NCBI GenBank assembly: GCA_041572755.1
Contig: JBFFRY010000007.1
Coordinates: 29,928-93,927, forward strand
Source of the DNA: Acidimicrobiia bacterium
GTDB taxonomy: Bacteria; Actinomycetota; Acidimicrobiia; Spongiisociales; UBA11373
Direction: 5' to 3'
DNA length: 64,000 nt
The translations under genes were made by a program, and so were the position numbers. The notes beneath the pieces were generated by a model. That model was not told where the DNA came from. It saw only the letters and a list, made by a program, of their open reading frames with translations, and did not search any database. Positions 1 through 64,000 of this stretch are shown here, in pieces (within the stretch, counting starts at the first letter, position 1; each line of letters opens with the position of its first letter).

Positions 1-1016
1 GATGCTCCGGGCTCGGGTCGAGGCAGCAGCCCGGCTCCATCGACGATAGGGCGGACCGCCTCCTCCCATTCGATGGCCATCACGTGGACGCCGGCGACGC
101 CTTCGATCTGCCGAATCTCGTTGATGAGGTCGATGCAGATCCGGATCCCTTCTTCCTTCCAGGCGGCGGTCCGGGCCTTCTTGTCCTCGGGGGTCAGCTC
201 GTCCTTGGACTTGCCGGCCCACTCCGCCCCGGCCTTCGTCATCCGGTCGATCAGGGGGTCGGGAACCAGGAGACCGGGGACGTTGTTCACCATGTAGCGG
301 GCCATACCGGGGCTCTTGAGCGGCCCCACCCCGGCCAGGATGTAGGCCTTTTCGTGGAGGCCCATTTCCCTCACCTTCTCCATGTAACCGGCAAAGGCGG
401 CAACGTCGTAGATGAGCTGGGTCTGGATGAAGTTGGCTCCGGCGGCCACTTTCTTGGCCAGCCGCATGGGGCGGTACTCGACCGGGTCGGCGAACGGGGC
501 GGCGGCTGCTCCGACGAAGAAGCGGGGCTCGGCGCCCTCGAACTCCTCACCGCACTGGAACACTTTGTCGTCGCGCATGGACGCCACCATCTGCACCAGC
601 TGGATGGAGTCGATGTCGAAGACGTTCTTGGCGGTCGGGTGATTCCCGAACTGCTGGTGGTCTCCGGTGAGGCACAGCAGGTTCTTCATGCCCAGGGCGT
701 GGGCGCCGAGCAGGTCTGCCTGGATGGCGAGCCTGTTGCGATCCCGGCAGGTCATCTGGATGACCGGCTCCAATCCCTCGTCGACCACGATGGTGCCGGC
801 GCCGATGCTCGACATCCGCACGATGGCGGTCTGGTTGTCGGTGATGTTGACGGCGTCGCACGTGCCCTTGAGGAGGCCGGCTTTCTCCCGGATCACCGCC
901 CCGTCGGCACTCTGGGGCGGCCCCAGTTCGGCGGTGACCGCGAAGTGGCCTCCTCGCAGCAAGCGCTCGAGCTGCGATCCGGCGAGTTCTCCGTTGGTGG
1001 GGGCTTCGGTGACCAT
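1..1016 (-). CDS. metF: Methylenetetrahydrofolate reductase MetF (start at 1016, C-terminal end runs off window start)
   Basis: Manual minus-strand translation from ATG 1016..1014 gives MVTEAPTNGELAGSQLERLLRGGHFAVTAELGPP...QMTCRDRNRLAIQADLLGAHALGMKNLLCLTGD. This is the MTHFR-family HLTC..D / L.GD core (compare E. coli HLTCIDAT...ALRGD). The metV-like gene sits immediately upstream, separated by 3 nt. The ORF track does not list it because it is open at the window edge. Confidence 0.75.
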   Translation of the reverse strand, partial: MVTEAPTNGELAGSQLERLLRGGHFAVTAELGPPQSADGAVIREKAGLLKGTCDAVNITDNQTAIVRMSSIGAGTIVVDEGLEPVIQMTCRDRNRLAIQADLLGAHALGMKNLLCLTGDHQQFGNHPTAKNVFDIDSIQLVQMVASMRDDKVFQCGEEFEGAEPRFFVGAAAAPFADPVEYRPMRLAKKVAAGANFIQTQLIYDVAAFAGYMEKVREMGLHEKAYILAGVGPLKSPGMARYMVNNVPGLLVPDPLIDRMTKAGAEWAGKSKDELTPEDKKARTAAWKEEGIRICIDLINEIRQIEGVAGVHVMAIEWEEAVRPIVDGAGLLPRPEPGA

Positions 1017-1019
1017 GAT

Positions 1020-1703
1020 CTACTCCTGCTCCGCGGCGATCCGGAGGTCGTCTCGGATGATGCGGCGGGGTCCGCCGTGGCGGGCCGCCTTCCAGTTCTT
1101 CGGTGGCTGCGGGTTCACGAGGATCTCGGTCCGACCGACGCTCGAGAGCCGGTCGTGGATCAACTGCCAGGCGCACGGCGTGGCCGGATCGACCTCGCAG
1201 TGGCCGTCCTCCGATCCACCGCACGGCCCGTTGAGCAGCGATTTGGCACACCGGGCGATGGGACAGATCCCGGCTGTGATCCCGAGGATGCACTCCCCGC
1301 AGGCGGCGCAGCGTTCCTCCCACAGCCCCTGCTCGGAGGGCATGCCCAGGAACGAAGTGTCGAGGCCGGGCACCACCCAGGCGTCGGGGAAGCGCTCCAC
1401 CATCGCCTGGACCCCTATCCCGCACGCCAGGGACACCACGACGTCGGCGTCGAGGATCCCTTCTCGCTGCTCGTCGAGGAACTCCCATTCGCACTGTCGC
1501 TGGATGTTGGTGTCGGTGATCGTCTTGGCAGCCCCGTCGAGCTTGGTCGACATGCGCAGCGAGGCGGCCAGGGTCTCCGCCTCCCGGGCGCCGCCGGCGA
1601 AGCAGATGGTGACGCACGTGCCGCATCCCGCCACGAGCACCTTCTCCGCATCGCCGACGAGACCCTTGATCTCCTCCAGCGGTTTCTGCTCGGCGATGAT
1701 CAT
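1020..1703 (-). CDS. metV: MetV-like MTHFR-associated Cys-rich (zinc-ribbon/FeS) small subunit
   Basis: Track ORF 1020..1760 with start trimmed to MIIAEQKPLEEIKG (ATG 1703..1701, by ORF arithmetic). It has the many Cys motifs (CGTC..C, CAACGEC, CPIARC, LLNGPCGG, GHCEVD) typical of the MetF C-terminal-like domain / MetV. Its start overlaps the mvhD-like stop by about 5 nt. Confidence 0.65.
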   Translation of the reverse strand: MIIAEQKPLEEIKGLVGDAEKVLVAGCGTCVTICFAGGAREAETLAASLRMSTKLDGAAKTITDTNIQRQCEWEFLDEQREGILDADVVVSLACGIGVQAMVERFPDAWVVPGLDTSFLGMPSEQGLWEERCAACGECILGITAGICPIARCAKSLLNGPCGGSEDGHCEVDPATPCAWQLIHDRLSSVGRTEILVNPQPPKNWKAARHGGPRRIIRDDLRIAAEQE

Positions 1704-1707
1704 CGGC

Positions 1708-2136
1708 TCACCCTCCTCCGCTCTCGGCGCCACGAAGTGGGTTGGGCCCCATCTCCGCAATCCGCTCGGTCATGTCGGTGGCGGCGGCGACGAACTCCGC
1801 CGCCATGGCGGCCGACATGTTGAACATCTCGACCCGTTCCCGTTCCAAGCCGATCTCGGCGAGCAGGTCCTGCACGCGTGCGATCCTCTTCCTGGCCTTC
1901 ACATTACCTTCCAGGTAATGGCAATCACCGGGCAGTCACCCGGCCGCCATGACGCCGTCCACGCCCTCCTCGAAAGCGAGGAGCACGGTCAGCACATCGA
2001 TGCGGCCGGTGCACGGCACCTCGACGACCTTCACCGCCGAGGGGTACTGCATGCGCAGGCCCCCGGCCAGATCGGCGGCCGCATAGGCACAGTGCTCACA
2101 GCAATAGGCCACGATGTTCAACTGGTCGTCGCTCAT
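1708..2136 (-). CDS. mvhD: MvhD-like [2Fe-2S] electron-transfer subunit with in-frame UGA (putative selenocysteine) at 1938..1936
   Basis: Track ORFs 1936..2136 (MSDDQLNIVAYCCEHCAYAAADLAGGLRMQYPSAVKVVEVPCTGRIDVLTVLLAFEEGVDGVMAAG*) and 1708..1902 (GTG-start ...KARKRIARVQDLLAEIGLERERVEMFNMSAAMAAEFVAAATDMTERIAEMGPNP) are in the same frame. The intervening codons read LPGDCHYLEGN. The joined product matches MvhD end to end (YCCxxCAY...RMQYP...EGADGVMVAGC-HPGDCHYxxGNxKARRRI...LGIEPERLRLEWIS). The TGA sits exactly at the conserved Cys of the AGC-HPGDCHY motif. ATGA overlap with the hdrL-like stop (2133..2136). Confidence 0.65.
1902..1920 (-). other. SECIS-like stem-loop 15 nt 3' of the in-frame UGA (mRNA sense 5'-CAUUACC UGGAA GGUAAUG-3')
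   Basis: Perfect 7-bp stem with a 5-nt loop, read directly from the sequence. Its position, about 15 nt after UGA, is in the range of bacterial SECIS elements. Confidence 0.45.
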
Positions 2137-5100
2137 CGAGATGGCGCTCCTATCGAGTCCAGAGGTATGAAGCCTTCAGGGGCGTGACCGACCAGGGCGG
2201 CCACCTTGGCGGTGGCCTGGGAGTCGGTGTAGTGCATCAACTGGATGGCGTGGCCCGGGCACTCCGCCACGCAAACCCCGCACCCACGACAGATGGCGGC
2301 CTCGATGGTGGCCGCCCCGAGGATGCCACCGATGCCGGGCTGACTCGCATCGATCCGGGGCACGCCGAAGGGGCACACCCGCACGCAGGTCAGGCATCCG
2401 GTGCACAACTCGTGGTCGACCACCGCAACCTGCCCACCGGCCAGCAGCGTGTCCTTGCTGAGAACCCGGGCGGCTCTGGCGGCCGCGGCCTGAGCCTGGA
2501 TCATCGTCTCGTCCGACAGCTTCGGGTAGTGGGCCATCCCGGCCATGAACACCCCGGCGGAGGAGAAGTCGACCGGCCGCAGCTTGACGTGCGCCTCCAA
2601 GAAGAAGCCGTCGGCGTCGATGCTGCATTTGAAGAAGTTGGCCAGTTCGTCGCTGTCGTCGCGGGGCACGACCGGCATGCTCAGCACCACCAGATCGGGC
2701 TCGAGCTCCATGGCCCGATCGAGGATCGGATCTCGGGCCCGCACCTGCAGCGATCCGTTGGCTTCCACCACCGGCTTCTCGTCCGGGTCGTAGTGGACGA
2801 AGAGCACGCCCTTGGACCGCGCCTCGGTGTAGGACCGCTCCTTGAACCCGTACACCCGAATGTCGCGATAGAGCACCACCACCTGGGCGTCGGGCTTGCG
2901 CTCCTTGAGCGCCAGGGCGTTCTTGAGCGCGATCGTGCAGCAGATGCGGCTGCAGTACTGCTCGGCCGGACCGACACATTGGATCATCACGACCGAATCG
3001 GGGACGTCACCGGCTTCGAGGCGCTGCTCGAACTCCTGCTGGGTGACGATGCGGGGGTCGGTGCCGTAGCCGTACTCCGGCCCCCGGTACTCCCGGCCAC
3101 CGGTGGCGAGGATCGTCACCCCGTGATCAATCGAGACGCGGGCGCCGTCGGCCTTCTCCACGGTGCTCGTGAAATTGCCCATGAACCCCGAGGAACCGAC
3201 CACCCGGCTCCCGAGATGGATGTCGACCAGCGGGTTTCGCTCGACGCGGCCGGACAGTTCGGCGAGGAGATGCTGGGGCTGCTTGCCCTGGAACGGCATC
3301 CGCACCCTGCCGAGGTTGCCGCCGAGCGTCTCCTCGCGTTCGACCAGGTCGACCGGGTAGCCCTGGTCGGCAAGAGAAGCTGCAGCGGTCATGCCGGCGA
3401 CCCCGCCGCCCACGACCAGCGCCCGTTTCGTGACCGGGACCTCGAAGGTGTGTTGCGGTTCCAACAGGGCCGCCCGGGCCACGGCCATGCGCACCAGGTC
3501 CCGTGCCTTGGCGGTGGCGGCCTCGTTGTCGTCGGAGTGCACCCACGAGCACTGATTGCGGATGTTGGCCATCTCGAAGAGGTACGGATTGAGGCCGGCA
3601 CTGCGCAGCATGTCACGGAAGAGCGGGCCGTGGGTCAGCGGGGTGCAACTGGCGACGACCACCCGGTTGAGCTGCTGCTCCTGGACCTGTTCGGCGATGT
3701 GCTTCACGCTGTCCTGCGAGCAGGTGTAGAGGTTGGCCTCCGCATAGGCCACCCCGGGCAGATCCCCGGCGTATTCGGCCACGTCGGGGACATCCAGGTA
3801 CCCGCCGATGTTCGACCCGCAGTGGCACACGAACACGCCGATCCGCAGGGCCTCATCGGTGATGTCCCGTTCGTCCGGGAAGCTGGGGTCGGTGGTGAGA
3901 GAGAAGCGAGATTCGCCGAGTCGGGTGGCGGCGGCGGCCGCCGCCCCGCTCGCCTCGATGACCGACTCGGGGATGTCCTTGGGCTCCCGGAAGGGCCCGA
4001 CGGCGTAGATGCCGGGCTTGCTGCTCTCGAGCGGGTTGAACTGGGCGGTGTGGCAGAAGCCGTACTCGTCGAGCTCGATGCCGAGGCGGGTGCCGAGCTC
4101 CTTCACCGAATCGGAGATCTCCATGCCGACCGACAGCACCACCAGGTCGAAGGGCTCCTCGTGGAGCCGGCCGGCCTCGTCGTTGTAGCGGACCAACAGA
4201 TCCTTGGTCGCCGGATCCTCCCGCAGTCCGCTGATCCGGCACCGGGTGTACTCCACGCCGTAGCGATCCCGGGCCCGCTCGAAATAGCTCCAGTAGCCCT
4301 TGGAGAACGCCCGCATGTCCATCATGAACACCTGGATGTCGAGGTCGGGCTCGTGCTCCTTGGCCATGATCGCTTCCTTGGTGGCATACATGCAGCACAC
4401 CGCCGAGCAGTAGTCCCGGGTCTGGTCGCGTGACCCGATGCACTGGAGGAAGGCGACCCGTTTCGGCTTCTCATGATCGGACGGCCGGACGACGTGGCCG
4501 GTGGTCGGTCCCGAGGCCGACAGCAGGCGTTCGAACTGCAGAGCCGTGATCACGTTGGGGTAGCGACCGAGCCCGTACTCCTCGGCGAGCTCGGCCTTGT
4601 AGATCTGGTAGCCGGGAGCCAGGATCACCGCACCGACATCGATCTCGGAGACCGTGGCGATCATGTCGTGGTCGACGGCGTTGACCCCGCAGGCAAAGGC
4701 ACAGCTCATGCACTCCGAGCACACTCCGCAGGCCAGGCATCGGGAGGCTTCGGCCCGGGCCGATTCGTCGTCGTAGCCCCGCTCGATCTCGGCAAATGAG
4801 TGAATCCTCTCGAGCACCGGCAACTCGGGGAGCGGCACCCGGGGGCGGCGCTCGATGCGGCCCGAGGCCACTCGCCGCGCCAGCTCCTCGTCGGTGGGTC
4901 GCGCCACCGGGACTTCGGGTGGCGGTGGCGGCTCGAGATCCTCCCCCTGCAGGTAGCGGATGAGTGAGGCCGCCGCCTTGTGGCCGCTGTCGACGGCTTC
5001 GATGACGAACGAAGTGCCGGAGACGCTGTCTCCGGCGGCGAACACCCCTGGGCGGCTGGCGGCCAGGGTGTGAGGATCGATGGAGATCGTGTTCTGCCTG

Positions 5101-6665
5101 GTGACACCGACCCCGGCATCGTCGGGGATGAACGCCAGGCCCGCTCGCTGACCCACCGAGAAGATCACCGTGTCGCACTCGAGCACGTGCAGGGAGTCGT
5201 CCACCGTGGTGACCGAGAGGCGTCCGTCGTCCCCGAAGCTGAAGGAGGCGACTCGCCGGCACTCCACGGCGGTCACGTTGCCCTCGTCATCGCTCAGGAT
5301 CTGCTCGAACGTCCTCCCGGGGTGGACGGTGATCCCCTCGGCCTCGGCGGCTTCGATCTCCCAGGGGTGGGCCGGCATCTCGTCGCGGCCCTCCAGGCAG
5401 GCCATGTGGACGTCGCGACCCAGCCGCACCGCACTGCGGGCCACGTCGATCGCCACGTTGCCGCCACCGAGCACCAGCACCTTCTCACCGAGAGGCGGCA
5501 CGTCGGCATCGGCCTCGTCGTCGTAGTGGCCCAGCCGCATGTCCCGCAGGAATCGGGTGTTGATGAGAACCCCGGGGAGGTCGGCACCGGGGATGGGGAG
5601 GCGGATGCCTTCGTGAGCGCCGACGGCGATGAGGATCGCGTCGTGCCCCGCTTCGAAGAGGTCATCGAGGTTGTCGACGGTGTGATTCAGTTCGAGCCGA
5701 ACACCCAGGTCGACGATGTCCCGGACTTCACGTTCCACGACCTCGCTGGGCAGCCGAAACTCGGGCACGCCGAGGCGGAGCATGCCGCCGGCCACCGGCA
5801 TCGATTCGTACACCGTGACCGCATAGCCGGCCATGGCGAGGTCCTGAGCGGCGGTGAGGCCACACGGCCCGGCTCCGATGATGGCGATGCTCTCGTCGTG
5901 GATGCGGGGCACCGGCTCGACCGGTCGGCGGGGCTCGGCGTAGACCTTGTCGGTGACGAAGCGCTTCAGCGCCCGAATGTTGATCGGCTCGTCGACCCGC
6001 CCCCGGGTGCAGGCGATCTCGCAGCGGTGGTTGCAGATCCGCCCGCAGATGCCGGGGAAGGGGTTGTCGAGCTTGATGACCCGCATGGCGTCGTCGTAGC
6101 GGCCCTCGCCGATGAGCGCGATGTAGCCCTGGGCCCGCTGCCCGGCCGGGCAGGCATCCCGGCATGGGGCCACGCCGAGCTTCTCGATGGCGAAAGCGTT
6201 GGGTACCGCCTGCGGATACAGCTTGAAGGCGGCCCGCCGGTGAGCGAGGCCCTCGTTGAACTCGTCGGGGATCACGATCGGGCAGACGGTGGCGCAATCG
6301 CCGCAGGCGATGCAGACGTCGGTGTCGATGTAGCGGGGGTGGTGCTTCACCTCGACGGTGTAGTTGCCGACCTCGCCGACGATGTCGAGGACCTCGCTGT
6401 CGGTGAGCAGCTCGATGTTGGGGTGGCGGCCGGTCTCCACCAGCTTGGGGGAGATCGTGCACATGGCACAGTCGTTGGTGGGGAAGGTCTTGTCGAGCTG
6501 GGCCATCTTTCCGCCGATGGCCGACTGCGACTCGACCAGATAGACCTTGAAGCCCTGATCGGCGAGATCGAGAGACGCCTGCATGCCGGCGATGCCCCCG
6601 CCGACCACCATCACGGCGCCGGTCGGTTCGCCGTTCATCGACCCCATGTGCCGGAAACCATCCAT
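2133..6665 (-). CDS. Giant HdrA-family flavin/FeS fusion protein (HdrL-like): HdrA module interrupted by a GltD/NfnB-like NAD(P)H-FAD module, a second HdrA module, and a C-terminal 2x[4Fe-4S] ferredoxin
   Basis: Track ORF 2133..6719, 1528 aa in the track and about 1510 aa from the trimmed start. Start trimmed to MDGFRHMGSMNGE (ATG 6665, preceded by GAGGGGG).
- N-terminus: VMVVGGGIAGMQASLDLADQGFKVYLVESQSAIGGKMAQLDKTFPTNDCAMCTISPKL, the HdrA FAD site.
- GltD-like insert: CRDACPAGQRAQGYI...NPFPGICGRICNHRCEIAC, then IAIIGAGPCGLTAAQDLAMAG and VLVLGGGNVAIDVAR.
- HdrA signature CIGSRDQTRDYCSAVCCMYATKEA.
- Second module RALVVGGGVAGMTAAASLADQG...CVGPAEQYCSRICCTIALKNA.
- C-terminal CTGCLTCVRVCP...CRGCGVCVAECP. 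Confidence 0.75.
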   Translation of the reverse strand: MDGFRHMGSMNGEPTGAVMVVGGGIAGMQASLDLADQGFKVYLVESQSAIGGKMAQLDKTFPTNDCAMCTISPKLVETGRHPNIELLTDSEVLDIVGEVGNYTVEVKHHPRYIDTDVCIACGDCATVCPIVIPDEFNEGLAHRRAAFKLYPQAVPNAFAIEKLGVAPCRDACPAGQRAQGYIALIGEGRYDDAMRVIKLDNPFPGICGRICNHRCEIACTRGRVDEPINIRALKRFVTDKVYAEPRRPVEPVPRIHDESIAIIGAGPCGLTAAQDLAMAGYAVTVYESMPVAGGMLRLGVPEFRLPSEVVEREVRDIVDLGVRLELNHTVDNLDDLFEAGHDAILIAVGAHEGIRLPIPGADLPGVLINTRFLRDMRLGHYDDEADADVPPLGEKVLVLGGGNVAIDVARSAVRLGRDVHMACLEGRDEMPAHPWEIEAAEAEGITVHPGRTFEQILSDDEGNVTAVECRRVASFSFGDDGRLSVTTVDDSLHVLECDTVIFSVGQRAGLAFIPDDAGVGVTRQNTISIDPHTLAASRPGVFAAGDSVSGTSFVIEAVDSGHKAAASLIRYLQGEDLEPPPPPEVPVARPTDEELARRVASGRIERRPRVPLPELPVLERIHSFAEIERGYDDESARAEASRCLACGVCSECMSCAFACGVNAVDHDMIATVSEIDVGAVILAPGYQIYKAELAEEYGLGRYPNVITALQFERLLSASGPTTGHVVRPSDHEKPKRVAFLQCIGSRDQTRDYCSAVCCMYATKEAIMAKEHEPDLDIQVFMMDMRAFSKGYWSYFERARDRYGVEYTRCRISGLREDPATKDLLVRYNDEAGRLHEEPFDLVVLSVGMEISDSVKELGTRLGIELDEYGFCHTAQFNPLESSKPGIYAVGPFREPKDIPESVIEASGAAAAAATRLGESRFSLTTDPSFPDERDITDEALRIGVFVCHCGSNIGGYLDVPDVAEYAGDLPGVAYAEANLYTCSQDSVKHIAEQVQEQQLNRVVVASCTPLTHGPLFRDMLRSAGLNPYLFEMANIRNQCSWVHSDDNEAATAKARDLVRMAVARAALLEPQHTFEVPVTKRALVVGGGVAGMTAAASLADQGYPVDLVEREETLGGNLGRVRMPFQGKQPQHLLAELSGRVERNPLVDIHLGSRVVGSSGFMGNFTSTVEKADGARVSIDHGVTILATGGREYRGPEYGYGTDPRIVTQQEFEQRLEAGDVPDSVVMIQCVGPAEQYCSRICCTIALKNALALKERKPDAQVVVLYRDIRVYGFKERSYTEARSKGVLFVHYDPDEKPVVEANGSLQVRARDPILDRAMELEPDLVVLSMPVVPRDDSDELANFFKCSIDADGFFLEAHVKLRPVDFSSAGVFMAGMAHYPKLSDETMIQAQAAAARAARVLSKDTLLAGGQVAVVDHELCTGCLTCVRVCPFGVPRIDASQPGIGGILGAATIEAAICRGCGVCVAECPGHAIQLMHYTDSQATAKVAALVGHAPEGFIPLDSIGAPSR

Positions 6666-6764
6666 CCCCCTCGGTTGATCTCGGGGATATTGTCGCCCGG
6701 AACGACCACTCCCCCCCACGGGCTTTCGGCCCTATTGGGACCGCCGTCCGGCGGCGAATCGGGT

Positions 6765-8426
6765 CTAGCGGGTCACCGCACCGTGTTCGGCCGAGCCGAC
6801 CAGCCTGGCGTACTTCGCCAGGGCACCGGTGGGGTAGCGGGGCGGAGGCGGCTCCCATCCGGCCCGGCGTCGCTGCAGAGTCGCTTCGTCGACGAGCAGG
6901 TCGACGCGACGCTGCGGGATGTCGATGCGGATGGGGTCACCGTCCTCGATCAGGGCCATCGATGCTCCGTCGGCGGCCTCCGGCGCCACGTGGCCGATGC
7001 ACAACCCGGTGGTGCCTCCGGAGAACCGGCCGTCGGTGATGAGCGCCACCGAGCCGCCGAGACCCGAACCCCGGATGGCGGCGGTGATCGCCAGCATCTC
7101 CCGCATCCCCGGGCCGCCCCGGGGTCCCTCGTAGCGGATGACCACCACATCCCCGGCGGCGAGGTCGCCGCGATGCAGGGCCTCCAAGGCCCCCTGCTCG
7201 GCATCGAAGACCCGGGCGGGGCCCTCGAAGAGGGTTTCGGAGAGTCCGGCGATCTTCACGACGGCCCCGTTGGGGGCGAGCGATCCCCGCAGGATGGCGA
7301 TGCCCCCTTCGGGTGCCAGCGGATCATCCAGGGAGTGGACCACGTCCTGGCCGGCGGTGAAGGAGGCTCCCTCTAGGTTCTCGGCCATCGTCTTTCCGGT
7401 CACCGTCGGCACGTCGCCGTGGATTCGGCCGTCGTCGAGGAGGGCCCGCAGAACCGCCGGCACGCCACCGGCCTTGTGGAGGTCCACCATGTGATAGCGG
7501 CCGTAGGGGCTCATGTCGCCCAGGTGGGGGGTTCGACGGGCGATGCGGTCGAAGTCCTCCAGGCCCAGCTCGACCTCGGCCTCCCGAGCGATGGCGAGCA
7601 GGTGGAGGACACCGTTGGTGGATCCGCCCAGCGCCATCAGCAGGGTGATGGCGTTCTCGAAGGCCTCCCTGGTGAGGATCTGCCGGGGCCGAGTTCCCGT
7701 TTCGAGGAGGCCCATCACAGCCTCGCCGGAACGGACGGCGAACTCGTCGAGAGCCGGATCGGCAGCCGGCACCGCGGCGCTGCCGGGCAGCGACATCCCC
7801 AGCGCCTCACCGATCGAGGCCATGGTGTTGGCGGTGAACATCCCGGCGCAAGAACCCACCCCGGGGCAGGCCATCCGCTCCAGTTCGAGGAGCTCCCGCT
7901 CGGTCATGTTCCCCTGGGATGCGGCACCAATCCCTTCGAAGACGTCCACGATCGAAACGTCGCGCCCTCGCCATCGGCCCGGCAGGCTGGAGCCCCCGTA
8001 CAGGAAGACCGAAGGGAGGTCGGTTCTGGCGGCCGCCATCAGCATGCCCGGCAGCGACTTGTCGCAACCGGCGATGGTGACCATGGCGTCGAACCGCTCG
8101 GCATGCATGACCAGCTCCACCGAATCCGCGATGACCTCGCGGGACACGAGGGAGGCCCGCATCCCTTCGTGACCCATCGAGATCCCATCGGAGACGGCGA
8201 TCGTGGTGAACTCGAGACCGACGCCGCCGGCGGCGCTGACGCCGGTCTTGGCGGCCTTGGCCAGCCGGGGCCCGCTGACGTTGCACGGGGTGACCTCGTT
8301 GCCGGCCGAGACCACGCCCACTTGGGGCTTCTGGAAGTCGTCGTCGTCGAGGCCCACGGCCCGCAGCATCGCCCGTGCGCCGGCCGCCCGGGGCCATCTC
8401 GTGACGTCGTCGGAATGGATCTTCAT
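6765..8426 (-). CDS. ilvD: Dihydroxy-acid dehydratase
   Basis: 553 aa. [25 protein letters not shown]...[16 protein letters not shown]...; typical IlvD/Edd family length and motifs. Confidence 0.9.
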
Positions 8427-8501
8427 CCGGGCATCCTACGTGGCCGTCCCGCCACGCGATCGGCGAGATCGCTCAAGGGGCGGGGCACCGGGCGCCGATG
8501 G

Positions 8502-8530
8502 TTGACAACCTGCGGCACCCCCGCCATACT
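8502..8530 (+). promoter_or_regulatory. Sigma70-like promoter for the ilvB leader (-35 TTGACA 8502-8507, 17-nt spacer, -10 CATACT 8525-8530)
   Basis: Read directly from the sequence. The spacing is ideal, and the predicted TSS lies a few nt before the leader ATG at 8543. Confidence 0.4.
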
Positions 8531-8542
8531 GCCGCTCCACAC

Positions 8543-8584
8543 ATGAGCCCGTTCAACGCGACCCTGGTAATTATTCTCGTGTAG
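8543..8584 (+). CDS. ilvB leader peptide MSPFNATLVIILV* (six consecutive Leu/Val/Ile codons)
   Basis: atg agc ccg ttc aac gcg acc ctg gta att att ctc gtg tag, located between the promoter and the attenuator hairpins upstream of ilvB. Confidence 0.5.
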   Translation: MSPFNATLVIILV

Positions 8585-8613
8585 CGCACGTGCCACATAA
8601 CGCGCGTGCGCAA

Positions 8614-8642
8614 CCCTCCAGCCCCCGGCCGGAGGGTTTTTT
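8614..8642 (+). terminator. Attenuator / intrinsic terminator: GC-rich hairpin CCCTCCAGCCCCCGGCCGGAGGG followed by TTTTTT, 27 nt upstream of the ilvB start
   Basis: The only strong hairpin-plus-U-tract in the window. It is preceded by a second hairpin GCGCACG...CGTGCGC (8584..8611) that overlaps the leader stop codon. Confidence 0.55.
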
Positions 8643-8668
8643 CATCCCCGGACCCAACGGAGAAGAAG

Positions 8669-10384
8669 ATGAGCAGCCACACCGGAGCCCAAGCAGTCGT
8701 ACGGGCCCTCGAACGCGAGGGTGCCGAGGTCGCGTTCGGAGTCCCCGGTGGCGCGATCCTCCCCGCCTACGACTCGATGGTCGACAGTTCCCTTCGTCAC
8801 GTCCTGGCTCGCCACGAGCAGGGAGCCGGCCACATGGCGGAGGGTTATGCCCATGCCACCGGCCGCGTCGGTGTGACGATCGCCACGTCGGGACCGGGGG
8901 CCACCAACCTGATCACTCCGCTCCAGGACGCCCTGATGGACTCCATCCCGATCGTGGCGATCACCGGCCAGGTGGCGGCGACGGCGATGGGCAACGATGC
9001 CTTCCAGGAAGCCGACACCAGCGGTCTGGCGATGCATTGCACCAAGCACTCGTACTTGGTCACCGATCCCGACGACATCGCCGACGTCGTTCACGAGGCG
9101 TTCTACCTGGCTTCATCGGGGCGGCCGGGCCCGGTGCTCATCGACATTCCCAAGGACGTGCTGACCGCCCGGACGTCCCGGACCACGCCGGGGGAGTCCA
9201 CTCTGCCCGGGTATCGGCCGGCCGGGGCGGGTCATCCGCTCCAGGTGCGCCGGGCCGTCGACATGCTGATGGAGGCGGAGCGCCCCGTCCTCTACGTCGG
9301 GGGCGGGGTCATCAAGGCCAACGCCCATGCCGAGCTCCTGCAGCTCGCCGAGGCCGTTCAGGCGCCGGTGGTGACCACGCTGATGGCGCGCGGGGCCTTC
9401 CCCGATGATCACCCGCTGGCGCTGGGGATGTCGGGGATGCACGGCACCTATGCCGCCACCACGGCGATGCAGAAGGCCGATCTCCTGTTCACCCTCGGGG
9501 CCCGGTTCGACGATCGGGTAACCGGCGATCCCGACGCCTTCGCTCCGTACGCCAAGGTGGTGCACGTCGACGTCGACCCGGCCGAGATCGGCAAGGTCCG
9601 TCACGCCGATGTGCCCATCGTGGGCGACGTCGGGGCGGTGCTCGGCCAGATAGTGGCCGAGGTGGGTCGCCGCCCCCGCCGGGAACCCGCTCCCGCCCGC
9701 CGGGACTGGCTGGAGACGGTGGGCGGCTGGCAGCGGACCCACCCACTCAACTACCACCAGGATCCGGGCGGCCCGCTCAAGCCGCAGTACGTGATCGAGG
9801 AGCTCCACGCCGCCACCGGCGGTGATGCGATCGTGGTGACAGGCGTCGGTCAGCATCAGATGTGGACCTCCCAGTTCTGGCGGTTCAAGCGCCCTCGGTC
9901 GTGGATCAACTCGGGTGGTCTCGGCACCATGGGCTTCGCCATCCCGGCGGCGATCGGCGCCAAGGTGGGCCGGCCGGACGAGCTCGTGTATGCGATCGAT
10001 GGTGACGGCTGCTTCCAGATGACCCAGCAGGAGCTCACCACCGCCTCCACCCACGGCATCCCGATCAAGGTGGCCGTCCTCAACAACGGCGGGCTCGGCA
10101 TGGTGCGGCAGTGGCAGAACCTGTTCTACGACCGCCGCTTCCACGCCACCGACCTCACCGACCACACCCCCGACTACGTCAAGTTGGCCGAGGCGATGGG
10201 TTGCGTCGGGCTCAGGGCCGAAACGCCCGACGAGGTGGCCCCCGTCATCGAGAAGTCGCTTCACATCGACGACCGTCCGGTGGTCGTGGAGTTCCGCATC
10301 GATCCCGACGAGATGTGCTTCCCCATGGTCGTGTCGGGTGGCAGCAACGACGTGATCGCCATGGGCCCGGAGGATCTGGCATGA
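8669..10384 (+). CDS. ilvB: Acetolactate synthase large subunit
   Basis: Track ORF 8606..10384 trimmed to [35 protein letters not shown]. ThDP-enzyme motifs are present. ATGA overlap with ilvN. Confidence 0.9.
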
Positions 10385-10869
10385 AGCACACCCTGTCGCT
10401 GCTCGTCGAAGACAAAGCGGGCGTGCTGGCGCGGGTGTCGGCGCTGTGTGCCCGACGAGCGATCAACATCCACTCCCTGGCGGTGGGACCCACGCATGAG
10501 ATTGGCCGTTCCCGGGTCACGCTCGTCGTCGACGCCGATCAGGTCGAGCAGGCCACGAAACAGCTCCACAAGCTGGTCAACGTCATCAAGATCAGCGAGC
10601 TGGCGTCGGAGGAGTCCGTGGAGCGGGAGATCATGCTGCTGCGGGTCAACGGTGCCGCCCGGCGCAGTGAGGTGCTCGACCAGGCGGCGCCGTTCGGCGC
10701 CGAGGTGGTCGACGCGTCGTCGTCGTCGGTGGCCTTCCAGGTCGTCGGCCACCCGCGCCACCTGGCCGCGTTTCTCGACGCCATGCGTCCCTTCGGAGTG
10801 ATCGACCTGGTCAAGTCAGGCCGTATCGCCATGCCGCGCGACGTTGCCGCCAACGGAACCAAGGAGTGA
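10381..10869 (+). CDS. ilvN: Acetolactate synthase small (regulatory) subunit
   Basis: [38 protein letters not shown]..., an ACT-domain small subunit of about 162 aa. Its start overlaps the ilvB stop (ATGA). Confidence 0.85.
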
Positions 10870-10879
10870 GGAGAGCCCG

Positions 10880-11887
10880 ATGACCGTGCCCATCTACTAC
10901 GACGCAGACGCTGATCTCTCGCTGGTCAGGTCGCGCAAGGTGGCCGTGCTCGGCTACGGGAGCCAGGGCCACGCCCACGCGCTGAACCTGCGCGACTCGG
11001 GGGTCGACGTCGTCATCGGGCTCAGGGAGGGTTCACGCTCCTGGGTGAAGGCCGAGTCCGAGGGCCTGCGGGTCGTGTCGCCGGAGCAGGCGGTGGCGGC
11101 GGCCGACTTGATCATGGTCCTGGTGCCCGATCAACACCAGGAGAAGCTCTACGCCGACTCGATCGCCCCCAACCTCGAGGCGGGCGATGCGCTGTTCTTC
11201 GCTCACGGGTTCACCATCCACTACGGCCAGATCACGCCTCCGGCCGACGTGGACGTGGCCATGGTGGCCCCCAAGGGTCCGGGTCACCTGGTGCGGCGGA
11301 CCTTCGAAGCGGGCAGCGGAGTGCCTTCTCTCCTGGCGGTGCACCAGGATGCTTCCGGGTCGGCCCATGGCCTGGCCTTGTCCTACGCCTCGGCCATCGG
11401 TGCCGGACGAGCCGGCGTGCTGGAGACCACGTTCCGGGAGGAGACCGAAACCGATCTCTTCGGGGAGCAGGCCATCCTGTGCGGGGGCGTGAGCGAACTG
11501 GTGAAGGCCTCTTTCGACACGCTCGTCGAAGCGGGCTACGCCCCCGAGTCGGCCTACTTCGAGTGCCTCCACGAGCTGAAGCTGATCGTCGACCTCTTCT
11601 ACGAGGGCGGTCTGGCGTGGATGCGCCACTCGGTGTCGGACACGGCCGAGTACGGGGATCTCACCCGGGGTCCCCGCATCGTGACCGAGGAGACCCGCAA
11701 GACGATGCGCAAGATCCTCGACGATGTCCAGTCGGGGGCCTTCGCCGAGGAATGGATCGCCGAGAACCGCAAGGGCGCCCCCCTTCTCCAGGAGCTGCGC
11801 GCCCGCGACCGTGAGCACCCCATCGAGTCCGTCGGTGCCCGGCTCCGTTCCATGATGCCCTTCATCGATCCGAAGGCACCCGAATGA
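10880..11887 (+). CDS. ilvC: Ketol-acid reductoisomerase
   Basis: [55 protein letters not shown] at 10861. Confidence 0.9.
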
Positions 11888-12186
11888 TCTCTCCGAGGTC
11901 TCGGGTGGCGGCCCGGGAGCTGACGATCGAGTACCGCGATCAGGAGTACCCGTTGGTGGTGCGTTGCTTCGAGTCGGCCCGCGCCGCCCTCGGGGTCGAC
12001 GCCTCTCTCGCCGGCTACGACGTGCGGAGAATCGACCTGGATGGAAGCCCGATGGCCGACGTGCGGGCCACCGTCCGGGCCAACGGCATGGCCTTCGTAG
12101 GGAGGGGGATGGCTGCGGATCTCGCCGAGAGCGCCTCCCGGGCCGTGGGGGCCGCGCTCGACGAGGCCCGGAAGGGAGCCCCTTAG
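11884..12186 (+). CDS. Small stand-alone LeuA-C-terminal-like (LeuA_dimer/regulatory domain) protein
   Basis: 100 aa. ...[51 protein letters not shown] resembles the LeuA allosteric domain (..GEVTVRL..DGR...G.GADTDIV.ASAKAYL.AL). ATGA overlap with the ilvC stop, and its stop abuts the leuB ATG. Confidence 0.45.
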
Positions 12187-13218
12187 ATGCGAGTGGCGGT
12201 CATCCCCGGTGATGGGACGGGTCCCGAGGTGGTCGCCGAGGCCCTGAAGGTGCTCGAAGCCGCCGACCGGGCGTTCGACCTCAAGCTGGAGTTCGAGCGC
12301 TACGACCTCGGCGGCGAGCGGTATCTCAGAACCGGGGAGACCCTGCCGCCGCCCGTCCTCGACGAGCTGCGCCACGTGGATGCGATCCTGTTCGGGGCGA
12401 TCGGGCATCCCGAGGTCAAGCCGGGGATCCTCGAGCGGGGGATCATCCTCCGCCTTCGCCGGGAGATGAACCAGTACATCAACTTGCGGCCGGTCCGGCT
12501 GCTCCCCGGGGTGACCACGCCGCTGCGCGGCAAGGGACCGGAGAGCATCGACATGGTGATCGTTCGGGAGAACCTCGAAGGCCTCTATGTGGGCGCCGGG
12601 GGCTTCACCGAGCAGGGAACCCCCCGTGAAGTCGCGCTTCAGACGTCGGTGAACACGCGGTTCGTCGTCGAGCGGTGTATCCGATTCGCCTTTGGCCTCG
12701 CCGCCGGGCGGACCCGGCGCAAGGTCACCTTCTGCGGGAAGACCAACGTGCTCACCTACGCCCACGACCTGTGGGATCGGGTGTTCGAGGAGGTGGCGGA
12801 CGACTTCCCCGATGTGGAAGCCGACTACGCCAACGTGGACGCCGTCTGCGTGTGGATGATCGAAAGCCCGGAGCGCTTCGACGTCATCGTCACCGACAAC
12901 ATGTTCGGCGACATCATCACCGATCTGGGCGCCGCCATCCAGGGAGGCATGGGAATGGCCGCCGGTGCCAACCTGAACCCCGAAGGCGTCTCGATGTTCG
13001 AGCCGATCGGGGGCACCGCCCCCGACCTGGTCGGAACCGGTCGGGTGAACCCGATCGCCGCCATCCGGGCGGCCGCCATGCTGCTCGAACACACCGGCCA
13101 TCCCGACGCCGCGGCCGCGGTCGATCGCTCTTCGGCTGAGGTGGCCGGGGAGTCTGCCGCCTTGCCCACCGTCGAGGTGGGCGACCGCGTGGCGCAGCTG
13201 GTGGGGACGGGCCCATGA
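12187..13218 (+). CDS. leuB: 3-isopropylmalate dehydrogenase
   Basis: [26 protein letters not shown]...; IDH/IMDH family. Confidence 0.9.
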
Positions 13219-14660
13219 CGGTGACCCGGCCCGACCGCCCGCCGACCTCCACGACCGGGGCTCGGACGCTGCTCGACAAGATCTGGGAGGCCCACGTGGT
13301 GGAGCGGGCCGAGGGCCGTCCCGACCTGCTCTACGTCGATCTCCATCTCGTCCACGAGGTGACCTCTCCGCAGGCCTTCGCCGGGTTGGCGGCGGCCGGC
13401 CGTTCGGTTCGTCGCCCCGACCTGACGCTCGCCACCGTCGATCACGCCGCTCCCACCCTGGATCGAGCGGCCGGTATCGCCGATCCGGTTTCCCGCAAGC
13501 AGGCAGAGACGCTGGCCGAGAACTGCCGGTCTGCCGGGGTCCCGCTCTATGCCCTCGACGACGCCCGCCAAGGCATCGTCCACGTCATCGGGCCGGAGCA
13601 GGGTCTGACCCAGCCGGGTATGACCATCGTGTGCGGCGACAGCCACACGTCGACCCACGGAGCGTTCGGTGCCCTCGCGTTCGGGATCGGGACCTCGGAG
13701 GTCGAGCACGTGCTCGCCACCCAGACCCTGCCCCAGCGCAAGCCCCGCACGACGTCGGTGACCGTCGACGGCGAGTTGGGTGCCGGGGTCACGGCCAAGG
13801 ACGTCATCCTCGGCATCATCGCCCGGATCGGTGTCGGGGCAGGGGCCGGACACATCGTCGAGTACCGGGGCAGCGCCATCCGGGCCCTCTCGATGGAGGG
13901 GCGGATGACGGTGTGCAACATGTCCATCGAGGCCGGTTTTCGAGCCGGGATGATCGCTCCCGACGACACCACCTTTGGCTACCTGGAGGGAAGGGCCCAC
14001 GCCCCCAAGGGCCAGGCGTGGGAGGAGGCGCTGGAGTACTGGCGCTCGCTGCCCTCCGACGAGGGTGCCGGCTTCGACGTCGGGTTCGAGGTCCCGGCCG
14101 CAGAACTCGAACCGTTCGTGAGCTGGGGCACCAACCCGGCCCAGACCGTGCCGATCACCGGGGTGGTTCCCTCGCCCGACGACTACGCCGACCCGCTGGA
14201 GCGGGAAGCGTGCGCCCGAGCCCTGGCCTACATGGATCTGGAGCCGGGGACACCGATGACCGAGATTCCCATCGATCGGGTCTTCGTGGGGTCCTGCACC
14301 AACGCCAGGATCGAGGATCTTCGTGCCGCCGCCGCGGTCGTCGCCGGCCGGACCGTGCACCCCGGGATCAGTGCCATGGTGGTTCCCGGATCCGGTCTGG
14401 TGAAGGCGCAGGCGGAGCAGGAGGGACTCGATCGGGTGTTCCGCGATGCCGGGTTCGAGTGGCGGGACGCCGGATGCTCTCTGTGTATCGCCATGAACGG
14501 TGACGAGGTGGCCTCCGGTGAGCGATGCGCCTCGACCTCCAACCGCAACTTCGAGGGACGGCAGGGGAGGGGATCCCGAACCCACCTGGTCAGTCCGGCG
14601 ATGGCGGCGGCGGCCGCCCTCGAAGGCCACTTCGTCGACGTTCGGGAGGTGACGGGCTGA
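13215..14660 (+). CDS. leuC: 3-isopropylmalate dehydratase large subunit
   Basis: 481 aa aconitase-family protein. ...[31 protein letters not shown]... Confidence 0.9.
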
Positions 14661-15283
14661 TGGAGCCGGTCACCACCATCCGGGGGCCGATGGCGCCGCT
14701 GATGCGGACCAATGTGGACACCGACCAGATCATCCCCACCGAGTTCCTCAAGCGCACCGAGAGGACCGGGTTCGGCGCCTTCCTGTTCTGGGACTGGGCC
14801 CACCGCGACGACGGCAGTCCCGATCCGTCGTTCGTGCTCAACCGCGAGGAGTACCGCAACGCCGCCGTGCTGGTCACCGGACCCAACTTCGGGTCGGGGT
14901 CGTCGCGAGAGCACGCCCCCTGGGCGCTCCAGGACTGGGGGTTTCGGGCCATCGTCGCCCCGTCGTTCGCCGACATCTTCCTGGCGAACTGTCACAAGAT
15001 CGGCTTGTTGCCGGTGGCGCTCCATGCCGCCGAGGTGGAGGCACTGGGCGATCTCGCCACCACCGACCCGACCGCCGAAGTCACCATCGATCTCGAGGCG
15101 CAGACGGTCGTGGCACCTGGTCTCGAGGCTGCCTTCGACATCGACCCGGCCGTGAAGTGGGGCTTGCAGCGGGGTCTCGATGAGGTCGGCCTCACCCTGC
15201 AGGGCCTGACCGCGATCGAAGCTTTCGAATCGACTCGTCCCCGGTTCAAGCCGGTATTGACCACACATGAACAGGAACGGTGA
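14660..15283 (+). CDS. leuD: 3-isopropylmalate dehydratase small subunit
   Basis: [26 protein letters not shown]... TGATG overlap with leuC. Confidence 0.9.
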   Translation: MEPVTTIRGPMAPLMRTNVDTDQIIPTEFLKRTERTGFGAFLFWDWAHRDDGSPDPSFVLNREEYRNAAVLVTGPNFGSGSSREHAPWALQDWGFRAIVAPSFADIFLANCHKIGLLPVALHAAEVEALGDLATTDPTAEVTIDLEAQTVVAPGLEAAFDIDPAVKWGLQRGLDEVGLTLQGLTAIEAFESTRPRFKPVLTTHEQER

Positions 15284-16200
15284 TCCCGATGATCGAATCC
15301 AAATACGTGTGGAGTGACGGGGAGCTGATCGCGTGGGAAGACGCGACGGTTCACGTGCTCTCCCACGCCTTGCACTACGGCAGCGGTGTCTTCGAGGGCA
15401 TCCGGGCCTACGACACGACGGACGGCACAGCGGTCTTTCGGATGCGGGAGCACTACGAGCGCCTGCATCGTTCGGCTGCGGCGTACGGGATGCCGATGCG
15501 TTGGACCGTCGGCGAGCTGGAGGTCGCCACCAAGGAGGTGCTGGCCTCCAACGAGTTGAAGAGCGGGTATGTGCGCCCCATCGTCTTCTACGAGCTCGGA
15601 GCGATAGGGCTCGACCCCCGCAATGCTCGGGTCAGGACGATGATCGCCACGTGGCAGTGGGGCAAGTACCTGGGTGAGGACGGTGTCATCAACGGCATCC
15701 GGCTGATGACGTCGTCCTGGCGGAGGTTCCCGTCGGCTTCGTTCCCCAACGCCAAGGCCACCGGCACCTACATCAACAGCATCCTCGCCAAGCGGGAGGC
15801 GTTGCAGGCCGGCTACGACGAAGCCCTGATGCTGGACGTCGACGGGCGAGTCTCGGAGGGAAGCGGAGAGAACCTGTTCCTGGTGGCGGACGGCAAGGTC
15901 TCGACCCCTTCACTCGACTCCGGGTGCCTCGACGGCATCACGCGCGACACGGTCATGAAGCTCCTGCGGGATCAGGGCTATGAGGTCACCGAAGCCGAGA
16001 TCGCCCCCGAGCAACTCTGCGAGGCCGACGAGCTCTTCCTGACCGGCACCGCCGCCGAGGTGACCCCGGTGCGTGAGGTCGATGACTGCCGGATCGCGAA
16101 CGGCAAGCCGGGCGAGGTCACTCGGCTGACGCAGCGGCTCTTCGAGGAGACGGTGACCGGGAGGCTCCTCGAGTACCGCGATTGGCTGGCCTACGTGTAG
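15280..16200 (+). CDS. ilvE: Branched-chain amino acid aminotransferase (GTG 15280 or ATG 15289)
   Basis: ...GELIAWEDATVHVLSHALHYGSGVFEGIRAY...; PLP fold-type IV. Confidence 0.85.
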   Translation: MIPMIESKYVWSDGELIAWEDATVHVLSHALHYGSGVFEGIRAYDTTDGTAVFRMREHYERLHRSAAAYGMPMRWTVGELEVATKEVLASNELKSGYVRPIVFYELGAIGLDPRNARVRTMIATWQWGKYLGEDGVINGIRLMTSSWRRFPSASFPNAKATGTYINSILAKREALQAGYDEALMLDVDGRVSEGSGENLFLVADGKVSTPSLDSGCLDGITRDTVMKLLRDQGYEVTEAEIAPEQLCEADELFLTGTAAEVTPVREVDDCRIANGKPGEVTRLTQRLFEETVTGRLLEYRDWLAYV

Positions 16201-16251
16201 GGAGGGCTCCCCACGTCCCGGGCCGGGCCGCCGTCGCAGGAGATCGGCGTA

Positions 16252-17604
16252 TCAGCGCCCACCGGGGCCTCCGGCGGCCAGCAGGCGCAAGGCGATCGCC
16301 TCCCCGAGGATTCCCTTGCGAAGCTCGTCGAGGTCCTGGCTCTCGTCGGGCCCATGGGCCCGGCTCGTGGGATCGGCGACACCGGTGAGAACGATGGCCG
16401 ACTCCGGGTACACCTCCTCGAACTCGGCGACGAAGGGGATGGATCCGCCGACCCCGATTTCGGCGACGTCGGCGCCCCAGGCTTCGGCAAAGGCTTCGCG
16501 AAAGGCGGCGACTCGCGGGTCGGAGGTATCGGCGGCGAACGGCGCTCCCGCCTCGAAGGGAGTCACGGTGACCTCGGCACCCCACGCATCGAGGGCCTCG
16601 AAGTGCTCCCGGAGGGCTTCCAGCGCCCGTTGGGGGTCGTCTCCGGGAGCCAGCCTCACGCTCACCTTGGCCCGGGCAACCGGAACGAGCTGGTTGATGG
16701 CTTCGGCCACCGGGGGAGCGTCCATGGCCAGCACCGCCGCCGCCGGCCGGGTCCACATGCGGGAGGTGAGTGAGCCCTCCCCGATGAGGCGGACCGAGGG
16801 CAGCACCCCGGTCTGTTCCCGCAGCTCGCTCTCGGTCAGATCGAGGGGCTCCGCCTCGTTGGACACCAGGCCCGGGATGGCCACCCGCCCCTCGGCGTCG
16901 TGCAGCGTGGCGAGCAACCTGGTGAGCACGGTGAGGGCATCGGGGACGACGCCTCCTCCCATGCCGCTGTGGATGCCCTTGTCGAGAGTGCGGACTTCGA
17001 GGAGGACCGCCGCCAGACCGCGCAGTGAGATGGTGAGGGCCGGGTGGCCCACCCGCCAGTTGCTGCTGTCGGCGATGACGATCACGTCCGCGGCCAGTAG
17101 CTCACCGTGGGCGGCCAGGTAGTCACCGAGGTGAGCCGAGCCGACCTCCTCCTCGCCTTCGACGAAGACCTTGAGCCCGACCGGCGGGGCGCCGCCGAAG
17201 GCCCGCATCACCCCGGCGTGGAGGACCACGTTGGCCTTGTCGTCTGAGGTTCCTCGCCCGTAGAGGCGGCCGTCTCGTTCGGTTGGTTGGAACGGAGGGG
17301 TCGACCATTCCCCGTCGGGTCCGGGCGGCTGGACGTCGTGATGGGCATAGAGGAGGACCGTGGGGGCCCCCTCGGGGGCCGGGCAGGCGGCGAACACGGC
17401 CGGGTGGGCTCCCTCGACCTCGAGCAGCCGCACGTCGGGGAAACCGGCATCGGCGTAGAGGGCCGCCACCGCCTCGGCGCAGCGGCGCACTTCGGCGGGA
17501 TCGAATGCAGCGGCGCTGACCGAGGGGATGCGCACCAGTGCCTCGAGGTCGGATTGGATAGCAGGGAACAGGTCGTCGATGGTCGAGCGCAGGTCGTCGT
17601 TCAT
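16252..17604 (-). CDS. M20 family metallopeptidase (dipeptidase / desuccinylase-like)
   Basis: 450 aa. ...LLYAHHDVQPPGPDGEWSTPPFQPTERDGRLYGRGTSDDKANV... Confidence 0.75.
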   Translation of the reverse strand: MNDDLRSTIDDLFPAIQSDLEALVRIPSVSAAAFDPAEVRRCAEAVAALYADAGFPDVRLLEVEGAHPAVFAACPAPEGAPTVLLYAHHDVQPPGPDGEWSTPPFQPTERDGRLYGRGTSDDKANVVLHAGVMRAFGGAPPVGLKVFVEGEEEVGSAHLGDYLAAHGELLAADVIVIADSSNWRVGHPALTISLRGLAAVLLEVRTLDKGIHSGMGGGVVPDALTVLTRLLATLHDAEGRVAIPGLVSNEAEPLDLTESELREQTGVLPSVRLIGEGSLTSRMWTRPAAAVLAMDAPPVAEAINQLVPVARAKVSVRLAPGDDPQRALEALREHFEALDAWGAEVTVTPFEAGAPFAADTSDPRVAAFREAFAEAWGADVAEIGVGGSIPFVAEFEEVYPESAIVLTGVADPTSRAHGPDESQDLDELRKGILGEAIALRLLAAGGPGGR

Positions 17605-17657
17605 GGCGCCGAAACTAGCCGCCTCCGGTTGGTCCTAGCCTGCTGGGGAACCAAGGA

Positions 17658-19325
17658 GTGCCCATGACCCAGGACCCAACCCGGCTCGCCGACGCGTACT
17701 GGCAGTACCGGCTCGAGACGTCTCCCACCCAAGCCCTGATGCTCGGCGACCACCGCTTCGACGCCCTCCACGAGGAAGCCTCCCGTGAGGCCGAGGACCG
17801 CCACATCGCCCGCCTCGAGGAGTTTGCGGGTGCTGCGGAGGCGATCGACCCTGCCGGCCTGTCGGCCGACGAGCGGGTCACCGTCGAGACCCTCGCCGAG
17901 ACCGCCCGCGCCGAGGCAGACCACCTGGCCGCCCGCCTCGCCGAGGTCGCCGTGAATCACGTGATCGGCCCGCAGGCGATGCTCCCCGTGATGGTGCCTC
18001 AGCTGCCGATCACCGAACCGGAGCATGCCGCGGCGCTCGAAGAGAAGTATCGGGGAGTGGGCCGGATGTTCGGGGAGCTGAGCGAACGGATCCGTGAGGG
18101 GGTCGCCGGGGGTCGGGCGCCGATCGACCTCCACTGCGACCGCACGGTGGCCTGGCTCGACGCGATCCTCGATTCAGCCGTCGAGGAAGACCCCTATCTC
18201 AAGGTGCGGGTTCCCGAGGCGTTCTCCGAGGCCGACGCCGCGGCGTGGAAGGAACGCCTGGCCGCGATCGTTGCCGGGGTGATCCGTCCCGGCCTCCGCA
18301 GGTTCCGGGACGTCATCGCCGATGAGGCCCGGCCGGTGGCCCGGTCAGTCGAGGCCCCGGGTCTGTGCACGCTCCCCGGTGGCGAGGAGGCCTACGCGGC
18401 GGCCGTTCGCCGCTACGTCACCCTCGACATGGACCCCGTCGACGTTCATCGCATCGGGCTCGAGCAGGTGGAACGGCTCGCCGAGGAATACCGAGCGCTG
18501 GGGTCCTCCGTGATGGGTACCACCGACCTGCCGCAGATCATGAGTGCCCTGCGCGACGATCCCGACCTCCACTTCTCCGATGGGCCGGCGGTGGTGGCCG
18601 CCTCCGAAGCGGCGCTGGCGAAGGCCAGAGCGGCGATGGGAAGCTGGTTCGGCCGGCTCCCCGAGGCCGACTGCGTGGTCGCCGAGACCGCCGACGGCCC
18701 GATCGCCTTCTACTACCCACCCGCCGAGGATGGAACCCGGCCCGGCACGTTCTTCGTGAACACCTCCGATCCGGCGAACTGGGGAACGTTCCAGATCGAG
18801 TCGATGGCCTTCCACGAGGGGATCCCCGGCCATCACCTCCAAATCGCCATCTCCCAGGAGCTCGAGGGTGTGCCCGATTTCCGCCGCCACATCCTGGTGT
18901 CGGCCTATGCGGAGGGTTGGGGTCTCTACACCGAGCGGCTCGCCGACGAGATGGGTCTCTACCGCAGCGATCTCGATCGCTTCGGCATGCTGTGGGGCGA
19001 CTCGATGCGGTCCTGCCGCCTCGTGGTGGACACCGGTGTGCACGCCCTTGGATGGAGCCGCCGGCAGGCGATCGACTTCATGATCGAGAATTCGCCGATG
19101 GCCGTCGGTCAGGTCGAGGCTGAGATCGACCGCTACATCGGGATGGCCGGCCAGGCCCTCTCCTACATGCTGGGCCGCTTGGAGGTGGATCGGCTCCGCA
19201 CCGCAGCCGAGACGGCCATGGGGGAGCGGTTCGACATCAAGGGCTTCCACGACGTGGTGCTCGGCTCGGGCACGGTGACCCTCGGCACCCTCGGTCGCCT
19301 GGTCGGGGAGTGGGGCGGGTTCTAG
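17658..19325 (+). CDS. DUF885-family putative metallopeptidase
   Basis: 555 aa. Conserved HEGIPGHHLQ motif and overall DUF885-like architecture. Confidence 0.6.
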   Translation: MPMTQDPTRLADAYWQYRLETSPTQALMLGDHRFDALHEEASREAEDRHIARLEEFAGAAEAIDPAGLSADERVTVETLAETARAEADHLAARLAEVAVNHVIGPQAMLPVMVPQLPITEPEHAAALEEKYRGVGRMFGELSERIREGVAGGRAPIDLHCDRTVAWLDAILDSAVEEDPYLKVRVPEAFSEADAAAWKERLAAIVAGVIRPGLRRFRDVIADEARPVARSVEAPGLCTLPGGEEAYAAAVRRYVTLDMDPVDVHRIGLEQVERLAEEYRALGSSVMGTTDLPQIMSALRDDPDLHFSDGPAVVAASEAALAKARAAMGSWFGRLPEADCVVAETADGPIAFYYPPAEDGTRPGTFFVNTSDPANWGTFQIESMAFHEGIPGHHLQIAISQELEGVPDFRRHILVSAYAEGWGLYTERLADEMGLYRSDLDRFGMLWGDSMRSCRLVVDTGVHALGWSRRQAIDFMIENSPMAVGQVEAEIDRYIGMAGQALSYMLGRLEVDRLRTAAETAMGERFDIKGFHDVVLGSGTVTLGTLGRLVGEWGGF

Positions 19326-19375
19326 GGGGGCGGCCGGAACGCCGCTGGTCGTTTGCCCCGACGATGGGCGGCCCC

Positions 19376-19900
19376 TCAGCCGGCGAATGTCAGGGTGAGG
19401 TGGTAGCCGGTCAGCACCAAGAAGCCCCCGAGCAGCAGTAGTGAGGCCTCGAGCACCCGACGGTAGCGACGCAGCGTCCACAAACCCATCGCAACCGCCC
19501 CGACCAGGGTCAGCTTGAAGACGGCGGCCACCACCGGATCGAAGCCCAGCAGCTCGGCCATCACCGGGTTGAGTTCGGTGGCTCCGAGACCGAGGGCCCG
19601 TACGGTGAGCAGCAGATCCACGGCATTGAGGAGCACCACCGCTCCGAGGACCGCGGCCACGGCGCCGGGACGATCCCGGTAGTTGATCAGCAGCCGGGCG
19701 CCGGCCGCGCGGATCGGTCCGGGCCCGGCGAGGCGGCGGTCGAAGCCGCTTCTCCGCTCCGGATAGTGCAGGGAGGCCCGCCGCACTCGGCGGTCCGCCA
19801 CGCGTCGGTTCTCGATGGTGCTCTCCACCGACTCCTCCACTACGGAGGGTAGCCGATCAGTATCCCTCAGTCGTCGTGGCGGGTCGGAGGGGATCGCCAC
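19376..19900 (-). CDS. Hypothetical membrane protein (Arg-rich cytoplasmic N-terminus plus about 4 TM helices)
   Basis: 174 aa. ...LLINYRDRPGAVAAVLGAVVLLNAVDLLLTV... Confidence 0.4.
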   Translation of the reverse strand: MAIPSDPPRRLRDTDRLPSVVEESVESTIENRRVADRRVRRASLHYPERRSGFDRRLAGPGPIRAAGARLLINYRDRPGAVAAVLGAVVLLNAVDLLLTVRALGLGATELNPVMAELLGFDPVVAAVFKLTLVGAVAMGLWTLRRYRRVLEASLLLLGGFLVLTGYHLTLTFAG

Positions 19901-20026
19901 CGAGTCCGCTCCGGGTCGACGGGTGGTGCGGCGCTTGCCGTCGCGGGCGCCGAGGGTCGCCTCGTCCCTCTCCTCCCCGGCACTGACCCGGGACGCAACG
20001 GGGCGGTCCCGCTATGCTGCCCGGCT

Positions 20027-22579
20027 TTGGGAGGGGATATCACCACGATCACCGTGAACGGCTCGGCCCGCGAGGTCGGGAATCACCACCCTCACCTCCT
20101 CGCCGCCCTGCGCGAGGAACTGGGTGTCCTGTCGCCGAAGGACGGGTGCTCGCCGTCGGGGCAGTGCGGGGCTTGCACCGTCCTGCTCGACGGCAAGGCC
20201 ACCGTGAGCTGCCAGGTCTCCCTGGAGAAGGCGGAGGGGAAGTCGGTCACCACGCTCGAAGGGATCGATGCCGAAGAACGGCGGCGCTACGCCGAGGCGT
20301 TTGCGGCGCATGGAGCGCTCCAGTGCGGCTACTGCATCCCCGGGATCGTGGTGCGGGCCAAGGCGCTGATCGATGCCAAGGGCACAACGTTGAATCGCCA
20401 AACCATCGAGGGCCGGCTCGGGGCCCACCTGTGCCGCTGCACCGGGTATGTGCGGATCGTGGACGCCATCGAGGATCTGGCGCAGGGCAAGAGCCCCACA
20501 CCCGAAACGGTCGGTGGCGTCGGGTCCTCGGGGGTCCGCTACCAGGCCGCCGATCTCGTGCTCGGCGACAAGCCCTACGTCGACGATCTGCGCCTCCCCG
20601 ACCTGCTCCACGGTGCCGTGCGGCTCGCCGATCACGCCCGGGCCGACGTGCTCTCCATCGACACCTCGGCGGCCGAAGCCGTTCCCGGCGTAATCCGCGT
20701 CCTGACCGCCGCCGACGTTCCCGGGGAGCTGCGGGTCGGGATCATCGAACGGGACTGGCCGGTGTTCATACCCGAAGGCGGCCGGACGTCCTACCTGGGG
20801 GACGTGCTGGCCTTCGTCGTCGCAGGAGACCGCCAGACCGCCCGTCGGGCGGCCGAGCTGGTCGAGATCGCCTACCGCCCGCTGCCGCCGATCACCGACG
20901 CCGCGGCGGCTCTCGACGCCGAGGATGCGGTGTGGGGCCTAGAAGGCAACGTGCTGTCCCGCTCCGGATACCGCCGGGGTGACGTCGATGCCGCACTCGA
21001 AGCCAGCGCCCACACCGTCCACGAGGTCTTCGAGACCCAGCGGGTCGAGCACGCCTTCTTGGAGCCGGAGTCCACGGTCGTCGCTCCCCGCGACGACGGG
21101 ATGCTCCACGTGTGGTCGGGGGGCCAGGGGGTGTGGGACGACCGCAACCAGATCGCCTCGGTGCTCGGGGTCGAACCCGACCGCGTCGTCGTCGAGCTCG
21201 TCTCCAACGGCGGCGCTTTCGGCGGCAAGGAGGACATGTCCAATCAGGCGCAGACCGCCCTGGCGGCCTGGGTGCTGGGGCGGCCGGTCAAGTGCACCCT
21301 GTCGCGGGAAGAGTCGTTCCTGATGCACGCCAAACGGCACCCCATCCGGCTCGAATACTGGGCCGGCTGCGACGCCGAGGGGCGGCTCACCGCGCTGCGG
21401 GCCCGCATGGTGGGGGACTCCGGCCCCTACGCCTCGGTCGGTGCAAAGGTCCTCGAGCGGGCGGCGGGTCACGCCACCGGCCCCTACGCCGTCCCCAACG
21501 TGGACGTCGAAGCGGTGGCGGCCCGCACCAACAATCCGGTGTGCGGGGCGTTCCGCGGCTTCGGTGCCAACCAAGCGCACTTCGCCGTCGACGGGGTGCT
21601 GGACCGTCTCGCCGAGCGTGTCGGAATCTCGGGCTGGGAGATCCGCGCCCGCAACGTGGTGGAACCCGGCATGGAGTGGGGTCCCGGTCAGGTCATGGAC
21701 GAAGGAGCCCGGGGGGCGCGAGCCTGTCTCGACGCCGTCAAGGACGCCTACGACGAGGCGGTGGCGGCCGGCAAGGCCGTGGGCGTCGGCCTGGGGCTGA
21801 AGAACTCAGGGCTCGGCAACGGCGCCGTCGAGATCGCCCGGGCCGTCGTCCACTTCCGGGACGACGGCATCGTCGAGGTTCGCCACTGCTGGACCGAGAT
21901 GGGCCAAGGGATCCACACCGTGGCCCAGCAGGTCGCCGTCGAGGAGCTGGGGGTGGCCCCGGAGCGCGTCGAGGTGATCGTCGACACGACCCGGGAGCTC
22001 GGTGCCGGACAGACCACCGGGAGCCGGGGAACACTCATGGGCGCCGGTGCCGTTGCGGATGCCTGTCGGGTCGCCAGGGAGGCCGGGTGCCAAACCGGTG
22101 TCGACTACGTCGGGGAGTACCGCATCGACTGGACCAACAACATCGACGAGGGCGTGCCCAACCCGGTGATCCACTCCGCCTTCGGCTACGCCGCCCAGGT
22201 GGTCGTGGCCGACACCGAGACCGGTGAGGTGGAGAAGGTGTTGGCCGCCCACGACGTCGGCCGGGCCGTCAACCCCACGCTGTGCCGCAGCCAGATCGAA
22301 GGCTCGGTGCACATGGGGCTCGGTTATGCCCTCACCGAGGACTTCCCGGCGGACGCCGAGGGGCGTCCCACCACCATGACCCTCCGCAGCCTGGGGATCA
22401 TTCGCGCCAAGGACGTCCCGGAGATCGAGGTGATGCTGGTGGAGGTGCCCCAGCCCAAGGCCCCGTACGGCGTGAAGGGGGTCGGTGAGATCGGCCTGGT
22501 GCCCACCGCCGGGGCGGTGGCCGCGGCGCTGCATGCCGCCGATGGGGTGTGGCGCACCCGGCTGCCCATGAAGGCATGA
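20027..22579 (+). CDS. Mop-type molybdopterin aldehyde oxidoreductase (N-terminal 2x[2Fe-2S] fused to xanthine-dehydrogenase-family Mo-binding domain, no FAD domain)
   Basis: 850 aa. CSPSGQCGACTVLLDGKATVSCQ and QCGYCIPGIVV...CRCTGY (CoxS-like) are followed by a CoxL/XdhB-like catalytic domain. Exact start is uncertain (GGGAGGGG overlaps the ATG). Confidence 0.75.
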   Translation: MGGDITTITVNGSAREVGNHHPHLLAALREELGVLSPKDGCSPSGQCGACTVLLDGKATVSCQVSLEKAEGKSVTTLEGIDAEERRRYAEAFAAHGALQCGYCIPGIVVRAKALIDAKGTTLNRQTIEGRLGAHLCRCTGYVRIVDAIEDLAQGKSPTPETVGGVGSSGVRYQAADLVLGDKPYVDDLRLPDLLHGAVRLADHARADVLSIDTSAAEAVPGVIRVLTAADVPGELRVGIIERDWPVFIPEGGRTSYLGDVLAFVVAGDRQTARRAAELVEIAYRPLPPITDAAAALDAEDAVWGLEGNVLSRSGYRRGDVDAALEASAHTVHEVFETQRVEHAFLEPESTVVAPRDDGMLHVWSGGQGVWDDRNQIASVLGVEPDRVVVELVSNGGAFGGKEDMSNQAQTALAAWVLGRPVKCTLSREESFLMHAKRHPIRLEYWAGCDAEGRLTALRARMVGDSGPYASVGAKVLERAAGHATGPYAVPNVDVEAVAARTNNPVCGAFRGFGANQAHFAVDGVLDRLAERVGISGWEIRARNVVEPGMEWGPGQVMDEGARGARACLDAVKDAYDEAVAAGKAVGVGLGLKNSGLGNGAVEIARAVVHFRDDGIVEVRHCWTEMGQGIHTVAQQVAVEELGVAPERVEVIVDTTRELGAGQTTGSRGTLMGAGAVADACRVAREAGCQTGVDYVGEYRIDWTNNIDEGVPNPVIHSAFGYAAQVVVADTETGEVEKVLAAHDVGRAVNPTLCRSQIEGSVHMGLGYALTEDFPADAEGRPTTMTLRSLGIIRAKDVPEIEVMLVEVPQPKAPYGVKGVGEIGLVPTAGAVAAALHAADGVWRTRLPMKA

Positions 22580-22638
22580 TCGGGGGCCGGTCGCTCCCTG
22601 CATAGACTCGCGGCCTCGGGTGCAGGAAGAGAGGCGGC

Positions 22639-23511
22639 ATGACCGTGTCCCAGTGCATCTTGCGATCCCGCGAGACCGAGGTGGTCATCGGCCCCGATCG
22701 ACCTTTCGTGATCGTTGGGGAGCGGATCAATCCCACCAACCGCAGGGCCCTCACCGAGGCACTGATCGCCGGCGACATGAGCGTCGTGCAGCACGATGCC
22801 AGAGCTCAGGTCGAAGCCGGTGCCCGGGTGGTCGACGTCAACGTCGGAACTGCACTCGGCAATGAGCCGGAGATCATGCCGGTGGCCGTCGCCGCCGTCC
22901 TCGACGTTGTGGATGCACCGCTGGCGATCGACTCCGCCGATCCGCAGGCCGTGGAGGCAGGCCTGGCGGCCTATCGGGAGATCTGCGGCCCCGACGCCAA
23001 GGCGCTCATCAACTCCACCACCGCCGAGGCCGCCCAGCTGGATGCGATCCTGCCGTTGGCGGCGGAATACCAAGCGGCGGTGATCGGCCTCACCAACGAC
23101 GAGCGGGGTATCCCCGCAACGGTGGAGGAGCGTTTCCAGCTGGCCGCAATGATCGCCGATCGGGCGGTGGCGGCCGGGATTCGACGCGACGACGTGGTCA
23201 TCGACGGCCTCACCCTCACGGTGGGTGCCGATCAAGCGGCGTCCGTGGTCACGATGACCGCCACCGAGCGGATCTCCCGGGAGCTCGGTCTCACGACCAT
23301 CTCGGGTGCCAGCAACGTGTCGTTCGGGCTTCCGGGGCGCCGTGAGCTCAACAACGTCTTCCTGGCGATGATGGTTTCCAGAGGGCTCAACGCGGCGATC
23401 ACCAACCCGCTGCACCCCGAGATCGTCACCACCGTGCTGGCCGCCGACCTGTTCATGGAGCGGGACCCCCACGCCAGGTCGTGGATCACCGCTCACCGGG
23501 CCGAACCGTGA
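22639..23511 (+). CDS. Methyltetrahydrofolate:corrinoid methyltransferase (MeTr/AcsE-like pterin-binding protein)
   Basis: 290 aa. ...FVIVGERINPTNRR...VDVNVG...LINSTT...IGLTNDERGIP...TISGASNVSFGLPGRRELNNVFLAMMVSRGLNAAITNP; collinear with MeTr motifs. Confidence 0.75.
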   Translation: MTVSQCILRSRETEVVIGPDRPFVIVGERINPTNRRALTEALIAGDMSVVQHDARAQVEAGARVVDVNVGTALGNEPEIMPVAVAAVLDVVDAPLAIDSADPQAVEAGLAAYREICGPDAKALINSTTAEAAQLDAILPLAAEYQAAVIGLTNDERGIPATVEERFQLAAMIADRAVAAGIRRDDVVIDGLTLTVGADQAASVVTMTATERISRELGLTTISGASNVSFGLPGRRELNNVFLAMMVSRGLNAAITNPLHPEIVTTVLAADLFMERDPHARSWITAHRAEP

Positions 23512-25475
23512 CCGGGGGCCACACCGTGGTCTTCCAGCCCTCCGGATCCCGGGGGGAGATTCCAGACGGGATCCATCTCCGCGCTGCCGCTCGCAGCCTC
23601 GGGGTCGAGATCGAGAGTGTGTGCGCCGAGATCGCCACCTGCGGCAAGTGCCTGGTGCTGGTCGAGGACGGCACCCGAGGGGGGGTCGCCTCGGCACCGG
23701 AGCACCTCACCGCGATGGGCCGTGCGGAGCGGGACTTCATCGAGAGACGGGCGGCGACGTGGGAGCGCATGGGCTACGACGCCGCCCGGCTGCGCTTGTC
23801 GTGCCAGGCGAAGGTGGCCGGGGACGTGGTGGTGTACGTTCCCGAACGGAGCCGGGGCGACCGCCAGATCGTGCGCAAGGCACCGACCGACCTTCCCATC
23901 GAGGTGCGTCCCACGGTGCGTTGGTACTACCTGGAGCTCGAGCCCCCCTCGCTGGAGGATCCCCTCGGTGACTCCGAACGGGTGGCGGACGGCCTCGCCG
24001 AAGCCGCGGCACGAGTCGGGATGTCCGATGAACGGGCGGTACCCGGTGAGGTTACGTTCGCGTTCGCCGTGTTGCGACGGATGGCCGCAACCCTGCGGGA
24101 AGGTGACTGGAAGGTGAGCGTGGCGGTCCGCAACGGTCGGGAGGTCATCGACATTCGGCCCGGCTACCACGACGAGGCCTACGGGGCCGCGGTCGACCTG
24201 GGCTCGACTGCCGTCGCGCTGTACCTGTGCGATCTCGAGTCCGGGGAGGTGGTGGCCGCCGAGTCGATGATGAATCCGCAAACCGTCTTCGGCGATGACG
24301 TGATGACCCGCATCACTCATCAGATCAGCGACCCGGACGGTGTGGAGGCGTTGCGGACCGGTGCCGTCGATGCGGTCAACGCCTTGTTGGGGCGGGCCCT
24401 CGGCGACCGCGACGCCGCCGACGTGCTCGATGTGGTGGTCGCCGGCAACACCACCATGCACCACCTCCTGCTGGGGTTGACCACGCGGTATCTGGGAACG
24501 GCGCCGTTCGTGCCGACGGTGCAGCGGGCTCTCGATCTCCCGGCCGACGCCGTCGGCTTCGGCATCAACCGGGCGGCCGACGTCCATCTGCTGCCGATCG
24601 CCGCCGGCTTCGTCGGGGCCGACACCACGGCCGTGCTGCTCGCCGAAGAGCCCCACCACCGGGACGAGAAGCGTCTCATCATCGACGTCGGCACCAACGC
24701 CGAGCTGGTGCTCGGCAACCGGGACGGCCTGATCTGCACCTCGACTCCCACCGGTCCGGCGTTCGAGGGCGCCCACATCGAGTACGGGATGCGAGCGGCC
24801 CCCGGCGCCATCGAGCAGGTCACGATCGACCCGGCGACGCTCGAGCCGACCTACTGGGTGATCCCCGAACCCGGGGAGGAACCGGGCCTCGCCAAGGGCA
24901 TCTGCGGGTCGGCGATCATCGGTGGGGTCGCCGAGATGTTCCGGGCGGGGATCATCGATTCTCACGGCCGGTTCGTCGAGGGAACCCGTTCACCGCGGGT
25001 TCGGCGCGGCGATCTCGGCTGGGAGTACGTGCTGGCCCTCGAGGAGGAGACCTCGATCGGGCGGGACATCCCCATCACGATCCAGGATGTGCGCCAGGTC
25101 CAGCTCGCCAAGGCTGCTCTGTATGCCGCCGCCCGGGTCCTGCTGAGGGAAGCCGGGCTCGAGAGACCCGACGAGATCGTCTTGGCAGGCGCATTCGGCG
25201 CCCGGATCGACCCCACCCAAGCCCTGCTGCTGGGGATGATCCCCGACTGCCCCGTTGCGACGATACGTGCGGTGGGGAACGCCGCCGGGGACGGGGCCCG
25301 GATCGCCCTGCTCAATCGGCACCGGCGGGGGGAAGCCGCCGAGGTGGTGAGCCGGCTCCAGCGGGTCGAGCTGCCGGTCGATCCCGAGTTTCAACAGGAG
25401 TTCCTGGCGGCGCTCGAACTGCCCCACGCCTCACACCGCTTCACCAGCGTGGCCGGGATGCTCCCCGAGGGTTAG
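23508..25475 (+). CDS. RACo-type reductive activator of corrinoid proteins ([2Fe-2S] ferredoxin + ASKHA ATPase domain)
   Basis: GTG start with GTGA overlap on the upstream stop. N-terminal plant-type ferredoxin CAEIATCGKC, then a large ASKHA/DUF4445-like body. Confidence 0.7.
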   Translation: MTGGHTVVFQPSGSRGEIPDGIHLRAAARSLGVEIESVCAEIATCGKCLVLVEDGTRGGVASAPEHLTAMGRAERDFIERRAATWERMGYDAARLRLSCQAKVAGDVVVYVPERSRGDRQIVRKAPTDLPIEVRPTVRWYYLELEPPSLEDPLGDSERVADGLAEAAARVGMSDERAVPGEVTFAFAVLRRMAATLREGDWKVSVAVRNGREVIDIRPGYHDEAYGAAVDLGSTAVALYLCDLESGEVVAAESMMNPQTVFGDDVMTRITHQISDPDGVEALRTGAVDAVNALLGRALGDRDAADVLDVVVAGNTTMHHLLLGLTTRYLGTAPFVPTVQRALDLPADAVGFGINRAADVHLLPIAAGFVGADTTAVLLAEEPHHRDEKRLIIDVGTNAELVLGNRDGLICTSTPTGPAFEGAHIEYGMRAAPGAIEQVTIDPATLEPTYWVIPEPGEEPGLAKGICGSAIIGGVAEMFRAGIIDSHGRFVEGTRSPRVRRGDLGWEYVLALEEETSIGRDIPITIQDVRQVQLAKAALYAAARVLLREAGLERPDEIVLAGAFGARIDPTQALLLGMIPDCPVATIRAVGNAAGDGARIALLNRHRRGEAAEVVSRLQRVELPVDPEFQQEFLAALELPHASHRFTSVAGMLPEG

Positions 25476-27628
25476 TAGCGCCCCCGCTCCAGTTGGGTGC
25501 TCGAGTCGGCGAGGTCCCGATCACGAGCCGGGAAGACCTGCACGGCACACGCCTTGAACTCCGGGATGAGGGCCTCGGGGTCGAGGGCGTCGTTGGTGAG
25601 CAGATTGGCGGCCGCCTCGGCGAAGTGGAACGGGATGAACACCACCCCCACCGTCGACTTGGGGGTGACCCGGGCCCGGAGGACGACCTCTCCTCTCCGC
25701 GACGTGACCCGGACCGCCCGCCCGTCGCCGATGCCGTGGAGTTCGGCGTCGGCGGGGTGGATCTCGCAGGTCGCCTCGGGCCACAGCTCATCGAGCGCCG
25801 AGTTGCGGGTCATCGTGCCGCCGTGCCAGTGCTCGAGGACGCGTCCGGTGGTGAGCACGAAGGGGTACTCGTCGTCGGTTTGCTCCATCGCCGGGACGTA
25901 GTCGAGGGGAGTGAACTTGCCCCGGCCCGAGGGGAATTCCTCGTCGAACAGGAACGGGGTGCCCGGGTGAGTCTCGTCCCACACCGGGACTTGGAGCCCC
26001 TCCTTCGCGATGCGGCCGTAGGTGATGCCTCGATACTCGGGCACCACCGAGCCGAGTTCGGCCAGGATCTCGGAGGGCTCGGCGTACTCCCATCCGGCGG
26101 TCCGGGGACGGCCCAATCGGGCCTCGAGCCGGGCGGCCAGGTCGCACAGGATCTCCCAATCCGGTCGCGAATCGCCCACCGGGGGGTGAGCCGGCCGGAC
26201 CCGCTGCACCCGGCGGTCGGTGTTCGTGAACGTGCCCGCCTTCTCGGCGAACGAGGTTGCCGGCAGGAAGACGTCGGCGAAGGCGCCCGACTCGTTGATG
26301 AAGAGGTCCTGGGCGACCAGGAACTCGAGCTGCTCCATGTGGTGGCGGGTCGCGTTGAGGTTCGGTTCGGTCATCATCGGGTTCTCACCCATGATGTAGA
26401 GGGCGCGGACGCCGCCGGGGCCGGCCTCCGACAGGATCTCGGTGGTGGTGAGGCCCCGATCCCGGCTCAGGCCTCCCGGCTCAACCCCCCATGCCGTCTC
26501 CCAGCGCTCGGCATTGGCGGGGTCGTCGACCGCCATGTAGCCCGGGTAGTGGAACGGCATGGCGCCCATGTCGGAGGCCCCCTGCACGTTGTTCTGGCCT
26601 CGCAGCGGGTTGAGGCCGGTGCCCCGGCGCCCCACGTTGCCGGTGAGGAACGCCAGGTGGATGAGCGACAGGGCCGAGGCGGTGCCGTGGGACAGCTGGG
26701 AGATCCCCATGCCCCAGTAGACGGCGCCCCTCTCGGCCCCGGCGTAGAGCCGGGCGGCCCGGCGGATGTCGTCGGCGGGTACGCCGGAGACCGACTCGGC
26801 GAACTCCGGTGTGAAGGATGCCAGAGAAGCGATGTACTCCTCGTATCCCTCGGTTCGGGCCGCGACGAACTCGGTGTCGACGAGCTCCTCGTCGACGATC
26901 ACGCGAGCCATGGCACCGAACACCGGCACGTTGGTGCCGGGCCGGAGCGGAAGCCACAATTCGGCGAGATCCACCAGCTCGATGCGGCGGGGGTCGACGA
27001 CGATCAGCTTGGCGCCGTTGTTGACCACGGCCGCCTTCATCTGCAAGCCGATGATCGGATGGTTCTCGGTGGTGTTCGAGCCGGTGACGATGAACACGTC
27101 GCTGTCGGCCACCTCGGCGGCGGTGTTGCTCATCGCCGATGAGCCCAGCGCCTGCTGCAGCGCCACCACCGAGCCGGCGTGACACAAGCGGGTGCAGTGG
27201 TCGACGTTGTTGGTGCGGAACAGGGCCCGCCACATCTTCTGGAGCAGATAGTTGTCCTCGTTGGTGGCCTTGGCGCAGCAGTAGCAGGCCATCGCGTCCG
27301 CACCGTCGCGGCGGTAGATCTCGACGAGGCGGTCGGCGGTGTAGTCGAGGGCTTCCTCCCAGGACACCTCCCGCCACTCGGCACGGTCGAAGGCTTGGGT
27401 CCGGGTGCCCGGCTTCTGGGGCGTTCGGCGGATCATGGGTGTGGTCACCCGGTTGGGGTGATAGACGAAGTCGTACCCGAAGCGGCCTTTGACGCAGAGA
27501 TTCCCGGCGTTGACGACGGAATCGAACGGCGATGTGACCTTGTAGATGAAGTCGTCGCGGATCCCCAACTCGAGCTTGCAGCCGACGCCGCAGTAGGGAC
27601 AGGTGGTGGTGACGGTGCGGTCGCTCAT
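25472..27628 (-). CDS. fdhA: Formate dehydrogenase catalytic (Mo-bisPGD) subunit, Cys-type; lacks the NuoG-like N-terminal FeS domain
   Basis: Track ORF 25472..28360 trimmed to [21 protein letters not shown] (ATG 27628). [15 protein letters not shown] active-site region with Cys at the Sec position. Confidence 0.85.
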
Positions 27629-28320
27629 CGCCGTCTCCGGCGGCGCCGAGTGAGGGTGGCGGCGGTGACCTCCTCCGGGGTCATGCCCCGGTCGAGCAGC
27701 CACTCGCGGCGCGGCTTGAGGGCCCCGGTGGGGCAGACACCCAGGCACTGCCCGCAGAAGACACAGGTGGTCTGTGGGATCGAGGCGTCGAAGAAGGTGC
27801 CGATCTGGGTGTCGTAGCCCCTCCCGGAGAAGTTGATGGCGAAGGTGTACTGGGCGTCGTCGGCACACACCTGCACGCACCGCCAGCACAGGACGCACTG
27901 CGAGTAGTCCCGCACGTACATCGGGTTGTCGTCGATCACCTCGGTGCGGCGGCGGCGGGCATCGGGGAAGCGGTCCGGGTCGGCCCCGTAGTCGGCGATC
28001 ATCCGGGTGATCGAAGGGGCCTCCTCGAGGTCGACGGTGGAAGCCAGCATCTCGAGGAGGGTGCGCCGTGCTCGGTCGACCCGATCGGATCGAGTGGTCA
28101 CCTCCATGTCCGGGGCCACTTCCACCACGCAGGACGGCTGGAGTCGCCCCATGCCCCCGACCTCGACGACACACACCCGACAGATGGCATTCGCCGTCGT
28201 GGCCGGGTGCACACACACCGAGGGCACGTCGGATCCGGCCGCCCGGGTCGCCTCGAGGATGGTGGTGCCCGGCGCCACGCTGACCGGTGTGCCGTCGATG
28301 GTGAGGGTCACCTGCGTCAC
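27625..28320 (-). CDS. Separate NuoG-like [2Fe-2S]/[4Fe-4S] subunit of formate dehydrogenase (split FdhA N-terminal domain)
   Basis: Track ORF 27625..28536 trimmed to a GTG start at 28320 ([24 protein letters not shown]), which forms a GTGA overlap with the nuoEF stop. ...[19 protein letters not shown]...[11 protein letters not shown]...[20 protein letters not shown] overlap with the catalytic subunit. Confidence 0.7.
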
Positions 28321-30029
28321 GGCGTCTCCTCGAAGAGCTCCGGCCAGTGTTGCATGGCACTCAGCACGGCAGTGGCGGCGGTCTGGCCGAGTCCGCACAG
28401 CGAGGTGTCGGCCATCGTCCAACCGATGTCCTGGAGCCGGTCGACGTCGCCGGCCTCCGGTCTGCCGGCGGCGATGCGGTCGAGCACCTCGGCCTGGCGC
28501 TCGGTGCCCATCTGGCACGGGTAGCACTTTCCGCACGACTCGTGGGCGAAGAAGCGACCGAGGCGGGCGAGGACGTCGCGAAGGTCGCGGGTCTCGTCGA
28601 AGACCATGACCACCCCCGAGCCCAGGCTGAGGCCCTCGGTCCGGAGGTCTTCCATCGTCAGCGCCACATCGAGCCGGTCGGCGGTCACGAACGACCCGGC
28701 GGCCCCGCCGAGGAGCACCGCCTGCACGTCCCGCTCACCGGGGAGGCCTCCGCCGTGCTGATAGACCAGCTCCCTGATCGTGACTCCGAAGGGGAGCTCG
28801 TAGAGGCCCGGCTTGGCGACGTCCCCGCTGAGACAGAAGAGCTTGGTGCCCGGCGACCCTTCGGTGCCGAGTCTCCGGTAGGCGTCGGCCCCTTCTCGGA
28901 TGATCGGGGGCACGTTGCACAGTGTCTCGACGTTGTTGATGACGGTGGGCTTGCCGAACAGGCCGTGACTGGTGGGGAAGGGGGGCTTGACCCGGGGGAA
29001 CCCGCGCTTGCCCTCGATCGACTCGAAGAGGGCCGTTTCCTCGCCGCAGATGTAGGCCCCGGCACCGACCCGGATCTCGATGTCGAAGGAGAACCCCGAA
29101 CCGAGGATGTCGTCGCCGAGATAACCCGCTCGGCGCGCCTCTTCCATGGCCCGCTCGGCGACCGGCACGATGTAGGGGTACTCCCCGCGCACGTAGAAGT
29201 AGCCCCGGGAGGCGCCCACGGCGAACCCGGTGATCACCATTCCCTCGACGGTCAAATGGGGGCTGTCGATGAGGAGCGCCCGATCCTTGAAGGTCCCCGG
29301 CTCGGACTCGTCGGTGTTGCAGACGACGAACTTGGGCCGGGCCGGTTCGTTGCGGGCGGCTTCCCACTTCACGCCCGTGGGGAAGGCGGCGCCGCCCCGG
29401 CCCACCAACCCGGCCGCCGTCACCTCGGCGATCACCGCCTCCGGCCCCATCTCCAGGGCCCTGCGGAGGGCCCGGTAGCCACCGCATGCCTCGTAGTCCC
29501 GGATCCCGGTGGTGTCCTCACTGCACACCGCGGTGAGGACACGCTGCGACCCGTAGATCACCGACGGGGGGTGGGTGGTGACGTCGTCGGCGAGACGCCC
29601 AGGGTCGTCGGGGTCGGCGGCGATGGCGACGCACTCGTCGACGAGGGCGGCGGGAGCGTGATCACACAGACCCAGGCAGGGCACCCGCTCGATGGTGATG
29701 GCTCCGTCGGCGCTGGTTCCCCCCTCGACGACCCCGGCAGCGGCACACAGGCCCTCGATCAGGCGGTCGGCTCCTCGCAGCGCGCAGGTGGGGTCGCCGC
29801 ACACCCGAACGACCCGTTCACCGACGGGACGTCCGTAGAACAGGGTGTAGAACTCGATCACCCCGTGGACGTCGGCGAGGGGCACCTTGAGCGCCCGCCC
29901 CACCTCGGCGGCCACCTCCTCGGGGAGCCATCCGTGGACCTGCTGGGCGGCGTGGAGCGCGGGCAGCAGCCCGGCTCGCCCCATCGGGACGAAGGGGGCC
30001 AGGACCTCCCGGAGTGCAGTGTCCGACAC
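28317..30029 (-). CDS. Fused NuoE-NuoF-like NAD(H)-binding flavoprotein subunit of formate dehydrogenase
   Basis: 570 aa. N-terminal thioredoxin-like [2Fe-2S] region ([11 protein letters not shown]...CLGLCDHAP), then [13 protein letters not shown]...[13 protein letters not shown] (NuoF/51-kDa). Confidence 0.8.
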
Positions 30030-30171
30030 GAAGGTGGAGCATAGGAAGCCTGGCCTTCGTTTTCAGCGTCCTCGGGCGAGGGATGCGGGGGGCATTCCGA
30101 TCCGACGCGGCAATCTGGGTATGACGCGCCCCCTCATTGGACGGTGGACGACCGATGGGGCGAAGCGTTCC

Positions 30172-31047
30172 TCAGCCGCCGGGCCCGGCGTGAGACCATC
30201 TCCGCGGCCTCGCGGAGACGGTGAGCAGTCCCGCCATGAGCAGGACCGCCCCGGTGGTGGCCGCAGCACCGAGGCGCTCGTCGAGCACCACCAGCCCCAA
30301 CAGGGCGGCAGTGAGGGGCTCGGCGAGGCTGAGCGTGGCGGTGGTGGCCACCGGGGTGGCGCGCAGGCCGGTGGCGAAGAAGAGGTACGAGATCGCCGTC
30401 GTGCCGACCGCCAGCCACAGTGCCACCACGGCCCCCCGTCCGGTCGCCACCCACCGGAGGCTGTGGAACAGGGGGACGGGGAGCAACAGGACGGTGGCTC
30501 CGGTGAACACGAAGGCGGCGAACACCGGGGGAGGGAGGCGGTCGACCAGGTTCTTGGCGGCGACCAGGTAGACCGCCCAGGCCACTCCGGCACCGAGGGC
30601 GAACCCGACGCCGGCCGGGTCGACGCCGGCCTCCTCCCCGCCGGAGAGGAGCATCACCGCCCCCACGATGGCCAGGGTGGTGGCCACCACCCAGCGGCGA
30701 TCGACCCGTTCTCCTCTCAGGGCGAACGCCAGGGCGCCGGCGAGGACCGGCCCGCTGCCGATCGTGACGATGGTGCCGATGGTGACACCCGCCCGGTCGA
30801 CCCCGGCGAAGAAGAGGGGCTGGGAGGCCGCCATGGCCACCACCGCCGCCGCGCCCGTGCCGTTGAGGGCGGTGCGCCAAGTGATGGGCAAGCGGCGGGC
30901 CCACACCCAGAGCCAGAGCAGCGTCCCGCCGGCCATGCGAACCAGGCCGACGGTGATCGGGGTGATCCCCTCGGGGCCGAGGGCCTGGGCGGTGCCGGTG
31001 GTGCCCCACAGGGAGGCGGCCAGCAACACGAAGAGCGGGCCGTGCAT
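30172..31047 (-). CDS. EamA/DMT-family transporter
   Basis: 291 aa with about 10 TM helices. Confidence 0.65.
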   Translation of the reverse strand: MHGPLFVLLAASLWGTTGTAQALGPEGITPITVGLVRMAGGTLLWLWVWARRLPITWRTALNGTGAAAVVAMAASQPLFFAGVDRAGVTIGTIVTIGSGPVLAGALAFALRGERVDRRWVVATTLAIVGAVMLLSGGEEAGVDPAGVGFALGAGVAWAVYLVAAKNLVDRLPPPVFAAFVFTGATVLLLPVPLFHSLRWVATGRGAVVALWLAVGTTAISYLFFATGLRATPVATTATLSLAEPLTAALLGLVVLDERLGAAATTGAVLLMAGLLTVSARPRRWSHAGPGG

Positions 31048-31063
31048 CGGGCGATGGTACGGC

Positions 31064-32113
31064 TCAGAACTGGAGCGCGGCGGCGGCCCAGTGGAAGCCG
31101 GCCCCGAAGGCGGTGAGCACTACGAGGTCGCCTTCCTCGATGCGCCCCTCACCGCGGGCCTGCCACAGGGCGAGAGGCACTGATGCCGAACCGGTGTTGC
31201 CGTACTCGTGGACGTTGACGTAGACGCTCTCGGGGGCCAGGCCCAGTTTGTTGCGCACCGCGTCGATGATCCGCTTGTTGGCCTGGTGGGGGATCACCAG
31301 CCGGACATCGGCCAGGTTGCGCCCGATCTTCGACAGCAGCTCGTGGGCCGCCTCGCTCATGCGGTGCACCGCCTCGCGGAACACCTCCCGCCCCTGCATC
31401 ACCACGTTCTTGTGGTCCCCGGCCTGGGCCGCTTCGAGCGTGAAGGGGCGTCGGGTGCCACCCGTTTCGAGTGTGAGGATCCCGGCCTTGGCGCCGTCGG
31501 TCCCCGCCACTGCGTCGAGGACCTCGGCCTGGACGTCGCCCCGCCCCATCACCACCGCCCCGGCGGCGTCCCCGAAGAGGACGCAGGTGGCGCGGTCCTC
31601 CCAGTTCATGAGGCGAGAGATGAGTTCGACCCCGACCACGAGGATCTTGCGGGCCGTCTGGTGGATGCGTGTCTTGGCGAGGTCGACCGCCAGCACGAAT
31701 CCGGCGCATCCGCTGCCCCCCAGGTCGTAGGCGGGGACGGCCCGGGCTCCGAGACGATGTTGGAGGAATGCCGCCGTGTCCGGCGTGTACACCTCGGGGG
31801 TGTCGGTGGCCACGATGATCTCGTCGATCTCGTCCGGGGTGATGCCGGCGTCGTCGAGGGCCCGACGGGCCGCTACTTCGGCCAAGTCGACGCTCGTCTC
31901 GTCCTCGGCTGCGAAGCGGCGCCGCTCGATCCCGGTCCGGGTGATGATCCACTCGTCGGTGGTGTCGACGAGACGGCTCCAGTCCGCGTTGGTCATGACC
32001 CGTTCGGGGGCGTAGCCGCCGAATCCGAGAACTCCGATGCGGTCGGGAGCCACGAGTCCCTCCTGTAGCGCTTGGGGGCACGTTAGGCGCTGGATCGGCA
32101 CTGTGCCCGTCAT
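31064..32113 (-). CDS. fabH: 3-oxoacyl-ACP synthase III (FabH-like); start uncertain
   Basis: ...IGVLGFGGYAPERVMTNADW...IVATDTPEVYTPDTAAFLQHRLG...GSGCAGFVLAVDLA...HQANKRIIDAV...GNTGSASVPLAL. Confidence 0.75.
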   Translation of the reverse strand: MTGTVPIQRLTCPQALQEGLVAPDRIGVLGFGGYAPERVMTNADWSRLVDTTDEWIITRTGIERRRFAAEDETSVDLAEVAARRALDDAGITPDEIDEIIVATDTPEVYTPDTAAFLQHRLGARAVPAYDLGGSGCAGFVLAVDLAKTRIHQTARKILVVGVELISRLMNWEDRATCVLFGDAAGAVVMGRGDVQAEVLDAVAGTDGAKAGILTLETGGTRRPFTLEAAQAGDHKNVVMQGREVFREAVHRMSEAAHELLSKIGRNLADVRLVIPHQANKRIIDAVRNKLGLAPESVYVNVHEYGNTGSASVPLALWQARGEGRIEEGDLVVLTAFGAGFHWAAAALQF

Positions 32114-32252
32114 GGCCCCCGCTGTGCCTGGGGCGGCCTCCTGCCCGGGGGAGGGGGCGCTCCTCGGCCGGTCGGGCGGCAATAGAGTGACCGGCATGGG
32201 CATCTCGCCACCGCTGTCGGGTAGGGGCCGCCGGTTGGTCGACGAGGCGCCC

Positions 32253-33434
32253 ATGAAGCCCTACATCGCCGCCCACTTCGAGCGCATGGAGGACCGCTAC
32301 GACCCGGTCGCCAACCCGGACGGCTATCTCGGTCTCGCCGTGGCGGAGAACAAGCTGGTGTGGGAGCTCCTCCGGCCCCGGCTCCACGAGCCCCGGGACG
32401 TGCCGCTCGATGCGGTGTGCTACGACCAGATGATCGGCAACCGGGGCTTCCGGGAGAACCTGGCCCGCTTCATGGGCCGCACCTTCCTGGGTCGCGAGGT
32501 GGAACCCGCCCACGTGGCGGCTCTGGCGGGTTCGGGGAGCGTGCTCGAGATCCTGTTCTACGCCCTGGGCGATCCCGGCGATGGGGTCCTGGTGCACACG
32601 CCGAGCTATGCCGGCTTCTGGGCCGACCTCGAGACCCGGGATGCCCTCTCGATCGTCCCGGTTCACACTCACAGCGAGGATGGTTTCCGGTTGACCACCG
32701 ACCTGCTCGATGCGGCGCTGGCCGGCGCCGAACGGCCGGTGAAGGCCCTGCTGTACACCAACCCGAACAATCCGCTGGGGTCGGTCGCCTCCGCCGGAGA
32801 GGTCGAGATGGTGATCGACTGGACGGCGCGCCGAGGCCTCCACCTGGTGCTCGACGAGGTGTACGCCCTGTCGGTGTTCGGCGACACGCCGTTCGTGAGC
32901 GGCGCCTCGCTGCTGCCGTCGCTGGGCGAGGGGGTCCACATCGTGTGGGCGTTCAGCAAGGACTTCGGGGCGAGCGGTCTCCGCTGCGGGGTGTTGATCA
33001 CCGAGAACGAGTCGCTGATGGCAGCCGTCGACGGGCTGGCCTACTGGTCGGTGGTCTCGGGCGACACCCAGCACCTCCTGTCGGGGATGGTCGCCGACGA
33101 CGAGTGGGTCGACGGCTACCTGGCGGCGATGCAGGGCGGACTGCGCAACGCCTACGCCGCCACCACCGCCGCCCTGAGCGACGAGGGGATCCCGTTTGTG
33201 CCGGCCGAGGCGGGCTTCTTCCTGCTCGTCGACCTGCGGGGCTTCATGGAGGCTTCCACCTGGGAGGCGGAGGATGCCCTGTGGCGCCGCATTCTCGAGG
33301 GCGCCAACGTCAACATCACCCCGGGGTCGGCGTGCCACAACGGGGAGCCGGGGTTCCTCCGTCTCTGCTTCGCCACGGAGCCGTCGGAGGCGGTGGCCAC
33401 CGCGGTGCGCCGGATGGCCAGGGTCCTCTCCTAG
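32253..33434 (+). CDS. Class I/II PLP aminotransferase (ACC-synthase-like subfamily)
   Basis: Track ORF 32037.. trimmed to MKPYIAAHFERMEDRYD...SFSKDFGASGLRCG... Confidence 0.7.
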   Translation: MKPYIAAHFERMEDRYDPVANPDGYLGLAVAENKLVWELLRPRLHEPRDVPLDAVCYDQMIGNRGFRENLARFMGRTFLGREVEPAHVAALAGSGSVLEILFYALGDPGDGVLVHTPSYAGFWADLETRDALSIVPVHTHSEDGFRLTTDLLDAALAGAERPVKALLYTNPNNPLGSVASAGEVEMVIDWTARRGLHLVLDEVYALSVFGDTPFVSGASLLPSLGEGVHIVWAFSKDFGASGLRCGVLITENESLMAAVDGLAYWSVVSGDTQHLLSGMVADDEWVDGYLAAMQGGLRNAYAATTAALSDEGIPFVPAEAGFFLLVDLRGFMEASTWEAEDALWRRILEGANVNITPGSACHNGEPGFLRLCFATEPSEAVATAVRRMARVLS

Positions 33435-34189
33435 GCGATCGTGTAACCGCCGTCGACCACCAGGGCGTGGCCGGTGACGAAATCGGACGCCGCCGATGCC
33501 AGGAAGACGGCGGCCGGGGCGACTTCCTCGGGTTGCCCGAAGCGCCCCGCCGGGGTGCGATCCTCGATCGTCTCCCTGATCTCGGCCCGGGTCATCGCCG
33601 GGCGGGTCATGTCGGTGGCGATCCAGCCGGGGATGATCGCATTGACCTGGATGCCGTCGGGGGCCCACGAGATCGCCAGCGATCGGGTGAGCAGGATCAC
33701 CCCGCCCTTGCTGGCCGCATAGGCGGCGGAGTAGGGGCTGCCGAAGATCGAGTAGGCGGATCCGATCGTGATGACCTTCCCGTGGCCGGAGGCCTTGAGG
33801 TGGGGATGGGCGGCCTGCGCCGTCTCCAGAACGGCCCGCAGGTTGATGTCGAGCACTTCGTCCCACACCTGGCGGCTCAGCTTCTCGGCCGGTGCGCCGC
33901 TGGCCACGCCGGCATTGGGCACGACGATGTCGAGGCCGCCGAGGGCGGCGACGGTGGCGGCGACCGCCTCGTCGATCTGGGTGCGGTCGGTCACGTCACA
34001 GGGAACGGCCGCCGCGCGGCGGCCCAGCTCACGGATCTCGGCGGCGGTCGCTTCGAGGGTCTCGAGATCCCGGGCGGCGACGGCCACGTCGGCTCCCGCC
34101 GCCGCCAGGGCGAGGGCGATGGCCCTGCCGATGCCGCGGTTCCCGCCGGTGACCAGCGCCGATCGCCCGGTGAGGTCGAAGGAGCTCAT
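33431..34189 (-). CDS. SDR-family oxidoreductase (FabG-like)
   Basis: MSSFDLTGRSALVTGGNRGIGRAIA...SAYSIFGSPYSAAYAASKGGV... Confidence 0.8.
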   Translation of the reverse strand: MSSFDLTGRSALVTGGNRGIGRAIALALAAAGADVAVAARDLETLEATAAEIRELGRRAAAVPCDVTDRTQIDEAVAATVAALGGLDIVVPNAGVASGAPAEKLSRQVWDEVLDINLRAVLETAQAAHPHLKASGHGKVITIGSAYSIFGSPYSAAYAASKGGVILLTRSLAISWAPDGIQVNAIIPGWIATDMTRPAMTRAEIRETIEDRTPAGRFGQPEEVAPAAVFLASAASDFVTGHALVVDGGYTIA

Positions 34190-34299
34190 GGCGGTTCAGG
34201 CTAGGCGGCGATTCGCGGGACGGGCCGATTCGGCGACAGGCGGTCACCGAGAGGTGTACGGTTGGTGGTGGGCCGGGCCGGCGCCTACCGGTCCGAGCC

Positions 34300-34824
34300 G
34301 TGGGTGACAAGGGAGGGATTACGACGCGCCGCATCTTGCTGTTGGCGCTCGTCGTGGCGTTGCTGGTGGCCGCCCTCGGGGCGGTCGCCTTCGCCAAGAG
34401 CGGCAAGCAGTCGCTGTACCTGTACGAGAAGGACCCGGCTACCTGGGTCATCGTCGAGGACGGGGCCTGGGGCAAGCTCAACTTCAAGCCCTTCAAGGGC
34501 GAGTACAAGTTCGTGTTCAACGGACACGGGCTGGAGCCGGAGACCGACTACACCCTGATCTATTACCCGGATCCGTGGCCGGGCGCAGGCCTCGTGTGTT
34601 TCGGGGACGATGAGTCCAATCGGGGCGGCAACGTCCACATCAAGGAGAAGGTGGACGTCTCGGGAATTCCGTTTGACACGAATCCGCCATTCACGGACGA
34701 GAACTACCCCGATGGCGCCAAGATCTGGCTGGTGCTGTCTGACCACGTCGACTGCGGTGTCGGCATGACCGGCTGGGACCCCACCGAGTACCTCTTCGAG
34801 AACAACCTGGTGACATTCCCCTAG
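34300..34824 (+). CDS. Secreted hypothetical protein
   Basis: 174 aa with an N-terminal TM/signal segment. No family recognised. Confidence 0.45.
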   Translation: MGDKGGITTRRILLLALVVALLVAALGAVAFAKSGKQSLYLYEKDPATWVIVEDGAWGKLNFKPFKGEYKFVFNGHGLEPETDYTLIYYPDPWPGAGLVCFGDDESNRGGNVHIKEKVDVSGIPFDTNPPFTDENYPDGAKIWLVLSDHVDCGVGMTGWDPTEYLFENNLVTFP

Positions 34825-34891
34825 ACGGCGGCGAGAGAGGAAGGGTGGGCGGTTGCGTCCACCCTTCCCCGCGACCGGTAGCCTCGCTCCG

Positions 34892-35116
34892 ATGCGACGC
34901 ACGATCGGGCTGGTCCTGCTGGGCGGCGGAATCATGGTGTGGGCCGTCTACGCCGTCGTCTGGGCGGCGGGAGGGGAGCCCGAGGTGGGGTCGTTCCTGC
35001 CGTTCCATTTGAGCGGCGTGATCCCCGGCTCGCTGCTCGCCCGGTGGGATGCGATCCGGCGGCTGGTCGGTGGGTCAGCGGACCAGGTCGACGACGAAGA
35101 CCGCCAGGGCCCCTAG
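34892..35116 (+). CDS. Small hypothetical membrane protein
   Basis: MRRTIGLVLLGGGIMVWAVYAVVWAAG... Confidence 0.3.
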   Translation: MRRTIGLVLLGGGIMVWAVYAVVWAAGGEPEVGSFLPFHLSGVIPGSLLARWDAIRRLVGGSADQVDDEDRQGP

Positions 35117-35356
35117 GGAGAGCAACGCGGCGCACAGCGCCACGGTTGCCGTGAGCCCCAGCATGCGCATCTGCAGGAACCCGCGGGGCTCGTGCCGCAG
35201 AACCATGGCGGACCGTGCCGCGGTCACCGCCACGAGGAGTCCGGCCACCGAGACACCGGCCGGTGCCCACAGACCGCCGGTGACCACGCCGAGGATGGCG
35301 CTGAGTGGTCCGAGGATCACCAGGGCGATGAGGAACCGGACGTGGGGATGGGGCAT
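35075..35356 (-). CDS. Small hypothetical membrane protein
   Basis: MPHPHVRFLIALVILGPLSAILGVVTGGLWAPAGVSVAGLLVAVTAA... Confidence 0.3.
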   Translation of the reverse strand: MPHPHVRFLIALVILGPLSAILGVVTGGLWAPAGVSVAGLLVAVTAARSAMVLRHEPRGFLQMRMLGLTATVALCAALLSLGALAVFVVDLVR

Positions 35357-35390
35357 CGGGTGAGCGTACCGCCGGCACCTGGGTGGCGGG

Positions 35391-36260
35391 TCACCCGACG
35401 CCGGTTCGGGCCGGCTCACGTTCGCGGCGGTGCCGGGTGAGCGCCGAGACGGCGGCGGCGAGGATGAGCGCTCCGAGGATGACCCCCCACACCACGGCGT
35501 TCTCGCCGAACAGCGAGGTGGCTCGCTGCGACAGGCTCTCGAGGAACCGGAAGGCGCCGGAGTCGTTGAGAGCGCCGGCCCCCGACGTGAGGTTGGTGAC
35601 CCAGAACCACACGATGTAGGCGCCGGCCAGCACCAGGACGATCCCGGCGATGCGGTTGAGATGGCGGGTCGACGCTCGCAACCGGCCCACCAGGCTGTGC
35701 TTGCCGAGGGCGAGCACGATCGTCACCGCCAGGAGCATGACCGACATCCCCAGGCCGTAGACGACGAAGGTGGCGGCCCCCGACACGAGGTTCCGGGTGG
35801 TGAGTTGGGTTGCCACCACGGACAGGAACACGGGGAGGGTGCACGACAGGGAGGCCAGGCCGTAGGAGACGCCGAATCCGAAGACCGAGGAGAGCCCCGG
35901 CCCGGCGGCCGCCCTCTTGGCCTTGGGCAGCCCGACGGTGAGCTCGAAGCCGAACACCATGGCGACCCCGAGCATCGCCACCAGCCCGCCGACGATGAGC
36001 GCCATCCACGGGATCCAGTCGATCACCGCCCGGAACCCGGCGGTGATGGCGAGACCGGCCATCCCGAAGACGAGGAGAAAGGCGAGGGACATGACGCCAC
36101 CCACGATGAGGGCGCCGCGCAGCGACGCGGAGCGGGAGGCTTCGTCGTCGCCGAGCCCCATGAAATAGGAGAGGTAGGCGGGGAGCATCGCAAAGCCGCA
36201 CGGGTTCATGGTGGCCACCAGTCCGGCTCCGAACGCCAGGGCGAAGGGGGCTTCGATCAC
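35391..36260 (-). CDS. ccdA: Cytochrome c-type biogenesis protein CcdA (DsbD-family thiol:disulfide transporter); start uncertain
   Basis: ...TMNPCGFAMLPAYLSYFMG... and a polytopic membrane body. Confidence 0.7.
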   Translation of the reverse strand: MIEAPFALAFGAGLVATMNPCGFAMLPAYLSYFMGLGDDEASRSASLRGALIVGGVMSLAFLLVFGMAGLAITAGFRAVIDWIPWMALIVGGLVAMLGVAMVFGFELTVGLPKAKRAAAGPGLSSVFGFGVSYGLASLSCTLPVFLSVVATQLTTRNLVSGAATFVVYGLGMSVMLLAVTIVLALGKHSLVGRLRASTRHLNRIAGIVLVLAGAYIVWFWVTNLTSGAGALNDSGAFRFLESLSQRATSLFGENAVVWGVILGALILAAAVSALTRHRREREPARTGVG

Positions 36261-36421
36261 GTTTCGTTCCGAGGAGTCATCGCCGGGGCAACGCTTCCGG
36301 GAGAAGGGGAGTCCCGGCAACGTCGGAAACCCGACATTGCCCCGGAGCCGCCGCCACCGACCGTCGTGCGACGGGGCGGGTCGGAGGACCGCCGAGGTGT
36401 CAGCCGATGATGCTCGGGCGG

Positions 36422-38191
36422 CTAGTCGCGGTCGAAACGGTCCCCGGGATCATCCTGCAGCCAGTCCCGTCCCGGGCCCCCGTCGAGATCGTCGTCGTCC
36501 TCGCCGCCGCCGAGGCGGTCGTTGCCGGTGCCTCCGTCGATCTCGTCGCGCCCCGGCCCACCGTCGAGGGCGTCGTCGCCGTGGCCGCCGCGGATCTCGT
36601 CGTTGCCGCCCTGACCGCGTATCACGTCGTCTCCGGACCCTCCGGTCAGGCGATCGGCGGCCGGGCCTCCGTCGATCAGGTCCTGGCCCCCGCCGCCGGC
36701 GATCTCGTCGCGACCCCCCTCTCCGTAGAGGAAGTCGTTGCCGGTGCCGCCGTCGATCTCGTCGCGCCCCGGCCCACCGCACACGCGGTCGGCGCCATCA
36801 CCGGTCTCGATCCGATCGTCTCCACCCTTGGCGACGACCACGTCGTGTCCCGGGGTGCCCAGGAAGGTGTCGTCGCCGTCGTCGCCGACCCAGGTCGCCA
36901 CCACGCCGCCGCAGGACGCCAGCGGGGTGAGGGTCGGTCGCCACACCTCGGCCGAAACGGCGAAGCGGCTGATCGTCTGGGCGTTGTCGGCTCGGTTGGT
37001 CCGGCCGGCCGGCCTGGTTTCCCGGCGATCCGGATCGATGTCGGCGGGGTCCCAGAAGGCGATGCCGCCCCCGAACACCGGGGGGTCGAGCCAGCCGAAC
37101 GAAACGTCCGGGTTCGAGAAGAGGGGAGCGATGAGGCAGGCGTCGCATTCCTCGCCGTGGGACATGATCGTGGCGAACTGGGCGCGTTCGTCGACGTGGG
37201 CGCAGGAGTGGCCGGCGATCCCGCATCCGTCCCGGCTGTCGCGCTCCCCGCCGGCCCCCAGGTTGTGTCCCCACATGTGGGCGGCGGTGAGCACCACGTG
37301 GCTGATGTTCGACGATCCGTCGGGTCCGGCCACCCCGACGACGGAGAAGTGGCCGGGGAGTTGGGCGGCGCCGCCGTAGTTCTTGCCGGTGAAGAGCATC
37401 ACCGCATCGGCGCCGTAGTTGTTGCGCCAGGCCTTGGCTTGTGACACCCGGTCGGTGTCGGCGAAGTTATAGAGGTCGCGCTCCGGGTCGGCGGTCTCCT
37501 GGTAGTCGACCATCCCGACCTTGATGAGCCGGAACACCACGTCTATGTCGCTGGCCGCCAGGGCATCGTTCATGCCTTCGACCGCCAGCATCGCCAGCGC
37601 TTCGACGCCGGCGGTCCCGCCGGCCTTCGATCGGGCCTTGTTGGTGTAGGCGATGACGACGTCGATGACGGTGGTGCGGGCCCGGGCGTGCTCGACGGCC
37701 GGGGGCTCCCCTGTGGCCAAATCGGTGCGCACCGTGGGGTGGGCGGCCACCGCCGGGGCCGTCACCTCGGCGACGGTCTGGCCCCCGTGCTCCGAGAAGC
37801 GGATCTCGAAGACCCGGTCGGCGGTCCGGACCGTGCCCACCACATGGGCACCGTCGTCGATGAAGAACACCCGGCCGGAGGGGTCGCCGACGACGCGTCC
37901 GGCCCATGTGAAGTACTCGGGGGTGCGCCGCGTGAACCGCTCCAGCTCGGCTTCGATCACGGTGTCGGAGAACAACTCGAGGCGCAGCGTCTCGGCGCCG
38001 GCGGCGGCTCGGTCGAGAACCTCGCGATGCACCTCGACGGAGCGGGCCCGGACGGCTCCCGGCATGGGAGCGACGGCCCGCACGTCTTGGCCTTCCAGCA
38101 GGTCGACGGCTCGATCGGGGGATGCCGCGCTCACGACGGGGTGGACCGATCCCACGATCACGAAGGCGGCCATGACGCCTCTCCAGGACAT
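36422..38191 (-). CDS. Secreted zinc metalloprotease with C-terminal RTX-type Ca-binding repeats
   Basis: Signal peptide, catalytic HMWGHNLGAGGERD region, then GGxGxDxxx nonapeptide repeats (GGDDRIETGDGADRVCGGPGRDEIDGGTGND...). Confidence 0.7.
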   Translation of the reverse strand: MSWRGVMAAFVIVGSVHPVVSAASPDRAVDLLEGQDVRAVAPMPGAVRARSVEVHREVLDRAAAGAETLRLELFSDTVIEAELERFTRRTPEYFTWAGRVVGDPSGRVFFIDDGAHVVGTVRTADRVFEIRFSEHGGQTVAEVTAPAVAAHPTVRTDLATGEPPAVEHARARTTVIDVVIAYTNKARSKAGGTAGVEALAMLAVEGMNDALAASDIDVVFRLIKVGMVDYQETADPERDLYNFADTDRVSQAKAWRNNYGADAVMLFTGKNYGGAAQLPGHFSVVGVAGPDGSSNISHVVLTAAHMWGHNLGAGGERDSRDGCGIAGHSCAHVDERAQFATIMSHGEECDACLIAPLFSNPDVSFGWLDPPVFGGGIAFWDPADIDPDRRETRPAGRTNRADNAQTISRFAVSAEVWRPTLTPLASCGGVVATWVGDDGDDTFLGTPGHDVVVAKGGDDRIETGDGADRVCGGPGRDEIDGGTGNDFLYGEGGRDEIAGGGGQDLIDGGPAADRLTGGSGDDVIRGQGGNDEIRGGHGDDALDGGPGRDEIDGGTGNDRLGGGEDDDDLDGGPGRDWLQDDPGDRFDRD

Positions 38192-38280
38192 GGATTCTCC
38201 CTTGCGGCCGCCACGGGGCGGCGACTCTCAACCTCTCAGCGTGGTGAGACTACCACTCTGCGTGGTCGATGCCAAGGGGA

Positions 38281-39696
38281 CTACCGCCAGGCTCCGGTGT
38301 CGAGAAAGTCGTTGATGGCGGCGGCGGCGCGGCGGCCCGCTCCCATCGCCAGGATGACGGTGGCCCCGCCCGTGACGATGTCGCCGCCGGCGAAGACGCC
38401 CCGCTTGGTCGTCTGGCCGGTCTCCTCGTCGGCGACGAGCGTTCCCCAGCGGGTGTGCTCGAGGTCGGGGGCCGTCTTGGCGAGCAGCGGGTTGGGTTCG
38501 TTGCCGATCGCCACCACGGCGACATCGACCGGCTCGTCGTACTCGCTGCCGGAGATCGGCACCGGTCGGCGCCGGCCGCTGTCATCCGGCTCGCCGAGCT
38601 CCATCCTCTGGAGGCGCATCCCGGTCAGCCAGCCGTCGTCACCGTGGAACTCGAGGGGGGCGGTGAGGGTGACGAACTCGACGCCCTCGTCCTTGGCGTG
38701 GTGCACCTCTTCGGCCCGGGCCGGCATCTCTTCCTCCGAGCGGCGGTACACGATGGCGGCCCGCGACGCCCCGAGGCGCAGCGCGGTGCGCACTGCATCC
38801 ATGGCGGTGTTGCCGCCGCCGAAGACTGCTACCCGCTTGCCGAGCAGATCGAAGACCGGGGTGTCGGCGCCCTCGGCATAGGCCTTCATCAGGTTGACCC
38901 GGGTGAGGAACTCGTTGGCCGAATACACCCCGACGAGATTCTCACCGGGGATGTCCATGAACCGGGGGAGACCGGCTCCCACCCCGACGAACACGGCATC
39001 GAACCCCTCGGTGTCGAGGAGGTCGTCGAGTGTGTCGATCAGCCCGATGACGGCGTTGGTCTCGAAACGGACCCCGAGCGCTTCGAGACCGGCGATCTCG
39101 GCGGCCACGATCTGCTTGGGGAGGCGGAACTCGGGGATCCCGTACACCAGGACCCCGCCGGGTTGATGGAGGGCCTCGAAGACGGTCACCTCGTGGCCGG
39201 CTCGGGCCAGGTCGGTGGCGCACGCCAAGCCCGCCGGACCGCTCCCGACCACGGCGACCCTCTTCCCGGTCGCCGGTGCCGGTTCGATCGCGGCGATCTC
39301 TCCCTGGGCCCGCTCCCAATCGGCCAGGAACCGCTCCAGGTAGCCGATGGCGATCGGTCGTCCCTTGGCGGCCAGGGCGCACATCCCCTCGCACTGCTCC
39401 TCCTGAGGGCACACCCGGCCGCAGATCGCCGGGAGGGAGTTGTCCCGCTTGACGACCTCGATGGCTCCGGCGAAATCGCCCTCCGCCGCCAGCGCGATGA
39501 ACTCGTGGATCTGGATGTTGACGGGGCACCCCTCGACGCACTTGGGCTTGGGGCACAGCAGGCAGCGCTCCGCCTCGCGGATGGCCATCTCCGCCATCAG
39601 CCCCAGATTCACCTCATCGAAATTGACCCGCCGCACGCCGGGCTCCTGTTCCGGCATCACCACCCGGGGCAGGGCCATTCGCTCCTTGCGGGTCAT
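38281..39696 (-). CDS. nfnB: NfnB/GltD-like NADPH-dependent oxidoreductase subunit
   Basis: Track ORF 38281..40365 trimmed to MTRKERMALP (ATG 39696). CPKPKCVEGCPVNIQI...ICGRVCPQEEQCEGMC...VAVVGSGPAGLACA...VFGGGNTAMD. Confidence 0.8.
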   Translation of the reverse strand: MTRKERMALPRVVMPEQEPGVRRVNFDEVNLGLMAEMAIREAERCLLCPKPKCVEGCPVNIQIHEFIALAAEGDFAGAIEVVKRDNSLPAICGRVCPQEEQCEGMCALAAKGRPIAIGYLERFLADWERAQGEIAAIEPAPATGKRVAVVGSGPAGLACATDLARAGHEVTVFEALHQPGGVLVYGIPEFRLPKQIVAAEIAGLEALGVRFETNAVIGLIDTLDDLLDTEGFDAVFVGVGAGLPRFMDIPGENLVGVYSANEFLTRVNLMKAYAEGADTPVFDLLGKRVAVFGGGNTAMDAVRTALRLGASRAAIVYRRSEEEMPARAEEVHHAKDEGVEFVTLTAPLEFHGDDGWLTGMRLQRMELGEPDDSGRRRPVPISGSEYDEPVDVAVVAIGNEPNPLLAKTAPDLEHTRWGTLVADEETGQTTKRGVFAGGDIVTGGATVILAMGAGRRAAAAINDFLDTGAWR

Positions 39697-39701
39697 CTGG
39701 G

Positions 39702-40535
39702 TCACGAGGCCCCCGCTTCCTCGAGCTGGCACATCCGCCACTCCTCCCACCAGGTGTAGGCGCGGTTGCGGCGCTCGAGAAGGTCGAAGTCGACCAGATG
39801 AGCGTCGAATTCCGGCCCGTCCACGCAGGCGAACTTGGTCTCGTCCCCCACGGTCACCCGGCAACCTCCGCACATCCCGGTCCCGTCCACCATGATCGGA
39901 TTGAGGCTGGCCACGGTGTGGATCCCGTGGGGCCGGGTGACCTCGGCGACCGCTCGCATCATCGGGATCGGGCCGACGGCGAGCACGAAGTCGATCCGGC
40001 GCCCCTCGTCGATGAGATCCTGGAGCTTGGCGGTGACGAACCCGCCGTAGCCGTACGAACCGTCGTCGGTGCACGGGTAGACCTCGTCGGCCACGGCGCG
40101 CAGCTCGTTCTCGAGGATCACGTACTCCTCGGTCCGCCCCCCGACGATGGCGATGACGTGGTTCCCGGCCTGCTTGAGTGCTGCGGTGACCGGGTAGGCG
40201 ATCGCGGTGCCGACCCCGCCTCCGATCGTGACCGCGGTGCCGTAGCGCTCGATCTCCGATGCCATGCCCAGCGGACCGGCCATGTCGGGGATGAAGTCGC
40301 CGGCCTCCAGCCTGTTGCACACGGTGGTCGTCTTGCCGACGGCCTGGACGATGATGCGGATCCACTCCTCCTCGACGTTCGAGTCGGCGATGGTGATCGG
40401 GATGCGCTCCCCGTCGTCGGCGGCCCTCAGGATCACGAACTGCCCCGGCTTGCGGCGCAAGGCGATCTTGGGGGCGCGTATGAGGAACGATTTGACGCCC
40501 GGTGCGAGGAACCGGGCCTCGATGATTTCATTCAC
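39702..40535 (-). CDS. nfnA: NfnA-like FAD/[2Fe-2S] subunit (ferredoxin-NADP reductase fold)
   Basis: 277 aa. ...GQFVILRAADDGERIPITIA...GGGVGTAIAYP...GMCGGCRVTV... Confidence 0.8.
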   Translation of the reverse strand: MNEIIEARFLAPGVKSFLIRAPKIALRRKPGQFVILRAADDGERIPITIADSNVEEEWIRIIVQAVGKTTTVCNRLEAGDFIPDMAGPLGMASEIERYGTAVTIGGGVGTAIAYPVTAALKQAGNHVIAIVGGRTEEYVILENELRAVADEVYPCTDDGSYGYGGFVTAKLQDLIDEGRRIDFVLAVGPIPMMRAVAEVTRPHGIHTVASLNPIMVDGTGMCGGCRVTVGDETKFACVDGPEFDAHLVDFDLLERRNRAYTWWEEWRMCQLEEAGAS

Positions 40536-40655
40536 CCCCGTATCGTCGCCCCAACCGCGGGCGACGGCCCAGGGCCGGAAGGCCCGCCCCGGGGAGTCGA
40601 GTGGCCGGGGTGACCGGCGGAGAAGCGGTGGTCCGGGGTCGCATCCTCGGCCGTG

Positions 40656-42857
40656 TCAGTCGGCGGGGTTTTCCCCCGGCCGGTAGACGGCGACCGCGTG
40701 CTCCAGGATCTCGGCGGGCTCGAACCACACCGGTCTGAACCGCTCATCGGCGAAGAGGGGAGCCTGGTCGGCATAGTGGGGCGAGTCCTCGTCGAGGGTC
40801 GCCGAACCGTACTGATGCACGCTGAACGCCGTCATCGCGCCGGCGGCGTCCCACTCCACGGCCAGGATGTAGGCGTCGCCGGCGATGCCGGTGAAGGTTC
40901 CGTCCCGCTCCCGCTCTCCGTAGACGGCCCGCAGCACGTCGGGGGCGCCCTCCACGGCGAGATCGACGTCGCCGCGCCGCAGTCGGTTGACCTCGGCCCA
41001 GGCGGGGTCGACCCTCCCGTGACCGTCGATGAGCCACTCGACCGACTCGGCAAAGGCCTCTTCGAGGACGTCGAAGGGCACCTCCGAGTGGGCCAGTTGG
41101 GACGGGTCGAATTCGATCCGGTCGTCGTCGTCCGTCTCCTCGAACACCCACGACAGGGCTCCCACCATCAGCGCAATGCCGCGGGCATCGAAGCCGGCGC
41201 TGAGATCCCAGGCCCGCAGCGTGTCGAGGGCGGCGCGGACATCCTCGACGTCGACGCCGTGCCGTTCCGAGACACCGTCGGGGTCGATCGAGACCACCAG
41301 CAGGTCCCGCCACCGCGCCACATCGGAATCGGGGTGATAGCGCAGGTCGTGCTTGTAGTCGAGCAGCTCGTCCATCGAGATCGCCGAGTCGCTCCCGAGC
41401 AGCTCCAGGGCCCGCAGCGAGCGATTGGTGGGCCAGTCCTCGATTCCCAGGGTCGCCGACCAGCCACCGGGGTCGGGATCGTCGCCGGTGCCGGTGGTCT
41501 GCCACGGGGTCGAGTTGGCGTTCTGAACGAACCCGGCGGCGGGGTCGAGCACCCGGGGGAGTGCCTCGAAGGGGAGGTAGTCGGTCCACAGCGTCTCTGC
41601 GGTGTCGCCGGGGAGGTACTGCGACCAGTCGTAGTGTTCGTCGCGGATCGGGACCAGGGCGTGGTAGCCGTAGAAGATCCGCCCGGTGCGGTCGGCGTAG
41701 CCGACGTTGAAGGTCGGCAGCCCGCTCTGGTCCCCCAGCGGGGCGCTCCACTCCTCGAACGTCTCGGCGTTGCCCATCCGGAACAGCTGCTCGTAGATGC
41801 CGGCGAGCCCCATCCCGGCGTAGCGGACCGCATAGGTCCCGTGGGGGCGGCGAATCGCCGGCCCGTAGGGCGTCCACAAGGCTTCCCGGGTCACGGTCCA
41901 GCGGAACCGTCCCGCGATCCGAACCCGGATCGGCACGTCCCAGGTCTCGAACTCCCGCCACTCGCCCTCGAAGCGGTAGCGACCCTCGTCGTCGGGATCG
42001 ACTTCCAGGCGGAACACGTCGACGAGGTCGGGGTGGTTCACGGTGAAGGACCAGGCCAGGTGGCCGTTGGTGCCCAGCGCGAAGACCGGCATTCCGGGGA
42101 AGAGGGCGCCGCTGAAATGCCAGCCCTCATCGGAGTGGACGTTGGCCTCGTACCACGCCACCGGTCCGTCCCAGGGCTGATGGCTGTTCGAGAGGAACAG
42201 GGTGCTTCCGTTCTCCGAGCGACTGGGAGCCACCGCCATCACGTTGGACCCGTAGGCCCCGAAGCGGGGCGACACCTCCGAGGCCGGCTCGTCGTCGAAC
42301 AACTCGATGAGGGTCTCCTCGAGCCCGAAGAACAGCGGCGACTTGTGCACCGAGCCGGCCACGATGTCGCGTCCGGTCAGGGGAAACAGGCCCTTGAGGG
42401 CCTCATCGGGATGAAGGGCGGCGTAGTGGTTGACGCCGTCGGCGTAGGCCTCGCAGATGGCCCGCACCTCGGGTGACAAATCGGTCTCGTAGCGCTCCTC
42501 GACGGTCTCCCAAACCCGCAGCAAGCCCACTAGATAGTCGTTGGGGGCGGCGTCCTTCCCGTAGATGGTGGCCAGCTTGCCCCGGGCGGCGAGCGCCGAC
42601 TGCTGGATCGTGAGGAAGTCGTCCTCGGCGTGGGCGAACGCCAGCCCGTAGGCGACGTCGACGTTGCGGGGCCCGAGGATGAAGGGGACCCCGAACTCGT
42701 CGCGGACGATCTGGACGTCGTAGCGATCGGCCGCGGCGTCGAGGCCCTCGACTTCACCGGCGGCCGACTCGGGCCAGAACACCCACAGGGCGAGGCCGCC
42801 GAGGATGACGGCGAGGCCGCCGAGAGTCCACAGCAGACGGCGCAGCCAGCGTCGCAC
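40656..42857 (-). CDS. Penicillin-acylase-family Ntn-hydrolase (secreted)
   Basis: 733 aa. Signal/TM at the N-terminus. ...GAYGSNVMAVAPSRSENGSTLFLSNSHQPW... nucleophile region. Confidence 0.7.
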   Translation of the reverse strand: MRRWLRRLLWTLGGLAVILGGLALWVFWPESAAGEVEGLDAAADRYDVQIVRDEFGVPFILGPRNVDVAYGLAFAHAEDDFLTIQQSALAARGKLATIYGKDAAPNDYLVGLLRVWETVEERYETDLSPEVRAICEAYADGVNHYAALHPDEALKGLFPLTGRDIVAGSVHKSPLFFGLEETLIELFDDEPASEVSPRFGAYGSNVMAVAPSRSENGSTLFLSNSHQPWDGPVAWYEANVHSDEGWHFSGALFPGMPVFALGTNGHLAWSFTVNHPDLVDVFRLEVDPDDEGRYRFEGEWREFETWDVPIRVRIAGRFRWTVTREALWTPYGPAIRRPHGTYAVRYAGMGLAGIYEQLFRMGNAETFEEWSAPLGDQSGLPTFNVGYADRTGRIFYGYHALVPIRDEHYDWSQYLPGDTAETLWTDYLPFEALPRVLDPAAGFVQNANSTPWQTTGTGDDPDPGGWSATLGIEDWPTNRSLRALELLGSDSAISMDELLDYKHDLRYHPDSDVARWRDLLVVSIDPDGVSERHGVDVEDVRAALDTLRAWDLSAGFDARGIALMVGALSWVFEETDDDDRIEFDPSQLAHSEVPFDVLEEAFAESVEWLIDGHGRVDPAWAEVNRLRRGDVDLAVEGAPDVLRAVYGERERDGTFTGIAGDAYILAVEWDAAGAMTAFSVHQYGSATLDEDSPHYADQAPLFADERFRPVWFEPAEILEHAVAVYRPGENPAD

Positions 42858-43033
42858 CCGGCCGATTCTGGCAGCAAGCAGGCGGCGGTGACTCTCAGAA
42901 GGAAACGACGGCCGGATCCCCTAGCCCCGAACCTATGGCATCATGCGCCCCTCCCGCCGGACGGCGGTTGGTGATCCCCGGGTCATGAGCCGTTCACACG
43001 CGTTCCGAGAGGCATCGACGATGCAGCATCGGA

Positions 43034-43879
43034 GTGTCCCTCGGACGAGGTCGACGGCGCCACGGGGGAATCCCCATCACGGCCGTGACGTTCATTCTCC
43101 GGCCGACACAGATTCACATTCAGGAATGGGCCGATGATTTCGATAAACAACCGATGGCCATTGCAGCCGACGAAGCACCCATGGAGGCCCAGCCGCGCCT
43201 CGACGACATCACCATGGCTCCGCCGCCCGGTGAGGAGAGTCGCATGACGACCGGCGTCATCAACCTGCCGCGGATCCGTTCCATGATCCGCCACGCGACC
43301 CCCCACGTCTTGGAGGGCACGGTGCTGCCGGTGGTGGTCTTCTACATCGCTCTCTTCCTGAGCGGCATCTGGGGCGCCATCGTGGCCGCGCTCGTCTGGT
43401 CCTACCTCGGGTTGGCTCGCCGGGCCGTCTCCGGCAAGCGGGTGAGCGGGCTGCTGTTGATCACGGCACTGACGCTGACGGTGCGATTCATGATCTCGGC
43501 GTTCAGCGGCAGTGTGGTCGTCTACTTCCTGCAGCCCGCCATCGCCAAGGTGGCGTTGGCGGCCACCTTCATGATCTCGCTGCGGACGGGGGAGCCGATG
43601 CTGCAGCGACTCGCCGGTGACGTGATGCCCATGGACGAGTCGTTGACCTCCCGCCCCTGCATTCGGCGCTACTTCACTCAGATCACCATTCTGTGGTCGC
43701 TGCTGCTGGTCGGTCATGCCCTGCTCGGCGTGTGGCTGGTTTTCACGGTCAGCGTCGAGACCTACGTCCTGGTGAAGACGATCCTCAACGTGGCCGTCAA
43801 GGGCGGGGCCATCTTGCTGTCGATCGTGATGTTCCGCAGACTCCTGCGGCGCCGGGGCTTCGCCATCACCTACACCTGA
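43034..43879 (+). CDS. Hypothetical polytopic membrane protein (start uncertain, possibly near 43244)
   Basis: Multiple hydrophobic helices. No family recognised with confidence. Confidence 0.35.
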   Translation: MSLGRGRRRHGGIPITAVTFILRPTQIHIQEWADDFDKQPMAIAADEAPMEAQPRLDDITMAPPPGEESRMTTGVINLPRIRSMIRHATPHVLEGTVLPVVVFYIALFLSGIWGAIVAALVWSYLGLARRAVSGKRVSGLLLITALTLTVRFMISAFSGSVVVYFLQPAIAKVALAATFMISLRTGEPMLQRLAGDVMPMDESLTSRPCIRRYFTQITILWSLLLVGHALLGVWLVFTVSVETYVLVKTILNVAVKGGAILLSIVMFRRLLRRRGFAITYT

Positions 43880-44183
43880 TCGACGGCGGGAAACCTGACG
43901 ATCGCTCGAGTCCCCCGAGGCTCATTGAGCTCGAGCGCTGCGGTCCGACGCCACCCGTGCCCGCCCCGGCGGCTCGGAGGGTTGGCGGCCACCTTCACCG
44001 GCCTCGCCCCGGTCGGCCCGGCGCTCGACGACTACGTCGAGTTCGGATTCCGGGAGCTCTTCGTGCCGTTTGCGTCGTCGTGGCGGGCGTAGATGGGGTA
44101 GGGGTCGCGGCGGAATTCGCTGCCCGAGAACATCTCGACGCGGTAGTCGTGCTTTCAGTATCGATCTGTGTCAATATGAATCC

Positions 44184-44504
44184 ATGGATCGCGTCATTGT
44201 GGAGTGCTGCGCTCCCATCCTCGATGAGCCGTTGAGCTCGGAGGAAGCCGAACGGTTGGCCGGGTGGATGAAGGTCCTCGCCGACCCGGCCCGGCTTCGG
44301 CTGCTGAGCCTGATCGCCGCCGCAGGTGAGGCGTGCGCCTGCGATCTGGTGGAACCCATCGGTGTGGCCCAACCGACGGTGAGCCACCATCTCAAGGTGC
44401 TGACCGAGGCGGGTCTCGTGGAGCGCGAGCGACGGGGCCGCTGGGCCTTCTATCGCCCCGTGCCCGAACGCATGGCGATCCTCGCCAGGGCCCTCGGCGG
44501 ATAG
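44184..44504 (+). CDS. ArsR/SmtB-family transcriptional regulator
   Basis: ...LADPARLRLLSLIAAAGEACACDLVEPIGVAQPTVSHHLKVLTEAGLV... Confidence 0.75.
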   Translation: MDRVIVECCAPILDEPLSSEEAERLAGWMKVLADPARLRLLSLIAAAGEACACDLVEPIGVAQPTVSHHLKVLTEAGLVERERRGRWAFYRPVPERMAILARALGG

Positions 44505-44579
44505 ACCTCACGATTCGCTAACACTCTTCGAACAGGTCGCAGTCACCATGGTCGGCGAACAGCAACGATCGGAGTTCGC

Positions 44580-45188
44580 ATGAAGAGATCGCTCAAGATC
44601 GTCCTCGTCGTTCTGGTGGTCGCCGCCCTCGCCGTTGGTGGTGTTGCCCTGGCGCAGACGGGCGGCGACGATGACTTCGCCGATCATCCCGGCTACCGGC
44701 ACATGGTGGGCCTCCTCTCCGATCTGGTCGATCAGGGTGTGATCAGCCAGGCACAGGCCGAAGTGGTGGCGGAGCACCTGGTTCTCAACGCTCACCGGCC
44801 GGGCCGACCCGGCGTACCCCACGGGCGGGGTATCGATCTGCTCGAGGAAGCCGCCGACATACTCAACATGACGGTGGCAGACCTTCGGGAGCAGTTGAGG
44901 GCGGGATCGACCCTGGCCGAGATCGCCGGCGGTCAGAAGGGCGCGTTGATCGCCCAGCTGGTGGAAGCCGCCGAAGCCGAGGTCGAGGCGGCGTTCGATG
45001 AAGGCAAGATCACGGAGGAGCAACGGGACCGGGCCCTCGAGACGGTCGCCGAACGGATCGCTCGGTTCGTGGAGGAGGGACCTCGCCGCCCGGGACCCCG
45101 ATCCCACGGCCCGCATGGTGGTCCCGGCTTTGGAGGCCGGGGAGGCCCGCGATTCGGCCCCGGCATCGGCCCGGGACCCGGGACCTAG
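44580..45188 (+). CDS. Secreted hypothetical protein (signal peptide, Gly/Pro-rich C-terminus)
   Basis: MKRSLKIVLVVLVVAALAVGGVALAQ... Confidence 0.4.
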   Translation: MKRSLKIVLVVLVVAALAVGGVALAQTGGDDDFADHPGYRHMVGLLSDLVDQGVISQAQAEVVAEHLVLNAHRPGRPGVPHGRGIDLLEEAADILNMTVADLREQLRAGSTLAEIAGGQKGALIAQLVEAAEAEVEAAFDEGKITEEQRDRALETVAERIARFVEEGPRRPGPRSHGPHGGPGFGGRGGPRFGPGIGPGPGT

Positions 45189-45230
45189 CGCAGCGAGCCG
45201 CCGACTGGAACGGGGCCCTTCGGGCCCCGT

Positions 45231-46715
45231 TCACGCGTCGTAGAGATGGTCGAGGTAGCGCTCGAGGAGGTCCTCGACGACCCCGCGTACCGGGAACGAG
45301 GCGGCCATGCCGTAGAGAGGCACGCCTCCCTCGGTTCCCGCCGAGTCGGCGGCTTCGTCGGCCGCTCCGGCGAGATCGGTCAGGAAGCGTTCGGCGACGC
45401 CATCGACGGTGTGGCGCAGCGTGACGGCCAGGTGGATCGCCGGGGGTCGCTGAAGACCGTTGAGGCTCCATCCCCGGGCCGACATCGATTCCATGATCCT
45501 GTAGATGTCGGCTCGGTCGCTGGCGAAGGCGATCACCCACAGGGGGTCCCCGAGAACCCGCATTCCCTCCATGGCGCCGATGCCGTCCTTGATCACCGCC
45601 GCCGTCTCCAGGATGCACCTGGTGGCATCGAGATAGCCCTGCTCCCCGGTGGCGACCATCGCCGCCCAGCAGGCGGCGCTCAGCCCGCCCGGACGGCTTC
45701 CGGCCAGGGTTGGTGAGGCATAGAGCCCGCCGGGCCAGTCGGCCGAGGTGAAGTACTGGTGGCGCCGCAACGCCCGGTCGCGGTAGAGGACGACCGAGGT
45801 GCCCTTGGCCGCATACCCGTACTTGTGGGTGTCGGCCGACATCGAGGTGACACCCTCGACCCGGAAGTCGAAGGGCTCCACGTCGTGTCCGAGACGTTCC
45901 GCCCAGGGGAGGAGGAAACCGCCGAGGCAGGCGTCGACGTGCATCCCGATTCCCCGTTCGGCGGCCACGGCGGCAAGATCGGCGATCGGGTCGACGACGC
46001 CGTGGGCGAACGAAGGGGCCGATCCGACCACGACGGCCGTGTTGCGCGTCACGGCCTCGGCCATGGCGGCCGGGTCGGCTCGGAAGCCGTCGTCCACCGG
46101 GACGCGAACGGGGACGAGCCCGAAGTACTCGGCGGCCTTGTCGAACGCGGCGTGGGCGGTGACCGGGATCACTATCTCGGGTCGGGCGATGCCGCGGTCA
46201 GTCCGGGCCCGGTCCCGGTAGGCCTTCATGGCGAGGAGGATCGACTCGGTTCCACCCGACGTCACCGTTCCCACCGCGCCGGCACCGTTGAGCATGTGAG
46301 CGGTCATCGAGACGATGTCGGCCTCGAAGCGGACGGTGCTCGGCCACAGGTCGGCGTGGAGCGGGTTGCTCTGGGAGTGAAGCCCGTAGGCCGCGTTGAG
46401 GAACCCCACATGCTCGGGGTCGCCGTGATAGACCGCCCCCGACGCATACCCCGCCGCCCAGCGCCGCTCCTCGCCCTCGAGCGCAGTCCGCATCACCTCG
46501 AGGAGCGCTTGGCGGTCGCGCCCCTCCGTCGGAAGGCGGGGCGACTCCGGCAGCCCGGCCGGACGGAGCTCCTCCATCACGGAAGCCAGCATCTCGTCGT
46601 ATTCCTGCTCGATGCGGCGGGCCACCGGGGGCAGGCGCTTGAGACCCCGGTAGAGGGCTGCTGCGAGACCCGACGGCAGGCGCGCCAGCGCCCGTTGGAC
46701 GCGTTCCAGATCCAT
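45231..46715 (-). CDS. PLP-dependent decarboxylase (group II / sphingosine-1-phosphate-lyase-like)
   Basis: 494 aa. ...[17 protein letters not shown]...[17 protein letters not shown]... Confidence 0.65.
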
Positions 46716-46724
46716 GAACCAACG

Positions 46725-48272
46725 CTACGCCGGCGGGTTGATCCGTGCGAAGAGGCGTCGGTTGGTGCGGTGGATCCGGCGGAAGACGTCGAAAGCCCGG
46801 TCGTAGACCTCACGGTGAGCGCCATCCGGCTCGTACGTCTCGGCGATCGGGATGAGGCTCTCGATGTCGTCTGCCCCGATGTGGCCGAGCGCCGCGTGAG
46901 CGAGGAGCCCGACCCCCCGAACGTTCACGAGGATCGGGTCGCGGGCACGCCGGATCGTGCGGCCCAGGACGTCGGCGTGGATCCGGCACCACAGCTCGCT
47001 CTGCGCACCACCCCCGGCCATGGTGATCGAGTCGAGCGTCCGCCCCGTGAAATGCTCCACCGCTCCGAGGAGCCAGCGCCCATTCAGGGCAACCCCCTCG
47101 AAGACCGAGCGCACCAGCTCGGATCGGCCGGTGTCGAGCGACACGTTGAAGAAGCCACCCCGGAGGGAGGAGTCCTCGACCGGTGTTCGCTCACCGTTCA
47201 GCCAGGGGGTGAAGACGATGCCCCCCGCCCCGGGGGACGATTCGGCTGCCGCCTCGTTGAGTTCTGCGTAGGCCTCGGGTCGGTCTCGTGCCGGATGGAG
47301 CACGTCGGCGAGGTGATCGATGCAGGCCCCCGCCGTTTCCTGCTCGTTGGCGATGAAATACCGGCTTGGGATCGGGGAGGGCAGGGAGGCGATGTTGCGG
47401 ACCACGTCGGTCTTCTTGAAGGGAACGTGACACGAGATCCACGACGACGTGCCCACGTAGAGGTGGGGGACGAAGGGGGCGACCGCTCCCGATCCGATCC
47501 CGGCCGAATGGAGATCCGGGGAGCCGCCCGTGACCGGGATACCCGCCCGAACCCCGAGGTGTTCCGCCGCGTCGCGTCGCAACGGCCCGACGATCTCGGT
47601 GGCCGGGATCAGGGGCGGGAGTTTGGCCCTCTCGATGCCGGCCATCCGGAGCAGGCCGCCGTCGTAGCGAACTGCGTCGGGATCGCGGTTGTCGGTGATC
47701 CAATGGAGCGCGATCGAATCGAAGGTCGCCACGCTCCGCCCGGTGAGGCGAAGGTTGAGGTAGTCCTTGGGCTCGAGGAACGTCTCCGCCGCTCGGTAGA
47801 GATCGGGGTGACGGGTCTTGAGCCAGAGGATGTGGGCGATCGGGTCCTTGCCCGACTTACCCGGGGCACCACCCGTGAGGCGGATCCACCGCAGCACCTT
47901 GCCGACGGAGTACCCCTCGAAGCGGATCGGGCCGCGGATCACGCGGCGGATCTCTGCGGCCCCGCGGTGGTCGAGCCAGATGATGGCGTTGCCGAGGGCC
48001 TCGCCTCGAGCCACGGGCACGGTGCCGGACCATTGGCTCGTGACCGCGACGACGGATACCGCGGCAGCTTCGGCGGGATGCGCCTCCGCCACCCGGCGGG
48101 ACGCGGTTCCGATCGCTTGCCACCAGTCGTCGGGGACCTGCTCGGCGCCCCCATCGGGACTGAGGATGAGGCGGGTAGGAGCAAAGACCCCTCCGAGGGC
48201 CGTGCCGTCGTCGGCAACCAGCGCAACCTTGGGTCCGTGGGTGCCGAGGTCGACGGCAAGCGCCCATTGCAT
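46725..48272 (-). CDS. FGGY-family carbohydrate kinase
   Basis: Track ORF 46725..48605 trimmed to MQWALAVDLGTHGPKVALV... Confidence 0.7.
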   Translation of the reverse strand: MQWALAVDLGTHGPKVALVADDGTALGGVFAPTRLILSPDGGAEQVPDDWWQAIGTASRRVAEAHPAEAAAVSVVAVTSQWSGTVPVARGEALGNAIIWLDHRGAAEIRRVIRGPIRFEGYSVGKVLRWIRLTGGAPGKSGKDPIAHILWLKTRHPDLYRAAETFLEPKDYLNLRLTGRSVATFDSIALHWITDNRDPDAVRYDGGLLRMAGIERAKLPPLIPATEIVGPLRRDAAEHLGVRAGIPVTGGSPDLHSAGIGSGAVAPFVPHLYVGTSSWISCHVPFKKTDVVRNIASLPSPIPSRYFIANEQETAGACIDHLADVLHPARDRPEAYAELNEAAAESSPGAGGIVFTPWLNGERTPVEDSSLRGGFFNVSLDTGRSELVRSVFEGVALNGRWLLGAVEHFTGRTLDSITMAGGGAQSELWCRIHADVLGRTIRRARDPILVNVRGVGLLAHAALGHIGADDIESLIPIAETYEPDGAHREVYDRAFDVFRRIHRTNRRLFARINPPA

Positions 48273-48307
48273 GGGTGAAACGTACCGGGATCGTCTCCCC
48301 GTCGCGC

Positions 48308-48790
48308 CTAGTCGTCGGTGGTGATCAGCACGCCGCCCATCCGCACCACCGCCTCGATGTCGACGCGGGGACCGTCCTCGGGGAGGTCCACCGGGGGCGG
48401 GGTCCGCACCTCGACCTGACCGGCGACCGTGTCGACCGACACGTCGACCCGCCACGTCTCGGGGACGATGACGCGGATGCCTCCGAGGACCGCGCGGAGC
48501 GACAGTTCGCCCCCGGCCGGGTCCGGCGTGGTGTCTCGCAGGTCGATATCGATGCCGCCGAGCACGGCGGTGGCCCGGCCGGCACGGAAGATCGGCGCCC
48601 GGCACTCGAGGTTTCGTATCTCCCAGATGGCGGCGAGGCGGAAGTCGCCGCTGGCGGTGTCGGCGCTCCGCTCCAGTGCCCGTGAGACGGCCATGGCGAC
48701 GACCCGCAGGATCGTGGAGGCCACGACGATCTTCATGAGGGTTCGACCGATGCGTCTCACCTCATCGAGAGTAGTGCCGGCGGCGGTCAC
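48308..48790 (-). CDS. Hypothetical protein
   Basis: 160 aa. Weak resemblance to a LiaF-like C-terminal domain. Not confident. Confidence 0.35.
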   Translation of the reverse strand: MTAAGTTLDEVRRIGRTLMKIVVASTILRVVAMAVSRALERSADTASGDFRLAAIWEIRNLECRAPIFRAGRATAVLGGIDIDLRDTTPDPAGGELSLRAVLGGIRVIVPETWRVDVSVDTVAGQVEVRTPPPVDLPEDGPRVDIEAVVRMGGVLITTDD

Positions 48791-48809
48791 CGGCTCCTAG
48801 GCTCGGGTC

Positions 48810-49292
48810 ATGGATCTCCTCTGGGCAGGGTGGCGCAGCGACTACGTGAGGTCGGTCGGCGACGACGACACCGGCGGGTGTCTCTTCTGCCGTCTCCCCG
48901 AGTTCCCGGATGCCGAAGGGCTCATCCTCGAACGCGGCGAGACGGCATTCAGCGTGCTCAACCGATACCCCTACACGACCGGCCATCTGATGGTGACGCA
49001 GTATCGACATGTGGCCGGGCTCGAGGATCTGCAACCGGCCGAGCGTGCCGAGGTGTGGGAGCTGCTCGAGCGGGGCCGGCGGGCACTCGTCGCGGCGATG
49101 GCGCCCCACGGTTTCAACCTGGGCGCCAATCTGGGGAGGGTGAGCGGGGCCGGGATCCCCGATCACCTTCATTTCCATCTCGTCCCGAGGTGGTCCGGGG
49201 ACACCAACTTCATGACCAGCGTCGGCGAGACTCGAGTCGTCCCAGAGGATCTCGGCGACACCTGGGAACGGTTGCGCCGGTCCCTGGGCTAG
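48810..49292 (+). CDS. HIT-family (histidine triad) nucleotide hydrolase/transferase
   Basis: ...GIPDHLHFHLVPRW... HxHxH motif. Confidence 0.7.
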   Translation: MDLLWAGWRSDYVRSVGDDDTGGCLFCRLPEFPDAEGLILERGETAFSVLNRYPYTTGHLMVTQYRHVAGLEDLQPAERAEVWELLERGRRALVAAMAPHGFNLGANLGRVSGAGIPDHLHFHLVPRWSGDTNFMTSVGETRVVPEDLGDTWERLRRSLG

Positions 49293-49389
49293 AGGCGAGA
49301 TCGGACCGCCATGACGGTGGCCCACCGTGGCTTCTTCGCGGAAGGTGCTTACGTTGCAGCAGGAGAGTCCACCGGTTGAGGAGAGCGCA

Positions 49390-50253
49390 GTGAGCAGAAG
49401 GATGATGATCGCAGTGGTGGCGGTGGTGCTGGCAGGCACCGTCGCCGTGCCCACCACCGTGGCTCTGGCGCACCGCGACGGCGAAGAGGGAGCCGACAAG
49501 GTCTGCTTCGAGTTCGATGAGCTCGGCCTGCCATCGTTGGGCAGGGGGGAGCGCCCCCTCTTCGACGACTTCGAGGGGGGCCCGCTGTTCGGCGGCGAGC
49601 TCCCGTTCGGCGAGCTCCTGGAGGAACTGGGGGGGATGCTCGAGGAGTTCCCCATCGAAGACTTGATCGCCTACTTGATGGGCGGAGGCGAAGGCCCGTT
49701 CGGGTTCTTCGAGGAGTTCGAGGGCGAGCTCCCGGAGGATCTCGAGGGCTTGTTGGATGAGGGGGGCCCGCTGTTCGGCGGCGAGCTCCCGCTCGATGGG
49801 GTCCTGGAGGAGCTGGGGGGGATGCTCGAGGAGTTCCCCATCGAAGACTTGATCGCCTTCTTGATGGGCGGAGGCGAGGGCCCGTTCGGGTTCTTCGAGG
49901 AGTTCGAGGGCGAGCTCCCCTTCGGCGGGCCGCCGCCCCCGCCCGGTGGTCGGGGTCCCTTCGATCTCGGCCCGGGGGAGGGCGTGGTGTGTGTGCCGAC
50001 GCCGGCAGCCCGCGCCGAGACACTCCGGAGCCGGGCGGCCCGGCTGCTGGAGGCGATGCGGGACGCCGGCCTGGACGTCGGCACGGAGTCGATCGAGGTC
50101 GTCGTGCCGGTCTGGGATGAGGACGATCCGGCGGTCACGGAGTTCCTGCGCGACTACCTGACCGGTCGTCCGGTGTCCGGGCCGGTGGAGTCCGGAGTGG
50201 ATCGAGTCGAGTTCCCCCTGGATCTCGGCGACCTCACCGAGGAGAGCGAGTAG
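49390..50253 (+). CDS. Secreted acidic repeat protein (GTG start after GAGGAG; alternative ATG 49327)
   Basis: Signal peptide MMIAVVAVVLAGTVAVPTTVALA, then two 62-aa Glu/Gly/Phe-rich tandem repeats. Confidence 0.5.
   Translation: MSRRMMIAVVAVVLAGTVAVPTTVALAHRDGEEGADKVCFEFDELGLPSLGRGERPLFDDFEGGPLFGGELPFGELLEELGGMLEEFPIEDLIAYLMGGGEGPFGFFEEFEGELPEDLEGLLDEGGPLFGGELPLDGVLEELGGMLEEFPIEDLIAFLMGGGEGPFGFFEEFEGELPFGGPPPPPGGRGPFDLGPGEGVVCVPTPAARAETLRSRAARLLEAMRDAGLDVGTESIEVVVPVWDEDDPAVTEFLRDYLTGRPVSGPVESGVDRVEFPLDLGDLTEESE
49576..49929 (+). repeat. Two tandem copies of a 186-bp unit (49576-49761 and 49762-~49929), about 90% identical, inside the CDS
   Basis: Direct comparison of the two nucleotide stretches. 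Both encode GGPLFGGELP..LEELGGMLEEFPIEDLIA(Y/F)LMGGGEGPFGFFEEFEGELP. Confidence 0.7.
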
Positions 50254-50370
50254 CCGGGTTCCGGTGGTGGCGGGGCGCCTGCCACCGGGGCGAGCTGCAC
50301 CGTCCGACTGCCGGTCCGTGCCCGGGGCGGTCGGTAGGGTGGTGAGCCGCCGACGTCGGTTTGGAGGCCC

Positions 50371-51147
50371 GTGACCGACTCCCAAGGGTTCCAGTCGTCC
50401 GAGTACCTGTCCTATCGGGACGGGGTGGCCGAGGCCGTGTCCGGCGGGGTGATCGAGGAGGGCTCGGTGTGCATCTTCGTGAACGGGGAGGAGTTGGCCT
50501 CCTTCCTGTGCACCCCCCGGGACCTCGATGAGCTCGCCATCGGGTTCCTGCGATCGGAGGGCTTCATCGATGGGATGGGCGACATCGAGTCGCTCACCCT
50601 GTCGCGGAACGACACTTGCGTGGACGTGATCGTCGCCAAGGAGTTCGTGTCGCCGGTCCGCCGCTTTCTCACCAGCGGATGTGGCGGCGGGGTCACCTTC
50701 GACGATCTGAGCGGCGGACTCGACCCGGTCACCGACGAGGTCGTGCTCTCGCCGGAGCAGATCACCGGGCTCATGCGGCAGCTCAGCGAGGCGTCCGAGC
50801 TGTATCGAGAGGTGCGCGGGGTCCACACCGGGGCGCTGAGTGACGGCGACCGGCTCGTGGTCGTGGCCCAGGACGTGGGCAGGCACAACACCATCGACCG
50901 CCTGTGGGGCAAGGCGATGAAGGCCGGGCTCGATCCCGCCGGCCACGTGCTGGTCAGCTCCGGCCGCATCAGCTCGGAGATGATCACCAAGGCCGCCAAG
51001 ATGCGGATCCCGGTGGCGGTCTCCCGGACCTCGCCGACCAGCCTCTCGGTGCGGCTCGCCGAAGCCTGGAACGTGACGCTCATCGGGTACGCCCGGGGGA
51101 GCCGCTTCCGGGTCTACGCCCACCCGGGACGGATCCGGGCCACCTGA
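50371..51147 (+). CDS. fdhD: Formate dehydrogenase accessory sulfurtransferase
   Basis: 258 aa. ...DIESLTLSRNDTCVDVI...GCGGGVTFDDL...GVHTGAL... Confidence 0.8.
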   Translation: MTDSQGFQSSEYLSYRDGVAEAVSGGVIEEGSVCIFVNGEELASFLCTPRDLDELAIGFLRSEGFIDGMGDIESLTLSRNDTCVDVIVAKEFVSPVRRFLTSGCGGGVTFDDLSGGLDPVTDEVVLSPEQITGLMRQLSEASELYREVRGVHTGALSDGDRLVVVAQDVGRHNTIDRLWGKAMKAGLDPAGHVLVSSGRISSEMITKAAKMRIPVAVSRTSPTSLSVRLAEAWNVTLIGYARGSRFRVYAHPGRIRAT

Positions 51148-51248
51148 AGATCGGGTCGAAAGACCCTCCGAACCGTCCGGGGCCCATGAGTAGCCTTCCC
51201 CCTGATGGTGGACAGGATCTGTCGACGCCCGATCTTGCGGGCGCGCCT

Positions 51249-51779
51249 ATGACCGTTGAGCGCCCCAAGCTCCGCAAGTACGCCTACACGGGCGATCAGC
51301 TCACCGAGCCTCCACCCGAGGAGCTCGCCGCCATCCTCGAAGCCCATGTGGGAGAGCCGGATGCGCTCATCACGGTGCTCGAAGAGGTGCAGCGCCGTTT
51401 CGATTTCCTCGGCGAACAGCAACTTCGGTACGTTGCCCAAGGACTCGGGTTTCCGCTCGCCCGGGTGTTCGGCGTCGCCACGTTCTACAACCTCTTCCGC
51501 TTCGACCCGCCGGGCAAGCACCAGGTCAGGGTGTGCCGGGGCACGGCCTGCCACGTGAACGGCTCGGCGCTCATCCTCCACTACCTCGAGGACGAGCTGG
51601 GGATCGGGGTGGACGAGACCACCGCCGACGGTCTCTTCACGCTGCAGATGGTGGCGTGCGTCGGCGCCTGCAGTCTCGCCGCCGTGGTGGTGATCGGTGA
51701 ACAGACCCACGGGCGGATGACACCCGATGGCACCGTTGAGATCGTCGGGGAGCTCGCCGCAGCGGAGGAGTCGGCATGA
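51249..51779 (+). CDS. NuoE-like [2Fe-2S] subunit of NAD-dependent formate dehydrogenase (alternative start 51186)
   Basis: ...CRGTACHVNGSALILHYLEDELGI...MVACVGACSLAAVVVIGE... Confidence 0.8.
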   Translation: MTVERPKLRKYAYTGDQLTEPPPEELAAILEAHVGEPDALITVLEEVQRRFDFLGEQQLRYVAQGLGFPLARVFGVATFYNLFRFDPPGKHQVRVCRGTACHVNGSALILHYLEDELGIGVDETTADGLFTLQMVACVGACSLAAVVVIGEQTHGRMTPDGTVEIVGELAAAEESA

Positions 51780-53362
51780 CGGCGACGCTGCGGGTGGGGA
51801 TGTCCACGTGCGGGCTGGCGGCGGGGGCTGAGGCGGTCTACGACGCGTTGAGCGCCGAAGCGGACGGGCTCGCCATCGGCCGGACCGGGTGTCTCGGCGC
51901 CTGCCACTGGGAGCCGTTGGTCGAGGTGGCCGATGGCTCCCACAGCGTGCTGTATGGACCGGTGTCGGCCGACCAGGCGCCCGCCCTGCTCGCCCATGCG
52001 CGCGGCCTCGCCGGGGGGGCCCTTCCCGAGGTGGTCAGCAGTGAACCGGACCGGTCGGACTATCCGTATCTGGGACGCCAGGTCAAGGTGACCACCCAGC
52101 TGTGCGGCGTGATCAACCCGTATTCCCTCGACGACTACCTGGCCCACGGCGGGTACGAGGCGCTGCGGCAGGCGCTGGCGGTGCCGCCGGGTGAGGTGAT
52201 CGAGGCGATCAAGGCGTCCCGGCTGCGGGGCAGGGGCGGGGCCGGGTTTCCCACCGGTGTGAAGTGGGGGATCAGCCGCGACCAGGGTGGCGGGCCCAAG
52301 TTCGTCATCTGCAACGCCGACGAGGGTGACCCCGGCGCCTTCATGGACCGGACCATGATCGAAGGTGATCCCCATCGGGTCCTCGAAGGCATGCTCATCG
52401 CCGCCCATGCCATCGGTGCCACCAAGGGCTACATCTACATCCGGGCCGAGTACCCCCTGGCCGTGGAGCGTCTTGCGATGGCGATCGAACAGGCCCGCGA
52501 GTACGGGGCCGCCGGCGACGACGTGCTGGGGAGCGGCATGCCGTTCGATTTCGTGATCAAGGAGGGCGCCGGTGCCTTCGTGTGCGGCGAGGAGACGGCC
52601 CTGATGCGTTCCATCGAGGGATACCGGGGCATGCCCACCATGCGCCCCCCATACCCCTCCGAGCAGGGCCTGTGGGGCTGCCCCACCAACATCAACAACG
52701 TCGAGACCTACGCCAGCGTCCCGAGCATCATCCTGGAGGGACCCGACTGGTTTGCCGGCATGGGCACCGATCGCAGCGGGGGGACCAAGGCTTTCGCCCT
52801 CGCCGGAGCCATCGAGAAGTCGGGTCTCGTGGAGATCCCGATCGGGATGACGTTGCGGCAGATGATCTACGACATCGGAGGCGGGTGCCGCGAGGGGCGG
52901 GCCTTCAAGGCCGTGCAGTTGGGTGGCCCGTCGGGCGGGTGCATCCCCGCCGAGCTGCTCGACACCCGGATCGACTACGAGGACCTCAAGGAGACCGGAG
53001 CGATCATGGGCTCCGGCGGGATGATCGTGGCCGACGAGACCACCTGCATGGTGGACATCGCCCGCTACTTCCTCACCTTCACCCAGGACGAGTCGTGCGG
53101 CAAGTGCGTCCCGTGCCGGGTGGGCACCCGCAAGATGCTCAACGTCCTCACCGCCGCCACCGAGGGGAGAGCCACCAACGCCGACCTGGATCGGCTCCGA
53201 GGCCTGTGTGACACGGTGCACCGCACCTCGCTGTGCGGGCTCGGCCAGACGGCCCCCAACCCGGTGCTCACGACGATGCGCTATTTCCCTGAGGAGTACG
53301 AGGCTCACGTCCGTGACGGGGAGTGCCCGGCCGGGGTCTGCGGGATGGAGGGAGGATCGTGA
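51776..53362 (+). CDS. NuoF-like NAD(H)/FMN/[4Fe-4S] subunit of formate dehydrogenase
   Basis: ...GRGGAGFPTGVKW...ESCGKCVPCRVGT... Confidence 0.85.
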   Translation: MTATLRVGMSTCGLAAGAEAVYDALSAEADGLAIGRTGCLGACHWEPLVEVADGSHSVLYGPVSADQAPALLAHARGLAGGALPEVVSSEPDRSDYPYLGRQVKVTTQLCGVINPYSLDDYLAHGGYEALRQALAVPPGEVIEAIKASRLRGRGGAGFPTGVKWGISRDQGGGPKFVICNADEGDPGAFMDRTMIEGDPHRVLEGMLIAAHAIGATKGYIYIRAEYPLAVERLAMAIEQAREYGAAGDDVLGSGMPFDFVIKEGAGAFVCGEETALMRSIEGYRGMPTMRPPYPSEQGLWGCPTNINNVETYASVPSIILEGPDWFAGMGTDRSGGTKAFALAGAIEKSGLVEIPIGMTLRQMIYDIGGGCREGRAFKAVQLGGPSGGCIPAELLDTRIDYEDLKETGAIMGSGGMIVADETTCMVDIARYFLTFTQDESCGKCVPCRVGTRKMLNVLTAATEGRATNADLDRLRGLCDTVHRTSLCGLGQTAPNPVLTTMRYFPEEYEAHVRDGECPAGVCGMEGGS

Positions 53363-56220
53363 GCGTCATCACCATCGACGGCCGGGAGTTTGCCTTCGGG
53401 GACGGTGCCACGGTCATGGAGGTGGCGCTCGCCAACGACATCGACGTCCCCCGCCTCTGCTATCACCCCGAGCTGACACCCTCCGGTGGGTGCCGGCTGT
53501 GTGTGGTCGAGGTCGACGGCCGGCCCAATCCGGTCCCGGCCTGCGGGCTGGCGTGCGAGGACGGCATGGTGGTCGCCACCGCCACCGAGGCGCTCACCGC
53601 GATGCGCCACGACATCCTCGATCTCTTCATCTCCGAACACCCGCTCCTCTGCGACACCTGTGACGCCAACGGCGCCTGCGATCTGCAGCGACTCGCCGGT
53701 CGCTTCGGGATCACCGAGACCAGCTTCGACACCGAGACGACCCGGACGCTCCTCCAGGACGACAACGCCTTCTTCGTGAGGGATCACCAGTACTGCATCC
53801 TGTGCGGCAAGTGCGTACGCGTCTGCAGTGAGGTCGTGGGCCGCAACGCCATCGACTACGCCGGCCGGGGGTTCGACAGCCACATCGCCACACCGTTCGA
53901 CGGGATCATGGTCGACTCCTCGTGCGTCTTCTGCAGTTCCTGCGTCCAGGTGTGCCCCACGGCCGCCCTCCTCCCCAAGCCCCGGTTGGCGGTGGGCCGC
54001 TCGTGGTCGGTCACTCCGAAGCGCACGGTGTGCGGGTACTGCGGGGTGGGGTGCAGCATCGAGTACCTCGTCGACGGTGACGGCGCCATCGTCGATGCCC
54101 AGGGGTTCCCGGAGGCCCCGGTGAACGGAGAGTTCCTGTGTGTGAAGGGCCGCTCCGGGTGGGATTTCGTGTCGAGCCCGGAACGACTCGACCGGCCGCT
54201 GATCCGGCGTGACGTGGCCCACGAACTGGGTCTCAGCGACGAGCCGTGGGAGATGCCCGACACCAGTCCGCTCCGGGCCCGCAAGACCGACTACTTCGTG
54301 CCGGTGGATTGGGACACCGCCCTCGATCTGGTGGCCGATCGCCTGGCAGAGACGGTGCGGGCGCACGGTCCCGATGCGGTGGCCGGTCTGGCCTCGGCCC
54401 GCTGCACCAATGAGGAGAACTACGTCTTTCAGAAGTTCATGCGGGCCGGGATCGGCACCAACAACGTCGACCATTGCGCCCGCCTGTGCCACGCCAGCAC
54501 GGTCACCGGACTGGGGACCGCCTTCGGCAGCGGTGCCATGACCAACTCGATCCGGGGGATCCGCGACACCGACTGCATCCTCATCACCGGCTCCAACACT
54601 TCCGAGGCCCATCCGGTCATCTCCTACGAGGTGGTCCGGGCCGTGAACGGCGGGGCTTCGCTGGTGGTGATCGATCCGAGGCGCATCCCGATCACCGATC
54701 ACGCGACCCTGTTCCTGCAGCCCAAGCCGGGGGCCGACATCTTCGTCTTCCTGGCGATGATGCACGTGATCGTCCGCGAGGGATGGGCCGACATGGGCTT
54801 CATCGAGGAGCGGACCGAGGGCTACGACGAACTGGCGGCCGCCGTCGCCGAGTACACCCCCGAAGCCGCCGCCCTGGCCTCCGGGGTCCCCGCCGATCTC
54901 ATCGAGCAGGCCGCCCGGCTCTATGCCTGGGGGCGCCGCGGTGAGATGTTCGGCGGCGGCAACGGGTCGGCTCCGGAGCGGGGCCGATCGTCGATCCTCT
55001 ATGCGATGGGTATCACTCAGCGCAGCAACGGCACGGAACTGGTCCTGGCGCTCGCCGACCTGGCGATGCTGTGCGGCCACCTCGGCAAGCCGTCCACCGG
55101 TGTCAACCCGCTGCGCGGCCAGGCCAACGTGCAGGGGGCGTGCGATCTCGGCGGCCTCCCCAACGTGCTGCCGGGGTATCAGAAGGTCGACGACCCGGAG
55201 CGTCGCGAGGCGATGGCGAAGGCGTGGGGCTGTGGGCCTCTCCCGGAGAGACCGGGGCTCACCATCGTCGAGATGATGCAGGCCGCCGAGGCCGGCGAGG
55301 TGAAAGCGATGTACGTGATGGGGGAGAACCCGATGCTCTCCGATCCGAACCTGGCGCACGTCGAGGCGTCGCTGCGGTCGCTCGACTTCCTGGTGTGCCA
55401 GGACATCTTCCTCTCCGAGACCGCCCAGCTGGCCCATGTGGTGCTCCCGGCGGCGGTCTCACTCGAGAAGGACGGCACGTTCACCAATACCGAGCGTCGG
55501 GTGCAGATGCTGTACCCGGTGGTAGCGCCGCCGGGCGAGGCCCGTCCCGATTGGGAGATCACCCAGGATCTCGCTCGCCGGGTCGACGAACGTCTGGAAC
55601 GGGCCGACAACGGTCTCTGGCGCCGGGGGTCGACGGCCGAGATCATGGACGAGATCGCTGCGGCCACCCCCAGCTACGGGGGCATGAGCCACGCACGGCT
55701 GGCGGGCGAAGGGCTGGTGTGGCCGTGCCCCACACCCGATCACCCGGGCACCCCGGTGCTCCACACCGAGAGGTTCACCCGTGGCCTCGGCAAGTTCCAT
55801 GCCGTCGCGGCCCGGCTTCCCGCCGAGCAGCCCGACGACGAGTACCCGCTGGTGCTGAGCACCGGACGGATCCTGTACCACTATCACACCGGGACGATGA
55901 CCCGCCGCAGCGAGGGACTCACGTGGCGGGAACCGCGCGCCTACGCCGAGGTCAACGCCGTCGACGCCGAGGCCGCCGGGATCGGTGACGGGCGGCCGGT
56001 GCTCATCCAGAGTCGCCGGGGGGAGGTCCGGACGCAGGCGAGGGTGAGCGACCGGGTGCCGCCCGGGGTGGTGTTCCTGGCGTTCCACTGGAAGGAAGCA
56101 CCGGCCAACCTGCTCACCCAGGACTTTGCGCTCGATCCGCAGGCCAAGATCCCCGAGTTCAAGGTGTCGGCGGTGCGGATCTCCAAGCCGCCGGTCAGAC
56201 GGGGTGCGGCCGAGGAGTAG
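53359..56220 (+). CDS. fdhA: NAD-dependent formate dehydrogenase alpha subunit, full-length (NuoG-like FeS N-terminus + Mo-bisPGD catalytic domain), Cys-type
   Basis: GTG start with GTGA overlap on the nuoF-like stop. ...CGYCGVGCSIEY...NNVDHCARLCHASTV... Confidence 0.9.
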   Translation: MSVITIDGREFAFGDGATVMEVALANDIDVPRLCYHPELTPSGGCRLCVVEVDGRPNPVPACGLACEDGMVVATATEALTAMRHDILDLFISEHPLLCDTCDANGACDLQRLAGRFGITETSFDTETTRTLLQDDNAFFVRDHQYCILCGKCVRVCSEVVGRNAIDYAGRGFDSHIATPFDGIMVDSSCVFCSSCVQVCPTAALLPKPRLAVGRSWSVTPKRTVCGYCGVGCSIEYLVDGDGAIVDAQGFPEAPVNGEFLCVKGRSGWDFVSSPERLDRPLIRRDVAHELGLSDEPWEMPDTSPLRARKTDYFVPVDWDTALDLVADRLAETVRAHGPDAVAGLASARCTNEENYVFQKFMRAGIGTNNVDHCARLCHASTVTGLGTAFGSGAMTNSIRGIRDTDCILITGSNTSEAHPVISYEVVRAVNGGASLVVIDPRRIPITDHATLFLQPKPGADIFVFLAMMHVIVREGWADMGFIEERTEGYDELAAAVAEYTPEAAALASGVPADLIEQAARLYAWGRRGEMFGGGNGSAPERGRSSILYAMGITQRSNGTELVLALADLAMLCGHLGKPSTGVNPLRGQANVQGACDLGGLPNVLPGYQKVDDPERREAMAKAWGCGPLPERPGLTIVEMMQAAEAGEVKAMYVMGENPMLSDPNLAHVEASLRSLDFLVCQDIFLSETAQLAHVVLPAAVSLEKDGTFTNTERRVQMLYPVVAPPGEARPDWEITQDLARRVDERLERADNGLWRRGSTAEIMDEIAAATPSYGGMSHARLAGEGLVWPCPTPDHPGTPVLHTERFTRGLGKFHAVAARLPAEQPDDEYPLVLSTGRILYHYHTGTMTRRSEGLTWREPRAYAEVNAVDAEAAGIGDGRPVLIQSRRGEVRTQARVSDRVPPGVVFLAFHWKEAPANLLTQDFALDPQAKIPEFKVSAVRISKPPVRRGAAEE

Positions 56221-56242
56221 CCGAAGCACCTAGCCTGAGATC

Positions 56243-57193
56243 GTGGTGCCCCATCCCACGCTCGCCGACGTCGAGGCCGCCCGAGCCCGGATCGCCACCA
56301 TGGTGCGTCGCACCCCTCTCGTGCCGACCGCCACCGTGGAAGCACCGGTGCTGCTCAAGTTGGAGAGCCTGCAGGAGACCGGTTCGTTCAAGCTGCGGGG
56401 GGCTACGAACCGGCTGCTGACCCTCGACGACGAGCAGCGGGGCCGGGGCGTGGTGGCCGTCTCCAGCGGCAACCACGGGAGAGCCGTCGCCAAGGTCGCC
56501 GGAGACCTCGGGGTCGAGGCCACCATCTGTCTCTCGGATCGGGTTCCCGGCAACAAGCGGGAGGCCATCGAGGCCCTCGGCGCTCAAGTCGTGGTGGCCG
56601 GACCCACCCAGGACGACGCCGACACCGAGGCTCGCCGGCTGGTCGCCGAGCACGGCCTCACCTTCGTGCACCCCTTCGACGATCCGATGGTGATCGCCGG
56701 CCAGGGAACGGTCGGGCTGGAGATCCTCGACGACGCCCCGGAGACGGACACGGTCATCGTGCCACTCTCGGGTGGCGGTCTCATCGGGGGGATCGCCGCG
56801 GCCCTCAAGGGAGCCGATTCGTCGATCCGGGTGATCGGCGTCAGCCAGGACCGGGGTCCGGCGATGTACCTGAGCCTGCGGGCCGGGCACCTCGTCGATG
56901 TCGAGGAGGAGGACACGCTGGCCGATGCGCTCGCCGGGGGGCTCGGCCCGGAGAACCATCATTCCTTCGAGATGTGCCGGGATCTCGTGGATGAGACCTT
57001 GCTGGTCACCGAGGAGGAGATCGCCGCCGCCATGGCGGCCTTGTTCCGACGGGACCGCCTCATGGTGGAGGGGGGCGGGGCGGTGGGTGTCGCCGCACTG
57101 CTCGCCGGGAAGGTCGCGTCGACCGCCTCCACCGTCGTGGTGATCAGTGGGGGGAATGTGGCGCATCAGACCCTGGAGGCGGTGCTGCGATGA
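56243..57193 (+). CDS. PLP-dependent threonine/serine dehydratase-family enzyme (fold type II)
   Basis: ...SLQETGSFKLRGATN...VSSGNHGRAVA... Confidence 0.7.
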   Translation: MVPHPTLADVEAARARIATMVRRTPLVPTATVEAPVLLKLESLQETGSFKLRGATNRLLTLDDEQRGRGVVAVSSGNHGRAVAKVAGDLGVEATICLSDRVPGNKREAIEALGAQVVVAGPTQDDADTEARRLVAEHGLTFVHPFDDPMVIAGQGTVGLEILDDAPETDTVIVPLSGGGLIGGIAAALKGADSSIRVIGVSQDRGPAMYLSLRAGHLVDVEEEDTLADALAGGLGPENHHSFEMCRDLVDETLLVTEEEIAAAMAALFRRDRLMVEGGGAVGVAALLAGKVASTASTVVVISGGNVAHQTLEAVLR

Positions 57194-58140
57194 CCCGAGT
57201 CGTGGGCCTGGAGGAGATCCGGGACTCGATCGACCCGGCGGCGGTGATCGACGCGGTCGCCGAGGGGTTCCGCCTGTACAGCGAGGGTTTGGTGGAGGCT
57301 CCGCCGGTGGGCCTGCTGCATTTCGAGGACCCGCCCGGCGACGTGCACATCAAGTACGGCTACCTGCACGGCGACGGCGTCTACGTGGTGAAGATCGCCT
57401 CCGGCTTCTACGGCAACGTCGACCGGGGGCTCCCGGTGAGTGACGGGAGCATGATCCTCTACGACCGTCACACCGGGGTGATGCTGGCGATCTTCCTGGA
57501 TCGGGGTTGGCTCACCGAGCTGCGCACCGGGGCGGCGGGGGCGGTGGCGGCCCGACTTCTCGGCCCCGAGCAACCGGAGAGAATCGGGGTGGTGGGCACC
57601 GGGGTGCAGGCTCGCTTCCAGCTGCGGGCATTGGGTCACGTCACCGCCCAGCGGTCGGTGCTGGCCTGGGGCCGCAATCCCGAGCGCCTGGCGGCCTATC
57701 GGGAGGAGATGAACGCCGAGGGGTGGGAGGTGGAGGCCGCCGGGGATCTGGCCGAGATCCCGGCATCCTGTGACCTGATCGTCACGGTGACTCCGGCCCG
57801 GGAGCCGCTGCTGGTGGCCGCCCAGATTCGACCGGGGACCCACATCACCGCGGTGGGGTCGGACAACGTCGGCAAGCAGGAACTCGACCCGGCCATTCTG
57901 GGGATCGCCGATCGGGTGGTGGCCGACTCGATCAGTCAGGCCACCCACCACGGCGAGTGCGTGCACGCCGTTGCTGCCGGGCATCTCGACGAGAGCCACA
58001 TCCTCGAGATGGGAACCGTCGTCGCCGATCCCACGCTGGGGCGGACCGCTCCCGATCAGATCACCGTCGCCGACCTCACCGGGGTGGCCGTGCAGGACAT
58101 CCAGGTGGCCAAGATGGCCTGGGCGGCGGTTCGTGGCTGA
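57190..58140 (+). CDS. Ornithine cyclodeaminase / mu-crystallin family protein
   Basis: 316 aa Rossmann-type. ...IGVVGTGVQARFQLRAL... Overlaps the upstream stop. Confidence 0.75.
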   Translation: MTRVVGLEEIRDSIDPAAVIDAVAEGFRLYSEGLVEAPPVGLLHFEDPPGDVHIKYGYLHGDGVYVVKIASGFYGNVDRGLPVSDGSMILYDRHTGVMLAIFLDRGWLTELRTGAAGAVAARLLGPEQPERIGVVGTGVQARFQLRALGHVTAQRSVLAWGRNPERLAAYREEMNAEGWEVEAAGDLAEIPASCDLIVTVTPAREPLLVAAQIRPGTHITAVGSDNVGKQELDPAILGIADRVVADSISQATHHGECVHAVAAGHLDESHILEMGTVVADPTLGRTAPDQITVADLTGVAVQDIQVAKMAWAAVRG

Positions 58141-58229
58141 AGGCCTCCACCGACCCGGGTCGATCGGCCCTAGTGGCCCCGTGGGCAACGAGCGATGATC
58201 GTCGGACGCCGATCGGGAGGTAACCCACC

Positions 58230-58505
58230 ATGGACTATCTGATCCGCAGCCGGGGCGAGGCGCTCCACGTCGACATCCCCCAACCCGGCGAACACCGCAC
58301 CCGGCTGCTGGAGTCCGTGACCCTCTGCTCGCAAGGGAAATGCGAGTGCCCCACCGACGAGTACCGCAAGCTCGCCGCCTTCGAAGTCGAGGACCGCAAC
58401 GGCGCCATCGCACTCGACCTCATGGCACAGGAAGGCGAGCGTCTCGATCCGGTCGAGATCGCCAAGTGCCTCGACTGGACGATCGAGCACATAGAGACCG
58501 CCTGA
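58230..58505 (+). CDS. Small hypothetical protein with CSQGKCEC motif
   Basis: 91 aa. No family recognised. Confidence 0.3.
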   Translation: MDYLIRSRGEALHVDIPQPGEHRTRLLESVTLCSQGKCECPTDEYRKLAAFEVEDRNGAIALDLMAQEGERLDPVEIAKCLDWTIEHIETA

Positions 58506-58762
58506 TCGACGGGGCTCTCCGGTTGGCGGCATCGCCGTCCAATCACATGGCCAACCGCAGCCGATTGGAGTAGTCGAACGAATCGCCAGAGTCGACCCGA
58601 CCTCCTCGAGGCACCGGTCACCGGAACCACGCTGAGGTCGGTGGCCTCGACCATCGCCCGTCGGGGTGGACGGTCGAAACCGTGATGAGGTGCCCCGCCG
58701 CCGGGCACTCGCTCAGGCTGCTCTTCCCCGGGCCGATGATGCCCGGCTCCACGTCGGGTCGC

Positions 58763-59377
58763 TCATAGCTCCACGCCGGCGTCGCCCAGCGAAGTCCGCA
58801 GTCCCTCGGCGTCCCGGAAATGGATGGTCCTGATGCCGGCGGTGACGGCGCACTCCAGGTTGAGTTCCCGGTCGTCGACGAACAGGCATTGCCCGGCCGG
58901 TTGCTGGGTGATGGCGATCGCCATCTCGTAGATCTCCGGTTCCGGTTTGCGAACCCCGAGATAGCAGGAGCTGAGGAACATCGAGAAGTGTTCCCGCAGC
59001 CGGAAGCGGTCGATGCGGTACTCGTTGAGTTCCCGCGACTCGTTGTTGAGGGTGGCCAGCAGGTAGTTCCCGGAGGCGGAGAGGTCCGACAGGACCTCGA
59101 GCGACTCGGGTATCGGCTCGGTCTGCGCCTTCATGAAGTCGGCGAAGTCGGAGCGGTCGAAGGGCCGGGACCGGTAGAAGACGGTGCGCTCGAGATAGGT
59201 GGCGAGATCCAGGGCCCCCGTCTCGAACGGGGCCGACACCTGATCGTGGCGATCCTGGAAGTCCTCCCAGTCGAGGTCGAATCGGTCGGCGGCGGCGCGA
59301 CGCGACTCACGGTCCCATCCGTTGCTGAGCAGCACTCCGCCGACGTCGAAGAAGATCACCGTCACGTCGTTGCTCAT
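58763..59377 (-). CDS. HAD-superfamily hydrolase
   Basis: Track ORF trimmed to MSNDVTVIFFDVGGVLLSNGW... (motif I DxG). Confidence 0.7.
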   Translation of the reverse strand: MSNDVTVIFFDVGGVLLSNGWDRESRRAAADRFDLDWEDFQDRHDQVSAPFETGALDLATYLERTVFYRSRPFDRSDFADFMKAQTEPIPESLEVLSDLSASGNYLLATLNNESRELNEYRIDRFRLREHFSMFLSSCYLGVRKPEPEIYEMAIAITQQPAGQCLFVDDRELNLECAVTAGIRTIHFRDAEGLRTSLGDAGVEL

Positions 59378-59567
59378 CGGTCGACCCTTCCTTCGTGCCG
59401 TCACCGTGGCACAACAGAAAGCCGGCCCGGATGCTTCCCTCGGGGCCGCCGCCGGAGCCGGGCGAGGCTCCTCGTTTTGCGAAACTCGGCCCCCGGTCTC
59501 ACAATCCTCCGGGACATCGTCTCCCAGATTCGGCAACAAGGGGGTTGACATTTCTGATCTCATCTCG

Positions 59568-60146
59568 ATGGTGACGGGGCAACTCGGCGCAGGTGGCCTC
59601 GGCCAGATCGCCGGAATGCTCGGAACCAATGAAGAGGGCGCTTCGAGCGCTCTCACCACCGCCCTCGGCGTCCTCACGGGGGCCCTGGCGCGCAACACTT
59701 CCGAGCCGGAGGGCGCCGCCGCACTCGACGCCGCCCTGGAGAAGGACCACGACGGGGGAATCTTCAACGACCTCGGCGGGTTCCTCGGCAACATCGCTTC
59801 GGGACCCGGTGCCGGGATTCTCGGCCACGTGCTGGGAGGCCAGGAGAAGGCAGTGTCTTCGGAGATCGGCAAGCAGAGCGGGCTCGATGCGTCTCAGGTG
59901 ACCGGCCTCCTCCAGACGGTGGCCCCCCTGTTGATGGGAGCCCTCGGGAAGAAGAAGCGTGAAGAGGGACTGGATGCCGGGGGAGTGGCCGGTCTGCTCG
60001 CCGGGGAGAAGGAGAAGGTCGAGGAGTCGGCGTCCGGTGGCCTCAGCAGCCTGCTCGGCATGATCGATGCCGATTCGGCGATGAGCTTCCTCGGCAAGGC
60101 GGCCGGCATGCTCGGCGGACTGTTCGGGAGGAAGAAGAGCGAGTAG
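59568..60146 (+). CDS. DUF937-like Gly/Ala-rich protein (start uncertain)
   Basis: ...GGLGQIAGMLG...LLGMIDADSAMSFLGKAAGMLGGLFGRKK. Confidence 0.5.
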   Translation: MVTGQLGAGGLGQIAGMLGTNEEGASSALTTALGVLTGALARNTSEPEGAAALDAALEKDHDGGIFNDLGGFLGNIASGPGAGILGHVLGGQEKAVSSEIGKQSGLDASQVTGLLQTVAPLLMGALGKKKREEGLDAGGVAGLLAGEKEKVEESASGGLSSLLGMIDADSAMSFLGKAAGMLGGLFGRKKSE

Positions 60147-60195
60147 TCGCTCTCCCAGGTAGTCGGGCCGGGCCCCATCCTGCCGGGTTGGTGGG

Positions 60196-60570
60196 CTAGG
60201 GGATGACCTCGACGGTGACGAGGTACTCGTCGATCGGGTCGACGCCGTCTTCCCACGGCCTCAAGTAGCCGAGGCGAAGTGGCCCGGTTCCGATTGCGGT
60301 CGGGGCGAACAGGAAGGTCGTGATGCCGCCTGCCCCGACGAGATCGCTCTCAGCCTCGTGACTCTCGGCGCTCAACTCGACGACGTCCGATTCGAGAACG
60401 ACCCACTGGTAGCCGGTGGTGGGGTTGGCCTCCAGGCGGAGTTCGAGGGTCCCGGTTTCGGCGACGGTGACGGTGCCTCCGGCGTCGTCGAGGTCGATCT
60501 CAACCGTTCCGGCATCACCGCCACAGCCGGCCACGATCATCAGCAGGGTGACCAGAGCAACACGGCGCAT
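60196..60570 (-). CDS. Chagasin-family (I42) peptidase-inhibitor lipoprotein
   Basis: MRRVALVTLLMIVAGCGG lipobox. NPTTGYQW motif characteristic of chagasin/ICP inhibitors. Confidence 0.7.
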   Translation of the reverse strand: MRRVALVTLLMIVAGCGGDAGTVEIDLDDAGGTVTVAETGTLELRLEANPTTGYQWVVLESDVVELSAESHEAESDLVGAGGITTFLFAPTAIGTGPLRLGYLRPWEDGVDPIDEYLVTVEVIP

Positions 60571-60974
60571 GGAGCCTCCTTGGTCCCCTCGATCCTGCCA
60601 GTCGGGGGGCGACCCGACCAGGGGCAAGGGTCCCGAAGGGTCGGTTTCGCCCGACCGGTCGGCGGAACTCTCAACGATGGCGAGGCGAACGTCGATCACA
60701 ACAGACCGGCGAGCATACGGAATGAGGCGCCGGTCACTCGGCCATCGCCCGCCTGGTGGAACACGGGCACAAGGTGCGCCGGGGGCAGGCCACGATCCAG
60801 GGGTGCGTTGCAACCTCGTCGTCGTCGTCGGGTAGGGCATCGAGGAAGGCCACCACCTGGGGGTGTCGCAGACGACGTCGGCCTTCCTGTCCCCGGCGAC
60901 GATCTCGCAGAACGCGCCCCCGTCAATGTTGGAGACGCTATCCGTATTCCGAACGCTGCCATACTCTGAGGTCG

Positions 60975-62375
60975 ATGCGTGCCCGACTCGTGTTGCTGAC
61001 GCTCGCCCTGGCGGCCACGACCACGGCCGCCCCGGTGGCGGCTCAGCAGGTCCGCGCCGCCGCCCCCATCGGCATCTGGTCGGGCCCCGGTGATCAATCC
61101 GCCGACTGGGCGATCATCTGGATCGCCGACGGTCCGCCCGGCCAACAGCGTGCCTACTGGGCGGAACGGGTGGTGCTGGCGTGCGATCTCGAACCCGGCT
61201 TCCTGTGGGGGGTGGCTTCGGTCGCCGACGGCAACGTCGTCATCACCGGCGACCTCGTGTGCGCCGAGAGCGGCGACGTCGCCGAGACCACGAAGGAGTT
61301 CGAATACACCTACGACGCCTCCTCCGACGCGCTGGTGAGCGATGCCGGCGCCTTGACCCGCAAGTGCGACGGGGGATCCGATGAGATCGCGGGAACCGAC
61401 GGGGACGATGTGCTTGAGGGAACCGACGGTCACGACGTGATCGACGGGGGTGCCGGCAACGACCGCCTGATCGGCAAGGGGGGCATGGACATCCTCTGTG
61501 GCAGAGACGGGAACGACCTGCTGAAGGGCGGCAAGGGCCTCGACGTACTGTTCGGGGGCTCGGGGGAGGATCGGCTCCTGGGCAACGCCGGGGCCGATCT
61601 GGTGCTGGCCGGATCGGGTGGGGACGTCGTTCGGGGCGGGAAGGGCAACGACATCCTCAACGGTGGTGGCGGCGGGGACACGATCAAGGGCAACGCCGGG
61701 GAGGACGTGATCGACGGCGATGCCGGCAACGACATCTTGCGAGGAGGCAAGGATCGCGACGACATCGACGGAGGCACCGGCGACGACGTCGTGGCCGGCA
61801 ACAAGGGCGATGATCTGCTCAACGGGGACTGCACTTCCCTGAACGAGCCGGGCCCCGGTGACGATCAGATCCTCGACTGTGAAGGAACCGACTCCCTCTT
61901 CGGCGGCCCCGGGTACGACGATCTCCACGACCATCACTTCACCGACGGCGGTGCCGATTTCGACGCCTGCTCGACCGACGCCGAGCGGGTCGGCTGTGAG
62001 ACCCACCGGGGTTCCCGGGGCCCGGGCCGCGACAAGGAGACTGCCGAGGAGTGGAGGCAGGTGGTCACCGAGGTCTTCACCGACTGGGAACTCGCCGGCG
62101 AGATCGAGCACGCCCTGCAGGTCATCGCCTGTGAGAGCGTCGCCGACCCGTTCCAGATCACTCGCCCCACCTTCGTGACCGGGATCTTCCAGCACCACCC
62201 CCGCTACTGGGAGGCTCGCACCGAGCGGGCCGGGATCCCGGGGGCCAGCATCTTCGATCCGTTCGCCCAGGCGACGGTCGCCGCACTTCTGGTCACCGAG
62301 GATGGCGGGGGCAACCCTTGGATCCCCCACTTCCACTGTGCCTCCATCCTCGAGCGACTCGGCATCTGGGAGTGA
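60975..62375 (+). CDS. Secreted RTX-repeat (hemolysin-type Ca-binding) protein with a C-terminal lysozyme/transglycosylase-like domain
   Basis: Signal peptide MRARLVLLTLALAATTTAAPVAA, then GGAGNDRLIGKGGMDILCGRDGNDLLKGGKGLD... repeats. The C-terminal ...ALQVIACESVADPFQ...GIFQ... segment is CES/GLxQ-like. Confidence 0.55.
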   Translation: MRARLVLLTLALAATTTAAPVAAQQVRAAAPIGIWSGPGDQSADWAIIWIADGPPGQQRAYWAERVVLACDLEPGFLWGVASVADGNVVITGDLVCAESGDVAETTKEFEYTYDASSDALVSDAGALTRKCDGGSDEIAGTDGDDVLEGTDGHDVIDGGAGNDRLIGKGGMDILCGRDGNDLLKGGKGLDVLFGGSGEDRLLGNAGADLVLAGSGGDVVRGGKGNDILNGGGGGDTIKGNAGEDVIDGDAGNDILRGGKDRDDIDGGTGDDVVAGNKGDDLLNGDCTSLNEPGPGDDQILDCEGTDSLFGGPGYDDLHDHHFTDGGADFDACSTDAERVGCETHRGSRGPGRDKETAEEWRQVVTEVFTDWELAGEIEHALQVIACESVADPFQITRPTFVTGIFQHHPRYWEARTERAGIPGASIFDPFAQATVAALLVTEDGGGNPWIPHFHCASILERLGIWE

Positions 62376-62415
62376 CGGCCGGGTAGCCTTCCCGCCGAGC
62401 AGGAAGGCATGAAGG

Positions 62416-63222
62416 ATGTGGCGTCTCTGGCAGCGTGTGTCGTCGGCTCGGGCCGCGCACCTGCGCACCTCCGGTGAGCCGACCTCGGCCAACGGCGCCT
62501 CGTCGTTCCATCTCTTCTGGGACATGCCGCCCGAGCCGCTCTCCGAGGTGGCCGCCACCTGTGAGGTGCTGCTCCCACCGGCGGTGAACCGCCTCTACTT
62601 TTGGGCGTTGCAGGTCACGTTCGCTTCGGGGCGGCGGCTGCGAGGCGGTGCCCACTTCGGTCTCCAGTGGAACCCGCGTCACCCCAACAGCACGGCGGTG
62701 AACTGGGGCGGCTACCTGACCGGGGGCCTCGATCAGCTGCGGGGGAGTGACTCGGCGTTGCCGGCGACCCGGCGGGGGGCCGATGCCAACACCCGCGACT
62801 TCGAGTGGCTTCCCGGGGAGCGCTACCGCTTCCACATCGGACCGGGTGGCGACGCCCCTGAGGGGATGCACGCGTGGCGTGGTTCGGTGACCCACGTGGA
62901 GTCGGGGACCACCACGACGGTCCGTGACCTCTACGTGCCGGCCGACAGCCTGGTGTCGCCCGTGGTGTGGGCCGAGGTCTTCGCCCGGTGTGAGCATCCC
63001 CGGGTGTCGGCCCGCTGGAGCGGCCTGGCGGCTCGGAACCAGGCGGGCAAGGTGGTTCGGCCCTCCTACGTTCGGGTCAATTACCAATCCCGCGACAAGG
63101 GCGGATGCGACAACACCACTGTGGCCGTCGACGAGTTGGGCCTCCTCCAGATCACCTCGGTGGAGCGGCGCGTGCCGCAGGGAGCCACGCTGCCGGTGCC
63201 GGACGGCCCTGCCGAGGTCTAG
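62416..63222 (+). CDS. Hypothetical protein
   Basis: 268-aa ORF with ordinary composition. No family recognised. Confidence 0.3.
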   Translation: MWRLWQRVSSARAAHLRTSGEPTSANGASSFHLFWDMPPEPLSEVAATCEVLLPPAVNRLYFWALQVTFASGRRLRGGAHFGLQWNPRHPNSTAVNWGGYLTGGLDQLRGSDSALPATRRGADANTRDFEWLPGERYRFHIGPGGDAPEGMHAWRGSVTHVESGTTTTVRDLYVPADSLVSPVVWAEVFARCEHPRVSARWSGLAARNQAGKVVRPSYVRVNYQSRDKGGCDNTTVAVDELGLLQITSVERRVPQGATLPVPDGPAEV

Positions 63223-64000
63223 GGCCAGACCCCTCTCTGTTCCGAGGCCAGGCGGCACCGCTCCACCGCTATCACGTACGCGGCGATGCGGAGATCGGGG
63301 TCGACCGGGGTCTCCGATTCGGGTCGGGCTCCCAGCCACCGATCCTGGTACCACTGCAGCGATTCCGACAGCGCAACCCGCTTTGTGACGACCTGCTCGG
63401 TGGCCCGGTACATCCTGGTGCGCAGCTTGCGGTGGACCTCGTGTTCCTCCCACTGCGAGTTCTCCAGGTTCTGGACCCACTCGAAGTAGGAGACGACCAC
63501 GCCGCCGGCGTTGGCGAGGATGTCGGGGAGGATCCGTATCCCCCGATCGCTCAGGATGCGGTCGGCACCCGGGGTGACCGGCCCGTTGGCGCATTCGACG
63601 ATGAGGCTGGTCTGGATCCGCTCCGCGTTCTCGATCGTGATCTGGTTCTCGAGGGCGGCCGGCACGAGGATGTCGCACGGCACCTCGAGGACCCCTTTGG
63701 GCGGCAGCGCTTCGACACCGGGGAACCCGGCGACGGTTCCTGACTCGTCCTTCTGCTCCTCGACTTTGGCGACGTCGAGGCCGTTCGGATCGTAGATGCC
63801 GCCTTTGGTGTCGGAGACGGCCACGATGGTGGCCCCGGCGTCGCCGTAGAGTCGAGCGGTGTGGCGCCCGGCGTTCCCGAACCCTTGGATCGCAACGGTG
63901 GCGCCGTCCAGGTTGTTCTTGCCGGGCAGGCCCCCGATCTCCAGGAAATGCTCGGTGGCATACAGGGAGCCGCGCGCAGTGGCATCGGCCCGGCCGGGGA
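63219..64000 (-). CDS. gdhA: Glutamate dehydrogenase (Glu/Leu/Phe/Val dehydrogenase family), partial; N-terminus beyond window end
   Basis: ...IQGFGNAGRHTARL...GGIYDPNGLDV...IENAERIQTSLIVECANGPVTPGADRILSDRGIRILPDILANAGGVVVSYFEWVQN... Confidence 0.8.
   Translation of the reverse strand, partial: PGRADATARGSLYATEHFLEIGGLPGKNNLDGATVAIQGFGNAGRHTARLYGDAGATIVAVSDTKGGIYDPNGLDVAKVEEQKDESGTVAGFPGVEALPPKGVLEVPCDILVPAALENQITIENAERIQTSLIVECANGPVTPGADRILSDRGIRILPDILANAGGVVVSYFEWVQNLENSQWEEHEVHRKLRTRMYRATEQVVTKRVALSESLQWYQDRWLGARPESETPVDPDLRIAAYVIAVERCRLASEQRGVWP

Follow-up and report, generated by a model that had tools for sequence, protein, structure and literature searches.

Does the operon at the edge of this locus, which combines metF, metV, mvhD and a very large hdrA-like gene, encode a new kind of methylene-THF reductase (MTHFR)? 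It lies at the left end of the 64,000-nucleotide stretch of DNA analysed here (the window), and the original prediction saw in it a module free of HdrB and HdrC, where HdrA has given way to a novel giant HdrL and NAD(P)H feeds MetFV directly without the HdrBC arm. Our analysis leads to another answer. With hdrCB lying beside metF and with a Moorella-like HdrA, the locus is very probably a five-gene operon, hdrA-mvhD-metV-metF-hdrCB, for an Hdr-type ('Moorella-type', type IV) MTHFR. It is an ordinary copy of the known acetogen Hdr-coupled MTHFR operon, carried by a high-GC member of the Chloroflexota, probably of the Anaerolineae, and both claims of novelty fail. The operon and its immediate surroundings comprise the following features.

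2133-6665, minus strand: hdrA, a large 'HdrL-type' HdrA of 1510 aa (Pfam and NCBIfam), identical to database protein P0001
1708-2136, minus strand: mvhD, [2Fe-2S] subunit of the FlpD/MvhD family, 142 aa with UGA read as U67
1020-1703, minus strand: metV, MTHFR C-terminal-like Fe-S/zinc subunit, 227 aa (PF12225, E=1e-35)
1-1016, minus strand: metF, methylene-THF reductase catalytic subunit (PF02219, E=2e-35), 338 of 340 codons inside the window
beyond the left window edge (marked at 1..1; L001:16669-18033), minus strand: hdrCB, the fifth gene, a 454-aa HdrC+HdrB fusion
1936-1938, minus strand: in-frame UGA within mvhD, predicted selenocysteine codon, motif AAG-U-LPGDCHY
1903-1919, minus strand: predicted SECIS hairpin, stem AUUACC/GGUAAU, loop UGGAA (MFE fold)
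6666-6764, minus strand: ilvD-hdrA intergenic region, 99 nt (sequence inspection)
6765-8426, minus strand: ilvD, ending 99 nt upstream of the operon

The four genes inside the window are co-directional and tightly coupled, as had been proposed. The hdrA stop overlaps the mvhD start (ATGA), the mvhD stop is separated from metV by 4 nt, and metV and metF adjoin with a gap of 3 nt. The co-directional ilvD, placed about 100 nt upstream in the original prediction, is indeed found there. The 99 nt in between carry a Shine-Dalgarno-like run, GAGGGGG, right before the hdrA ATG. They show neither a consensus promoter nor a terminator, a consensus search being uninformative for this phylum, and have no Rfam match. 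The ilvD adjacency was not seen in the relatives examined; another hdrA/mvhD-like gene sits upstream of the operon there, apparently in place of ilvD.

HdrB and HdrC seem to be absent because of the window edge, which cuts off the last two metF codons and the stop. The near-identical contig L001, which matches window positions 1-16696 with 99.97% identity over 16.66 kb, extends past coordinate 1. There, outside the window, we read the complete metF (15650-16672, 340 aa) and hdrCB, whose start overlaps the metF stop (ATGA). The encoded protein has Fer4_17/Fer4_8 and two CCG domains in Pfam and matches HdrB (5odc_B, residues 184-449, E=1e-27) and HdrC (residues 9-111) in the PDB. It carries two CxxCxxCxxxC [4Fe-4S] motifs, at 28 and 72, and two CCG motifs, C189..C221C222..C258xxC261 and C318..C358C359..C394xxC397. 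hdrCB, with its cluster motifs intact, brings the operon to five genes, and a fused hdrCB also lies downstream of metF in ~15 relatives, mostly Chloroflexota/Anaerolineae. The module originally described as HdrABC-free does, then, have an adjacent hdrBC, in the form of this fusion.

The large HdrA deserves a closer look, as it was thought to be a new giant protein in place of HdrA. Much of what was said of it stands. Pfam and NCBIfam annotation, together with PDB matches to HdrA (5odc_A) and to NfnB/GltD chains, confirms a GltD/NfnB-like module (residues ~165-667; two [4Fe-4S], FAD and an NAD(P)H site) inside the first of two HdrA FAD modules, and both signatures, CCMYATKEA (757-765) and CCTIALKNA (1242-1250), were located. 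The first TrxR-like FAD module spans residues ~18-162 and ~649-922 and has an inserted ferredoxin domain, itself split by the GltD/NfnB-like module. An HdrA N-terminal-type domain (~940-1095), the second TrxR-like FAD module (~1080-1400) and a C-terminal 2x[4Fe-4S] ferredoxin domain (1421-1469) complete the chain. Four dinucleotide-binding GxGxxG/A motifs, at 22, 264, 400 and 1086, account for three FAD and one NAD(P)H, and CxxCxxCxxxC motifs occur at 118, 649, 1421 and 1459. More than 120 clusters of full-length homologues share 67-82% identity with it, and most of them bear Anaerolineae/Chloroflexota names. The idea of a replacement, however, is untenable: the HdrA of Moorella thermoacetica is itself of the same architecture, with 162.8 kDa or ~1487 aa and, near its N-terminus, an additional TrxR-like domain that is broken up by a GltD domain (PMC9430772). 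The functional assignment proposed at the outset is supported: an MTHFR (MetFV) coupled to MvhD and to a flavoprotein of the HdrA kind that carries its own GltD/NfnB-type FAD/NAD(P)H module.

Two details of the HdrA sites bear on its chemistry. First, the glutamate/lysine (E/K) pair tied to bifurcating HdrA flavins is kept in both TrxR-like modules. E712/K763 corresponds to the 'bifurcation' pair E356/K409 of M. thermolithotrophicus HdrA by direct alignment, and E1213/K1248, invariant in 12 homologues, by motif correspondence. Second, at the site that holds the NADPH 2'-phosphate, the YRR motif of NADPH-dependent NfnB/GltD aligns with CLE, and the Moorellaceae HdrA reads C-L-E-S in the same region. 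Because YRR is replaced by C-L-E, NADH is favoured over NADPH as the likely substrate, a preference read from this one motif. NADH is also what the Moorella enzyme oxidises.

The mvhD gene contains an in-frame TGA that the first reading missed, and the JGI gene caller splits the gene into FlpD fragments of 66 and 64 aa. The protein is a clear family member, matching PF02662 (E=8e-47 over residues 8-130), NF045873 (VhuD) and MvhD/VhuD chains of the PDB (E down to 8.5e-40). Of 102 mvhD matches at related loci, 43 show a stop in this column of the alignment, always TGA, and the other 59 a Cys. Measured from the U of UGA, the hairpin stem starts at 19 nt (16 nt past the codon), and all six of its pairs form in 43/43 UGA-type genes, compared with 1/59 of the Cys type, a distribution which points to the UGA as a predicted, SECIS-encoded selenocysteine codon. 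Every cell of the hairpin alignment is paired (100%), with one compensatory change, A-U to U-A, in three sequences, and the stem imposes a final U on His, Gly and Asn codons, in genes whose GC3 is ~0.88. The hairpin has no Rfam family match. No Sec machinery (selABCD, tRNA-Sec) is visible within the 64-kb window, which holds no tRNA. Position 67 also aligns with an X residue of a solved VhuD chain (9sfi_K), which we read as Sec; MvhD/VhuD is a recognised selenoprotein family (PMC13188914; PMC2702500).

How might the complex work? If the M. thermoacetica enzyme is taken as the model, the GltD-like FAD/NAD(P)H module within HdrA would be the place where NADH is oxidised, and electrons would pass from there along the Fe-S chain to an HdrA flavin. 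One branch would then serve the reduction of methylene-THF to methyl-THF, its electrons reaching MetV by way of HdrC/HdrB and/or MvhD and going on to the flavin of MetF; the other would reduce a low-potential acceptor, ferredoxin or similar. The reaction may also go in reverse, as methyl-THF oxidation, depending on the metabolism of the organism. Whether it does so here can be weighed against the C1 genes elsewhere in the window.

22606-23511: MeTr-like gene (Pterin_bind)
23346-25475: RACo
25472-30062, minus strand: molybdopterin FDH-like gene set 1
50338-56220, plus strand: molybdopterin FDH-like gene set 2

These genes had been described as a nearly complete methyl-branch C1 toolkit clustered around the operon. 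The MeTr-like gene, RACo and the two FDH sets are present as stated, and so is the lack of CODH/ACS in view; the description as nearly complete and clustered is overstated, as the genes lie 16-50 kb from the operon with unrelated genes between, and fhs, folD, the corrinoid FeS protein and CODH/ACS had no match among the window ORFs scanned. It is possible, if somewhat unlikely, that the complex runs in the oxidative direction, turning methyl-THF from corrinoid-dependent demethylation into methylene-THF while confurcation drives NAD+ reduction; it would then serve methyl-group catabolism of non-acetogenic Anaerolineae, not CO2 fixation. The pterin-binding MeTr-like gene, the RACo activator and the two NAD-linked FDH-like sets favour this, as does the lack of CODH/ACS, corrinoid protein, fhs and folD matches just given; homologous clusters found widely among MAGs of the class Anaerolineae, such as those of Thermoflexus, Aggregatilineales and Promineifilaceae, may also fit it. 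However, the absence of CODH/ACS cannot be inferred from a window of only 64 kb, the C1 genes are far from the operon, and marine Anaerolineae with the cluster carry the full Wood-Ljungdahl pathway (PMC5736913).

The same five-subunit complex might instead not bifurcate, being either a plain NADH:methylene-THF oxidoreductase, with the Hdr and MvhD parts only as wiring, or a membrane- or quinone-linked terminal module. We consider this unlikely, although the transfer from NADH to methylene-THF is exergonic alone (E0' -320 vs -200 mV), and the Hdr/MvhD/MetVF proteins of Sporomusa ovata are partly membrane-associated, for which a quinone-linked model was proposed (PMC9430772). Moreover, no Hdr-type MTHFR has yet been demonstrated to bifurcate. 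For the MetFV-HdrABC-MvhD enzyme of M. thermoacetica (Mock et al. 2014), the summaries in PMC5861303 and PMC9430772 describe six co-purified proteins and give as measured activities only NADH:benzyl viologen and reduced-benzyl-viologen:methylene-THF; by their account, neither NADH-dependent methylene-THF reduction nor the second acceptor was ever demonstrated. Against a non-bifurcating complex stand the E/K pairs in both TrxR-like modules, and the retention of a full HdrC/HdrB apparatus and of the C-terminal ferredoxin domain, which exceeds the needs of a simple wire.

Two further readings can be dismissed briefly. A module free of HdrB and HdrC, to which the window itself, with no hdrB or hdrC visible inside, and several Desulfobacterales hdrL-mvhD-metV-metF loci without an HdrB match by tblastn would testify, is very improbable given the hdrCB that follows metF on L001 and in the relatives, the architecture that the 'giant' protein shares with HdrA of the characterised enzyme, and the divergent HdrC-like and CCG-domain genes after metF in the one Desulfobacterales locus examined. 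Hardly any credence can be given to hdrA(L)-mvhD as a generic NADH-oxidising module with metVF adjoining by coincidence, of the kind proposed for the HdrL-MvhD beside dsrABC in Desulfobacterium autotrophicum: hdrL-mvhD does occur without nearby metVF in ~30 of 80 related loci, where the sequence continues for several kb downstream, and HdrL-MvhD pairs do sit beside other partners (PMC2702500; PMC5947623), but every junction here is translationally coupled, no fewer than five phyla share the order hdrA-mvhD-metV-metF, and the Moorella subunits are summarised as having co-purified.

We therefore return to the five-gene Hdr-type operon and its place among known systems. Archaeal and bacterial SECIS elements are not alike in kind or in placement, and the mvhD hairpin is located within the reading frame, shortly after the UGA, the bacterial-type position. 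The archaeal VhuD (PDB 9sfi chain K; PF02662) shares the FlpD fold family and the X aligned with the predicted Sec67; it has a second X (Sec) where the window MvhD has Cys16, and its partner is a hydrogenase instead of an MTHFR. With respect to the MTHFR types defined in PMC9430772, the locus is neither RnfC2-MetFV (type III, Acetobacterium woodii) nor MetFV-only (type II), since hdrA, mvhD and hdrCB are present; there is no RnfC-like gene in the operon.

In D. autotrophicum and other Desulfobacterota, HdrL-MvhD is likewise an HdrA/glutamate-synthase-type fusion followed by mvhD (PMC2702500, PMC5947623). What defines HdrL is an HdrA domain fused to an NAD(P)H-binding domain that resembles the small subunit of glutamate synthase, together with an mvhD directly downstream; the window hdrA has all of these, and 'HdrL' and 'large Moorella-type HdrA' are the same architecture. 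Desulfobacterales homologues are full-length (44-48% identity), several of them in hdrL-mvhD-metV-metF clusters. In the one such locus translated (L046), HdrL has Sec at a CxxU site (TNDCAM-U) where the window HdrA has Cys69, and the HdrB/C-like genes are divergent and separate, whereas L001 has the fused hdrCB. Synteny of hdrA(L)-mvhD-metV-metF, with HdrB/C genes variably placed, extends over Chloroflexota, Planctomycetota, Lentisphaerota, Desulfobacterota and Symbiobacterium. The Hdr-type MTHFR of S. ovata (metVF-hdrCBA-mvhD) also has an HdrA with two TrxR-like modules; at 101 kDa, however, it has neither the GltD/NAD(P)H module nor the additional ferredoxin domain (PMC9430772), both of which are present in the window HdrA.

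A close parallel is Moorella. The M. thermoacetica enzyme has the same six protein modules as the window operon plus the L001 hdrCB, and both have a large HdrA (~1490 aa in Moorella) whose additional TrxR-like domain is broken up by a GltD-type FAD/NAD(P)H module. In both proteins the second HdrA module is without a ferredoxin insert, there are sites for three FAD and one NAD(P)H, and, as reported for Moorella in PMC9430772, the E/K pair occurs in both modules. The window HdrA is 48% identical to that of Moorellaceae bacterium AZ2, end to end over 1518 alignment columns, and the other subunits are 54% (MvhD), 54% (MetV), 57% (MetF) and ~40% (HdrB/HdrC) identical to their Moorellaceae homologues. 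Four differences were found. First, the order is hdrA-mvhD-metV-metF-hdrCB here and hdrC-hdrB-hdrA-mvhD-metV-metF in Moorella. Second, HdrC and HdrB are one fused protein here and separate there. Third, MvhD has a predicted selenocysteine, as opposed to Cys in Moorellaceae. Fourth, acsE adjoins the Moorellaceae operon (acsE-hdrC-hdrB-hdrA-mvhD-metV-metF in AZ2) and is absent next to the window operon. Similar clusters are already known from marine Anaerolineae, which belong to the same phylum and probably the same class: Sewell et al. 2017 (PMC5736913), who make no mention of selenocysteine in MvhD, described hdrABC-mvhD-metVF clusters in the DscP3, An-B22 and SM23 bins, likened here by description, with a Moorella-like MTHFR and, as in our operon, hdrC translationally fused to hdrB.

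We conclude that the locus is a known Moorella-type, Hdr-coupled methylene-tetrahydrofolate reductase (MTHFR) operon, here in an Anaerolineae-like genome and with a fused HdrCB and a selenocysteine (Sec)-containing MvhD. The original prediction of four tightly coupled minus-strand genes at 1–6665 is borne out by their coordinates:

2133–6665, minus strand: hdrA, encoding the large HdrA (1510 aa), whose ATG start agrees with the identical 1510-aa database protein P0001
1708–2136, minus strand: mvhD, with an in-frame TGA at 1936–1938
1020–1703, minus strand: metV
1–1016, minus strand: metF, cut by the window edge two codons before its end

Along hdrA-mvhD-metV-metF, neighbouring genes are joined by an ATGA overlap and then by gaps of 4 and 3 nt, and all four reading frames show the codon-position GC pattern typical of real genes, with a GC3 of ~0.88 in a window of ~69% GC. 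The hdrA ATG is preceded by a ribosome-binding-like GAGGGGG run. The placement of ilvD about 100 nt upstream of the operon was also right, the measured distance from its end being 99 nt. Scanning the ilvD-hdrA gap and the stretch beyond hdrCB for promoters and terminators returned none, a result that is uninformative for Chloroflexota at 69% GC.

The layout of HdrA was established from Pfam, NCBIfam and PDB comparisons:

residues 18–162: match to M. thermolithotrophicus HdrA 147–290, covering the start of the TrxR-like FAD domain and the first half of the inserted ferredoxin domain
residues ~165–667: complete GltD/NfnB-type module, with Fer4_20, an FAD site and an NAD(P)H site
residues 649–922: M. 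thermolithotrophicus HdrA picked up again, at 293–571
residues 939–1094: match to the HdrA N-terminal domain
next: second TrxR-like module and a C-terminal 2×[4Fe-4S] domain

These comparisons confirm the predicted anatomy, a GltD/NfnB-like module inserted in the first HdrA module. Both modules have the Glu/Lys pair by which bifurcating HdrA flavins are flagged, E712/K763 in one and E1213/K1248 in the other.

The accompanying claim, that HdrB and HdrC are absent and the reductase HdrABC-free, did not survive. A lookup of the protein identical to the window HdrA led to a JGI metagenome contig, L001, which is 99.97% identical to window 1–16696 and runs on past the window edge. There, a 454-aa gene starts in an ATGA overlap with the metF stop. 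The N-terminal part of its product is HdrC, with two CxxCxxCxxxC motifs and PDB HdrC matches at residues 9–111; the C-terminal part is HdrB, with two intact CCG motifs and a match to PDB HdrB 5odc_B (residues 184–449, E=1e-27). Thus, the apparent lack of HdrBC is an artefact of a window that stops just short of the metF end, with hdrCB coming next on L001. A fused hdrCB-like gene directly follows metF in ~15 of the 80 related genome loci (12 full-length and 3 partial by tblastn), mostly from Chloroflexota. The hdrC and hdrB genes are separate in Planctomycetota and Lentisphaerota, where mvhD precedes and metV follows them, and in Moorellaceae, where they stand upstream of hdrA. The idea that Desulfobacterales are a true HdrBC-free variant was rejected, since the one locus examined has divergent HdrC-like and CCG-domain genes after metF. 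In that locus (stretches L046:7989-8420 and L046:14702-16474), metF is followed by genes for a response regulator, for a divergent HdrC-like protein of 242 aa and for a 160-aa single-CCG protein that tblastn had overlooked.

The TGA in mvhD, not remarked on in the original prediction, lies in the motif AAG-U-LPGDCHY (surrounding residues AAG-U-LPGDCHYLEGNVK), at position 67 of a 142-aa MvhD. Among 102 mvhD matches in related loci, this position is a stop in 43, every one TGA, and Cys in the other 59. A 6-bp stem (AUUACC/GGUAAU, loop UGGAA), starting 19 nt from the U of the UGA, forms all its pairs in each of the 43 UGA-type genes as opposed to 1 of the 59 Cys-type genes; in three sequences an A-U pair of the stem is replaced by U-A, a compensatory change. 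His, Gly and Asn codons within the stem are fixed as U-ending in a gene whose GC3 is 0.88; at these codon positions the Cys-type genes vary freely. The single-sequence fold after the UGA is no better than shuffles (z = −0.13), so the SECIS evidence rests on the comparative test; Rfam gave no match in the whole window, the SECIS region included, and ARAGORN found no tRNA-Sec in the window. In the solved structure of archaeal VhuD (chain 9sfi_K), the residue aligned with this position is an X, which we read as Sec. MvhD/VhuD is a recognised selenoprotein family (PMC13188914; PMC2702500), and a 2026 review restricts Sec-MvhD to sulfate reducers and methanogens (PMC13188914).

The selenoprotein is mis-annotated in at least the JGI record, where the gene call is split at the UGA into FlpD fragments of 66 and 64 aa (L001:14530-14958, corresponding to window 1708–2136). 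The Sec/SECIS signal and the split gene call make a modest but genuine addition: UGA/SECIS-type Sec occurs in the mvhD of many Anaerolineae and Desulfobacterota copies, and at least one public gene call fragments the gene. Two further observations concern Sec in related loci. A Cys-type mvhD of a Lentisphaerota MAG (L077:12443-12835) has kept the full SECIS-like stem (CAUUACCUUGAGGGUAAU), which may reflect a recent Sec-to-Cys replacement. The HdrL of the Desulfobacterales-type hdrL-mvhD-metV-metF locus (L046) has an in-frame stop at TNDCAM*I, the known CxxU Sec site of HdrA; the equivalent window residue is Cys69.

The surroundings in the window hold the following genes, of which the C1 genes are not contiguous:

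6.7–16.2 kb: ilvD and the divergent ilvBNC-leuBCD-ilvE cluster
19853–22579: XDH/aldehyde-oxidase-like molybdoprotein with a [2Fe-2S] domain, preceding the MeTr-like gene
22606–23511: MeTr-like gene (Pterin_bind)
23346–25475: corrinoid activator RACo
25472–30062, minus strand: molybdopterin FDH-like gene with a NuoE-NuoF fusion partner
50338–51147: fdhD, with the plus-strand FDH-like set
51740–56220, plus strand: molybdopterin FDH-like gene with a NuoF-like partner gene; its catalytic subunit has a NuoG-type N-terminal extension

To call this a nearly complete methyl-branch toolkit was an overstatement, because fhs, folD, the corrinoid FeS protein and CODH/ACS had no match among the window ORFs scanned. 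One candidate Fhs (60726–62375) proved to be an RTX-repeat protein and one candidate FolD (62413–63222) had no Pfam match. Around the XDH-like, MeTr-like and RACo genes (19853–25475), a B12-binding domain is lacking from both of the immediately flanking ORFs scanned. In the two NAD-linked FDH-like sets the catalytic ORFs are free of in-frame stops, so these enzymes do not use Sec, while the MvhD of the same genome appears to; a stop at 40655/40656, considered as a Sec-FDH mark, is the junction between a penicillin-amidase gene and a PyrK-like gene. RTX calcium-binding nonapeptide repeats occur in two proteins (36422–38227, minus strand; 60726–62375, plus strand), one of which has a reprolysin-like metallopeptidase domain. 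Over 16.7 kb, the sole structural difference between the window and L001 is a ~30-bp indel (window ~10277–10310, L001 ~6387–6389), in or near a 551-aa ilv-cluster gene that has no Pfam match and is probably ilvB.

The large GltD-containing HdrA is widespread, being documented in several phyla and at least 80 species-level genomes. Full-length homologues form more than 120 protein clusters at 67–82% identity, mostly labelled Anaerolineae/Chloroflexota. In the species-level genome scan 80 loci were retained, almost all of them with an HdrA homologue of near-full length; their sources include Chloroflexota, Moorellaceae, Symbiobacterium, Desulfobacterota, Planctomycetota, Lentisphaerota and SAR324. 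With few exceptions hdrA is followed there by mvhD, and in roughly half of the loci metV-metF come next. Upstream of the large hdrA lies ilvD in the window but another hdrA/mvhD-like gene in the relatives examined. Many related Anaerolineae have, directly upstream, one more hdrA-like gene that includes a Cys-type MvhD-like domain (motif ACPIGNCHH), and in some the large hdrA(L)-mvhD pair occurs twice in tandem; loci noted for these arrangements are L002–L005, L008, L011, L029 and L030 (upstream of the large hdrA), and L012, L022–L025 and L033. One contig binned as 'Actinomycetota bacterium' (L014, VGBK01000091.1) encodes a large HdrA with 76% identity to that of the window, closer than most Anaerolineae matches, which suggests a mis-binned Chloroflexota contig.

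Regarding the cofactor, NADPH-dependent NfnB/GltD chains have Y-R-R at the end of the strand that follows the second Rossmann motif, as opposed to C-L-E in the window HdrA and C-L-E-S in the Moorellaceae protein. An acidic residue at this position is typical of NADH-binding folds. We infer a preference for NADH, in agreement with this site and with the NADH:benzyl-viologen activity of the Moorella enzyme (PMC5861303, PMC9430772). Around the observed gene set, coupling, cofactor motifs and Sec/SECIS signal, homology suggests a route in which NADH would be oxidised at the GltD-like module and electrons would then reach an HdrA flavin. From there, one path would lead through HdrC/HdrB and/or MvhD to MetV and MetF, reducing methylene-THF; the other would lead through the C-terminal ferredoxin domain to a putative low-potential acceptor, in a putative bifurcation. 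For S. ovata, a membrane-linked alternative has been proposed (PMC9430772). The locus makes neither the second acceptor of Hdr-type MTHFRs nor their bifurcation easier to test. We regard it as unlikely, though conceivable, that in many Anaerolineae the enzyme is selenium-dependent, with Sec for a conserved Cys of the MvhD [2Fe-2S] domain, and works as a methyl-oxidising (confurcating) enzyme with MeTr/RACo and NAD-linked FDH in non-acetogenic members; if true, Sec-MvhD reaches beyond sulfate reducers and methanogens.

Finally, the original prediction had HdrA replaced by a giant protein, and comparison with known systems argues otherwise. The M. thermoacetica HdrA (162.8 kDa, ~1487 aa), as described by Kremp et al. 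(PMC9430772), has the same architecture, including E/K pairs in both TrxR modules and an inserted ferredoxin domain missing from the C-terminal half. A single BLASTP alignment pairs the window protein end to end with the HdrA of Moorellaceae bacterium AZ2 (L035), at 48% identity from residue 11 to ~1488. 'HdrL' (Strittmatter et al. 2009, PMC2702500) denotes the same architecture as 'large Moorella-type HdrA'. No MetFV-type complex was present in the PDB copy searched. Marine Anaerolineae have already been reported to carry Hdr-MvhD-MetVF clusters in which hdrC is fused to hdrB (PMC5736913). The tempting reading of a new HdrBC-free, NAD(P)H-fed MTHFR is thereby corrected; the operon differs from the Moorella type, with its order acsE-like, hdrC, hdrB, hdrA, mvhD, metV, metF in L035, in its own gene order (hdrA-mvhD-metV-metF-hdrCB) and in the fusion of HdrC to HdrB.

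Follow-up and report, generated by a model that had tools for sequence, protein, structure and literature searches.

Two short open reading frames of 66 and 64 amino acids lie in the same frame on the minus strand of a 64-kb stretch of Acidimicrobiia DNA (64,000 nucleotides, analysed as a whole and hereafter called the window), separated by a single TGA and 11 sense codons. The question raised by this locus is whether they are what remains of a broken gene, two genes in their own right, or one mvhD gene in which an internal UGA codon is read as selenocysteine (Sec). An earlier note on this DNA, made from the letters alone, had put forward the last of these, and we consider it very probable that the two ORFs are indeed one intact mvhD gene whose UGA is decoded as selenocysteine. 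The gene, its UGA and its neighbors are placed as follows.

1708..2136, minus strand: mvhD (FlpD/MvhD family, PF02662), 142 codons including one in-frame UGA
1936..1938, minus strand: in-frame UGA, predicted selenocysteine codon, residue 67, at the Cys/Sec column of the family
2133..6719, minus strand: hdrA-like gene, up to 1528 aa, partner of MvhD (Pfam; 5odc_A, 1e-189)
1020..1703, minus strand: metV (DUF5981; zinc/iron-sulfur subunit of MetVF; PF12225, E 1e-35)
1..1016, minus strand: metF (MTHFR), ending at the first bases of the window

The mvhD frame starts with an ATG at 2136..2134 and runs to a terminal TGA at 1710..1708, the TGA at 1938..1936 being its sole interruption. Behind the latter come CTG CCC GGT GAT TGC CAT TAC CTG GAA GGT AAT, i.e., LPGDCHYLEGN, and directly after these codons the second ORF begins with GTG at 1902, so the shared frame and the 11-codon gap had been described correctly. 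The joined product has 142 residues including the UGA position, one fewer than the 143 given earlier, and it is collinear with MvhD over its whole length, as had been claimed: it covers profile positions 1-123 of 123 in PF02662 (E 8e-47; score 158.7 bits, cut-off 22.3, Cys standing in for the UGA), and its matches to MvhD/VhuD chains of solved structure have E-values of 1e-31 to 1e-40 (8.5e-40 for the MvhD chain 7bkb_F). The residues around the UGA read IDVLTVLLAFEEGVDGVMAAGU(Sec)LPGDCHYLEGNVK. At the UGA column the solved MvhD chains 7bkb_F and 5odc_D carry Cys, and the second non-standard residue (“X”, Sec) of the VhuD chain 9sfi_K aligns with the UGA, which bears out the earlier placement at the Cys/Sec column of VhuD. 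The column is likewise Cys, within GCLPG(D/N)CH(Y/F), in 17 of 17 close full-length MvhD homologues, which have C12, C13, C16, C42 and C72 without exception, column 67 being the sixth Cys column. The window protein keeps the other five conserved cysteines and has the UGA in place of the sixth. No accessible statement was found in the literature on Cys67 ligating the [2Fe-2S] cluster. Toward the C-terminus, populations differ in the tail by an indel that keeps the frame and the stop codon (the window, 1708-1740, having …PLRGAESGGG and the loci L001/L003 having …PLRVHRPESAGG).

The surrounding genes are arranged in the order hdrA-like, mvhD, metV and metF, with a fused hdrCB gene (CCG domain) just outside the window, and judging from this content they appear to form an operon for a methylene-tetrahydrofolate reductase of the HdrABC-MvhD-MetVF type. 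The stop codon of the hdrA-like gene overlaps the mvhD start by four bases (ATGA), and metV begins 5 nt after the mvhD stop. The metV gene order is the same in fourteen further loci (L001-L010 and L200-L203); in related loci an MTHFR gene (PF02219) and then a CCG-domain HdrCB-like gene follow, the full order including the CCG-domain gene being present in L001-L003, L198, L201 and L202. The HdrA homologue (1510-1528 aa) contains an inserted NfnB/GltD-like NAD(P)H module at residues ~183-690, with Fer4_20 and Pyr_redox_2 domains and PDB matches to NfnI/GltD. It has no in-frame UGA, and its motif DCAMC is of the Cys type. The window HdrA (2133-6719, minus strand) also resembles the “HdrL” HdrA/glutamate-synthase fusions of Desulfobacterium autotrophicum.

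Immediately 3′ of the UGA, two nested RNA structures are predicted.

1902..1920, minus strand: SECIS core hairpin CAUUACC-UGGAA-GGUAAUG, spanning codons His73 to Val79
1888..1935, minus strand: extended imperfect stem-loop (54-nt fold), tentatively a lower SECIS stem

The core hairpin consists of CAUUACC (1920-1914), UGGAA (1913-1909) and GGUAAUG (1908-1902), and admits two readings: a stem of 7 bp capped by a loop of 5 nt, or a stem of 8 bp capped by the triloop GGA. The bSECIS model of Zhang and Gladyshev describes an apical loop of 3-9 nt on an upper stem of 4-16 bp, a G within the first two loop positions (pattern N1-G-[G|U]-N-N2), a UGA-to-loop distance of 16-37 nt and a minimum free energy of -7.5 kcal/mol or lower (PMC13188914). 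The mvhD hairpin agrees with 4 of these 4 criteria, having the loop U-GGA-A (3-5 nt, as the outer U and A can pair), a stem of 7-8 bp, a UGA-to-loop distance of 22-23 nt and a free energy of -8.1 or -15.9 kcal/mol, and the earlier suggestion that a hairpin starting 15 nt past the UGA is positioned like a bacterial SECIS therefore stands. The second UGA of mvhD (1710..1708) has no such hairpin. Folded alone, the 23-nt hairpin reaches -8.1 kcal/mol (z -2.95; 1 of 200 shuffles as good), and the 54-nt stem-loop reaches -15.9 kcal/mol, its lower-stem pairs being weakly conserved across 24 sequences. Stability as sole proof was rejected: the 54-nt stem-loop (z -1.64) and the 66-nt stretch at 1880..1945 (z -0.89) lie near shuffled sequences, and the mean MFE over 60 nt does not differ between Sec-type and Cys-type mvhD genes. 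Rfam gave zero matches at gathering score in the window and, at E <= 10 within 1700-2200, one match at chance level, so that no curated model fits the hairpin.

We infer that the hairpin is bound by SelB. In the mechanism that we propose, it would act as a bacterial SECIS, to which SelB-GTP-Sec-tRNA(Sec) would bind while the ribosome stands at the UGA, and Sec would be inserted at codon 67 instead of termination. The full 142-residue MvhD would then be made, with Sec replacing one of the six conserved cysteines of this [2Fe-2S] protein, which would donate electrons to the HdrA flavin or accept them from it, and the second UGA at 1710..1708, lacking the hairpin, would terminate translation.

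If the hairpin belongs to the UGA, the two should occur together across the family. We searched one genome per species with the pattern GGN-TGA-NNN-CCN-GGN-RAY-TGY-CAY-TWY and obtained at least 120 loci; of the 123 matches listed, 120 proved to be true mvhD genes that carry the UGA at this column and stay open for 30-274 codons after it, mostly 70-95. As a control, the same pattern with TGY for TGA was searched in metagenome contigs and yielded 59 open-frame Cys-type matches (one of them not an MvhD), with statistics computed on 51 unique genes. Within +10..+48 nt, a stem of 7 or more unbroken base pairs is present in 105 of 118 listed Sec genes, compared with 6 of 51 among the Cys genes (p 7e-17). 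The hairpin is thus found in the orthologues that carry UGA and is mostly missing from those that carry Cys, which is how the comparison proposed in the earlier note turned out. Among the matches listed, Sec-mvhD genes come from Desulfobacterota, Bacillota, Chloroflexota, Cloacimonadota, Planctomycetota and Actinomycetota. In three of the loci, from Delongbacteria, Cloacimonadota and Armatimonadota MAGs (L050, L098, L109), two separate Sec-mvhD genes lie within one 8-kb locus.

The codons that build the stem tell the same story at finer resolution. The window gene belongs to a “U-L/M-PGDCHY” clade, comprising Chloroflexi and one Acidimicrobiia MAG among the matches listed, and all 23 listed genes of this clade use His-CAT, Tyr-TAC, Gly-GGT and Asn-AAT at the hairpin; the CAT/GGT/AAT combination occurs in 23 of 23 of them versus 4 of 51 Cys genes (p 2e-15). 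Where Cys is encoded, the same positions are free to vary (His CAC 37, CAT 22; Gly GGC 28, GGA 14, GGT 10, GGG 6; Asn AAC 31, AAT 27). The window genome has a GC3 of ~0.88, yet GGT GAT CAT GAA GGT AAT are used at the hairpin, a succession of AT-ending codons that is anomalous at this GC3. In L179, the closest high-GC orthologue with Cys, the codons here are CAC TTT CTG GAG GGC AAC, and the hairpin is absent. Compensatory covariation within the window's clade is almost nil (RNAalifold), the seven core pairs being invariant or nearly so. Taken as a comparison of codon choices, these data show the putative SECIS hairpin to be kept by selection at synonymous codon positions.

In the larger clade, “U-HPGDCHY”, two other hairpins occupy the same codons, GCCAUUACC...GGUAAU and GCCACUA-UGU-UAGUGGC; what accompanies the UGA is structure, and not a particular sequence. 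Within the first 60 nt after the UGA in L011-L130 the two are mutually exclusive, type A using CAT/TAC/GGT/AAT and type B using CAC/TAT/AGT/GGC with its loop 3 nt further 5′, and they would represent two ways of building a SECIS over a single protein motif. A separate observation concerns four Cys-type mvhD genes from metagenome contigs (L145, L155, L159, L190) that retain CAT TAC (C/T)(T/A)G GA(A/T) GGT AAT, L159 having TGT at the position of the Sec genes' TGA. By their codons these four look like recent Sec-to-Cys conversions that may carry a fossil SECIS, as has been described for FdhA and HesB (PMC1794560).

The two clades also differ in their neighborhoods. Among the matches listed, metV adjoins Sec-mvhD in 17 of the 23 loci of the window's clade and in 1 of 97 loci of the other (Sporotomaculum syntrophicum), and a MetF lies beside Sec-mvhD in 15 of 23 related genomes (tblastn with the metF ORF of the window). 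An hdrA-type gene adjoins Sec-mvhD in 106 of 120 listed cases.

Turning to the machinery for Sec insertion, the earlier note had reported no selA, selB, selD or tRNA-Sec in the window, and the ARAGORN, Rfam and Pfam scans came back empty as well: ARAGORN detected no tRNA in the 64 kb, hence no tRNA-Sec there, and no SelA, SelB or SelD domain was detected among ~43 window ORFs (Pfam). Neither did we find selA, selB, selD or tRNA-Sec in ~150 kb of related contigs, including flanks past both window ends, and 20 related loci scanned for tRNAs gave no tRNA-Sec either. Among bacterial selenoproteins, FdhA is the most common. The window's two formate dehydrogenase alpha subunits, at 25472-28360 (minus strand) and 53317-56220 (plus strand; HCARLCHASTV), have Cys at the catalytic position, as had been noted before. 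With both FdhA and the HdrA being of the Cys type, the window holds no second selenoprotein gene that would corroborate Sec use.

As for the remaining gene content, the window has 69% GC and carries Wood-Ljungdahl-related genes at 19853-30062, 38281-40655 and 50338-56220. The set includes the two Cys-type formate dehydrogenase alpha subunits, each beside NuoE/F-like genes, together with FdhD, an NfnAB-like pair, a CoxL/xanthine-dehydrogenase-family gene and a pterin-binding methyltransferase beside a RACo corrinoid activator. Two further genes, at 36422-38227 (minus strand) and 60726-62375 (plus strand), encode secreted-looking proteins with RTX calcium-binding nonapeptide repeats. One of the two has a metallopeptidase M12 domain, a gene for a chagasin-type peptidase inhibitor (I42) adjoins the one at 60726-62375, and both RTX genes seem unrelated to mvhD.

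The Cys-type state of the other candidate selenoenzymes in the window favors the strongest competitor of Sec decoding, in which the UGA is read through without selenocysteine, e.g., by a near-cognate tRNA for Trp or Cys, and the hairpin merely slows termination. UGA followed by C is a weak termination context, and the mvhD UGA is followed by C. A variant of this explanation, in which such decoding operates only under selenium limitation or after the lineage has lost its Sec machinery, falls under the same estimate, and we regard the two jointly as highly improbable. The hairpin fits a SelB-type bSECIS in both loop sequence and spacing, and it is shared with Sec-using lineages (Desulfobacterium autotrophicum and Moorella thermoacetica, related genera of which are among the listed matches). 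Moreover, Cys is only one mutation away and is freely used by relatives, so that the retention of UGA implies a benefit specific to Sec.

Slightly less probable still is that a nonsense mutation killed mvhD and left the downstream ORF as a decaying remnant. Such a pseudogene would sit well with the closest full-length database homologues all having Cys and with the Sec machinery not being visible locally. The distribution of the TGA speaks against it, as the codon is common to diverged populations, to the four nearest orthologous loci and to at least 120 species. Twenty-three contigs (from three JGI metagenomes, three NCBI MAGs, one ENA assembly and two Logan runs) encode precisely the same 66-aa N-terminal fragment, and all ten loci that were read (L001-L010) have the same TGA, the same hairpin and an open frame behind it. 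Among these ten is a second population, L001/L003, whose divergence from the window is dS ~0.19. A search for relatives of the neighboring MetV protein led to the four nearest orthologous loci (L200-L203, MetV 79-85% identical), in which mvhD is split likewise, with the UGA and the same hairpin. Sequencing error and pseudogenization had both been named beforehand as ways in which the proposal could fail; against both, the UGA recurs across numerous independent assemblies and in each of these four loci.

The 75 codons downstream of the UGA are, in addition, open and constrained. By the method of Nei and Gojobori, the window differs over these codons from L001 at dN 0.042 and dS 0.187, from a Sec orthologue in an Acidimicrobiia MAG (L079) at dN 0.167 and dS 0.59, and from the Cys orthologue L179 at dN 0.165 and dS 1.76. 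The resulting dN/dS of ~0.1-0.3 is like that of the 66 codons before the UGA, which argues that the downstream half is translated and under purifying selection. Together with a UGA-linked hairpin maintained at synonymous sites and the position of mvhD within an otherwise intact, translationally coupled operon, this is not what a decaying gene would look like. A reassigned genetic code was also considered and ruled out: TGA ends ~27 of 42 complete window ORFs and is their commonest stop codon, so the code is the ordinary one. The mvhD TGA is the only TGA in the window with coding-like sequence of a real gene on both sides, another recoded-UGA candidate, at 17245 (plus strand), having been rejected since it is antisense to an M20 peptidase gene.

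As for the gene calls, every database copy is annotated by gene callers as two ORFs, which is what one would expect if MvhD were a split protein assembled from a 66-aa and a 64-aa polypeptide (the latter from the GTG at 1902). We find this very improbable, given that such a protein would lose LPGDCHYLEGN, the most conserved motif of the family, along with the invariant Cys72, and that the codons of this region are in frame and conserved in all listed Sec genes. The called start of the second ORF also varies between copies, as it would for an artefact: in L001-L010 and L200-L203 the 66-aa ORF is accompanied by a second one of 54, 55, 59, 64 or 66 aa. The split mvhD gene calls are a systematic annotation artefact. 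Finally, although TGA is one base from TGC or TGT, an error of sequencing or assembly hiding a true Cys codon can practically be dismissed, since the same TGA occurs on all 23 contigs from independent samples and assemblers.

We therefore regard the window mvhD, read through its UGA as Sec, as what it most probably is, and the gene is a newly recognised member of the known Sec-FrhD/MvhD/VhuD family. What is new is modest, namely the host lineage and the linkage of a Sec-MvhD to metVF; in principle nothing is added, since both Sec-MvhD and the bacterial SECIS are textbook cases. The result has practical consequences nonetheless. A Sec-mvhD could pass for a missing or broken gene in metabolic reconstructions of Actinobacteria and Chloroflexi with the Wood-Ljungdahl pathway, and CAT TAC CTG GAR GGT AAT provides a simple nucleotide marker for curating the window's Sec-mvhD clade. 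It is also implied that the lineage requires selenium for its MetVF/Hdr methylene-tetrahydrofolate reductase. Because both formate dehydrogenases and the HdrA of the window are Cys-type, one may go further and speculate, as a long shot, that MvhD of this reductase is the only selenoprotein of the lineage or one of few, and that the Sec machinery is kept mainly for it. If so, this machinery would serve an electron-bifurcating enzyme of the Wood-Ljungdahl pathway by supplying selenium to the set of cysteines that surrounds its [2Fe-2S] centre, and acetogenic-type C1 metabolism would depend on selenium in a way as yet undescribed for the MetVF/Hdr complex.

FrhD/MvhD/VhuD is a catalogued prokaryotic selenoprotein family (PMC1794560, PMC2702500, PMC9312934, PMC13188914), was the third most frequent bacterial one in 2006, and has Sec/Cys conversions on record in both directions (PMC1794560). 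Moorella thermoacetica has one Sec-FrhD (PMC1794560), Desulfobacterium autotrophicum has four Sec-MvhD genes (MvhD1, 2, 3, 5) and a full Sec machinery (PMC2702500), and Syntrophobacter fumaroxidans has multiple Sec-FrhD/MvhD copies (PMC2702500, PMC1794560). With these bacterial Sec-FrhD/MvhD proteins (COG1908, PF02662) the window gene shares the family, the UGA at the same Cys column and a hairpin directly downstream. It differs in belonging to a “U-LPGDCHY” clade shared with Chloroflexi, outside the “U-HPGDCHY” clade of Desulfobacterota and Firmicutes, in being linked to metVF, and in its Acidimicrobiia-like actinobacterial host, the nearest named relatives of the locus being Acidimicrobiia MAGs.

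Methanococcal VhuD is homologous over the full length (E 1.6e-35), and the window UGA corresponds to its second Sec. VhuD differs, however, in a further Sec at the CxxU position, which is Cys16 in the window protein, and the enzymes that VhuD serves are a [NiFeSe] hydrogenase and a heterodisulfide reductase instead of a methylene-tetrahydrofolate reductase. Some archaeal members of the family carry two Sec residues, and archaeal SECIS elements lie in the 3′ UTR, unlike the coding-region hairpin seen here (PMC13188914). The latter is instead comparable to the SECIS of E. coli fdhF and to the bSECIS in general, being a stem-loop in the coding region just 3′ of the UGA with a small apical loop that has G[G/U] at its first positions, although it has no sequence similarity to the fdhF element.

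The literature that we examined contains no description of a Sec-MvhD linked to metVF: PMC7325909 makes no mention of selenium or selenocysteine, hence none for the MetVF-linked MvhD, and the accessible portion of PMC5736913 applies selenocysteine only to formate dehydrogenases, not to the MetVF-linked MvhD. Compared with known HdrABC-MvhD-MetVF operons, the window locus has the same genes in the same order, i.e., hdrA, mvhD, metV, metF and a fused hdrCB, and is distinguished from them by the NfnB/GltD-like NAD(P)H module inserted in its HdrA.
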